A DNA stretch of 64,000 nt from Macrostomum lignano. Taxonomy: Eukaryota. The notes beneath the pieces were generated by a model. That model had not been told where the DNA came from. It saw only the letters and a program-made list of their open reading frames with translations, and made no database searches. The translations under genes were made by a program, and so were the position numbers. How positions within the stretch are numbered: position 1 is the first letter of the stretch; the number at the start of each line of letters is the position of its first letter. The stretch covers positions 1 to 64,000 of the forward strand of contig NIVC01000833.1 in NCBI GenBank assembly GCA_002269645.1, in the 5' to 3' direction. Of the stretch, positions 1 to 64,000 are shown one piece after another.

Positions 1-9865: not shown

Positions 9866-12800
9866 ATGAGAAGCAAGACTCCTGAAGCAGAGAGCGAAAA
9901 TCAATTCAATAAGCGAGGCAGTTCAGTCAGCCGTCATCACAGTTTCACGGTTGGCGGTCTGTTTAATTCGATGCAGCACACCTGGAAGATTCGAGACCCA
10001 CCACCACTCAGCAAGCAGCTGTCAGACGAGCTTCTTAATTCGGTCTGTTCGCATTTTGTCTGGCTGCCAAAGCGGCAGTGCAGCAGTTCCTGCAAGTGTT
10101 CGGACGTCAAACAATTACCAGTCGATTTGTCTGCCCTGATTCACTGTAGCAACTATTTTTCATTGCTGATGCAATACGTCAATGGTCGGTGAGCATAAGT
10201 AGCACCATAAACTCTGTATAGTAAAGTAAGACGTTATACGTTATATTGAAGTTTCTCTCCCTCCCTGCGCCTTGTAGCCATTCCTAGCCAATCATTTCTT
10301 AAGCCTAGGCTAGAGTGAAATAGTATAGTGGACTAGCGATCTGCGCCCCCCGTCGGGGAGGCAACAAAAAAAGGATTTTTTTAATGCTATACATTTACCT
10401 TTTGACCTTGTACAGTCGCTATTGTTAGTTTCTAAAGTAAAATGATGTTTAAATCACTCAGGCATCAGCCCTGAAACAGAGCTGTCCAGCCTACGATATG
10501 AGCTTGTGAGCTTTGACATCACAGCCTCTCTTCAAGCCATGCCTTAATCCTTACTCTCCCTTGACATCTCAGCAACTCCCCATATGAGCCTTGACATCCC
10601 AGCAACTCCCCATATGAGCCTTGACATCTCAGCAATCCCCCATGAGCCTTGACATCCCAGAAACTCCCCATATGAGCCTTGAAATCTCAGCAATTCCACC
10701 ATTAGTCTTGACTTCTCATCTGTGCCCGGTGGGTTGTTCGCAGTTGATTGTCTTAATTGTGTCTTTGAGTGATACCAAAGGTACTCCGATTGCATCAGAT
10801 ATTTCCCTGAAATGGTTCCTATGCACCAGTAGATTCTGTCCTGCTGATCAATGTGACTCGTCTCAGTTGTTTGGCGACAGCTTCTGATCACGAAAGGGCA
10901 TTGAGCAATTTCTTAGTCGCAAAACATGCACTATTACGGGAATATTTCTGATCGAACGGTGCAAGTTTCATGAAAATCGATTGAGCCGTTTTTTCTGAAA
11001 TCAATCACTTACCTAGATTGGTAGATATCGAAAACTCATTTTATAATTTAGCATAGCGGATTGAAAACTGTGTCCATTCCCAAATAACTCTATTAAAAAG
11101 AAAAACATGTGCTCAGCTATTTACAATCTGTCTTCTAGTGAAGAGTGCCCCTGTGCAGATGATACTCAAACGCTGTCTTATATAATCATTTTTACCCCTC
11201 CCCCGCAGGGTGCTCCAACTGCCAAGCAACCAGCTCCCTTTCTTAGAAAGAGGTTTCCAAGCTTTTCTCAGCTTCGCAAACGACTCGCCATTCAAAGTCA
11301 CAGACGGGAACGCCATGGACTTGTACATGACTGCCGACTTTTTCCTCTGTCAAGAACTTAGCGCAAAAGTTCTGCAATTTCTTGCCGAGCGCTTCAAACA
11401 AGACGTGCATTTCGCTTTGCACCTGCTGATGGAGATTGACGGATTCTGGCTGCCTGAGCTGGAAAGAGTTGCCATGGAGGCGGTCCTGAGCAAATTTACT
11501 AAAATTTTTGAAGCAACAAATTCTCCAGAACAGTGGTTGAAGCTCAGCGCTGATCTGGTGAGAGATGCTATTTATAACATATGCTTATTTGCTCATGATC
11601 ATCACCCTGGTGCTAAAGCCCCTTGTGCTAAAGCCCCTGGTGATAAAGCCACTGGTGCTAAAGCCCCTGGTGCTAAAGCCACTGGTGCTAAAGCCCCTGG
11701 TGCTAAAGCCCCTTGTGCTGAAGCCCCTTGTGCTATAGATTTTTCTATAGTCATTCATTCGAGTATTTCCCATTCTCATCCGTAGGTGCATCGCATACTG
11801 AGTCACAACGCTTTGAACTGTCAATCAGAGGAGCAGGTGCTGGCTGCTGCTGCTGGCTGGCTACGCGCCAACCCCGGCCACCAGCGAGCGGCCGCGCGGC
11901 TCTCCGAGTGCGTCCGGTTCGGTCTGCTCGAGCCCGGCCAGAGAGCTCGGCTCAGCATGAGCTATCCGGATCTGATGCGCTGGTCACCGCCTCCCTGGTC
12001 TGTCGCCATGCTGAATAACTCTGCAACGGGAAAGAGCCGAACTCGGCACTCTGGTGGGGGCGCGAATTCTGTCAACTCGAGGCCAAGGGAGCCGCACGAG
12101 GTGAGACTAAAGTGTATGGCCCAATGGGAGCCAGCTAGCGCTAGAGAAAGCTTTTTCAGCAATTGCATTGGCCCTGCTTCTCGACTTTTGCCATCGAAAA
12201 ATTTACCGTTGAGCTTTCGAATCGTGGAAATCGACCCACTTTCAACATTATCATCACAGCAACCTCTTTTTAGCGAAAACACACTCAGAATTGCACACAG
12301 ACAAACTCAAAGAGCACTAAAACACGCTAGTTTTTGAGTTGCTGGAGCTGCAGGATAAAGCAATCTGACGCACGATGAGTCGCCGAGTCGCCCTCGTCCG
12401 TCCAAGCGACCGGTTGCGCAGTCGCCGACTCCAGCTGGCAGGCCGCATCATCGGCGCCGAGTCGCCTGTCCTGCCCACAGCCTTCCTTCTCCACTTCCTC
12501 AACTACCGGCTAACATTTATAGAATATTTACACACCACTATGCAGATTGTGCTCGTGTTCGGCGGCTGGGGTCAAAGACCTGCGCCCATCGCAGTCGCAG
12601 GCAGAGTGGCAGCAGAAGCTACCAACCAATCGGCGCACGATGCCGATAATGCAGCAAACCAGCAGCAACAGCAGGTGCCGCAGGTTCAGACCGCTACCGG
12701 CACAACGGGTCCTCAGGCGGCATGTCAAGTGTACAACCCGCGAGCCGACTGCTGGCTTCTTCGCTGTCCGAACAGTGGAAGCAGAAGTAGGACTGGCCAC

Positions 12801-14137
12801 GGTCTTCCATCGAATCACATCGGTCAGCTGGGCGCTCGCGTCTACTCCGGCTGCCTGCTGGTTGACGGAGTCATCTACGTCATCGGCGGTTACGACGGTC
12901 AGCAGGCGTTGCGGGCTGTGTGGCGCTACAGCCTGCGCCAGCCCGAGCTTGGCTGGCACATCGGCTCCTGTCTGACGCATAAACGGTACTACGTCAGCTG
13001 CGCGGCCACCGAGACGGGCGCGATGTACGCCATCGGCGGCCACTCCGGCGAAGTGGTGGCGCAAGATCAGCGCGGACTGACTGCCCGGCTTAGCTCCGTT
13101 GAACGGCTTCAAGCTGGGGAGAGCGTCTGGATTGAGGTTTGCAGCTGCTAACTGTTGTCTGTAACTTGCTGAATGATTGCTGATTGAGTTATTGCGTTTT
13201 TCGATACTGCATCCGGAAGGCGTATCTATGTACAAATAGGTGTGCACCAGAGTTTTGCAGGCGTGTTCATGCCGAAATTTGCAGCTGGGTTCACGCAGAG
13301 CTCTAACCGTGATGTTGATGCTTTTGCTGTCGAATGTTAGGTGAATACAAAAGTCTGAATTTTCTTTACCTCGACCCAGGTCGCCAGCCTGCACGTGGTG
13401 CGCAGCGACGCCGGCGCCGCAGCCATTGGCGAGAGAGTCTTCGTAGCCGGAGGTTTCGACGGGCAGCGCTACCACGACACGGCCGAATTGTACGACCCGG
13501 ATGTTGACCAGTGGACTCTCATTGGTCGTATGTGCCATCCGCGAAGTGGCGTCGCTCTGGTTGCTATTGGCGACGCAGTCTATGCAGTTGGGGGCAACGA
13601 TGGGGAGAAGAGGCTGCGCTCGATCGAGAAGTACCGACTCAGTGGACTGGACAACGAATGGGTAGAGGTAGGACAGGTGAGAGAACAGACTTCTACGCTC
13701 GTATGTGATGTAGGTTCAGAATGAGAATGAGAATTGATACCTGTACACAGATGCAGAATGTGAACATGGGCACAAACTGTTCACAGATACAGGAAGTGTA
13801 AACAGGTACAACACACGCGCGAAGACCACGGCACATTTACGATGCGCATAAATATTTTTTTAGATACAAATGCAACCCAGTCAGCTGTACCCAATTGCAG
13901 ATGCTGCAAGCCAAGAGCAACCTGTCGGCCGTCGCCCTGGACGGTGGCACCCGAATTCTGTCCATCGGTGGCTGGTCGGACGACGGTCAGCCAGGAGTTT
14001 TGGCCACCTCCGAGACCTTCTGCTTGTGCAGCGGAGCGTCGAAGCGGACAGCGAATTGCGGCTTCGCAGCGTCGGCCACGTCTGCCTGCGTGCTCCGGGA
14101 TCATCAAACTGCTCAGTGGCTTCTGCAGCAGCTATAG
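9866..14137 (+). CDS. KLHL10-like: BTB-BACK-Kelch protein, KLHL10-like; exons about 9866-10188, 11209-11557, 11786-12100, 12546-13136, 13380-13676, 13901-14137
   Basis: BTB (ALIHCSNYF; NAMDLYMTADFF), BACK (ILSHNALNCQSEEQVLAAAAGW...VRFGLL) and Kelch blades with RYYVS / RSDA / RSGV / KSNL, the KLHL10-type series. Splice phases are consistent; the start codon is less certain. Confidence 0.85.
10558..10700. repeat. About 30-bp tandem repeat (CCTTGACATCTCAGCAACTCCCCATATGAG), about 4.5 units, in the first KLHL intron
   Basis: Visible tandem units. Confidence 0.85.
11605..11732. repeat. 15-bp repeat (GGTGCTAAAGCCCCT)n, reverse complement of the 59.9-63.9 kb satellite, in KLHL intron 2
   Basis: About 8 units; the unit is the reverse complement of AGGGGCTTTAGCACC. 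Confidence 0.9.
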
Positions 14138-14560
14138 AGACAGCAACAGGAACTATTGCTCAACTCAACAGTTTATTGATCTAAGTAATCAAAATTTTAG
14201 TGGGTTAAAAACTTATAAAAATTTTATTAGTAGTCGAATGTGACGAAATAAGTTTGCGTTTTGCAATTAAAAATTCGTGACTAAAGCATTGATTAGGAGG
14301 TATATTAATGCCCTTATTTTGAATGCATAAGAGCATATTTCACACAGGTATTCAATATCCCGAAGGAAGATAATAAATTTAATTTCAGAATGAAATATAT
14401 ATATAAATACATTTAAAATAAATTTCTTCTTGATATGCTCTGTGAAGTATGATGATCAAATTCAAAGCTGATGGATTTTTGCCTCGGTATTTTGTTAACA
14501 CCCGAAAGGTTTTGACGTTTTGAGATCAAGTTATTCAGCTTCCGCAGTTATTTTGTACTG

Positions 14561-14810
14561 CATCGTCGCCCAAGCCACTGCGGCATCACCGGTAATGAGG
14601 TGGCGGATGCCGCGGTCAAGGAGTGCGTTGAGGAAGTCGGAGTACTGGCCAGCCTGGTCGTCAAGGCAGCCCGGAGACGCAGCAAGCACAGGTCCGAGTG
14701 GAGACACAAGAGAATGAAGAGTGTGTACGAAGGCTCGCAGCAGGTGAAGCCTTAGCGAACACCCCAGTGAAGCGAAGCTCTATGGGAGTGGCTTAAGAAG
14801 CATCCGCCGT
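14561..14810 (+). mobile_element. Retroelement RNase H C-terminal fragment
   Basis: The frame reading PSHCGITGNEVADAAVKE matches the RNase H motif (P)SH.GI.GNE.AD..AK. Confidence 0.6.
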
Positions 14811-14837
14811 GAAACAAGTAAGGGATCGTTGGCAGTA

Positions 14838-14839
14838 TC

Positions 14840-14877
<38 letters not shown>

Positions 14878-15322
14878 AAGAATACGCAGTTAGCGTCACA
14901 GGGCGCGCTTCAAGGCCAGGTCGCGAATGAACGCCACGCCGCCGGCCGAATCCGGGACGCCGGCGTCAGCCAGCAGGCAGTCGACGAAACGCCGAGTGCG
15001 CGCCTGCCCCTGCCAGTAGGGTGCCTGCAGCGTTAGCAGCAGCACCTCCTGCACCGGCTCTGGGCAGTACGACTCAGCGCGGATGATGTGGCCTGCCAGC
15101 TGGGGTCGCCGACGGCGCAGCAGGTCGCTTGGACGGACCAGGCCGGCGCGGAGATACTAAAGCCGCGTTGGTCACTCGCTCGTAGCCGATCTTGAAGGCG
15201 GCGCGCAGCAGGCCAGCGTGCACCGCGTCAACTTGCTGCTCGAGCGACTCCGTCAGCGTCCAGGTCTCGGCGTTGTACAGCAGGACGGTATCGATCACCG
15301 CCTGGAACAACGCCGCCCGAAT
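14838..15322 (-). mobile_element. 5'-truncated RTE-clade LINE 3' end with (TTG)n tail
   Basis: FQAVIDTVLLYNAETWTLT...LLRAAFKI...QLAGHIIR is the typical RTE C-terminus. The stop is followed by a (TTG)n tail at 14838-14876. Confidence 0.8.
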
Positions 15323-16661
15323 GCTAAAAAATTGACCAACACTGTCAGTCTTAAAGACAATTCAACTTGAAGATACCAAAATAATTGACAGATTTTATAT
15401 TTATCTCAAAGTTTCAGTCTCAAACTTAATATTTTTACCATATACCGGTACACGTTGAGTAGTTAGAGGAGCACTATTATGGTTGCATGGATGCATAAGG
15501 CACGTACATCTAGGCTTTACAATAAGTAAAACACGGAACCAGTACTCAAACTTCGGTATCACCTGGGACGTAAGAGCCAAAAGAGACCTTGGGATTCAAT
15601 AAAAAGAAGTGACAATCATTTTAGTCCACAAACTTGGACTCATCAAAGAAGCATGCGTTTCGTTGAAATTATGTGGAAATGGCACTCTTATGAGCAGGTT
15701 CGAACTGTTAGGATACATTTTCATAACATTGTTTTCCATGGGTCTAAAATAAAACTTGCGCGTATTAATAAATATTTGACATACAGAGGGTTGCTACAAT
15801 CCACATCGGTAGCCAGAATTGCCGTAAAAATTTTCTAAACGTACGTGCATTTTGATTTCAGTTTCAGTGTTGTTACAATTCTGAAACTTTAAATATAATA
15901 TCCGTAAGAACCCTAAAATTTTATTTTATCTTTCAGATTCATATTTCAAGCCAAGCAAAAAGTCCCTGTTTCAAGGAGTGGCCACTCGTAGAAAGTTAAG
16001 CCTCAAACTTTGTTATAATGATTATGTTTTTAGATATTGACATTTGATAGCTGCATAGTTTTTATATATTTGATATACGCAAGTTTAAAATGGTTACACT
16101 TAAGATTGCAAGCAGGAAAAACAGAACCAGTTCTCGCAAATCGGGATTTTTACAATACACATTTGCAGTAGTTATAGCAATTCTCATGGGCTTGAAATCA
16201 TGCTGTACGTATATGTGGATTTAAAAATTGTGTGTCTCTGATGATAGATAATAAGCATTATAGTCGTGATCACCTGGGAAATACGAGTCTAAAGGGTATT
16301 AAGAATTTTCTAAGAACAAACGCTCCGATTCAAAAAAGTAAACAATAAAAATGCTTACACAATGTAGCAAATCAAATTCGAGATTGTGACGGTTAAGTTA
16401 ATATATGCTCGATGTACATTGAAGAAAAGCGCGTTGTACTGTGCAATAATGTCAAATGAACATGTGTATGAATGTGCCTGTGTATGAATGAATGTGTATG
16501 AATGTGAATTTTACGACATAATGAGTGCTCCAATAGGCTTGTCGTGAATATCAGATTCCTAGAGACGGTCATTTACAAAATTAAGTAAATAAAAAAGCAC
16601 GTCCTCGGGTCTCAGCCTCTGCATCAGCGACTGTCTCAGAGCCATCGCGTTGCTCCAGCGA

Positions 16662-19579
16662 TTAAGCGGAGGCTTCTTGCGGTGTGGCAACTGCTGCTTC
16701 GTCCGAAGCCGAGCGGCAGCGAGCGCAGCGCCTGCGGAGCCACACAGACAGCACGACAATTCCGGCGATGCCCAATATGATGCCAACGAGGGCCGCGATA
16801 CCTGCCGGAGACGGAGAGGCGGACTCCGAAGTGGACTCCTGAGCAGAGCTGTAGGGCGCCGATTCGGCATCAGAACTGCTGCTGCTGCTGCTGTTGTAGC
16901 TGCTGCTACTGTCGATTGAGCTGGTTTCGTCATCGCTCGAAGCTGAGCCGAAGAAGCCGAGGAAGCGCCACACGTGCTGTGTGATATTAAAGGACCAACG
17001 CCAGCCGTGATGTTTCACGACAGTGACGGGATGCTCGACCAACTCATAGTCGGGCTCCTCGAATGGCGGGCGCCTCACTTGAATCTGGGCGAGCCCGGAG
17101 CGACCCTTCACGCACTGCATGATTGCGCAGCCGTCGACCGTGTCCAGAGTCACCTGGCTGAATTCTTTCGGGCAGTGCTTCGGCGCATCCAGACCTCCGC
17201 TTGTCTCCGACAGCGGGTTGCCCGAGTCGCAGGAAAAGAACCCGGCGAACGGGATTCTGCCGCGAGAAGCCCTGCTCAGGTCCATACTCAGGCACAGGTA
17301 GATGTCGCGTCCGACCTTGTAGGGCCGGAAGTGCTCCGGACACTCTTTGCTCTGCGTGATGTCGTTGAGGAATCGTCCGTCCGCAGCGTAGGCGCCTGCG
17401 TAGAACATGCCGGGGTTGGGATCAGCTTCGAAGTGCGACGAGCAGTGCACCAGTAGGCAGTCAGGACGGTGTACGAGTCGACGCATTGGGTTCGCTCTTC
17501 GTGGTGAACGCACCAGATAAACCAGGAAGTGCAATGCTTCGTCTTCCAGCAGCGCTTGCTGTTGCGGCCAACGGTCGAAAGAAGCTTCACCTGGAAAAGC
17601 AACACTTTACGGATCGTTAAGTAGCCTGAAACGGTCCGCTGGTAGGACAGAGTGTTATTGAGAAGCAGAAAGTTGTACCCTACACTTAAATCGAACTACT
17701 CGTAAGTACAAATGTAGCTAGATTTACTCGAGGGGCCGTAGCCCAGTGGTGCCCAGCGCGGCGCTCTGATGTGCCAGCGGCCTGGGCTCGATTCCAAGTG
17801 CAGTCGCATTAACTTAGGGCTAAATTGGAATCTCGGCTTGGGTCTGCTCGAGCAATAAACACCCTTGAGGGCCAACCTCCAAGGCAAAATGAAGTGTACA
17901 GGCCTAACAATAAATAAAGTTTGGGCCGCTGTACACTCCTGTGCTGTGCGTATGACTTCATATGTATGATGCGCGTGTGTGCTTGCTCAGGGGAGTCGGC
18001 GGAATGGGCAGTAATGCCGCCTCTCTTAAAGTGAGCCAGGGTGCACACAACCCTCTGCCTCTAACTGAAAAAGCTAAATTTACTCACCGGCTCATACCCA
18101 ACTTGACACCTGGTCCCGCCCGTGATGGGGTTGAGCAGAACGCCGCTGCCTGCACCGGAGCACAGGTTGAAGCCCGCGCGGGGGTTCGACTCCCAGCACT
18201 GCTGATAGACGCCAGCGAAGCTGAAGTTGGTGCCGGGAGCCTCGCACTGGCCGGCTGTATTGGCGATGGGGTCAAAGTTTCTCGAATTCGGGTCCAGACA
18301 GCCCTTGACGGTGTTGGCCTTGTAGTAGCTGAAATCAGTCATGGCAAACCTTCTTTTGAGCAGCATTCTTTTGAGCATGCTTGAAAAGCTTCTCATTCGT
18401 AGATGCTCGGTAATACTTACCGCATTACGGCATCCTCGATCTCCTTCCGCAGCTTCAACATGTGCGTCATGGGCAGGTTCGGAAGGGAGCGCCTGTTGAC
18501 CACGCTGTACAGCGGCTCGCCATTGCGATCGATCGGCACCAGATTCTCGTGTAAAGACTTGATCCAGTCGTCCAGCTTCGGGTTCGAACCAAGGACTGGT
18601 CCGCCCGAAGTTCGTAAAATCATTTTGCGAATACTATTCTTGTACTTGGTGACTTCTTCATTCGTCACGGAAACACCGATGCTAATATTGGAGCTGAAAA
18701 AACGAAGAAAGCTGAAGCTTGCTGCTGCTGAAAACTTGTTCTGCATGAAGTTCGAGTCGTCGATGGAACGAGAATTAAAGAAGTCCAGCTTTTCAAGAAT
18801 GCCTCCAGCCTCTACAGAGGTGATCACGTGGGTTCCGAAGTCCCGGACGATTAGATCGGACAGGTATCGAGCCAGCTTTGTTTGATTGTTCACCAGCGCG
18901 TTCATCACTTCCGTCAAGCGATTGGTGAGCGCTGCAGACAGCTTGAAGTCTGGTTGAAGCTTCGAAGAGTAGAGTCGGTAACGAAGCTGAGACCTGCCAA
19001 TATCCAGTTTGTTCTGCACCGCGACCTTCTTCACCTGTTGAAACTCGTTAGACAGTTTTCCGCCAATCCTAAATGCAGCGATTTTTCCACTGGCTTCTAG
19101 ATTGATCGAGACGCTTAGCGAGCTGGTATAGTTGCTAAAGTGGTCAATCACTTCGGACATCACCTCTATGTTGGACTCCTTTCTCGGGTACAGAATCACA
19201 TTCTTCGGCAGAACGTACATGCCGTCATCTGACAGGGCGCAGTCTGTAAACGACAGGTCGGCTACGAGACCCATGTCCTTGTTTCTCAGGTTGTCCCAGC
19301 CGCCACCTGTCAATCAAGAAGATGAGGTTTTCATTTTCCATCTTAGAAAAACAGCAAGGTAAAACGCTTGCCAACACAAAATATTTCAAGTGTCAAAAAA
19401 TCTCGTTAATTACCTGGCATCGAAGAGAACCGAGTGATCGAGCTTCCGCTATTAAGCAGCCACACGCACCTGTTGCTGCCATCCGAGGCGGGCAAGCTCT
19501 GATTGAGGTTGCTAACTGGTGCAGCCCCAATGCAACAGCAAAGACCAGCGAGGATCGAAAGAACCAACGGCAGTTGCAT
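16662..19579 (-). CDS. MPEG1: Perforin-2/MPEG1 paralog C' (mirror copy of C); exons 19579-19414, 19306-18421, 18328-18088, 17590-16662; 1-nt frameshift at about 17418-17423
   Basis: Reverse complement of the gene at 22274-25191, with identical ORF translations. Confidence 0.93.
17730..18071 (+). mobile_element. tRNA-derived SINE in intron 3 of MPEG1-C' (mirror of 23782-24123)
   Basis: Head GGGGCCGTAGCCCAGTGG (A box) and GGGCTCGATTCC (B box); A-rich end. Confidence 0.8.
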
Positions 19580-19949
19580 TCCGGCGAGTCAGTGTTGGTG
19601 AAGCCAAATTGCTTTCCTGTCTCAGTCTGCAGGCTCTCGCTCTGCCCGATTTCCTGCCGAGATCCCACAATCGCTTCTCATATAAATACTAAAGTCAAGA
19701 GGGCCGTGTTTCTATCTTTAGTTTCCGCTTAAATATCAAATTCAGCAGATCGAGCTTGTTTCTATCTTTAGCATCTGGGTGACACCATTGTTTGCGGACT
19801 TTCTTCTCACCCAACAATGCATTAAATTCAATTGTACGAGCGTAGCTTCTTGTTTCTATGTTTAGCAGTTTCAAACAGAAGGTGAACTTATTGCCTCCAT
19901 CAAAATACGAATGTCTAAACTTAGCAACAAATGCAAAACACAGTGCGGT

Positions 19950-21673
19950 ACTCGTAGACCATGCGTGGCGAGCACGCTGCCATTGATAAGAATGCAGACC
20001 CCAAAACCGGAGAGACCGTCTTTTAGGGATCCGTCTGTGTAGCAGTGGACCTCCTGGGGATTCCAGTGGTCGTTAGCCTCCTCACGGGGAGGAAGACTGA
20101 CCTTGAATCGAAGACAGAGGTTGAGCGTGCGGGGTTCCCCGTCCGAAAGGACGTTGAGACCTCCGCTCTCCTGAAATCTTTGAGACAGAGGTCGGAATGA
20201 GGCAGAAGCTTGCGCTTAGCCATTGCCCTCTGGGGCTTGAGAGTAATGCCGGTGTCAATGAGACGCCGGGCTGCCTTGACCGCCTCACTGCGGACGAAAA
20301 TGTCCATCGGAGACCAAGGAGGCCAAGGAGGTCAAGGAAGGCGTTGAGGCCGTCGAATGGAGCAGAGGGCGGGGCGCTCATTATCATTCGACAAGCGCGC
20401 CCCTGCACTCGTTTAAGAGCCTCGAAGCAGGTCTTAATCTGCAGGGCACTCGCCCAGATCAGTCCGGCGTAGGAGATCGCCGGCCTGACCATAGCAGTGT
20501 AGATCCACCAGAGGCGTTTAGGGGTAAGGCCCCAAGTAGTGCCAACGGGCCTGCGCAATTGCGCCAGGATCGCGAAGGCCTTTTTAGTCTTGGCATGAAC
20601 ATGCGGGGACCAGTTCAGCCTGTGATCAAGGGTGACCCAAGATACTTGACTTGCTTACGGAAGGGATTTCCTGTCCGTAGAGCGTGAGATTGCGGGATTG
20701 CCATTTCGTCCTGCTGGTGAACATGACCACAGCGGTCTTAGTCTCAGAGAGCTTCAGACCGCATCGGTCCGCCCAGCGTTCAGCAGTGTTAATGAAGTTC
20801 TGAAGGAGATCACGCAGGGTGTCTGGCGATGGCCCAGAGGCTACCGCCGTGACATCGTCCGCATAACCGACCTTCAGAATAGGGTTAGGACAGGCGTCCC
20901 GTAGAAGCTCGTCAATAACCATGTTCCAGAGAATTGGAGAGAGGACTGCTTGAATTGAACTGAATTGAATTGAATTGCTTCAAGGTAGGCGGTCTGGTCC
21001 ATTTGGCGTTTAGATTTGGTGGCCCTGCGGTGTAACCGTTTGGCTTTGCGGCGGAGGTCGCCAAGCTTGGGGTTCCACCACGGGGCCGAAGTTTTGCCCC
21101 TGTAGGCTTCGAAGGCAGGAGGCCTCGAAAGCGGAGGTTAGCGAATCCGTGAGAACAGCCGCATAAACCTCCGTTTCTTGGCAAGAGTCAATGGAGGTCG
21201 GAAAGCAGGAGTTCCAAAGGGTTGAATCCAGGATGAACCTGAAAGCCTCCCAATCGGTGTTCCTGGCATTCCGTCTCCAGATGATATGGTCATTGCGTTG
21301 TGCGCTGGCCACGTGAAAGGAGTTGAGCTTGTGGTCAGAGAGAGACGCCACAGGAAGGACCTGCCACTCATCAATCCTCTGGTAGAGTCTTGGTGTGGCA
21401 AGTGTGGCATCAAGGACCTCCGCCCAACGCCCGTTATCAAAAGTAGGGGTTTTGCCTGAGTTGCAGAACTCAAGCGTGGTGGAGGCAACATAAATCAGGA
21501 GGTCTTCACCTCTCTGATTAATGTTTGTGCTGCCCCAGTGAGTTGGTGAGCATTTATATCGCCAGCAACCATTAGCTTGTAGTTTCTGGCAGAACAAAGT
21601 TCCACCAGTGAGATAAGCTCCTCCGAGACAACAGCCTTGTCGCCCGGTAAGTAAACCGAGGTGATCAGGGTCG
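19950..21673 (-). mobile_element. Degenerate, internally deleted RNase H-bearing LINE (R1/LOA/Tad-like): APE endonuclease, RT and RNase H fragments
   Basis: ITSVYLPG..AGDINAH..WGS..LSDH (APE); VLSPILWNMVIDELL and GYADD (RT); TWGLTPKRLWWIYTAMVRPAISY; YTDGS (RNase H, at about 20030-20045). Confidence 0.88.
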
Positions 21674-22273
21674 AGATTTCAGGAGAGCGGAGGTCTCAAC
21701 GTCCTTTCGGACGGGGAACCCCGCACGCTCAACCTCTGTCTTCGATTCAAGGTCAGTCTTCCTCCCCGTGAGGAGGCTAACGACCACTGGAATCCCCAGG
21801 AGGTCCACTGCTACACAGACGGATCCCTAAAAGACGGTCTCTCCGGTTTTGGGGTCTGCATTCTTATCAATGGCAGCGTGCTCGCCACGCATGGTCTACG
21901 AGTACCGCACTGTGTTTTGCATTTGTTGCTAAGTTTAGACATTCGTATTTTGATGGAGGCAATAAGTTCACCTTCTGTTTGAAACTGCTAAACATAGAAA
22001 CAAGAAGCTACGCTCGTACAATTGAATTTAATGCATTGTTGGGTGAGAAGAAAGTCCGCAAACAATGGTGTCACCCAGATGCTAAAGATAGAAACAAGCT
22101 CGATCTGCTGAATTTGATATTTAAGCGGAAACTAAAGATAGAAACACGGCCCTCTTGACTTTAGTATTTATATGAGAAGCGATTGTGGGATCTCGGCAGG
22201 AAATCGGGCAGAGCGAGAGCCTGCAGACTGAGACAGGAAAGCAATTTGGCTTCACCAACACTGACTCGCCGGA

Positions 22274-25191
22274 ATGCAACTGCCGTTGGTTCTTTCGATC
22301 CTCGCTGGTCTTTGCTGTTGCATTGGGGCTGCACCAGTTAGCAACCTCAATCAGAGCTTGCCCGCCTCGGATGGCAGCAACAGGTGCGTGTGGCTGCTTA
22401 ATAGCGGAAGCTCGATCACTCGGTTCTCTTCGATGCCAGGTAATTAACGAGATTTTTTGACACTTGAAATATTTTGTGTTGGCAAGCGTTTTACCTTGCT
22501 GTTTTTCTAAGATGGAAAATGAAAACCTCATCTTCTTGATTGACAGGTGGCGGCTGGGACAACCTGAGAAACAAGGACATGGGTCTCGTAGCCGACCTGT
22601 CGTTTACAGACTGCGCCCTGTCAGATGACGGCATGTACGTTCTGCCGAAGAATGTGATTCTGTACCCGAGAAAGGAGTCCAACATAGAGGTGATGTCCGA
22701 AGTGATTGACCACTTTAGCAACTATACCAGCTCGCTAAGCGTCTCGATCAATCTAGAAGCCAGTGGAAAAATCGCTGCATTTAGGATTGGCGGAAAACTG
22801 TCTAACGAGTTTCAACAGGTGAAGAAGGTCGCGGTGCAGAACAAACTGGATATTGGCAGGTCTCAGCTTCGTTACCGACTCTACTCTTCGAAGCTTCAAC
22901 CAGACTTCAAGCTGTCTGCAGCGCTCACCAATCGCTTGACGGAAGTGATGAACGCGCTGGTGAACAATCAAACAAAGCTGGCTCGATACCTGTCCGATCT
23001 AATCGTCCGGGACTTCGGAACCCACGTGATCACCTCTGTAGAGGCTGGAGGCATTCTTGAAAAGCTGGACTTCTTTAATTCTCGTTCCATCGACGACTCG
23101 AACTTCATGCAGAACAAGTTTTCAGCAGCAGCAAGCTTCAGCTTTCTTCGTTTTTTCAGCTCCAATATTAGCATCGGTGTTTCCGTGACGAATGAAGAAG
23201 TCACCAAGTACAAGAATAGTATTCGCAAAATGATTTTACGAACTTCGGGCGGACCAGTCCTTGGTTCGAACCCGAAGCTGGACGACTGGATCAAGTCTTT
23301 ACACGAGAATCTGGTGCCGATCGATCGCAATGGCGAGCCGCTGTACAGCGTGGTCAACAGGCGCTCCCTTCCGAACCTGCCCATGACGCACATGTTGAAG
23401 CTGCGGAAGGAGATCGAGGATGCCGTAATGCGGTAAGTATTACCGAGCATCTACGAATGAGAAGCTTTTCAAGCATGCTCAAAAGAATGCTGCTCAAAAG
23501 AAGGTTTGCCATGACTGATTTCAGCTACTACAAGGCCAACACCGTCAAGGGCTGTCTGGACCCGAATTCGAGAAACTTTGACCCCATCGCCAATACAGCC
23601 GGCCAGTGCGAGGCTCCCGGCACCAACTTCAGCTTCGCTGGCGTCTATCAGCAGTGCTGGGAGTCGAACCCCCGCGCGGGCTTCAACCTGTGCTCCGGTG
23701 CAGGCAGCGGCGTTCTGCTCAACCCCATCACGGGCGGGACCAGGTGTCAAGTTGGGTATGAGCCGGTGAGTAAATTTAGCTTTTTCAGTTAGAGGCAGAG
23801 GGTTGTGTGCACCCTGGCTCACTTTAAGAGAGGCGGCATTACTGCCCATTCCGCCGACTCCCCTGAGCAAGCACACACGCGCATCATACATATGAAGTCA
23901 TACGCACAGCACAGGAGTGTACAGCGGCCCAAACTTTATTTATTGTTAGGCCTGTACACTTCATTTTGCCTTGGAGGTTGGCCCTCAAGGGTGTTTATTG
24001 CTCGAGCAGACCCAAGCCGAGATTCCAATTTAGCCCTAAGTTAATGCGACTGCACTTGGAATCGAGCCCAGGCCGCTGGCACATCAGAGCGCCGCGCTGG
24101 GCACCACTGGGCTACGGCCCCTCGAGTAAATCTAGCTACATTTGTACTTACGAGTAGTTCGATTTAAGTGTAGGGTACAACTTTCTGCTTCTCAATAACA
24201 CTCTGTCCTACCAGCGGACCGTTTCAGGCTACTTAACGATCCGTAAAGTGTTGCTTTTCCAGGTGAAGCTTCTTTCGACCGTTGGCCGCAACAGCAAGCG
24301 CTGCTGGAAGACGAAGCATTGCACTTCCTGGTTTATCTGGTGCGTTCACCACGAAGAGCGAACCCAATGCGTCGACTCGTACACCGTCCTGACTGCCTAC
24401 TGGTGCACTGCTCGTCGCACTTCGAAGCTGATCCCAACCCCGGCATGTTCTACGCAGGCGCCTACGCTGCGGACGGACGATTCCTCAACGACATCACGCA
24501 GAGCAAAGAGTGTCCGGAGCACTTCCGGCCCTACAAGGTCGGACGCGACATCTACCTGTGCCTGAGTATGGACCTGAGCAGGGCTTCTCGCGGCAGAATC
24601 CCGTTCGCCGGGTTCTTTTCCTGCGACTCGGGCAACCCGCTGTCGGAGACAAGCGGAGGTCTGGATGCGCCGAAGCACTGCCCGAAAGAATTCAGCCAGG
24701 TGACTCTGGACACGGTCGACGGCTGCGCAATCATGCAGTGCGTGAAGGGTCGCTCCGGGCTCGCCCAGATTCAAGTGAGGCGCCCGCCATTCGAGGAGCC
24801 CGACTATGAGTTGGTCGAGCATCCCGTCACTGTCGTGAAACATCACGGCTGGCGTTGGTCCTTTAATATCACACAGCACGTGTGGCGCTTCCTCGGCTTC
24901 TTCGGCTCAGCTTCGAGCGATGACGAAACCAGCTCAATCGACAGTAGCAGCAGCTACAACAGCAGCAGCAGCAGCAGTTCTGATGCCGAATCGGCGCCCT
25001 ACAGCTCTGCTCAGGAGTCCACTTCGGAGTCCGCCTCTCCGTCTCCGGCAGGTATCGCGGCCCTCGTTGGCATCATATTGGGCATCGCCGGAATTGTCGT
25101 GCTGTCTGTGTGGCTCCGCAGGCGCTGCGCTCGCTGCCGCTCGGCTTCGGACGAAGCAGCAGTTGCCACACCGCAAGAAGCCTCCGCTTAA
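22274..25191 (+). CDS. MPEG1: Perforin-2/MPEG1 paralog C; exons 22274-22439, 22547-23432, 23525-23765, 24263-25191; apparent 1-nt deletion at about 24429-24435
   Basis: MQLPLVLSILAGLCCCIGAAP signal peptide (exon 1 = 55 codons + 1 nt), GGWDNLRNKDMG, MACPF, P2, Ser-rich stalk, TM GIAALVGIILGIAGIVVLSVWL and a short tail. Confidence 0.93.
23782..24123 (-). mobile_element. tRNA-derived SINE in intron 3 of MPEG1-C with 14-bp TSD
   Basis: TSD GAGTAAATTTAGCT (23768-23781) / GAGTAAATCTAGCT (24124-24137); A- and B-box-like head. Confidence 0.82.
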
Positions 25192-26207
25192 TCGCTGGAG
25201 CAACGCGATGGCTCTGAGACAGTCGCTGATGCAGAGGCTGAGACCCGAGGACGTGCTTTTTTATTTACTTAATTTTGTAAATGACCGTCTCTAGGAATCT
25301 GATATTCACGACAAGCCTATTGGAGCACTCATTATGTCGTAAAATTCACATTCATACACATTCATTCATACACAGGCACATTCATACACATGTTCATTTG
25401 ACATTATTGCACAGTACAACGCGCTTTTCTTCAATGTACATCGAGCATATATTAACTTAACCGTCACAATCTCGAATTTGATTTGCTACATTGTGTAAGC
25501 ATTTTTATTGTTTACTTTTTTGAATCGGAGCGTTTGTTCTTAGAAAATTCTTAATACCCTTTAGACTCGTATTTCCCAGGTGATCACGACTATAATGCTT
25601 ATTATCTATCATCAGAGACACACAATTTTTAAATCCACATATACGTACAGCATGATTTCAAGCCCATGAGAATTGCTATAACTACTGCAAATGTGTATTG
25701 TAAAAATCCCGATTTGCGAGAACTGGTTCTGTTTTTCCTGCTTGCAATCTTAAGTGTAACCATTTTAAACTTGCGTATATCAAATATATAAAAACTATGC
25801 AGCTATCAAATGTCAATATCTAAAAACATAATCATTATAACAAAGTTTGAGGCCTAACTAAATTCTATTCTCTAAATCCTTACAAGACACATCATAAACC
25901 CATCAAAACGCAGTCCCCATCACAAATTTTATAGAGAATGTGATTTTTAAGGTTTGTGATAACGCCCCCTTCGTTTCTGTTATCGATCGCTACATCTCCT
26001 CCCCCTCTCTCTGGCCTCTCATTCTCCTCTGCTAAGCTTTCGTGTTGCATATTATTTCAGCTTCCGTTTCGGCTTCTAACTCTGATTCATTCTCATGCAC
26101 AGAATATTCGTTTTCACGAATCTTGCAAAGCCAAGTCAGATGTTCTTCATCAGAACTCTCTTCTTCCGATTTTTATTTATTTTTTCTGGCGTGGCTTCCC
26201 TTGCTTG

Positions 26208-26851
26208 TAGGGGTCAAAATCCCGGGATCCCGGGATTCACTGGGTCGGGATTCAATCCCGGATAGTTAATGCTATGTTTTTATAATGTCTGATAAAATAA
26301 CAATTAGCAAGACAGTTAGGTAAAATATGGAACATACATGCATCCATGTCCACTCTCCGTTGCACACTTTGCAAAATCTTTGATGTTTGAGTTCAGTCTT
26401 GTTTAAATAATTTAAGGTTGTTTTTAAATTTTGAACTTATCGTGCATGTCGTGACAACCTTGACAACGTGAATGCCCACTGCCTAGACAGTAGTATGTTG
26501 TGATTGTGAATGTAATGTATACATTCATATTGCTTTGCACAGTGGTACATGTACATTACATTATTTAATATATGTTATACATAAAATATATGCATATTAC
26601 AATATTGATATTACGAGTAGTAATATACTACTATAATATTTGCTATACTACAAGTATAATAACATCACTGTTATAATATTATATATTACATTACCAGCCT
26701 AGCATTTCCCCTTTAGCTCCGACCAAAACTGTAAGCCTTATAAAAATGTCAGTCACAGCATTTTAATGACATTGTAACAATGTTACGACAAGGATGGTAC
26801 TGGGAAATATCAATCCCGGGATTGACAGAATACGGGATTTTGTGACCCCTA
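26208..26851. mobile_element. Non-autonomous hAT-type MITE (644 bp) inserted in the degenerate Gypsy
   Basis: TIRs TAGGGGTC.AAAATCCCG / CGGGATTTT..GACCC(C)TA; 8-bp TSD CTTGCTTG / CTTGCTTA; subterminal CGGGAT repeats. Confidence 0.75.
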
Positions 26852-27572
26852 CTTGCTTACTACTGATTGTTCTACCTTCTGCTGATTTTCCTTACTTAGA
26901 TGCTTAGCTTTCTTCCGGCTTTTCTTATTTGTAACTTCTGTTACGAGTATCTCAGCGCTCTCCTGGCTTCCCTTATCTATTGGTTCTTTCACTGTCACAG
27001 AATTTGGCACTGGCGCTATATTATCCCTATGCACTAATAACTTATTACCTACTAATTCGCCTTCTTCTTTCTGAATCTTAAAAACAACTTCTGAGATTTG
27101 CTTTAGCACTCTAAAAGCGGCTCTCTTTTTCCTATGGAACTTATTAGATTCATAAATGTTAAGCTGTGGATTATTAAATAACACTAAGCTTCCTACTTCG
27201 ATAATTTTTTGCTTTTTCTGACTTTCGGCGGCGGTTCGTCGTTTGTTCTGCACCTTTCTCAAATTTTTCCTTTACTAATTTCCTAGCACTTTTTAATCTC
27301 TCTGCTGCATGCTCGGAAACATAAGTTGGATAATTAGAATATTGCTTTGGCTCTCTGATCTCACTGTCTATGGGCAGAACCGTCTCTCTGCCAAATAATA
27401 AGTGCGGCGAATAACCTGTAGTCTGATTAACACTGGTTCTAACTGCGACTAGGGCGGCTGGAATTAACAGGTCCCAATTGCTGTGATCCTTTTCAATTAG
27501 ACACGTGACTATCGATTTCACTTGTTTATTCAATCTTTTTACTAAACCATTGCTTTGAGGGTGTGAAGAGTT

Positions 27573-28979
27573 TGATCGGGTGGTGATCAGTCACCCGAAA
27601 ACTGCCACTTCCAGACGTTAAGCCTGGGAACAAAATCCAGTGATCACTTTCCGGTGCGGGCTCCTCTTCTTTGTCGGGCGGGTTCTCCGAGCTCGTTTCT
27701 TAAAGGATTCTTCCTCCGGAGTAGTCTTCTTGAACTCTACAATCGGCCGAATTTTTTTTTTATTAGAGGCAGGGGGTTGTGTGCACCCTGGCGCACTTTA
27801 AGCGACATAGGCACACAACCGGCGAGAAGCATTACTGCCCATTCCGCCGACTCCCCTGAGCAGGCATACAAGCGCGCGGATACGTACGCAGGCACACACT
27901 CACACAGGAGTGTACAGCGGCCCTAACTTTATATTATCGTTAGGCATGTACACTTCACTGCGCCTTGGGGGGTTGGCTCTCAAGGCCGTTAATTGCACGA
28001 GCAGAGCCAAGCCGAGATTCCAATTCAGCCCCAAATTAATGTGACTGCACTTGGAATCGAGCCTGGGTCGCTGGCACACCAGAGCAGCTGCGCTACCGCT
28101 GGGCTACGGCCCCCCTTAACAATCGGCCGAATGTGAGAGCGTAACAATTTACTCCGTCGACGTCGAAGTATCCTCGAGTGCCGAAATCAATATGTTCCCC
28201 GAGTGCGGAAATTCAGAATCAACGATGCGCCCTAATAACAAAGTCAACTCTATAACAATGACGAGGTCCTCTAGAAAAGGCGTCTTCTTCTAGAAATAAC
28301 GGAATCGGAGTCGTGTGCTCCTATCGGTTACTCTAGGGTATCAAAATCAATCAAATCAATAATCCTCTAAGGGTATTGGAATCGGTCCACAGATCCTATC
28401 CAATCCCTTAGGAAAAGGGAGGCCTCAAATTCAATAGACTCAGTAAAATTAACTGAGCAGTAACGGCCGGCAATAACAATCGCTCTCAATAATCAAAATA
28501 ACGAAGACTTGAACAAAGCTTACCAATTGGTGTTTCTCTTCCTCAGAGATGTAGCCTCGTTTGGCTGCTCTTACAAAGCCCAAGATCTTTGGAGGCTGCT
28601 CCGAGTCTGAGATTTCAGCTCGGGTTTTGCGTTTATATTTATACACAATTTGTCGGCCTTGAGTCGACCTTGAGCTCAAAACCGGTTTTTTGATGAGTTC
28701 ACGAAAGGAATTTTATTATTTGACAGGTGGGTTTTTTTGATAGAAGTGGGTGAGACTTGGGTCACATTCAGGTTAACATTGACCATATTTGGAAGTTCTA
28801 GAAATAGATGTTGAGAACCGGTTTTTCGGACAATAGCATAGCCACTCGCTGTTTGCGTGATGCTATTGGCATTACTAAAAACAGAGTATGACGCATAGCT
28901 ATTTTTAAATTTGTGTTCATAATTTTATCTTACTACTTCTAGTAGGCTACCATGTTTGGAGATCTCTACATGTAATATT
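27573..28979. other. Unidentified insertion of about 1.4 kb splitting the integrase motif HTFTT|HPQSNG
   Basis: Integrase codons resume on both sides; GAGTT is duplicated at 27568-27572 and 28980-28984. Confidence 0.6.
27753..28118 (-). mobile_element. tRNA-derived SINE with poly(A) tail and 14-bp TSD
   Basis: TSD ACAATCGGCCGAAT at 27739-27752 and 28119-28132; T-run at 27752-27761; head GGGGCCGTAGCCCAGCGG...GGCTCGATTCC. Confidence 0.88.
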
Positions 28980-29734
28980 GAGTTGTGAAAGTGTGCTTCA
29001 CGTTGTACAATTCACAGAATGCACTAAACTGCTTGCTAGTGAATGCTTTGCCGTTATCTGTATGGATTTAATGACATTGGCCATATTCACTAAACACTCT
29101 TTCTTGCAATAGCTTAACAATTGTGTCGGCTTTTTGATTGAGCATCGGAAATGCAAATGGATACCGGGTATTGCTGTCTACTGTTGTCAGCACATACTGA
29201 TGACCCCTTTTGCTAATCTATGTGTAATTGGTGAAACAGCTCACTAATTGGAAATTACTGAATCGGAGCTTGCACTTTATGACCTCTTTTACTCTCTAGG
29301 CATGGGATGCACTCTACCTCTGCCACATGCTTCTCTACTGCAGCTACTAGGCCTGGTCTCCAAAATCTCCATCGGACACGCTGAACTGCTTTATCTCTAC
29401 CTAGCGGGCTATCATGCAGATCGCTAAACACTAGCTTATCTAAAGACTTAGGCAAAACAATTTTCCAGGTTCCTTCTTCTTCTATGTCAACAGATTCCTT
29501 TCTAATTTCATCTTCTCATATTTTCGGCTTAACTGCTTCATTTCAACTGACTCATTTTTCTGAACTGGTAGGACTGACAGATTTTCTTGCTTCCACTCTA
29601 TTAGTGTGCAGATTGCTGTATCTTCCCTTTGAGCTTTGTGACTCGTTCCTAGATTCTGGGTCAACTGGATGCGGAGTCTGCATCTCTCTTTCTCCTTCCT
29701 CTACTCTCTCGCCTACTGCAGCATTCACGCTGTC

Positions 29735-30215
29735 TCTCGGCTTCACGCCTTTTTCAATTTCACAGGCTTTCACGCCCTTTTTCACTTTCACAGGCTTTCA
29801 CGCCTTTTTCAATTTCACAGGCTTTCACGCATTTTTAACTTTCACAGGCTTTCACGCCCTTTTCACTTTCACAGGCTTTCACGCCCTTTTCACTTTCACA
29901 GGCTTTCACGCCTTTTTCACTTTGACAGGCTTTCACGCCTTTTTCACTTTCACAGGCTTTCACGCCTTTTTCACTTTCACAGGCTTTCACGCTTTTTCAC
30001 TTCCACAGGCTTTCACGCCTTTTTCAATTTCACAGGCTTTCACGCCTTTTCACCTTCACAGGCTTTCACGCCTTTTTCACTTTCACAGGCTTTCACGCCT
30101 TTTTCAATTTCACAGGCTTTCACGCATTTTTAACTTTCACAGGCTTTCACGCCCTTTTCACTTTCACAGGCTTTCACGCCTTGCTCTGTTTCACTTTCAC
30201 AGGCTTTCACGCCAT
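29735..30215. repeat. 27-bp minisatellite (TTTCACAGGCTTTCACGCCTTTTTCAC)n in the RNase H-integrase linker of the degenerate Gypsy
   Basis: About 17 visible units. Confidence 0.95.
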
Positions 30216-32024
30216 TCCTAATCTCGGTTGCTTCAGCTACTTCTGCCGGTCTTCTGGACAAACTGTCCGCGTTTGAGTGTTTTGCACCGCTTCTATGTTC
30301 GATATCGAATTGGAATTCGTTCAGGCGCTACCCAACATCCTAGAATCCCTTGGGCCTCTGTTTGCCTTGACAACCATAAAATCGCCTAATGATCAGTGCG
30401 CTAAAAATCGCTTTCCTATCAGATAAAATCTGAAATGCCTACTAATGTCTACTAACGCTAGTAACTCTTTTCTAGTTATCTGGATACCGCTTTTCTGATT
30501 CCTTCATAGCATGACTGAAATATGCTATAGGCCTCTCGATGCCATCTGACTGGATTTGGCCTAGGCAGGCCCCTATGCGTCCATCACTAGCATCAGTGTC
30601 TAAGACCATTCTAACATTTTCATCGTCTACAAATTCTGGATAGGCTAATACTTCTGTTGACATCATTCTACTATTAAGCTCCTCAAATGCTTCATCATGA
30701 GCTCTAGTCCACTTTGCCTTAGTTTCAGTCCGGCATTATAATTAGTCTTTGAAATACCTCTTTGAGGTGTTCTAAATGATCTTCAAATTGTTTAGAATAG
30801 GTCACGATGTCATCTATGTATGCTGAATTCCTGCCAATACCAAATTCATTAGTCTTTGAAAGGTACCTGAGGCATTAGATAAGCCCCGAGCCATGACTTG
30901 GTACTCAAATTGACCTCTCGTTAATGTTGAAAATGCAGTCATAAACTTGTGTTCCTCTTTCATCGGAACTTGCCAATAACCAGAATTTAGGTCAAGGTTA
31001 CTAAAGTATTGACTGCCTGTCAGATGCGAAAATGTCTCTTGAATGTTTGACAGCGGATACGGAAAGTAATTCACTCGTGAATTCAGCACTCTAAAAAGTC
31101 ACTATTCGAATAGTACCATCTTTCTTGGCTACTATCACTAAAGGTGTTGAATAAGTCGAATAGCATGGTCAGTATGCGTAATTTCACTTGGTGAGTAAAT
31201 CCACGCAGAGGAAAATAAACATTACATTCGGTGGGAATAGTGGGAGGCCTCGCCTACCACACTTATGCGGTAGGCCGGTCTACCACTGGGGCTTCTTCAA
31301 CAGTTGGCGACACGCGAAACGCCTCCATCCGTTGGGATTGTGTTGACGTCATGAGCCGCTTCCCCGGATGGCTGTGCGTTTTCCCCTCGTTGATCCCACC
31401 TTTGGTCCATTAGTTGCCCCGTCCTTTGGTTCCGCCTTGTTTTACTGTCTTCCCGGTTTTGTCCCTCTTTTCCCACCAGTGTTCCCCTAGTGTTTCACCA
31501 GTTGAATTTATGTAATTTTTTGTATAAAAATCATTGCGTATAAAGTTTTGCTTAGACTGGAGCCTCCCCGAGTTACCTTGAGTTAAGTGTGAATTTGCAG
31601 TTAATAACCGCCGTTTCACTCGGTCTACTGTCTCGTCTCATTCGTCTAATTTGATAGTTTGCGATATTCATTTGTTTATTACTCAGAACTATTAACAAGT
31701 AAGCTAACTTGTCACTTGCTTAATTTATCTTACGTAGCATCTTTATTAATAATTAGTTGAACCGTAATAATAATAACGAATAAGATAATAAGCTTCTAAC
31801 ATTAATATTTATTCAGTTGGACTTAATCGAAGCCTCTAGTTTATATTGAGTTCTTTGCCCGCGGGGCGTAAAATAACCAGTCTGTTTCAACTCAAAGAAA
31901 GCTCTGAGACCCTCAACGTTCCGTAAAACGACATTTACGGTGGTGGCAGCGCTACTCTTACTATTGTTAGTAACGAAACGAGCATCTTCGACGAATTACG
32001 AAGTTTACGGTGTCTTAGGACCCA

Positions 32025-32284
32025 GGGCCTTTTCATATTACCAATTCCAGAACCAGAATCGGTTCGGAATTCCAAGAAAAACAGCAGTATAACTATTAAA
32101 CTCTGTTAATATTTGACTGCCTTAACAGCCTCACTTTGCACGATTTTTTACTTTCTTCTTGGCGATTGTCATTCAATAATAAAAACTTTATAGCACGTAT
32201 CTCCCTCTAATTATGGAGACAAAAAGTTATACTTCACAAATTGGTTCTGGTTCTGGAACCAGAACAAGCAATATGAAAAGGCCC
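32025..32284. mobile_element. PIF/Harbinger-type MITE (260 bp)
   Basis: Perfect 15-bp TIR GGGCCTTTTCATATT / AATATGAAAAGGCCC; 3-bp flanking duplication CCA. Confidence 0.75.
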
Positions 32285-33367
32285 CCAGACCTGAACGACC
32301 CGGGCCGCTACAAGACCGCTCGACTACGATTACGACTACCCTCCCCCCGGAATTGAGGATCCCAGCAGACGGAGTACCCAAGGAGAAAAATCGACGCAGC
32401 TATTTGTGCAATTTTTCCGGCTTTACGAGTGCCGACGACAACCCAATTTCAAAAACCCCCTCCCTCCCCCTTAAATTTTTCTTCTCCACCACCCCGACTT
32501 CATCCACTTCATAATCCTGAGAGAGTCCCTGATCAAAAACTGAAAATCAGGATGTCATGAGAGTGGCGTCAATAAAAAAGTTACAGGCTAGTTATGCTAC
32601 AGTGGTCCTTAATTAAAGTTCAAAGAAATGGTTTCAATTTTACAAGGTTTTTTTCTAATTTATTATTAGGCCTATTCATTGTTCTAGTTTTGATTTTGAT
32701 AGGCAGCATAGGCTTAGACCTAGGCCCTAAGTTAACTTTTATTGGTTTGGTAAGAATTGGCATCAATCTCAGAAAAAACAGTGTCAATTTGGTATTGTTG
32801 GTCTAAATCCAAGCTGCTATGGCTACATAGCACCTGTATACTATAGGCCTAAAAACAAAACCTAGATCTCAAATATATAGCTATAGGCATATAGCCATAT
32901 ACCAAAATTAGAAATATCTGGGATTAAATAAAAATTAAATTGAGTTAAAACAAATAAATTTCCTCTAATTTAGAATGAGTCTAAGACTAAATATTTTTCA
33001 ACTATTGTTTTTTGTTCATTTATCTGCTAGGGACTAATAGCTTATTTACTAATTAGACACAATATATTTTTCTTTTAAAACTTTTTATGTGCTAGCTAGA
33101 CTGCTAGGAAATGAAGGTGGGGATATAGAATAAAGTAGAAAACATGCTTAAACTTCCTTTTTAATATTATTTAAATGCTTCACTGGTCTTTTTTATCATT
33201 TTTAAAAAATGTTTGTTTTAGCAATCTATTACAAATAAAACAAAACAAACTTTAATCTTCAATCTAATAGAGTTCTAATCATGCATTATAATTTGTAGCT
33301 AAGGATCATATAAATAAAATAATATTTGTAGCTTATTAAAAAGCTTAGAATCTAGAGTTGTTATATA

Positions 33368-34623
33368 CAGTGTTGGGCACTTCCGTTACCGAGTAACTTG
33401 TAAATGGTAACGCAAGTTACTTTTTCGTAAAGCGTTCCTTACGCAAGTTACTTTCCTATTTTGGTAACGGAGTAACGGTAAGTTACTCAAATTTCGGAAG
33501 TCCGTTACAGTTACTTTGCAACAATCGCAATATTTAAATTTAAAACTGATATGCTTAGCTATTACGCCAGTTGTCACATTTTTAGCATTTTTCATTCCTA
33601 AATTCAAAACTAAGTGAATAATATCATACGGTATTACGCTGTAATTAATAAAGAAATACTTGAAACATGTTTTTACTTTGTTATTTTCGGTAAAATATTT
33701 TTGCTTTTCGTTTTTAAGTTAATAAAAATATTTTGTTTAGTTCTTAGAAACAAACAACCAAAGAAAGAAATTCATCTGTAGTCTCCACAAATCCACTCAG
33801 TGATCGACGTAGCCAGGAATTTTAATTGGGGGGGGGGCGGGTTGGCCTGGCTGGCCATGCCTCATGTTATTGCCACTTTTAGCGCCGCAGGCACTCATTT
33901 TAGCGCCGCAAGCACTTATTTAAGCGCCGCAGGCACTCATTTAAGCGCCGCAGGCACTCAAATCGCCTCATGGTTTTTGGTACCCGCCACGCCCAACCCC
34001 ACCCCCCAGGTGGGGTGTCTTGCAGGTGGGGTGAAGTTGCCGCCCCAACGATTGTTAAGGCGGCCTCCCTGGCTACACCACTAAAGTCCACTGGCACTGC
34101 ACTGCACTGCACAATAATTTAATATTAATGATAATAATTGAAAATAAATAAAAATACTAGTAAAGCAGACTGTAGAGTGGAGTAAAGCCAGATACTTATT
34201 ACGAGCGATGTATTATCAAGGACAACTGAAGTTACGTTAAGTTGTCCTTGTGTATTATAACTTATAATGTTATTAAAAATTAAATTGCGTTTTGCCTTTA
34301 ACGTTTCTGACCTTCAGCTTCTCTTCTTTTTACGGAAAGGGCCTAAAGTGATTAAAATTTAATACAGTTACTGAAATTAATGTTGTTGTATTCTTCCTCC
34401 TGGCTTTCGCGATCATTTGTGCTGTTCCATCACATTTGCAATGTTAAAAAAAGCAGAAAATTTTGTTAATAACATAGGTAACGGAAGTAAGTAACGGAAG
34501 TAACTTAAAAGTTACCGGGTTTTTGTTCAAAGTTACTAGGCTAACGTAAGTTACTTTTTAAAAAGTGGTAACTTAAGTTACAGTAACGCAAGTTACTTTT
34601 TTTGAGTAACTTGCCCAACACTG
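33368..34623. mobile_element. Non-autonomous hAT element (1,256 bp)
   Basis: 12-bp TIR CAGTGTTGGGCA / TGCCCAACACTG; perfect 8-bp TSD GTTATATA; subterminal GTAAC/GTTAC repeats. Confidence 0.88.
33798..34084. mobile_element. Second MITE nested within the hAT element, with internal repeats of about 24 bp (AGCGCCGCAGGCACTCATTT)
   Basis: Imperfect TIR CAGTG..CGTAGCCAGG / CCTGGCTACACCACTA; flanks AATCCACT / AGTCCACT. Confidence 0.6.
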
Positions 34624-34718
34624 GTTATATATCATGTTTCCTTTTTTGCTTTTTTCTCCCTTTACCATAGAAATCCTAATGGCATATCAATATCCCTATA
34701 GCATTTTAACAGGTCTAT

Positions 34719-35345
34719 GATAATTTCCCGCAGGAATTTTTCCTGCCAAGCTTTCCCCGCACAAGTTTTTCCCGCAGCGAGTTTTTCCCGTGACAAAAAT
34801 TTGCTACAGGAGCTTTGCCCGCATGAGATTCTCCCGCAGCAAGAGTTTCCCGCAGGAAATTTCCTCGTCAAGATTTTCCTGCCGAGCTTTTACCGCTGAG
34901 ATTTTCCTGCACGAATTTTCCCCGCACAGACTTTTCTAGCAGGAAGATTTTCCCGCAAGAAATTTCTTGTGATTGCCTGTTTACCTTAAAAAAGAAATTA
35001 TAAAAAGGAAAGCTATTAGTAAAGACGCAATTTTCTTTGATAAATTCGACACAGGCAGCCAGGCAGACAGACAGACAGACAGACAGGTAGGAAGGTAAAC
35101 AGGCAATCACGAGAAATTTCTTGCAGGAAAATTTTTCTGCTGGAAAAAGTCTGTGCAAGGAAAATTCGTGCAGGAAAATCTCAGCAGTAAAAGCTCGGCA
35201 GGAAAATCTCGACGGGGAAATTTCCTGCGGTAAAAACTCGCTGCGGGAGAATCTCGTGCGGGGAAAGCTCTTGCGGCAAATTTTCGTCGCGGGAAAAACT
35301 CATGCGGGGAAAGCTTGGCGGGAAAAATTCCTGCAGGAAATTCTC
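34719..35345. repeat. Foldback element: inverted arms of about 250-270 bp (34719-34988 / about 35094-35345) built of short subrepeats, around a spacer with (GACA)n
   Basis: The outer ends GATAATTTCCCGCAGGAATTTTTCCTGCCAAGC and the inner ends GATTGCCTGTTTACCTT both match their reverse complements. Confidence 0.85.
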
Positions 35346-35490
35346 GTGCTCCCCATTTTAATAATATTATTAATCAAATTAGATTGTTTGGTAGCTCTTC
35401 ATCCTATTGCATCCCTATACCCTCATTTCTTAATAGACAAATAGTTTTAGAAAGAGAAAACTGCAAAAAAATGGTTAGTAATAGAGATAG

Positions 35491-36250
35491 TGAGGCAGGC
35501 CCAATATTTTTATACGTATACCATTTCGAATTTACGCCAAATTTCTTGGTTACGGAATTATTTTGTTATAGCGAAAAATAATTATTTTGTTTAAATTGAT
35601 ATTTTGTTTAACCACGTCCCGCGCACCCGTCCTCCCCCTCAGTAAACCTATAAATACAAGCGTTTTCGGGCTTTAAAAACTTCGCCCGCCGTTTCCTCGA
35701 TTCGGTCAAGAAAAGCAAAACGTGTTGTCTTAGTCACTGGAAAGCAAGACAGGAGAAAAAGCTGTAAGAGGCCAGAAAAGCCGTAAGAGGCCAAGAAAGC
35801 TGTGAGAAGCCAGAAAAGCCGTAAGAGGCCAAGAAAAACTGTAAGAAGCCAGAAAAAGCCGTAAGAGGCCAGGAAAGCTGTGAGAAGCCAGAAATAGACG
35901 GTTGAGAGTCGGGCAACTCCTTCCCAGGGAGCCCGCAACTAAATATAGGGAATTAATAGTAGTAATAATAATAGTAGTGAGATTCATAATTACATGTAGA
36001 CCAGTGTTTGCCGCTCGACACTGCTACCAGGGCGCCTTGCATAGATTCAAGGAGTCCTTAGATTAGAATTCTAGACTTGATATTTTCTAAGAAGCAGCAA
36101 TTGACTAAGCAATTTTATGGAGTAATAACTATCTTAATTTACAACAACTTGGTAACAGCAGTGGGATTTTAGCAGACAGAAATATCCCCTGCGACAACTT
36201 GGTGACATCGGTAGGATAGTCTACAATTTAGTTAAACACCCCCTGGTACA
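35491..36250 (+). repeat. 5' LTR (760 bp)
   Basis: Matches 44199-44959 apart from one 1-bp indel seen by eye (GTTGAGAG vs GTTGACGAG). Confidence 0.95.
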
Positions 36251-36253
36251 ACT

Positions 36254-36272
36254 TGGTGGCAGCGGTGGGATT
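36254..36272 (+). promoter_or_regulatory. Primer binding site, tRNA-Leu type
   Basis: TGGTGGCAGCGGTGGGATT is the complement of the tRNA-Leu 3' end AATCCCACCGCTGCCA-CCA, 3 nt after the LTR. Confidence 0.88.
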
Positions 36273-36301
36273 GGAATCCGACTAAGTCGACCGCTAAAGC
36301 G

Positions 36302-36438
36302 AATAACGTGAGAGTACAGCAAATAACGTGAGAGTACAGCAAATAACGTGAGAGTACAGCAAATAACGTGAGAGTACAGCAAATAACGTGAGAGTACAGC
36401 AAATAACGTGAGAGTACAGCAAATAACGTGAGAGTACA
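36302..36438. repeat. 20-bp tandem repeat (AATAACGTGAGAGTACAGCA), about 7 units, directly upstream of the gag ATG
   Basis: Visible tandem units ending at the start codon. Confidence 0.93.
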
Positions 36439-37338
36439 ATGGCAGCACTTAATGACGCTATAGGTTTATTAGCAGAGGAGCTTAGGAACAGGCTAGAACT
36501 AGGGCCTATGAGGCATGTAAAGATCCAAAAGTACACTCCCAGCCAGGATGTACGAATTTGGTTGACTGCATTCGATCAAAGGTGTGATCAGGAAGGAATA
36601 GATCAGGAGCACAGGAAAACTGAACTTCTAGCTAACCTAGATCTATCGACTGCGTTTGCAGCAGTGCAGCGATTAAATTTACCCGATGATTTGACGTATG
36701 AGGAATTTAAGGAGAGATTGGTGGAAAGATTTGGCCGGATTGGTAGCTCATCTGAGTGCAGAGAAGAGTTTAGAGGTAGGATGCAGGGTAGAAACGAGGC
36801 AACCGACGTGTTCGCCGATGCTTTGATCGAACTAGCAGCTAGGGCGTTCCCAAATATGAACGCAGAACAGCGTGAAGAGGAAGTAATCGAGCAATTTATC
36901 AAGGGAGTAAGAATTTCCTCCGATACCCGGGAGAAACTCATTTTTGCTCAGCCCACTAGCCTGCAGGAGGCCAGACGCATGCTTAGGAGAATAGAAGCAG
37001 CCTGGCATATGTCGCATAAGAACGGTGTCAGAGTCGTGAGAGACGAAGATGATGAGAAGAGCAAGTTAGAAAAGCTAATTAAGCAGCAGAAATCTGAGCT
37101 CGAAGAGCAGAAGAAGCTAATTCAGGAACTGCAAGCTGAAAAGCAGCAGCCGCCAGTTACTCAGACTAGGCCGCAATACTATCAGCCAAGAGTTCAGGCG
37201 TTCCAGCCACAGCTTCGCCCGCTGATGCAGCAGCAGATAAGGAGGCAGATCCCGTGGAAGCCAACACAGAATGTAGTGCGACCTGGCTTTAACAACCAGA
37301 GTCGATTCCCTGCCCGCAACCCCAATCAGGGAAACTAG
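36439..37338 (+). CDS. gag: Gag (capsid-like) of the Gypsy element
   Basis: 299-aa ORF after the PBS with a retrotransposon-gag pattern (WL..F....; F..R.Q...E....F...L..LA..AFP; QFI.G), a coiled coil and a Q/R/P-rich end. Confidence 0.88.
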   Translation: MAALNDAIGLLAEELRNRLELGPMRHVKIQKYTPSQDVRIWLTAFDQRCDQEGIDQEHRKTELLANLDLSTAFAAVQRLNLPDDLTYEEFKERLVERFGRIGSSSECREEFRGRMQGRNEATDVFADALIELAARAFPNMNAEQREEEVIEQFIKGVRISSDTREKLIFAQPTSLQEARRMLRRIEAAWHMSHKNGVRVVRDEDDEKSKLEKLIKQQKSELEEQKKLIQELQAEKQQPPVTQTRPQYYQPRVQAFQPQLRPLMQQQIRRQIPWKPTQNVVRPGFNNQSRFPARNPNQGN

Positions 37339-40300
37339 GATTCGAGGGTCGATATTCGAGGCCACGTCCCTCTAGGAAACCCCAAAGCGAATCTCAGGCC
37401 TCTCATTTCTCCCGCAAACCCGTTTTCAACCCACTCCCTGGAGGATGGCGACAAGTCCCATTTTCCAGGAATTCAATGCGTAATGCACCAATGCGTAATG
37501 CACCAACGCGTAATGCACCCATGTATAGAGCACCAATGCGTAATGCACCTGTAAACAGCGCGTCTCCCATCGCGCTATCTCCTAATATGTTTGAGTTATT
37601 GGCGTCAGAGCCCAGTGAGTCAGATGCAAAAGCATCAGCATCCGAGTTGACAAAGTCCCCAGTGACTAAGCCAGCAAATGCAAAGCAGAAGGCGAGAAAA
37701 TCTCGCAAAGCGAAATATCGAGAAGCTAAGAAAGCAGCTGAGAAAGCAAAAGTTGAATTGATAAGCGAGAAAAGTAGCGAAGCAATTGTCTTTGGAGACG
37801 TTGAAGGTCAAGAAATTGACTTCTTGCTTGACACCGGAGCCGGAAACTGCTTCCTGAGCAAGTCAGTATGGTCCAAGGTGATCAAGACAGAGCAAATCAG
37901 AGAAACCAATAAGAGAGTTACCACATTTGATGGTTCCTCAGTGCAGCTAGAAGGAGAAGCTAGTGTGTCTGTAACCTTTGGAGATATGATATTCAAATTA
38001 ATATTAGCTTTTTGCTGTGCAGCTATGAATGTGATAACATTCTTGGCATGGACTTCTTCCTTTCTCACTGCAAAAGCATTGATTTAGATAATGGCATGCT
38101 TGTACTAAAGAGAGGCCTCTGTGTGCCTATGCAGTACACCCGCCAAGCAGTTAGAATTTGCCGAGTTTATACTCGAGAAAAGGCAGTAGTACCTGCTAAT
38201 AGTGCATTGAGAGTTCCCATTAGGCTAGCGAAAGACCATGAGCTCAATCATGGCACTCCTATGACAGTAGAAGTGATCGGAGAAGGCGTGAGAGCCAAGG
38301 AATTGACAGTAGAGATGGTTCCGACATTGGTCACCATGAGAGACGGCAGTGCCATCGTGGAGATCGTGAATCGACACTCTGTCGACGTGAGACTGCCGAA
38401 GTCGACATTGATTGGTCTGGCCAAGCCCATGAGAGCCAAGGACCTCGTCTACTGGTCAGCATCGCCTTCCGCCGCCGAATCAGCTTCGCCGACAATTGCC
38501 GAAGATGCCGCACAACCCGCCGGACGTGTCTATCAAGCTCAGGCAACTGAAGATGCTTGGGTGAGCGAAATTAGTATTGGTGCCAATTTATCTGAAAGTC
38601 AGCGAAAAGCAGTAATTGATCTCGTGAGAGAGAATAGAGAAGCATTTTCCCAGCATGATTTAGACATGGGATTGACTCATCTAGTCACTCATGAAATTTC
38701 CCTGAAGGACGAGACCCCTGTTAGAATCCCTACCCGCCGCATCCCCCCTCATCTCCAAAAGCAAGTCGACGCCCAGCTAGACGACATGCTAGCCAAGAAT
38801 CTCATTCGCCCCTGCTATTCTACCTATTCTACCCCATTAGTCATTGTGCCAAAGAAGGATGGCACCATCCGAATAGTGAGTGATTTCCGAGTGCTCAACT
38901 CTAGAGTTAACTATTTTCCCTATCCCCTCCCCAATATTCAAGAAACTTTTTCTAATCTTACTGGCAGTAGGTACTTTAGTAGTTTAGATCTTAACTCAGG
39001 TTATTGGCAAGTGCCTATAAAGGAAGAGCATAAGTTCATGACCGCGTTCTCTACTCTGACGCGAGGACAGTTTGAGTACCAGGTTATGGCGCAAGGGTTA
39101 TCCAACGCGCCCGGTACATTTCAAAGACTGATGAACTTAGTGCTAGCCGGAATCCAGCATAAGTTTGCAATGTCGTATATTGACGATATAGTTACTTACT
39201 CGAAGCAATTTGAGGAGCATTTATCCCATCTAAGAGAGGTGTTTCAGAGATTGATCACCGCAGGTTTAAAGTTGAGAGCGAAAAAGTGCAACTTATTTCA
39301 CTCTGAACTCAAGTATCTAGGCCATGTGATAGGCAGAGATGGCATTCGCACAGACGAAGCCAAGATTGAAGCCATTAGGACCTGGCCAAAGCCAAAGGAA
39401 GTAAAGGAATTAAGAAGCTTTTTAGGATTGTGCAACTACTACAGCAGATTTGTCAAAAATTATGCTGAAGTAGCGCATCCTCTTTTCCAGTTGACTCGTA
39501 AGGGAGTTCAAAACTTCCAAGCAAAATGGACAGCAAAGCATGATGAAGCGTTTGAGCTATTGAAAACCCGTATGATGAGTACTGACGTGTTAGCATACCC
39601 TGAGTTCATAGACAATGAGAAGGTGAAGATGGTTCTCGATGTAGACGCCAGTGATGGACGCATAGGTGCCTGTTTAGGACAAATCCAATCAGACGGTGTC
39701 GAGAGACCAATCGCCTACTTTAGTCGCGCTATGAAGGAGTCAGAAAAACGCTATCCCATAACTCGCAAGGAGTTGCTAGCTCTAGTAGATGCCATGAGGC
39801 ATTTCCGCTTCTATCTAATAGGAAAGAAATTTCTAGCTAGGACCGACCATAAGGCTATACTTTGGTTATTAAGGCAGACAGAAGCCCAGGGCATTTTAGG
39901 CAGATGGATTGAGCGCCTCAACGAGTTTCAATTTGAAATCGAGCATAGGAGTGGCGCGAAACATTCAAATGCCGATAGCTTGTCCCGAAGGCCAGCCGAG
40001 GCTGCCCAGCCAGATTGTAAAGCCAATGAGAAGGCGGAAGCCGAGAAGAAGAGTCGAGAGATAAGCAAAATCACCAGCAAAGGCGTAAGAGCCGAAGTGA
40101 ACCAAGAGATAAGAACTGATAAAGAGGAGTTTATCCCCAGCGAACGCGTGTGTGCAAAGCAGAACCAGAATGGGAAGGCTAAGGACAGCATGAGCGATCT
40201 GACCCAGCCCCCCACTGAGCTGAGAGAAGGAGAGACCAACCCCCCTGAGCCACAGAGGAATAAAATAGTCTCTGGTGAGAAGAGTGTAAGGATTGACAGT

Positions 40301-42136
40301 GTGAAAACACAGAGCTCCTGCATTATGCAATCGAGCAGAGTCACCCCACAATCTGAGCACAGTGAGGAGTATGGCACGCTGAAGGTTGGAGCATTATTAG
40401 TTGACTTCCTACCCAACCCCCTGCGGAGAGAGCAGATCGTTAATGCCCAGCGAGAAGACCCCAATATTCGCACTTTGCTAAATTGCAAACTCGAAGAAAA
40501 GGAACCCCCCGCCGAGCAGAAGAGCATTAGCTCAGAATTAAGGCAGTTGAGCAAATTTTACGAGAAAATGAAAATCGAAAGCGATATGCTTGTTATTGAA
40601 GAAGAAGGAGTAAGCAAAATTGTGTTGCCAGTGTCGCTGGACAAATTAGTGCTGGCTGATCTACACGATAGCCCACTAGCAGGACACTTGGGTCGTGACA
40701 AGACAGTGCAAAGAGTTAGGGAGAGATTTTGGAGACCTGGCTTAGTGACAGCCATTGAGAAGTACATATCTGAGTGTATTCCGTGTTTGGAAAGCAAAAG
40801 AGGATGCCCTGTTCAGGCTCCAGTGCAGTCATTCCCAGTCAACGAGGCATTCCACCGCCTGCATATTGATATCATAGGCCCCATTTCGAAAGAAAGCAAG
40901 AGAGGCCATAGATATGTGCTGACTGTAGTTGATAGCACTACCCGCTACCCATTCGCGTTCCCGATCCGTAATCAGAAGTCTGATACCGTGATCAAGATCT
41001 TACAGGAGCGAATTTTCAGCGAATATGGTCAATGCCATTGGATACATACTGACAATGGGAAAACCTTCACAAGCAGACAGTTTAAAGCGTTTTGCGATTT
41101 GTACAATGTTAAACACACTTGTACCACCCCGTACCATGCCCAAAGTAATGGCTTGGTAGAGAGGTTTAACAAGCAAGTGAAATCCATCATTACCTGTTTA
41201 ATTAAGAAGGACCATAGCAATTGGGATTTAATGATCCCAGCAGCGCTTGTTGCAGTGCGCACTAGTGTGAATCAAACCACAGGCTATTCACCCCATTTCC
41301 TGTTATTCGGAAGGGAGCCAGTTTTGCCACTAGACAGTCAAATTCGCCAGCCAAAACAGTACTCAGGCTATCCAGCCTATGTCGCAGATCATGCCGAAAG
41401 GCTAGAAATTGCCAGAAAAATCGTGAGAGATAAGCTCGAGAAAGTTGCTGATAATAGAAAGAATATTGCTGAAACAGCCAAGCAGCCTAAGGAAGTACCA
41501 GTAGGGAGTTTAGCGCTAATAAATAACCCGCAGTTAGACAATGAGGAGTCTAACAAATTTCACAGAAAGAAGAGAGCCGCCTATAGAGTGATTGAACAGA
41601 TCTCAGACGTAGTGTTTAGAGTGCAGAGAGAGGAAGATGGTGAGCTTGTAGGGAATAAATTATTAGTGCATAGGGACAATTTAACACTAGTTCCTAATTC
41701 GACCGCGGAATTGCCAATTAAGGGAAGCCAGCAGGAGAGCCACCGGAAGAAAAATCAGTCAAGGAGGGAACCTAAAGCTAAGGGAAGCCACCCGCCGAGG
41801 AAGCATAAGGAGGTAGTGATTAGTGAAGAGTCTGAGTCTGACACTGAATCTGAAGATGAACGAGTGCAATGGCAATGCCAACTGAGAGAATCCGAAACGG
41901 AACCAGCAACTGAGAGCGAAGATGAGAGCCAAGAGTCAGAGAGTGCAGTAGAAGAAGAAGGAATAATGAGCAATGCAGAAGACGCCAGAGAGAACAATGA
42001 GATTGAGCATGAGCACGAGGAAGCTAATTCAGAGAGGAGATACAATACACGCAGGCAGGTCAGGCCCCCCAAGTGCTATTGTTGCTTGAAGCGGCTGGCC
42101 ACTGTGCTGTCTTTGTTGAACAATCTCAGTTTCTGA
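37329..42136 (+). CDS. pol: Pro-Pol (protease, RT, RNase H, integrase); likely entered by -1 frameshift at GGGAAAC; apparent 1-T deletion at 38009-38013
   Basis: LLDTGA (protease); LDLNSGYWQ and YIDD (RT); DASD, E and TDH (RNase H); HLGRDKT..CIPC, HIDIIGP, TDNG and SNGLVERFN (integrase). The -1 frame is open from 37329 into ORF 37476. Confidence 0.93.
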
Positions 42137-42174
42137 GTGGAGGAGAAGGAAGGAAGGAGAAGGAGGAGTGAGAG

Positions 42175-42391
42175 CCAATGAGAGGAGGCGTAGAAGTGAA
42201 GGGATTTCGAGGCCGTGGATAGGGGAGAGAGGCGAAGAGACCGACAGCCAATAAGGAAGAATCATCAGCCAATGAGAGAAGACCTGCCATTTAAACAAAT
42301 AATTGTTTGTTTGAATAAGCTTGAAACATGATACCCCCCAAAGTGGAATGTTTGTAAACCTATATAAGCGAGATCCCTGACGCAATCAGTT
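42175..42391 (+). promoter_or_regulatory. Putative internal Pol II promoter for ORF3
   Basis: CCAAT at 42175, 42248 and 42269; TATATAA at 42361-42367; TCAGTT Inr at 42386-42391, about 27 nt after TATA. Confidence 0.6.
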
Positions 42392-42461
42392 CCTCATCCT
42401 CAACAGAGCAATAAGGCAGCAATTAAGTAGCAATAAAGAAGCAGTCAAGAGCAAATCCGTT

Positions 42462-43826
42462 ATGGATAAAGAAAACGAAGAGTTAAATATTTTAGCAGAC
42501 GGTAGTGAATTTGACGATCTATTAAAAGAGCTTGAAGGGCCTTGGCCCATGCAGCAAGATGAGCAAACTGAGCAACCACAGCCAGAGCGTTCAGCGCAGC
42601 AAAACGAGCAAGAACAGCTAGCTGAGGCCCCGTCGCAGCCGCCTGCTACGCAGCAGCCTGCCCCGACGCTGGCACCGCCGTCAGAGCCATTACGGGAGCG
42701 TCAGCCAGCTGACCTGCCCGGGCCCTCGCAGCCACCGGAGCCCTCCACCAAGCCAAAGCGACCTGCTGCGGAAACGGATCAGGGTACACAAGCAAAGAGG
42801 CCGGCCCCGTCAGGGCTGCCAGTGTCCCAGGATCCGGCAGCACGACAGGAGCTCGTTAGAGTAAAGTCGGTGCAGTCCGTGGTGGTAAAACCGACGGTGA
42901 TGCAGAGGCACCCGGCTGGCGCGCGGCCCACACTGATGTTAGCTGCCCCGCCTCAGCAGCAGCGGCCGGCTCAGCGGTCGCAGCCTCGGCGTGTGGCGTC
43001 GCGAGCAGAAGTCCGACAGCAGCTGCCAGTGCACCGCAGGCTGGCTCCGCGGCCGCCGCCGCAGCAGCGCCAGCAGTCGCCGCCGCAGCGCCGCCACCAG
43101 TCTCCGCCGCGGCACCGTCAGCAGCCACCGCCGTCTCAGCACCGTCAGCAGCCACCGCCGTCTCAGCATCATCAGCAGCCACCGCCGCCTCAGCATCATC
43201 AGCAGCCACCGCCGTCTCAGCATCATCAGCAGCCACCGCCGTCTCAGCATCATCAGCAGCCACCGCCGTCTCAGCATCATCAGCAGCCACCGCCGTCTCA
43301 GCATCATCAGCAGCCACCGCCGTCTCAGCATCATCAGCAGCCACCGCCGTCGCATCAGCAGCCGCCACCGCAGACTGCAGTGCCACCACAGGCGTCAACC
43401 TGCCGTGCAGCTGCAAGTTATTTGTTTGTCCCCGGCAACCAAGACATCCAAAGGCTTGCTGCGATGGGCGCCGACTTCAGCGCCATCATGGACGGTTTGT
43501 CGCCAGAACAGCAGGCAAGAATGAAGCGACTGATTGCTGCCCTGAAGGAATATCTAATGCGAATCGGCCACTTGCGGTTGGACCGGCCGCTGCCACAGCG
43601 GGCCCAGGTCCGGCCAGCCTGCATTGTGCTTCGCCAAGAATTCACGCCTGAGCAAGCTGTCGCGGCTTGGCGCCGCGCCGTGAATTACGTACTTCATGAC
43701 CTGAATGCGGCTGGCCAGCCGTACTTTCGCACGCTGCTTATCATCGAGATTAAGTGGCTCGCCGAGCAAGTCGGATGGCCTCTACGCGACCTTTTGCCGG
43801 ACGAATTTAATCTGAATGATAATTAG
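42462..43826 (+). CDS. ORF3 of the Gypsy element: 454-aa Pro/Gln-rich protein with (QHHQQPPPS)n and a predicted helical C-terminal domain; function unknown
   Basis: Intact ATG-initiated sense ORF between pol and the 3' LTR, GC-rich, with no signal peptide or TM segment. Confidence 0.8.
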   Translation: MDKENEELNILADGSEFDDLLKELEGPWPMQQDEQTEQPQPERSAQQNEQEQLAEAPSQPPATQQPAPTLAPPSEPLRERQPADLPGPSQPPEPSTKPKRPAAETDQGTQAKRPAPSGLPVSQDPAARQELVRVKSVQSVVVKPTVMQRHPAGARPTLMLAAPPQQQRPAQRSQPRRVASRAEVRQQLPVHRRLAPRPPPQQRQQSPPQRRHQSPPRHRQQPPPSQHRQQPPPSQHHQQPPPPQHHQQPPPSQHHQQPPPSQHHQQPPPSQHHQQPPPSQHHQQPPPSQHHQQPPPSHQQPPPQTAVPPQASTCRAAASYLFVPGNQDIQRLAAMGADFSAIMDGLSPEQQARMKRLIAALKEYLMRIGHLRLDRPLPQRAQVRPACIVLRQEFTPEQAVAAWRRAVNYVLHDLNAAGQPYFRTLLIIEIKWLAEQVGWPLRDLLPDEFNLNDN

Positions 43827-44183
43827 GTGACTATAATTGAACTGTCATGTACTGTTATTTTTTTTCGCATTGCATGCATACCTATTTAGCCTTCACTAAT
43901 TTTGCATGGATACCTATTTAGCCAAAATTTTTGTGTGCTCAACTTTGTGCAACTTTATATTTAGCCAAACATCTTTTTGTACGCTCAACTTCGTGCCATT
44001 TTAATAATAGCCAACCTTGCTCAATTCTTCCACTAACTATATTACTAATATTACCATGTTGTGTGCTGTTTTAATGTTTTAGTGTCAACCAATTTTATTT
44101 AGTGCCTACGTTTTGTGATTAAAAGCCCCCATTTGCACTTTAACTACACATTTATTCACTCACTAGTTTATTCATAAATATGT

Positions 44184-44193
44184 AGAAGGGAAG
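44184..44193 (+). promoter_or_regulatory. Polypurine tract
   Basis: AGAAGGGAAG, 5 nt upstream of the 3' LTR. Confidence 0.6.
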
Positions 44194-44198
44194 CCAGT

Positions 44199-44959
44199 TG
44201 AGGCAGGCCCAATATTTTTATACGTATACCATTTCGAATTTACGCCAAATTTCTTGGTTACGGAATTATTTTGTTATAGCGAAAAATAATTATTTTGTTT
44301 AAATTGATATTTTGTTTAACCACGTCCCGCGCACCCGTCCTCCCCCTCAGTAAACCTATAAATACAAGCGTTTTCGGGCTTTAAAAACTTCGCCCGCCGT
44401 TTCCTCGATTCGGTCAAGAAAAGCAAAACGTGTTGTCTTAGTCACTGGAAAGCAAGACAGGAGAAAAAGCTGTAAGAGGCCAGAAAAGCCGTAAGAGGCC
44501 AAGAAAGCTGTGAGAAGCCAGAAAAGCCGTAAGAGGCCAAGAAAAACTGTAAGAAGCCAGAAAAAGCCGTAAGAGGCCAGGAAAGCTGTGAGAAGCCAGA
44601 AATAGACGGTTGACGAGTCGGGCAACTCCTTCCCAGGGAGCCCGCAACTAAATATAGGGAATTAATAGTAGTAATAATAATAGTAGTGAGATTCATAATT
44701 ACATGTAGACCAGTGTTTGCCGCTCGACACTGCTACCAGGGCGCCTTGCATAGATTCAAGGAGTCCTTAGATTAGAATTCTAGACTTGATATTTTCTAAG
44801 AAGCAGCAATTGACTAAGCAATTTTATGGAGTAATAACTATCTTAATTTACAACAACTTGGTAACAGCAGTGGGATTTTAGCAGACAGAAATATCCCCTG
44901 CGACAACTTGGTGACATCGGTAGGATAGTCTACAATTTAGTTAAACACCCCCTGGTACA
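44199..44959 (+). repeat. 3' LTR (761 bp)
   Basis: Direct repeat of 35491-36250, followed by TSD ATAG. Confidence 0.95.
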
Positions 44960-45943
44960 ATAGCTAATAGCTAATAGAGATAGCCAAGCCTTATCTTTTA
45001 TAATCCAAGCCCAAGGCTTAATGCAAATATAAAAGTAGTCTTTTAGATAGTATTTTCTTAAAGCTTGAATATGCAAGCTTAAATATTATTTTTTGCTAGC
45101 CTAGTCTAGTCTTTAGTAGACTTATTAGCATTAGTATAAAAAAGTGTTTTAGCAATAGTGTCTGGATATACATATATACACTAGAAATATTTAAATCATT
45201 ATTTTGAGCAGTTTTAATTTTCTTCTGAATAATTCTAATGTATTTAATAGAAAATATCTTAGACTTTGTAATTGTTGTTTTGTTCAATTTTTAAAGCAAA
45301 GGATAAAAGTAATGAGTAATAGTTTGAATTATTCATTTTTTTAATTGCTCTATTAATTGAAATTTAATCTAAATATTTTGTATGATAATGTGTCCATTTA
45401 GAGAATGGCTTTATACTTATTATCTATATCTTAGGCTAAGGACTATTGGTGCTTTTTATATCATTGTTGTCTTATTGGACCTACCTAGTTCTTGTTTTTA
45501 ACTTTTGACAAATATGCTGTGATAGGCCTAGGAATTATATGTTCCCTTGTTCCTTTAATAAGATGGTTTTTGTAACATAGTTTCATATTGAAATCATTTT
45601 AAAGTACAATTTTGTGATTTGTATGTAAAGTGCATTAGTTTTCATTTTATTGTATATATTTTAATTTATAAAAAAATCCATTAAATAAAAGACAACTTGT
45701 AAAATAACTGCATATTGTGTGCAATACCTAGCTGGGTGAGCTGGGTGACCACATTAGATATGTTGCAATTGCAAACTAGTCAATAGAATAAAAAGGCATT
45801 GAATCTGTTTATTAAGCTAAATGTTTTGTTTTATATACATAGCAGTAAAATTGTTATATTATCGATTTTTAGAGTCAATGTTGCAGTATTACTAGCAGTA
45901 GTCTATCTCAATAATAAATGCATGCCAAGCTTCATCAGTTTGA

Positions 45944-46420
<477 letters not shown>

Positions 46421-46765
46421 ATAATTCTGTTTGCTGCCAATAAGAGACGCCTTGATTGACAGACTTGTGTCAGAGTGCTTGAGATGCGGGCTGTTGTAGA
46501 GCTAAATACATCTAGTTAGGCGTTGGCTTATTGATTTCGAATGCGCTGAAATCACTTGTGTGGATTTGAAGAGAAAAAACGATAGTAGTTTAACAGTCTT
46601 CAATAACCGTTTTTTTTCTTTTTCTTATCTTTCTCTAGTGCTGAGGCAAGACTGCGGACCAGAATAGGGGAGAGAAGAAAGAGAATTGAGATAAGAGAAA
46701 AATGAGAGGAGATTAGATAGTAGGTAGCTGAGATGAGACATAAACGTTAAATGGAGAAACAATAG

Positions 46766-48826
46766 AGGAGAGGTGAGGAAGGACAAGAGAGTAGAGATGA
46801 GGACAAGAGAGTAGAGGTGAGGAGAGACAAGAGAGTAGAGGTGAGGAGAGACAAGAGAGTAGAGGTGAGGAGGGACAAGAGAGTAGAGGTGAGGAGAGAC
46901 AAGAGAGTAGAGGTGAGGAGGGACAAGAGAGTAGAGGTGAGGAGAGACAAGAGAGTAGAGGTGAGGAGAGACAAGAGAGTAGAGGTGAGGAGAGACAAGA
47001 GAGTAGAGGTGAGGAGAGACAAGAGAGTAGAGGTGAGGAGAGACAAGAGAGTAGAGGTGAGGAGAGACAAGAGAGTAGAGATGATGAGAGACAAGAGAGT
47101 AGAGGTGAGGAGAGACAAGAGAGTAGAGGTGAGGAGAGACAAGAGAGTAGAGGTGAGGAGAGACAAGAGAGTAGAGGTGAGGAGAGACAAGAGAGTAGAG
47201 GTGAGGAGAGACAAGAGAGTAGAGGTGAGGAGAGACAAAAGAGTAGAGGTGAGGAGAGACAAGAGAGTAGAGGTGAGGAGAGACAAGAGAGTAGAGGTGA
47301 GGAGAGACAAGAGAGTAGAGGTGAGGAGAGACAAGAGAGTAGAGGTGAGGAGGGACAAGAGAGTAGAGGTGAGGAGAGACAAGAGAGTAGAGGTGAGGAG
47401 GGACAAGAGAGTAGAGGTGAGGAGAGACAAGAGAGTAGAGGTGAGGAGAGACAAGAGAGTAGAGGTGAGGAGAGACAAGAGAGTAGAGGTGAGGAGAGAC
47501 AAGAGAGTAGAGGTGAGGAGAGACAAGAGAGTAGAGGTGAGGAGAGACAAGAGAGTAGAGGTGAGGAGAGACAAGAGAGTAGAGATGATGAGAGACAAGA
47601 GAGTAGAGGTGAGGAGAGACAAGAGAGTAGAGGTGAGGAGAGACAAGAGAGTAGAGGTGAGGAGAGACAAGAGAGTAGAGGTGAGGAGAGACAAGAGAGT
47701 AGAGGTGAGGAGAGACAAGAGAGTAGAGGTGAGGAGAGACAAAAGAGTAGAGGTGAGGAGAGACAAGAGAGTAGAGGTGAGGAGAGACAAGAGAGTAGAG
47801 GTGAGGAGAGACAAGAGAGTAGAGGTGAGGAGAGACAAGAGAGTAGAGGTGAGGAGAGACAAAAGAGTAGAGGTGAGGAGAGACAAGAGAGTAAAGGTGA
47901 GGAGAGACAAGAGAGTAGAGGTGAGGAGAGACAAGAGAGTAGAGGTGAGGAGAGACAAGAGAGTAGAGGTGAGGAGAGACAAGAGAGTAGAGGTGAGGAG
48001 AGACAAGAGAGTAGAGATGAGGAGAAACAAAAGAGTAGAGGTGAGGAGAGACAAGAGAGTAGAGGTGAGGAGAGACAAGAGAGTAGAGGTGAGGAGAGAA
48101 AAAAGAGTAGAGATGAGGAGAGAAAAAAGAGTAGAGGTGAGGAGAGACAAGAGAGTAGAGGTGAGGAGAGACAAGAGAGTAGAGATGAGGAGAGACAAGA
48201 GAGTAGAGGTGAGGAGAGACAAGAGAGTAGAGGTGAGGAGAGACAAGAGAGTAGAGATGAGGAGAGAAAAAAGAGTAGAGGTGAGGAGAGACAAGAGAGT
48301 AGAGATGAGGAGAGACAAGAGAGTAGAGGTGAGGAGAGACAAGAGAGTAGAGGTGAGGAGAGACTAGAGAGTAGAGGTGAGGAGAGACAAGAGAGTAGAG
48401 GTGAGGAGAGACAAGAGAGTAGAGATGAGGAGAGACAAAAGAGTAGAGGTGAGGAGAGACAAGAGAGTAGAGATGAGGAGAGACAAGAGAGTAGAGGTGA
48501 GGAGGGACAAGAGAGTAGAGGTGAGGAGAGACAAGAGAGTAGAGGTGAGGAGAGAAAAAAGAGTAGAGATGAGGAGAGAAAAAAGAGTAGAGGTGAGGAG
48601 AGACAAGAGAGTAGAGATGAGGAGAGACAAGAGAGTAGAGGTGAGGAGAGACAAGAGAGTAGAGGTGAGGAGAGACAAGAGAGTAGAGGTGAGGAGAGAC
48701 AAGAGAGTAGAGGTGAGGAGAGACAAGAGAGTAGAGATGAGGAGAGACAAGAGAGTAGAGGTGAGGAGAGACAAGAGAGTAGAGGTGAGGAGAGACAAGA
48801 GAGTAGAGGTGAGGAGAGACAAGAGA
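46766..48826. repeat. 24-bp satellite (GTGAGGAGAGACAAGAGAGTAGAG)n, about 86 units
   Basis: Visible homogeneous tandem array. Confidence 0.98.
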
Positions 48827-49198
48827 GGAGTGATTCGTGAAGTTTCAAAGGACCTGAGGGCGGAATTAGATATACTTTGCTGGTCGAAGTTTTCAGGCCT
48901 ACATGTATACATTGTAAAGTGTAATTTTTATAAAGAAATAATTCATCTTTAGCCAGTTTCAAAATAATTAGGTAGTTTTCCTCAATGTACACCCTGTTTG
49001 AGCGTGGGAAAAATGTTAGGGCGGTCAGAAATTAGGTAGACTAAAAATAGCTCTGAAACATTACGAGTATTCTCTACTCCAAGCCCCAGTTATACCAGCT
49101 ATAGTCTTCGGGTTTGCACTTTTAGAACGACTGCATGTCTTTTGCACTTTTTAAGAGTGCTAATATACACAGCTTTACATATACGCTTGTACATGTAC

Positions 49199-50012
49199 AG
49201 TACTGCTGGGTCACTGATCAGCTCTCTAGAGATCTTGTTGAGGTCACTGAGCAGCTGACTAGAGATACTGCTGGGTCACTGATCAGCTCTCTAGAGATCT
49301 TGTTGAGGTCACTGATCAGCTGTCTAGAGATCTTGTTGAGGTCACTGAGCAGCTGACTAGAGATACTGCTGGGTCACTGATCAGCTGACTAGAGATCTTG
49401 TTGAGGTCACTGATCAGCTGTCTAGAGATCTTGTTGAGGTCACTGATCAGCTGTCTAGAGATCTTGTTGAGGTCACTGATCAGCTGTCTAGAGATCTTGT
49501 TGAGGTCACTGATCAGCTGACTAGAGATACTGCTGGGTCACTGATCAGCTGACTAGAGATCTTGTTGAGGTCACTGATCAGCTGACTAGAGATACTGCTG
49601 GGTCACTGATCAGCTGTCTAGAGATCTTGTTGAGGTCACTGATCAGCTGACTAGAGATACTGCTGGGTCACTGATCAGCTGACTAGAGATCTTGTTGAGG
49701 TCACTGATCAGCTGACTAGAGATACTGCTGGGTCACTGATCAGCTGTCTAGAGATCTTGTTGAGGTCACTGATCAGCTGACTAGAGATACTGCTGGGTCA
49801 CTGATCAGCTGTCCAGAGATACTGCTGGGTCACTGATCAGCTGACTAGAGATCTTCTTGAGGTCACTGATCAGCTGACTAGAGATACTACACTGGGTCAC
49901 TGATCAGCTGTCTAGAGCTACTGCTAGGTCACTGATCAGCTGACTAGAGATTCCGTTGGGGTCACGATCAGCTGACTAGAGATTCCGTTGGGGTCACGAT
50001 CAGCTGACTAGG
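49199..50012. repeat. Mixed 32/33-bp tandem array (GATCAGCTGACTAGAGATACTGCTGGGTCACT / GATCAGCTGTCTAGAGATCTTGTTGAGGTCACT)
   Basis: Two interspersed unit variants, about 25 units. Confidence 0.95.
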
Positions 50013-50281
50013 GATCAGTAGAAATTTTATCCTACACCCTACTCATTATATCCTATATCGGTAGAGCTGTAACGTGCATTTACATGTACATATGTAAGGT
50101 GCAAAAATTATCAAAGTGCTTCAATCTGCACGTACTACGAGCGTATATTCACTGCCCAATTGCCATAGACTAATCGATAGACAAATTTCAACCAGCTCAA
50201 TCGCTTCATTTGAGCATAGCCCAAGCTCAGCTGTTTACGGGCGGGTTAAAAGTACTCACGCACAAAGCTCAGTGCAGTGCC

Positions 50282-53200
50282 ATGCCGTCGACTTCAACTC
50301 CAATTCCGCCCGAGAGTCTCGGCGGCGTCAGCAGCACCTCGCAGTCGTCCAGCGAGGACTCCGCCGCGGTCAGCGAGGACTCCTCAACAGCCACTTCTCC
50401 GGCCTCGGTGTCGGCGAAATTTCGTCGCCGAATGCAGGAGACCTCGGAGCCCGTGATGCAGCGTACCTGCTGCCCCTGCTGCGACAGGAACTTTCTCAAG
50501 GCCTCGGAGCTGCTCGCCTCTTTCAAGGAGCACCTGAAGCAGGCGCTGGCTGCGCAGCAGGAACAGCAGAAGAGCAAAAAACAGAACGGCAGTGAGCTGA
50601 CTGAGAGTCCTGTGCTGCATGGCATGAGTCAGGTAACTCCACTCAGCGACCTGGTGGTGTTAGATAAGGATTGTTAGATAAGGATTCAACCTGTTAGAAA
50701 CAGGTAAGAATTCAACCTGTTAGATACAGGTAAGAATTCAACCTGTTAGATAAGGATTCAACCTGTTAGATACAGGTAAGAATTCAACCTGTTAGATAAG
50801 GATTCAACCTGTTAGACACTAGTTTCACCTGTTAGACACCAGTAACACATGTTAGGCACCAGTTTCACCTGTTAGACACCAGTTTTACCTGTTAGACACC
50901 AGCCTCACCTGTTAGCCAGGTTGAAGCCCTCAATTAAAATTTGCAGACTGAAAGCAAAATCTTTCTTGGAGACGATTTCCTGAGCCGACTGCTCGCCAGG
51001 TGCAACTGTGACTTCGTGCGCGCCTCGGAGCGCCTGACGGTAGCCCGGACTGTGCATCAGAAGTACACCTTGGATACCAGCGTGTCCTGCAAGGTGTGCA
51101 CTCAACGGCCTGGATTTCACAGCTTCCGTCAGGTGAGCTATGATTTATGACTAGCTAGTGCACGGGCTTGTAAACCTTATTGTTTTTTAAAACTGTTTGG
51201 CCGCCTACAGATCTCATTCGGTTTGTTATGCCATCAAGTGTATGATCCTATCCAGTTTGTGATCCCATCCAGTTTATGATCCCATCCAGTTTATGATCCC
51301 ATACAGTTTATGATCCCATCCAGTTTATGATCCCATCCAGTTTATTATCCCATCCAGTTTATTATCCCATCCAGTTTATTATCCTATCCGTTTTACTGAT
51401 CCCATACAGTTTATGATCCCATCCAGTTTATGATCCCATCCAGTTTATTATCCTATCCGTTTTATGATCCCATCCAGTTTATGATCCCATCCAGTTTATG
51501 ATCCCATCCAGTTTATTATCTTATCCGTTTTATGATCTCATCCAGTTTATGATCCCATCCAGTTTATGATCCCATCCAGTTTGTGATCCCATCCAGTTTA
51601 TGATCCCATCCAGTTTATGATCCCATCCAGTTTGCGACTCAAACTTTATTTTTAACAGTTTGATCCCATTTGTCTAATCGCGTCCAACTCTCCCCCCATG
51701 GCATCTGAACTTCAGGTGGGCTTTGACCGCTGCGGTAAGCCAGTGCTGTACACCTGCCTTAATCAGGACTTTGAGACCGGCACCCAGCCCGAACAGGTAC
51801 GGGACTACCTGCTGCACATGATTCTCATTGTCAAAGAGGCTGAAAAGACCATTCCTGAGAGCCAGCACTCTCTAGTATTGGTGTTCGACGCCACGGGTCT
51901 CGGCATGAATCACGTCCGCACGGACACTGTGTCGCAGTTTGGCGAAATCCTGCGCTACTTCCCCGCTAGAATGAGCTACGCATTAGTGCTTAACATGAGC
52001 AGGTGAGTGCTCAGGGCATTCGGGTTGGCGCTGGGGGAGTTTGTTCTCGAGGTGAATTGAGTATCGAACAGGTAGATTGAGTATCGAACAGGTAGATTGA
52101 GTATCGAACAAGTAGATTGAGTATTGAACAAGTAGATTGAGTATCAAACAAGTAGATTGAGTATCGAACAGGTGGATTGAGTATCAAACAGGTAAATTGA
52201 GTATCGAACAGGTAGATTGAGTATCGAACAGGTGGATTGAGTATTGAACAAGTAGATTGAGTATCAAACAGGTGGATTGAGTATTGAACAAGTAGATTGA
52301 GTATTGAACAAGTAGATTGAGTATCAAACAGGTGGATTGAGTATCGAAACAGGTGGATTGAGTATCGAACAGGTGGATTGAGTATCGAAACAGGTAGATT
52401 GAGTATCGAACAGGTAGATTGAGTATCAAACAGGTGGATTGAGTATCGAACAGGTAGATTGAGTATCGAACAGGTAGATTGAGTATCAAACAGGTAGATT
52501 GAGTATCGAACAGGTAGATTGAGTATCGAACAGGTAGATTGAGTATCGAACAGGTAGATTGAGTATCGAACAGGTAGATTGAGTATCGAACAGGTAGATT
52601 GAGTATCAAACAGGTGGATTGAGTATCGAACAGGTAGATTGAGTATCGAACAGGTAGATTGAGTATCGAACAGGTAGATTGAGTATCGAAACAGGTGGAT
52701 TGAGTATCGAACAGGTGGATTGAGTATCGAACAGGTAGATTGAGTATCAAACAGGTGGATTGAGTATCGAAACAGGTGGATTGAGTATCGAACAGGTGGA
52801 TTGAGTATCGAAACAGGTAGATTGAGTATCAAACAGGTGGATTGAGTATCAAATAGGTGGATTGAGTATCGAACAGGTAGATTGAGTATCGAAACAGGTG
52901 GATTGAGTATCGAACAGGTGGATTGAGTATCGAACAGGTAGATTGAGTATCAAACAGGTGGATTGAGTATCAAACAGGTGGATTGAGTATCGAAACAGGT
53001 AGATTGAGTATCAAAACAGGTGGATTGAGTATCGAAACAGGTAGATTGAGTATCAAACAAACAGGTGGATTGAGTATCGAAACAGGTAGATTGAGTATCG
53101 AAACAGGTAGATTGAGTATCGAACAGGTAGATGGAGTATCAAACAAGTGGATTGAGTATCAAACAGGTAGATTGAGTGTCGAACAGGTAGATTGAGTATT

Positions 53201-53606
53201 GAACAGGTAGATTGAGCATCACAGGGGATTTTTAGCATTGACTCTTATGCAGTTTTTGAGCCAGCAATTAAAGCTCTACTCTTCAAACCATATTTATCAA
53301 CTCTGCAGGGTGACCCGGTTCCTGCTGAAGCCCATCATTCACCTGACGGGGCACCAGGATGATGTAGTCCTACTGCCCAGCGGCAACCTGGAGCCCCAAC
53401 TATCCGAGTGCTTCGACGCCCCCCTCGCCCGCTGGATGACGCGCGAGTCGGAGCGCAACGAGACGGCCCGGATGCCGTTCTGGACTGCGCCAGAGGAGGC
53501 GTCGGGCGCTGCTCACGATCCCAGAGGCGAGCCGGCCTACGTCAATAACTTCGTGAAGCGCCGGCACCCGTGCGGCCATCGGCCCCATCCTTCCATCGTG
53601 ACCTGA
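50282..53606 (+). CDS. CRAL-TRIO (Sec14-like) lipid-binding domain protein; exons 50282-50632, 50947-51132, 51716-52002, 53309-53606
   Basis: DDFLSRLLAR.N.D..RA (CRAL-TRIO N), CKVC..RPGFHSFRQ|VGFD..GKPVLY, VFDATG, YFPARM and FW..P...HDPRG...YV...GH.PHP. Splice phases are consistent. Confidence 0.82.
50655..50915. repeat. Intron-1 minisatellite (variants of TGTTAGATAAGGATTCAACC)
   Basis: Visible 18-25-bp units sharing CCTGTTAGA. Confidence 0.85.
51240..51635. repeat. Intron-2 17-bp minisatellite (GATCCCATCCAGTTTAT)n
   Basis: About 23 visible units. Confidence 0.93.
52055..53215. repeat. Intron-3 20/21-bp minisatellite (GATTGAGTATCGAACAGGTA)n
   Basis: About 57 visible units. Confidence 0.96.
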
Positions 53607-54009
53607 GAGTTCACCTCGCTTCTAAACACTTTATAACAAAAGTTTACTTTTGGTTGGGAGTGAATTAATTGGAATTTGTTTTCAAATACAGAAACTCTTG
53701 CGACGACATCAGAGTGTCAATTATGTCTGCTGCTTTCGAGTGCTTTCTGGGTAGCCGTCCAGAATTTCAGGTATTTTTAGGAGATTCTGGCATCGCCGCG
53801 CACCATTATGTGGCCAATTTTTCCAGCTGGTATGTCAGGTCGAGTACTTTTATGGCTCAACTAACATCTTATCTGGTGGTGTGTCGACGAGCGCTTATGG
53901 TACTTTTTTAGAAAATCACGTTTGATTATTCTGTGGGGTTTTCATTGATTATTGTTGGTTCCTTCAGTTGTTGTTAGGTGTTTAAATTGTTTTGAGGTGT
54001 CATTTGTGA

Positions 54010-54365
54010 GGTGTGTCAGTTGTTGTCAGGTGTGTCAGTTGTTGTGAGGTGTGTTAGTTGTTGTGAGGTGTGCCAGTTGTTGTGAGGTGTGTTAGTTGTT
54101 GTGAGGTGTGCCAGTTGTTGTGGGGTGTGTTAGTTGTTGTGAGGTGTGTTAGTTGTTGTGAGGTGTGCCAGTTGTTGTGAGGTGTGTCAGTTGTTGTGAG
54201 GTGTGTCAGTTGTTGTGAGGTGTGTCAGTTGTTGTGAGGTGTGTCAGTTGTTGTGAGGTGTGTCAGTTGTTGTGAGGTGTGTCAGTTGTTGTGAGCTGTG
54301 GCAGTTGTTGTGAGGTGTGTCAGTTGTTGTGAGCTGTGGCAGTTGTTGTGAGGTGTGTCAGTTGT
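54010..54365. repeat. 19-bp minisatellite (GTGTCAGTTGTTGTGAGGT)n
   Basis: Visible tandem units. Confidence 0.93.
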
Positions 54366-55550
54366 CAGGTGTATCATTAGTTGTTGGTTGTCAGGCGTGT
54401 CAGTTTTGGTCAGGTTTTTCACATGCTCTCGCATGAGAAGTGGTTCAGCGAGGTTTAAGAGTCTCACAATATGCAAGGTTTACGCTCATACGCTCGATTT
54501 ATATAGAACTACAGCTAAACAAACATGGACTTTTAATCATATTACGTCACGTCGGTTAAAGACGTTTTAAGCGCGCATTTCAAGCGTAAATAGAAATGGC
54601 TGTGCAATTAGTAGGCGTGAGTAAAGTTTTAATCTAACCTTTACAAATAAACCATGGTACAGTTGGCAGTAATCAGCAAGATAAAAACGCTTCAGATAGC
54701 CAAGTACACCTGCATACACTGTTATAGGTGACTAATGAGAGTTAAAATTATAGAAAACTCTGACCAGAAGACAGAATTGAAGCTGGCACACATTGCCCTG
54801 TGAGCATAAGCGCATTGTGTGCAGTATACAATAAAATCGGCACTGGGATTTGGCATTCTCTATACGCGATCGCTTACAGAAAAAGTTGAAAAATACATGC
54901 AGTTCATGATGATTAAAACCAAAGAAGTTACCAAGGACAACTTAACAACAGTTGTTGAGTAGTCCTTACACTTAGGCAACATGATGGATATTTTACATCA
55001 CACGGGTGTCAATAAGTACTCGAACATGCATTTGGCAGCTTAGTGGCAGGTGTACGTTGTATCTCTCATAGCTCCAATCAAATATACTGCAGACTTAAAT
55101 TGACGTTATTATAGTCATTCTGTTAATTCATAACCTATAATATAGTAATATAATCTTTGATTCTTCATTAATGCGCAGAAAAGTGGACAGACAATAAGTG
55201 CTGGCTTGAGAGAAGCGAGACACCACGATAGCTCGTATTCCGTGTTAAAAATGACAAGTTCAAGACACAAATAATGGGTCTATATTCGCGATTTAATTAC
55301 CAAAAATTTTAGTAGACTCGAAAATGAATTACATGCATGCATTATCAACGTTCAGTCGGTTCAAATTCACGCAGCAGTAATTATACAAACAGTTCAGAAA
55401 GGCGCATATACAAGACGGAGACTGTATGTAGAACAATTGCAAAACATAGGGTGATTATTACTGGTACAGTACACTGCACACAGGTTTAACCAATGCGGAT
55501 GGTGTGTGTGACGTTACGTCACGTTACGTCACCGCAGGTCACCCTTGGTT

Positions 55551-56294
55551 TCAGCAGCTGACTGGCGCAGAGTCTCGCAGCGATTCAGTTGACGCAGGCG
55601 TCGCCACCGCTGTTTTGTCAGCTGCAGTGGCCGCCTCCGCTGCTGACGTCGAGTCTTCTCCAACAGAGACATCATCTATGGATGTCTGCTGAAGTGCTGG
55701 CTGCTGTTGCAGTTGCTCCTGCTGTGAGGACGGCTGCTGCTGCGATGCCGCGGTAGCATCAACACCAGATGGAGGCTCCGGCTGTTCTGGTATCGCCTCC
55801 GCGTCTGCCGCTGCTGCCGCTGCTCCAGCGGGCGATCCCGCGGACGTGGCTGCCTGCGCGGCGGAAGGCCGGACCCTGTCGCGACGAAGGCTGCCGGCGC
55901 TGCGCGACAGCCGACGACTCGACGCCCGACGGAAGCTGCGAAACGATCGAAACGAGGAGCCGAGCGAGCCGCAGTCGGCCGTGTCCTCGTCGACGCTGCC
56001 GGCTTCGGCGTCGCCGTTGCTCGGCTTCTTGGAGTCGCCGCCGCGGGCGTAGAACCGCTTAGCTATCGATGACTTTCGCTCCGGAGTGCAGAAGCAGCGG
56101 TTGCACCAGCAGCCCAGGCCGGCCAGGAGCAGCAGCAGCAGGCTGGCGCACAGGAGCCCGATGCCAGCAGCAGTCTGCGAGGCGATCCCCTTCGAGTCGC
56201 CGTTGCCCCACAGGCTGCCACCAACGATGAGAGAGACTGCCCCCAGCAGTGACAGCGCCATAATCACCGGGGTGCTTTCGTCGAGGCACAGCAT
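55551..56294 (-). CDS. Uncharacterised 247-aa membrane protein: two N-terminal hydrophobic helices, Cys cluster, long low-complexity tail
   Basis: GC-rich ORF; VIMALSLLGAVSLIVGGSLWG and AAGIGLLCASLLLLLLAGLG are followed by CWCNRCFC. An acceptor-like CCCCATAG lies 4 nt upstream of the ATG. Confidence 0.65.
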   Translation of the reverse strand: MLCLDESTPVIMALSLLGAVSLIVGGSLWGNGDSKGIASQTAAGIGLLCASLLLLLLAGLGCWCNRCFCTPERKSSIAKRFYARGGDSKKPSNGDAEAGSVDEDTADCGSLGSSFRSFRSFRRASSRRLSRSAGSLRRDRVRPSAAQAATSAGSPAGAAAAAADAEAIPEQPEPPSGVDATAASQQQPSSQQEQLQQQPALQQTSIDDVSVGEDSTSAAEAATAADKTAVATPASTESLRDSAPVSC

Positions 56295-57221
56295 GTCTCT
56301 ATGGGGAGGGGTGAATATAACGGCAATGCAGTTCCTTCAAGTTCTAAGAAGCAAATCTATTATAAGCCGGAGAGACACGCCTAAATATGAGGCCATTTTC
56401 TTGTCCATTCATTGCTCATTGGTTCTGCAAGAAATCCAAGCAGTTGTTTTTGTTCCCCTCCTACACCACTGCAGCGGGGCCGGGCGGCTATCAATCTCTG
56501 CTCAAAAACCGGAGAGGGTTGGAAAGATTGTAGAAAGATCTCAGAGTAGGCTTATGACTAGGTGGTGCCACAAGATTCACTGCATTGTTGAGACAGAGAG
56601 AAGGGTAAGAGAGCTATAGTAGAGGAGAGAGAGAACTGTGCGTACTAAATTCATACCTTTGCACGTACGTTCACTGCCTTCGGTATAATGTCAATTGTCA
56701 GAGCAGTTGGTGAAGGCATGAGGGATAAGCATTTTGTGTAAACAGCAACCCAAAATTGCACCGAAATTGCGCGTTGTATGCGGTCTGACGTCTGTAAGGC
56801 TTTAAGGTGGTACGCGGAAAGAGAGAGGAGGTGGAGAAATGACGAAGGCGGTTTTTGAGCACCCCAGGTTGTGGGACACGCTGACTAAGCTATATTGCAG
56901 ACGCCCAGAGGGGTGCTATATGGACCGTAGACACAAAATGAAACCGTAGATAGAATTGGCAGAAATATGAGTAAATTTTCGCAAGATTTGAGACCTCCGC
57001 GCAGCCCCAATGTACAAATCCATTTAAAGAAGCACATTTTTTAAGAACCAATTCCTTCTTTAGTTTTATGAATCACCTTATTCGATTAAAACTGTCATGA
57101 ACAAAGATGCTCTGAGATTTTCAAGAGATTTTGAATCTCTTGCTTCTAAAAGCAACAAAAGGAAGACAGAAAATAAAGCCCTCACAAAGATTACAGACAT
57201 TCACCCTAAATTGAAAGCATC

Positions 57222-64000: not shown

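What the first reader, a model, noticed from the sequence alone, without database searches (positions are those of the whole stretch)
16000..25853. Perfect 4,180-bp inverted duplication of a whole MPEG1 gene with an inner breakpoint inside a LINE
Arms 16000-20179 and 21674-25853 appear base-identical with no indels: 18 mirrored ORFs all sum to 41853, and both carry the same SINE and frameshift. The 1,494-bp spacer is the body of a LINE whose 3' (RNase H) piece is itself duplicated, so the rearrangement broke inside the LINE, as expected from a fold-back/template-switch event. It yields a head-to-head gene pair with ATGs 2.7 kb apart. It is either a very recent copy-number gain of an immune gene or an assembly artefact; the unique spacer argues against a simple hairpin-read chimera.
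Basis: partly seen in the sequence, partly recalled or inferred. Interest (0 to 1): 0.75.

Follow-up and report, generated by a model that had tools for sequence, protein, structure and literature searches.

The report
Flatworm immune-gene palindrome kept uniform
This is a real mirror-image duplication of a pore-forming immune gene (MPEG1/perforin-2 type) in the flatworm Macrostomum lignano; it is not brand new or an assembly error, because a second diverged chromosome copy has it with the same breakpoints, and its two halves appear to be kept alike by copying from one another, an ordinary though tidy example of a known phenomenon.

Summary
Window 16000-20179 and 21674-25853 are exact reverse complements. 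The true arms are 4,186 bp (15994-20179 / 21674-25859) with one mismatch, around a 1,494-bp spacer. The window is Macrostomum lignano contig NIVC01000833.1 (Mlig_3_7 assembly). Each arm holds a 4-exon MPEG1/perforin-2-like gene (annotated Mlig003757g3/g4). Most of the apparent frameshifts are introns. One real 1-bp frameshift in exon 4 is a C-run length difference and is probably a consensus error.

A second contig, NIVC01002244.1, differs in its flanks by 0.9-1.9% and carries the same palindrome with all four junctions at the same bases. Its arms differ from each other at 13 substitutions. Twenty substitutions and about 8 indels separate the two contigs yet are shared by both arms within each contig. 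That pattern indicates one older origin followed by arm-to-arm gene conversion. The spacer is inverted relative to the flanks between the two contigs, as expected from arm-arm crossover. The inner junction carries a 19-nt filler and a 7-nt duplication, which looks like a repair footprint.

Consensus or polishing effects may inflate the "perfect" identity. This is a new member of a known kind, of modest interest.

The parts
15994..20179 (.). Left arm of the palindrome (4186 bp); the gene is on the minus strand
   Evidence: exact reverse complement of 21674-25859 except at 15999/25854. The same outer boundary is seen in contig NIVC01002244.1.
20180..21673 (-). Unique spacer (1494 nt): body of a degenerate, 5'-truncated, internally deleted LINE lying on the minus strand
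   Evidence: Pfam Exo_endo_phos_2 (21010-21695, E=8e-8) and the RVT_1 C-terminal part (20626-20922, E=4e-6, below gathering score). 99.4% identical to the contig-2 spacer but in the opposite orientation relative to the flanks.
21674..25859 (.). Right arm of the palindrome (4186 bp); the gene is on the plus strand
22274..25191 (+). MPEG1/perforin-2-like gene, right copy (BOX15_Mlig003757g3 or g4). Exons 22274-22439, 22547-23432, 23525-23765, 24263-25191. As written, the ORF stops at 24565 (531 aa); adding one base gives 740 aa.
   Evidence: Spliced model with GT-AG introns. It is identical to the annotated protein P0122. MACPF E=5e-24. Solved MPEG1 structures match at E=4e-108 over residues 52-640.
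16662..19579 (-). MPEG1/perforin-2-like gene, left copy (mirror image). Exons 19414-19579, 18421-19306, 18088-18328, 16662-17590. As written, the stop is at 17288.
   Evidence: Mirror coordinates of the right copy; two identical annotated products on this contig.
24431..24433 (+). Frameshift site in exon 4: a CCC run (mirror position 17420-17422). The ML2 window-type protein P0123 implies CCCC (KLIPNPGM); contig 2 has CTCC (KLISNPGM).
23781..24121 (-). SINE-like repeat inside intron 3 (mirror copy 17732-18072). It is antisense to the gene and has tRNA-like A and B boxes.
   Evidence: An 81% copy lies at 27756-28113, and box A TAGCCCAGTGG was found by motif search. Box-B-like GGCTCGATTCC was seen by reading the same sequence. 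ARAGORN and Rfam give no call.
19871..20160 (-). LINE-derived inner part of the left arm, downstream of the RT and including a CYTDGS motif (mirror 21693-21982)
   Evidence: Colinear alignment (52% identity) to the M. lignano LINE fragment in P0125, running from the spacer into the arm.
20161..20179 (.). 19-nt filler at the inner end of the left arm (plus strand CTCCGCTCTCCTGAAATCT), flanked by a 7-nt duplication TTGAGAC at 20154-20160 and 20180-20186
   Evidence: Deleting 26 nt restores the LINE reading frame and a gapless match to P0125. No other copy of the 19-mer exists in the window. It is not homologous to EN domains.
21674..21692 (.). The same 19-nt filler at the inner end of the right arm, abutting the truncated endonuclease end of the LINE. 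This is the likely original novel junction.
15999..15999 (.). The only arm-to-arm mismatch in the window (A here; its partner 25854 is C)
   Evidence: contig 2 has G at this position, which restores pairing.

Best explanation
The feature is a genuine genomic palindrome in Macrostomum lignano. It has two 4,186-bp inverted arms around a 1.49-kb spacer, and each arm carries one complete MPEG1/perforin-2-like gene, arranged head to head.

It arose once, by an inverted duplication. The inner breakpoint lay in a degenerate LINE just upstream of the gene, and the junction carries a 19-nt filler. This happened before the two large duplicated genome copies (homeologous chromosome variants) represented by contigs NIVC01000833.1 and NIVC01002244.1 diverged.

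Since then the arms have exchanged sequence with each other. Non-crossover exchange (gene conversion) keeps them almost identical within each copy while the two copies drift apart. At least one crossover between arms has flipped the spacer in one copy. A 26-nt templated repair copied the filler from one arm into the other.

Shown: the structure, its presence with identical junctions in a second diverged contig, the concerted pattern of differences, the opposite spacer orientation, and the family identity of the gene. Inferred: gene conversion as the homogenising process, fold-back or template switching as the origin, and the view that the 1-bp frameshifts are consensus errors rather than true pseudogenisation.
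For: Structure.

Source and annotation: the window equals NIVC01000833.1:1-64000, and the two arm genes are annotated with an identical 531-aa product.

Second contig: it is colinear on both flanks and has the same palindrome. Its arms are 99.64% identical (13 substitutions plus 1 indel), and all four junctions lie at the same bases.

Concerted pattern: 20 substitutions and about 8 indel events (including 14-bp and 23-bp indels) separate the contigs but are shared by both arms within each contig. Thirteen of these substitutions and four of the indels lie in the outer 500 bp. Long reads there are anchored in four different unique flanks, so assembler mixing is unlikely.

Divergence: between contigs, flanks differ by 0.94-1.9%; arm versus arm within a contig differs by 0.02% and 0.31%.

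Spacer: it is inverted relative to the flanks between contigs.

Repair footprint: a 26-nt insertion with a 7-nt duplication lies exactly at the arm/spacer junction, and removing it restores the LINE frame.

Biological context: the sequenced line carries three homeologous subgenomes with about 1.4-2.4% SNP divergence, and 180 Mb of the assembly is duplicated at >=95% identity (PMC10733133; PMC5730564).

Precedent: arm-to-arm conversion with >99.9% identity and rare spacer inversions is documented for human Y palindrome P6 (PMC3723533).
Against: No raw reads could be examined. The assembly is Canu on noisy CLR reads followed by Pilon polishing with Bowtie2-mapped short reads, and 93% of read pairs multi-map in this genome. 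Read correction or polishing could therefore make near-identical arms look more identical than they are.

Both arms share the same probable homopolymer error, which shows that the two arm consensuses are not fully independent.

The spacer orientation in either contig could be a mis-join, because the assembler must bridge a 4.2-kb repeat.

The four clustered arm-private substitutions in contig 2 are not seen in ML2 protein models and might be polishing errors.

Both contigs come from one assembly of one read set. They represent independent molecules but not an independent experiment.
Confidence: 0.75

Rival explanations
1. The palindrome is real and old, but the 'perfect' identity of the window's arms is produced or exaggerated in silico. 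Canu read correction and Pilon polishing with multi-mapping reads would have pooled evidence from both arms. The true arms would then differ by a few tenths of a percent, as in contig 2, and part of the 'concerted' pattern would be consensus spreading.
For: The assembly method is Canu plus Pilon with Bowtie2, and 93% of read pairs multi-map. The same probable homopolymer miscalls occur in both arms of each contig. The inner 3.7 kb of the arms is almost identical even between contigs (0.19%) while the spacer and flanks are not.
Against: The window arms are not literally the same consensus, because one mismatch is retained at 15999/25854. Contig 2 keeps 13 arm-private substitutions, so pooling is not complete. 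The arm-shared, contig-specific 14-bp and 23-bp indels and 13 substitutions lie within 500 bp of unique flanks. Contig-specific differences are preserved in the spacer, which is the region furthest from any flank.
Confidence: 0.2
2. It is a very recent copy-number gain of the immune gene, private to this locus.
For: There are 0 differences in 4180 bp between the arms.
Against: The same arms, spacer, filler and outer junctions are present in a second contig whose flanks differ by 0.9-1.9% and which has structural differences such as a 2.9-kb block present only in the window. Both arms of each contig share contig-specific substitutions and indels.
Confidence: 0.03
3. It is an assembly artefact: a fold-back or missed-adapter chimeric long read, or a graph mis-traversal, created a second arm that does not exist.
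For: CLR data are known (own knowledge) to contain palindromic missed-adapter reads. REAPR scored only 64% of the assembly's bases as error-free.
Against: There is a 1.5-kb unique spacer, and both outer flanks are unique and non-complementary. The palindrome is not at a contig end. The structure is reproduced in a second, diverged contig whose arms differ from each other at 13 sites. The older ML2 assembly also yields a UniRef100 entry whose name line reads n=2 for this gene; that is a hint only, because the two ML2 loci were not examined.
Confidence: 0.04
4. The palindrome formed in one homeolog after the two had diverged, and was later copied into the other by a ~10-kb inter-homeolog conversion or recombination event. 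It would then be younger than the flanks.
For: Divergence between contigs is lower in the spacer (0.54%) and arms (0.62% overall, 0.19% in the inner 3.7 kb) than in the flanks (0.94-1.9%).
Against: The outer 500 bp of the arms is the most diverged segment (2.6%), which does not fit a single recent transfer of the whole block. Arm-to-arm conversion is still required to explain the contig-specific but arm-shared differences.
Confidence: 0.1

Closest known systems
Sex-chromosome palindromes of primates (human Y P1-P8, X-chromosome palindromes)
   Same: Both have inverted arms around a unique spacer, arm-to-arm identity above 99.6%, arms that evolve in concert by intrachromosomal gene conversion, occasional spacer inversion by arm-arm crossover, and a protein-coding gene in each arm (PMC3723533 and PMC8327919, listed).
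   Different: The arms here are 4.2 kb, not 9 kb to 1.45 Mb. The host is a hermaphroditic flatworm without sex chromosomes. The cargo is an immune-effector-type gene, not a testis gene family. The comparison here is between homeologous copies within one genome, not between species or individuals. GC bias in conversion could not be polarised (9 versus 9).
Fold-back / template-switch inverted duplications (MMBIR/FoSTeS-type events, and polymerase-theta-type templated insertions at junctions)
   Same: Both show an inverted copy starting a short distance (1.5 kb) from the original, a breakpoint inside a repeat element, and a short filler at the junction. This mechanistic comparison rests on my own knowledge.
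   Different: No microhomology is detectable at the inner junction, and no template for the 19-nt filler was found in the window. The second (outer) junction shows nothing diagnostic.
MPEG1 / perforin-2 (solved structures 6U23, 6U2J, 6SB3)
   Same: The protein has a MACPF domain plus the P2 ectodomain, homologous over residues 52-640 (E=4e-108). It also has an N-terminal hydrophobic leader, and a C-terminal hydrophobic segment with a short tail in the frame-corrected ORF.
   Different: Identity to vertebrate and mollusc MPEG1 is about 33-39%. The gene has 3 introns. As written in this assembly, the ORF is cut to 531 aa. It is one of at least 4 paralogs within 26 kb. No functional or expression data were found.
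Missed-adapter palindromic chimeras in PacBio CLR assemblies
   Same: Both show reverse-complement duplication of kilobases at perfect identity in a CLR-based assembly.
   Different: Such artefacts fold back with no spacer, or only adapter sequence, typically at contig ends, and the copy runs back into the complement of the same flank (own knowledge). Here there is a 1.5-kb genomic spacer, two different unique flanks, and a second diverged contig with the same structure.

Membership tests
MPEG1 / perforin-2 | MACPF pore-forming domain | tested here: met
   Pfam PF01823, E=5.4e-24, 86 bits against a cut-off of 21.5, on exon 2.
MPEG1 / perforin-2 | Full ectodomain (MACPF plus P2 domain) homologous to solved MPEG1 | tested here: met
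   phmmer against the PDB: 6u23_A at E=4e-108, query residues 52-640 matching chain residues 27-614. The best named database relatives are MPEG1 from many animals.
MPEG1 / perforin-2 | Signal peptide, single C-terminal transmembrane helix and short cytosolic tail | tested here: inconclusive
   These are seen only by reading the sequence. The N-terminus is MQLPLVLSILAGLCCCIGA. The segment IAALVGIILGIAGIVVLSVWL followed by a basic tail is present only in the frame-corrected 740-aa ORF. No predictor was run.
MPEG1 / perforin-2 | Uninterrupted coding sequence | tested here: not met
   As assembled, exon 4 is frameshifted at 24431-24433, giving 531 aa. The contig-2 copies are frameshifted in exon 3, giving 431 aa. 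ML2-assembly protein models read through both sites, so the breaks may be consensus errors.
Genomic palindrome with arm-to-arm gene conversion | Long inverted arms of very high identity around a unique spacer | tested here: met
   Arms of 4186 bp: 1 mismatch in the window and 99.64% identity in contig 2; spacer of 1494 nt.
Genomic palindrome with arm-to-arm gene conversion | Arms within one copy are more alike than orthologous arms between copies (concerted evolution) | tested here: met
   20 substitutions and about 8 indels are fixed between contigs and shared by both arms of each. Arm-to-arm divergence is 0.02% and 0.31%, against 0.62% between contigs and 0.9-1.9% in the flanks. Caveat: these are assembly consensuses, not reads.
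Genomic palindrome with arm-to-arm gene conversion | Spacer inversion through arm-arm crossover | tested here: met
   The spacer has opposite orientation relative to the flanks in the two contigs. The arm next to the left flank joins the RT side of the spacer in the window and the EN side in contig 2.
Genomic palindrome with arm-to-arm gene conversion | GC-biased direction of conversion | tested here: inconclusive
   The fixed differences are 9 AT-to-GC and 9 GC-to-AT between the contigs. They cannot be polarised without an outgroup.
Fold-back / template-switch inverted duplication | Microhomology or templated filler at the novel junction | tested here: inconclusive
   No microhomology is seen at 21673/21674. 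A 19-nt filler is present, but no template for it exists in the window and it has no EN homology.
LINE (non-LTR retrotransposon) in spacer and inner arm | Apurinic-type endonuclease and reverse transcriptase domains in order on one strand | tested here: met
   Exo_endo_phos_2 at E=8e-8, above its cut-off. RVT_1 C-terminal part at E=4e-6, 27.1 bits, just below the 29.6 cut-off. Both are on the minus strand with EN upstream of RT. EN homologs were also found by exhaustive HMMER.
   No Pfam RNase H hit at E<=1 on 19871-20215. Only a CYTDGS motif is present, conserved with the P0125 LINE fragment.
tRNA-derived SINE (intron 3 repeat) | tRNA-related head with A and B boxes; dispersed copies | tested here: inconclusive
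   A second copy at 81% identity lies at 27756-28113, and an A-box-like motif was found by search. A B-box-like motif was seen by reading the same sequence. ARAGORN and Rfam find nothing.
Long-read fold-back assembly artefact | No genomic spacer; the copy continues into the complement of the same flank; not reproduced in independent molecules | tested here: not met
   The spacer is 1494 nt of LINE. The flanks are unrelated. The structure is reproduced in a diverged contig.

The most novel reading that the evidence does not exclude
A small autosomal palindrome carrying a pair of pore-forming immune-effector genes has persisted in at least two subgenomes of a neopolyploid flatworm. It is actively homogenised by arm-to-arm gene conversion and flips its spacer. 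It also shows unusually low divergence between homeologs in its inner 3.7 kb, which would point to exchange between subgenomes or to selection on the shared bidirectional upstream region. If so, sex-chromosome-style palindrome dynamics would operate on immune genes in an invertebrate without sex chromosomes.
Probability: 0.3. Interest if true: 0.45.

Novelty: new member of a known kind. Interest (0 to 1): 0.3.

Why it matters
For the scan, this case shows that a perfect inverted duplication in a long-read assembly need be neither brand new nor artefactual. Checking a homeologous or duplicate contig can separate age from identity.

For biology, it gives a compact and tractable example (10 kb, PCR-sized) of concerted evolution and spacer flipping in a palindrome outside vertebrate sex chromosomes. 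The organism supports transgenesis and has inbred lines. The cargo is an MPEG1/perforin-2-type gene within a four-gene local cluster.

For users of the Mlig_3_7 annotation, it flags that the truncated products of Mlig003757g1-g4 (431 and 531 aa) probably result from C-run miscalls that short-read polishing could not fix, because the arms are indistinguishable to short reads.

Tried and rejected
(1) Ectopic conversion from the neighbouring paralog as the source of the clustered arm-private variants in contig 2. Rejected: paralog B carries the window/CR base at those sites, and no other paralog protein matches.

(2) The 19-nt inner filler as a continuation of the LINE endonuclease domain. The word-indexed search found nothing. 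Exhaustive HMMER hits start only at residue 9-11, and the upstream residues of the hits are unrelated. Rejected.

(3) A template for the filler elsewhere in the window. None found with up to 3 mismatches.

(4) The third homeolog as an 'empty site'. NIVC01000118.1 loses synteny at window position 14411, 1.6 kb before the palindrome. The RING-finger gene that follows has no counterpart in the window or in contig 2, so it is uninformative.

(5) An older, larger palindrome. No residual inverted similarity exists between the flanks.

(6) Independent short-read (Logan) contigs through exact ORF look-ups. The arm ORFs are not in the collection, and P0001 has no DNA on record.

(7) tRNA or Rfam identification of the intron repeat. 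Nothing above threshold.

(8) Literature on this gene or on flatworm MPEG1. Nothing found.

(9) A poly(A) signal (AATAAA or ATTAAA) between the stop codon and the outer boundary. None found.

Full report
**Observation.** Window 16000-20179 and 21674-25853 are exact reverse complements: 0 mismatches in 4180 bases and no indels, with position p pairing with 41853-p. The repeat continues 6 bp further out, to 15994 and 25859, with one mismatch at 15999/25854. Beyond that, complementarity is random at about 25%, and a sensitive search finds no degraded inverted similarity between the flanks. The spacer is 20180-21673, 1494 nt. The mirrored ORF list agrees with this.

**What the arms and spacer contain.** Each arm holds a four-exon gene. 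In the right copy the exons are 22274-22439, 22547-23432, 23525-23765 and 24263 onwards, all with GT-AG boundaries. Most of the apparent frameshifts are therefore introns.

- Exon 2 carries a MACPF domain (E=5e-24).
- The whole ectodomain matches solved MPEG1/perforin-2 structures (6u23_A, E=4e-108, residues 52-640).
- As written, the ORF ends after 531 aa because of a 1-bp deficit in a C-run at 24431-24433. Adding one base gives a 740-aa protein with a hydrophobic leader, MACPF, P2, a hydrophobic C-terminal segment and a tail.
- Intron 3 contains a ~350-bp repeat with an 81% copy at 27756-28113. It has tRNA-like A and B boxes on the antisense strand (A box by motif search, B box by reading the sequence), but ARAGORN and Rfam do not recognise it.
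- The spacer encodes, on the minus strand, an endonuclease fragment (21010-21695) and the C-terminal part of a reverse transcriptase (20626-20922). It is thus a 5'-truncated, internally deleted LINE.
- The inner ~300 bp of each arm is the downstream part of the same LINE. A conceptual translation aligns colinearly (52% identity) with a LINE fragment embedded in the M. lignano protein P0125, from the spacer into the arm as far as a CYTDGS motif. Pfam does not call an RNase H domain there.

**Origin of the sequence.** The best protein hits are from Macrostomum lignano. The window is identical to NIVC01000833.1 positions 1-64000 of assembly GCA_002269645.1, Mlig_3_7. The two arm genes are annotated as BOX15_Mlig003757g3 and g4, with an identical 531-aa product (P0122).

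The assembly was made with Canu 1.4 from PacBio CLR reads. It was polished with Pilon using Bowtie2-mapped Illumina reads and RNA-seq, then scaffolded. The authors report 180 Mb of duplicated non-repetitive blocks at >=95% identity (PMC5730564). The sequenced line carries three homeologous subgenomes with about 1.4-2.4% SNP divergence, and 93% of read pairs multi-map (PMC10733133).

**The decisive comparison.** The same 90%-identity protein cluster contains a second identical pair, Mlig003757g1 and g2, on another contig, NIVC01002244.1 of 280 kb.

- That region is colinear with the window on both sides. It has structural differences, such as a 2.9-kb block present only in the window at 26332-29277.
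- Substitution divergence between the contigs is 0.94-1.9% in the flanks.
- It contains the same palindrome: arms of 4193/4191 bp at 99.64% identity (13 substitutions plus one 2-bp indel) and a spacer of 1488 nt.
- Both outer junctions and both inner junctions lie at the same bases.
- In contig 2 the base equivalent to 15999 pairs with its partner, which fixes the true arm length at 4186 bp.

An artefact, or a duplication private to one locus, cannot explain this. The structure exists in two diverged sets of molecules and therefore predates their divergence.

**Concerted evolution.** A four-way alignment of the arms gives the following counts.

| Class of difference | Count |
|---|---|
| Separates the contigs, shared by both arms of each | 20 substitutions, about 8 indel events (including 14 bp and 23 bp) |
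| Private to one arm of contig 2 | 13 substitutions |
| Separates the window's two arms | 1 substitution (15999/25854) |

With a single origin before the split, differences that are arm-shared but copy-specific require transfer between arms, that is, gene conversion. Thirteen of these substitutions and four of the indels lie in the outer 500 bp. Long reads there are anchored in four different unique flanks, so assembler pooling is an unlikely cause.

Arm-to-arm divergence within a contig is 0.02% and 0.31%. That is well below the divergence between contigs, which is 0.62% in the arms and 0.9-1.9% in the flanks.

**Spacer flip.** The flanks of contig 2 align to the window in one orientation, but the spacer aligns in the other. 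The arm next to the left flank joins the RT side of the LINE in the window and the endonuclease side in contig 2. This is what a crossover between inverted arms produces, and it independently indicates arm-arm recombination. It could also be a mis-join across a 4.2-kb repeat, which only reads can settle.

**Junction anatomy.** On the side where the LINE seems to run on from spacer to arm, there is a 26-nt insertion exactly at the boundary. It consists of a 19-nt filler (20161-20179) plus a 7-nt duplication, TTGAGAC at 20154-20160 and 20180-20186. Removing it restores one LINE reading frame and a gapless match to the related element.

The same 19 nt start the other arm, where they abut the truncated endonuclease end (21674-21692). 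The filler has no other copy in the window. It is not a continuation of the endonuclease domain: homologs align only from residue 9, and their upstream residues are unrelated.

My reading, which is inference, is as follows. The original novel junction was endonuclease | filler | LINE downstream part. A later break in the other arm was repaired by copying 26 nt from this arm and end-joining, which moved the arm boundary inward. All four inner junctions in both contigs have this footprint, so it is older than their split. No microhomology is visible, so a fold-back or template-switch origin is plausible but not demonstrated.

**The frameshifts.** The window's two copies lack one base in a C-run in exon 4. 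The two contig-2 copies lack one C in a C5 run in exon 3. Protein models from the older ML2 assembly read through both sites. P0123 is window-type and reads KLIPNPGM; P0001 is contig-2-type and its UniRef100 name line reads n=2. The breaks are thus probably homopolymer miscalls that polishing could not correct in sequence that short reads cannot place uniquely. True recent inactivation spread to both arms by conversion is not excluded.

**Limits.**
- All comparisons are between consensus sequences of one assembly.
- Read correction and polishing may have pooled evidence between arms. I give about 0.2 to the view that the perfect identity is partly in silico.
- The inner 3.7 kb of the arms is nearly identical even between contigs (0.19%), while the spacer (0.54%), the flanks and the outer 500 bp (2.6%) are not. 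I cannot explain this; exchange between homeologs or consensus mixing are candidates.
- A third, more diverged homeolog (NIVC01000118.1) loses synteny 1.6 kb before the palindrome and is uninformative.

**Comparison with known systems.** In behaviour this is a small version of the palindromes of primate sex chromosomes: high arm identity by conversion, rare spacer inversions, and a gene in each arm (PMC3723533 and PMC8327919). It differs in size (4.2-kb arms), in host (a hermaphroditic flatworm), in cargo (an MPEG1-type gene within a cluster of four paralogs in 26 kb) and in the kind of comparison made. It does not fit a missed-adapter or fold-back read artefact. No paper mentions the gene or flatworm MPEG1.

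**Verdict.** The structural reading is right: an inverted duplication of a whole MPEG1-type gene with its inner breakpoint in a LINE. The proposed alternatives, very recent gain or artefact, are both unlikely. It is an older palindrome kept uniform by arm-to-arm exchange. It is a new member of a known kind, of modest interest.

Noticed in passing
window 1500-8300: Two further MPEG1-like genes lie in tandem on the plus strand. Paralog A (ORFs 1838-2713 and 3600-4538) is P0007/Mlig012544g3. Paralog B (ORFs 5853-6635 and 7174-8241) is 77-83% identical at the DNA level to the arm gene. With the palindrome pair, this makes four MPEG1-type genes in 26 kb.
   Followed up: partly
window 26332-29277: A ~2.9-kb block directly right of the palindrome's short right flank is present in the window but absent from the homeologous contig 2. 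It holds gypsy-type integrase fragments (26849-27533, minus strand) and a second copy of the intron-3 SINE-like repeat (27756-28113). It is a transposable-element presence/absence difference between the genome copies.
   Followed up: partly
window 21674-25359 versus 25360-25859: There is a steep gradient in divergence between the two homeologous contigs along the arm. It is 0.19% in the inner 3.7 kb, including non-coding parts, and 2.6% in the outer 500 bp. The spacer is at 0.54% and the flanks at 0.9-1.9%. This is unexplained.
   Followed up: partly
L002 (NIVC01002244.1), equivalent to window 24490-24586: Four substitutions within 97 bp of exon 4 are private to one arm of contig 2, and three are non-synonymous. 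They match no paralog and no ML2 protein model. They may be a real multi-site change or a polishing error.
   Followed up: partly
window 36439-42136: A gypsy-type LTR retroelement has an uninterrupted 1374-aa pol ORF (RT, RNase H, integrase zinc-binding and core domains) and a 299-aa upstream gag-like ORF. More diverged fragments of related elements (65-74% identity) lie at 26.9-31 kb.
   Followed up: partly
window 8900-9600, 46700-49000, 52000-52800, 57100-58200, 59700-64000: There are long minisatellite arrays, for example a 15-nt unit filling 59.7-64 kb at 66-68% GC. The same 15-nt repeat occurs in inverted orientation inside an ORF of the Kelch-type gene at 11605-11746 (94% identity).
   Followed up: no
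window 34768-35312: A 168-nt inverted repeat (88% complementary) has a 209-nt loop. It may be a MITE or foldback element.
   Followed up: no
window 10000-15000; L005 (NIVC01000118.1): A BTB/BACK-Kelch gene (703-aa product) lies between paralog B and the palindrome and is conserved in all three homeologous contigs. The third contig (92-97% identity) loses synteny at window 14411, where a RING/B-box gene follows instead.
   Followed up: partly
window 17651-17699 and 24154-24202: A sub-threshold Rfam match to the TMV_UPD-PK3 pseudoknot (24 bits against a gathering score of 34, E=0.026) lies inside the intron-3 repeat, mirrored in both arms. It is almost certainly a chance match.
   Followed up: no

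What the first reader, a model, noticed from the sequence alone, without database searches (positions are those of the whole stretch)
42462..43826. Non-env third ORF carried by a young Gypsy element
An intact 454-aa sense ORF sits in the env position but lacks a signal peptide, TM or furin/fusion features. It has an acidic amphipathic N-terminus (EFDDLLKELEGPW, like a linear interaction or activation motif), a long disordered P/Q region with about nine 27-bp (QHHQQPPPS) repeats, and a C-terminal region of about 130 aa that looks helical (MKRLIAALKEYLMRIG...AVAAWRRAVNYVLHDL...IKWLAEQVGWPL). I do not recognise the domain. It could be an accessory factor (anti-silencing, condensate/VLP scaffold, chromatin targeting) or a captured host fragment.
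Basis: partly seen in the sequence, partly recalled or inferred. Interest (0 to 1): 0.8.

Follow-up and report, generated by a model that had tools for sequence, protein, structure and literature searches.

The report
Swappable accessory gene of flatworm retrotransposons
A group of flatworm jumping genes carries an extra, conserved protein gene unlike any known envelope or host gene, present in many very different versions swapped onto near-identical backbones, and it likely acts in the nucleus to switch on its own kind of element.

Summary
The ORF is real and selected. It is the third gene of a Gypsy LTR clade in Macrostomum lignano: acidic N-terminal helix, long disordered linker, and a ~120-aa six-helix domain (pLDDT 93) with no Pfam, PDB or viral-fold match and no membrane segment. 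The domain follows 84 of 88 integrase copies of the clade and is under purifying selection (pN ~0.10, synonymous sites saturated). At least 29 types ride on near-identical gag-pol, so ORF3 behaves as an old, exchangeable cassette. The same types sit in young pol-less LTR-gag-ORF3-LTR elements. Four sister clades carry a probable remote homolog behind a conserved splice acceptor, one in frame with integrase; the focal clade has a TATA-like internal promoter instead. One domain-only gene lies outside any element and looks host-retained. Best reading (0.4, inferred from anatomy): a nuclear, type-specific activator or anti-silencer of its own LTR; main rival a Rev/CERV-like RNA export adaptor. No binding, localisation or expression was shown. 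It is not env and not a captured host fragment. This copy's pro-pol frame is broken.

The parts
35491..36250 (+). 5' LTR (TG...CA), preceded by target duplication ATAG at 35487-35490
36254..36271 (+). Primer-binding site (tRNA-Leu type, assignment recalled, not from a call)
   Evidence: sequence
36439..37338 (+). gag, 299 aa
   Evidence: Retrotrans_gag, below cut-off
37476..38087 (+). Protease-containing frame; out of frame with the rest of pol in this copy
38048..42136 (+). RT-RNase H-integrase frame, 1362 aa
42175..42391 (+). Predicted internal promoter: CCAAT at 42175, 42248, 42269; TATA at 42361; initiator-like TCAGTT at 42386
   Evidence: sequence; TATA-like box enriched in 14 of 24 non-redundant ORF3 upstream regions vs 2.2 expected; activity not shown
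42462..43826 (+). ORF3, 454 aa accessory gene
42501..42533 (+). Acidic amphipathic helix (residues 14-24), activation-motif-like or export-signal-like
42834..42872 (+). Conserved short helix in the linker (residues 125-137, R128 nearly invariant)
43118..43371 (+). 27-bp in-frame tandem array, 9.5 copies, family-specific
43437..43811 (+). C-terminal six-helix domain, no known family or fold
44181..44198 (+). Polypurine tract
44199..44959 (+). 3' LTR, followed by target duplication ATAG at 44960-44963

Best explanation
ORF3 is a conserved non-envelope accessory gene of a flatworm Gypsy clade, likely expressed from its own subgenomic RNA, whose product is predicted to be a nuclear regulator that likely recognises its own element type through the C-terminal helical domain and would recruit activating or anti-silencing host factors through the acidic helix, so raising transcription from the cognate LTR. 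Shown: the gene, its selection, its fold class, its clade-wide presence, its many types on shared gag-pol, its presence in pol-less elements. Inferred: the internal promoter (focal clade) or splice acceptor (sister clades) is used; the protein is nuclear; it binds element nucleic acid in a type-specific way; the effect is activation. Type specificity would explain why many old versions persist while gag-pol is homogenised by recombination, and why pol-less parasites carry the same ORF3-LTR cassette as their helpers.
For: Layout of motif, disordered linker and compact domain; hydrophobic-x-x-hydrophobic-hydrophobic motif in 20 of 22 focal ORF3s vs 8.0 in shuffles; domain net charge positive in 67 of 70; no membrane segment in 28 of 28. 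SUMO-interaction-like V/I/F-I/V-D-L motif in 12 of 20 sister-clade ORF3s vs 0.3 expected, plus basic clusters (motif definitions recalled). TATA-like box 14 of 24 vs 2.2, max 7 in 500 shuffles; pyrimidine-CAG acceptor just before the conserved ATG in 14 of 14 sister sequences printed. Purifying selection and in-frame repeats 43 of 45 vs 17 of 44 in LTRs. 41 of 85 pairs with RT >=93% identical in DNA have domains <70% identical; 0 of 2259 pairs with domains <70% identical share U3 or R at >=85%. 23 of 27 pol-less two-LTR elements keep an open ORF3.
Against: No DNA- or RNA-binding fold was recognised, and no cognate site was found. ORF3-U3 association is also what linkage and homology-dependent template switching give. 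Identical ORF3 goes with clearly different U3 variants in the window's own family. Pol-less elements may keep ORF3 only because they keep re-acquiring the 3' cassette from helpers, and 4 of 44 pol-less loci (one young family) have no domain match. The SUMO-like motif is absent from the focal clade (0 of 22). An export-signal pattern fits the same N-terminal helix in 16 of 28. Sequences within groups are related, so motif counts are not independent. Expression is not shown.
Confidence: 0.4

Rival explanations
1. Rev/Rex/CERV-like export adaptor: made from a subgenomic RNA, it would bind a response element near the 3' end of full-length RNA and export it through a leucine-rich signal.
For: Splice acceptor before ORF3 in sister clades implies intron-containing genomic RNA; class-1 export-signal pattern in the first 32 aa of 16 of 28 focal ORF3s vs 3.5 in shuffles, Arg-rich and RS/SP tracts in sisters; precedent CERV in Cer1 (PMC10309623, sections read); weak fold likeness to Gle1 C-terminal domain, Z 8.0, rmsd 3.8.
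Against: The window's own ORF3 and 11 other focal ORF3s lack the class-1 pattern; any amphipathic helix beats that shuffle; only 4 of 14 sister ORF3s match vs 2.2 expected; Z 8 is within background for helical bundles.
Confidence: 0.25
2. Type-specific repressor or interference factor (an immunity group): resident ORF3 would limit elements of its own type, so rare types are favoured, as with phage immunity regions (analogy recalled).
For: At least 29 types coexist at 1-11 sampled copies each, mostly young; divergence peaks on ORF3 itself and falls off both ways; SUMO-like motif could recruit silencing machinery; a domain-only gene outside any element looks retained by the host.
Against: Acidic activation-like helix and own promoter fit an activator better; a pol-less parasite gains little from carrying a repressor; the stand-alone gene also fits a decoy of an activator.
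Confidence: 0.15
3. Integration or particle adaptor: an integrase-associated tether to chromatin, or a condensate scaffold for particle assembly.
For: In one sister clade the ORF is in frame with integrase (open frames of 2139-2215 aa); long low-complexity linker.
Against: Even the fused forms keep their own Met and acceptor; very different ORF3 types sit on 97-100% identical gag and integrase, unlike a co-evolving protein partner.
Confidence: 0.12
4. Captured host fragment or neutral passenger ORF.
For: Database entries for the family are annotated as host hypothetical proteins; one copy lies outside any element.
Against: Purifying selection across types; 84 of 88 clade integrases followed by it; 22 of 24 loci without gag or pol still show LTR or promoter remnants; no homolog outside this lineage.
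Confidence: 0.03

Closest known systems
CERV of C. elegans Cer1 (PMC10309623; abstract and two sections read)
   Same: Non-env accessory protein of an animal Gypsy-type element, from a spliced RNA, nuclear, fast-evolving, folded domains with flexible linkers, candidate NLS and NES
   Different: CERV shares exons with gag and has H, M (Cys-loop) and G-protein-like domains; ORF3 lies after pol, has one unrelated helical domain, and shows cassette-like type diversity
Foamy virus Tas/Bet (PMC13220597, search listing only)
   Same: 3' accessory gene driven by an internal promoter; Tas activates the internal promoter and LTR
   Different: No sequence or fold link found; activation by ORF3 is untested; retrotransposon without env
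VANC anti-silencing proteins of VANDAL DNA transposons (PMC5735166, abstract)
   Same: Element-encoded accessory proteins that diverge to serve different element families; tandem repeats in element non-coding regions
   Different: Plant DNA transposons; no family match; no target motif or demethylation shown here
Additional 3' ORFs of plant Gypsy elements, e.g. Retand TRP28 (PMC7264820 part 1 of 3; PMC11963269 abstract)
   Same: Conserved ORF between pol and 3' LTR, unknown function, suggested regulatory, non-autonomous carriers
   Different: Those are antisense or env-like with membrane segments; no Pfam match here
Non-env ORF3s of bdelloid LTR elements (PMC5408684, abstract) and Tor env with internal promoter (PMC4402516, abstract)
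   Same: Third ORF that is not canonical env; switch between LTR-derived and internal-promoter expression within one family
   Different: Those are captured enzymes or membrane glycoproteins; ORF3 has no enzyme or membrane signature

Membership tests
Ty3/Gypsy LTR retrotransposon | LTRs, PBS, PPT, target duplication, PR-RT-RH-IN order | tested here: met
Named Gypsy clade (Mag, CsRN1, Gmr1/Osvaldo, Mdg3) | RT placement with reference elements | not testable with these tools
   No named reference RTs were on hand; tree uses unnamed outgroups; supplement 1 of PMC12801592 gives no sequences
Env / fusogen | Signal peptide and transmembrane anchor | tested here: not met
   Max hydropathy 0.68 in the window ORF, <=1.11 in 28 of 28 focal ORF3s
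Env / fusogen | Sequence or fold match to an envelope family | tested here: inconclusive
   No match in Pfam, PDB or viral fold library
Rev/Rex/CERV-like export adaptor | Leucine-rich export signal | tested here: inconclusive
   Pattern in 16 of 28, not in the window ORF
Rev/Rex/CERV-like export adaptor | Needed for export of unspliced RNA; binds a response element | not testable with these tools
   Needs experiment
Tas/Tax-like trans-activator | Expression from an internal promoter | tested here: inconclusive
   TATA-like enrichment 14 of 24 vs 2.2; no start site could be read from contigs
Tas/Tax-like trans-activator | Activates cognate LTR | not testable with these tools
   Needs reporter assay
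VANC-like anti-silencer | Binds family-specific motifs and removes silencing | not testable with these tools
   LTR tandem repeats exist in many but not all families; no binding data
Captured host gene | Host ortholog outside elements and in other species | tested here: not met
   searches hold few flatworm repeat proteins, so range is a lower bound

The most novel reading that the evidence does not exclude
An animal LTR-retrotransposon lineage runs a specificity-group system: dozens of ORF3-LTR cassettes, each a matched regulator and target with a new fold, are kept by frequency-dependent selection and swapped between autonomous and pol-less backbones, and the host has kept a domain-only copy as a decoy against it.
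Probability: 0.22. Interest if true: 0.9.

Novelty: new variant of a known kind. Interest (0 to 1): 0.72.

Why it matters
Element-encoded regulators are well known in complex retroviruses but barely in animal LTR retrotransposons (CERV is the clear case read here). This is a new protein family with a confident, unmatched fold, many natural specificity candidates, and a transgenic host in which LTR reporters already work (PMC12801592). It makes directly testable how an animal retrotransposon switches itself on or evades silencing, why dozens of families coexist on one replication backbone, and whether hosts co-opt such domains as inhibitors.

Tried and rejected
Pfam on the ORF, on 31 domain sequences and on 16 sister domains: nothing near a cut-off. 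PDB sequence profiles: nothing. Word search of 5.8 billion proteins: none; with the profile only P0001 among 8000 scored candidates. Representative search: 6 hits, 4 family members and 2 short spurious matches. Protein atlas: no hit above 0.85, low recognition. Fold searches: no Foldseek match at E<=0.001, best VIA Z 8.0; this does not prove a new fold. Dimer prediction: no verdict, 0.31 vs mark 0.32. RNA: no RNA holder listed; four contig sets of guessed RNA cover gag, pol and ORF3 and show no ORF3 splice joint or start, no evidence either way. Selected synonymous recoding to escape small RNAs: rejected, 322 identical codons of 774 vs 285 expected. Forkhead-like motif shared by both promoters: enriched in U3 (32 vs 5.5) but not in the internal promoter (8 vs 5.6). 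Profile links focal-to-C/D and B-to-E were not above shuffles. The L059/L062 'different U3' row is a TATA misplacement. Earlier scan notes: none. Literature: 0 papers for Macrostomum+retrotransposon+ORF3 and for Mlig026206; 'ORF' does not occur in the main text of PMC12801592; its supplements 2-5 and the earlier classification paper it cites were not seen and could mention these ORFs; searches listed no description of this family.

Full report
Observation. ORF 42462-43826 is a 454-aa uninterrupted sense frame inside a Gypsy element with LTRs at 35491-36250 and 44199-44959, 761/762 identical, target duplication ATAG, PBS and PPT. The 27-bp array has 9.5 copies. There is no hydrophobic segment. 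A model from a 31-sequence alignment gives six helices, pLDDT 93.3, pTM 0.88 for the last 128 aa; the full-length model is disordered elsewhere except two short helices. This copy's protease and RT frames are out of register. The host is Macrostomum lignano by database labels: P0001 is the ORF3 of locus L087 and P0004 that of L091.

Distribution. The domain has 150 scored matches of 278 candidates in the genome, 100-32% identical; a second query added further families. Of 120 fetched 10-kb loci, chosen by me for diversity and open frames, 69 lie behind pol of this clade (52 with both LTRs in view), 27 are pol-less two-LTR elements, 24 have neither gag nor pol; 22 of those 24 still show LTR or promoter remnants. 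Reverse test: of 88 integrase matches at >=80% identity, 84 have a listed domain match within 8 kb downstream (compared by eye); the four others are a contig edge, an ORF3 interrupted by an insertion, and two decayed copies (the edge copy was not fetched). Outside this species only P0003/P0007, from unnamed run contigs, were found.

Selection. Window versus L038: pN 0.096, pS 0.73; L050 versus L056: dN 0.085, pS 0.74; pol-less L089 versus L090: dN 0.12, pS 0.69 (54 of 61 loci had a stop-free domain). Very close pairs are too similar to judge (L039/L046 gave 1.29). Tandem arrays in the linker DNA have periods divisible by three in 43 of 45 units versus 17 of 44 in LTRs, so the disordered part is read as protein too. 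ORF3 is open for >=270 aa in 40 of 52 autonomous and 23 of 27 pol-less elements.

Cassette behaviour. Across 120 pairs the median identity is 92% for RT and 39% for the domain. Pairs such as L060/L053, L080/L082 and L080/L088 are mostly 95-100% identical in DNA over gag-pol and about 45-65% over ORF3 and U3; in L050/L064 and L073/L077 the drop is confined to ORF3. RT dS is 0.04-0.24 where domain dS is saturated. Among 28 elements, 41 of 85 pairs with RT >=93% identical have domains <70% identical. Seventy elements fall into 29 types at 93%. No pair with domains <70% identical shares U3 or R at >=85% (0 of 2259), but identical ORF3 can go with different U3 variants, and linkage alone predicts much of the association. 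Long survival of many ORF3 lineages on a homogenised backbone points to frequency-dependent selection or niche partition (inference). Selected synonymous recoding was tested and not seen.

Pol-less carriers. They are about 5-7 kb: LTR, a ~195-aa gag-like ORF 35-50% like autonomous gag with a Cys/His knuckle-like end, a spacer, the integrase tail, ORF3, LTR; 24 of 27 have LTRs >=99% identical. They share ORF3 types with autonomous elements (34 such pairs), so they re-acquire the 3' cassette. Of 44 loci found by their gag, 37 have a listed domain match downstream; four (one young family) have none and three are old with another insert. ORF3 is therefore usual but not strictly required in cis.

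Sister clades. Elements with 55-62% identical integrase also have a 3' ORF with a disordered part and a ~100-aa helical end. Groups B and C start a few bases after the pol stop; D abuts or continues the integrase tail; E is in frame with integrase (open frames 2139-2215 aa; 96 matches). Profile comparisons: focal-B P 6.7e-4 over 95 columns, focal-E P 6.4e-3 over 78, E-C/D 3e-6, each above 40 of 40 block shuffles; focal-C/D and B-E were not. Homology is probable, not proven. All five groups form one RT clade against six unnamed outgroups (support 0.998), whose pol tails lack the domain. All 14 sister sequences printed have a pyrimidine-rich CAG shortly before a conserved ATG, even the fused ones, and group E repeats the pattern of near-identical RT with 24-30% identical domains. 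The focal clade instead has about 300 bases after pol with a TATA-like box in 14 of 24 (2.2 expected). Tor elements show a similar switch for env (PMC4402516, abstract).

Stand-alone copy. L091-L093 are three copies of one locus (flanks 93-99% identical) with a 118-119-aa domain-only ORF behind the element's promoter motif and TATA, with no gag, pol, LTR or PPT nearby; it is 43% identical to the nearest element domain with pS 0.77, and copies differ by 4 silent and 1 replacement, and 3 silent and 2 replacement changes. It looks host-retained and derived from the element; the numbers are small.

Mechanism. Shown: a selected, soluble, modular accessory protein with many types. Inferred: subgenomic expression, nuclear action, type-specific recognition. 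The focal N-terminal helix fits an acidic activation motif (20 of 22 vs 8.0) and often an export signal (16 of 28 vs 3.5, not in the window ORF); sister ORFs carry a SUMO-interaction-like motif (12 of 20 vs 0.3) and basic tracts; the domain is mostly net positive with invariant D, P, E, W and near-invariant R. Motif definitions are recalled. I commit to a type-specific activator or anti-silencer of the cognate LTR (0.40), against export adaptor (0.25), type-specific repressor (0.15), integration or particle adaptor (0.12) and host fragment or neutral (0.03).

Comparison and novelty. It works like a complex-retrovirus regulator or CERV (PMC10309623) or VANC (PMC5735166, abstract) but matches none by sequence or fold. 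The recent survey of this species' LTR elements does not mention ORFs in its main text (part 1 of 6 read; supplement 1 read), the envelope survey PMC13524379 does not mention Macrostomum (passages), and searches found no description. Extra 3' ORFs are a known kind; this family, its cassette diversity, its pol-less carriers and its stand-alone copy appear undescribed. Verdict: new variant of a known kind, interest 0.72.

Noticed in passing
L091:8133-8486 (oriented), L092, L093; proteins P0004, P0008: Domain-only 118-119-aa gene with the element's internal promoter motif, outside any element, mostly silent differences between copies: candidate host-retained decoy.
   Followed up: partly
window 36144-36250 and 44852-44959: The LTR 3' end holds two degenerate copies of the LTR-end/PBS junction; similar copies in 10 of 26 LTRs checked, suggesting stepwise LTR extension.
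   Followed up: partly
L075:4647-5231 and other pol-less elements: Short gag-like ORF with its own long history and a Cys/His knuckle-like end, which the autonomous gag of the focal clade lacks while sister-clade gags have a CCHC knuckle.
   Followed up: partly
window 36298-36438 and 35757-35894: Tandem arrays in the leader (20 bp x 7) and in the LTR downstream of its TATA (19 bp x 7); many families have their own LTR arrays.
   Followed up: partly
window 1754-25859: Cluster of at least four MACPF-domain genes (Pfam confirmed for one; likeness to MPEG1/perforin-2 recalled); two form a 4186-bp 100% inverted duplication around a 1494-bp spacer with retroelement-like remnants, possibly an assembly artefact.
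   Followed up: no
window 45953-46420: Intronless ubiquitin-RPS27a gene 1 kb downstream of the 3' LTR.
   Followed up: no
window 27354-31168 (minus): Decayed copy of the same Gypsy clade (RT 92%, integrase ~78%), no ORF3 domain detected.
   Followed up: partly
window 34720-35349: Small inverted-repeat element with 14-16-bp subrepeats just upstream of the 5' LTR.
   Followed up: no
window 46753-48952 and 59764-64000: Long 24-bp and 15-bp minisatellites giving spurious repetitive ORFs.
   Followed up: no
L151-L152, L174: Tandem arrays of elements sharing LTRs (three pol-less units about 4.6 kb apart; two sister-clade units).
   Followed up: no
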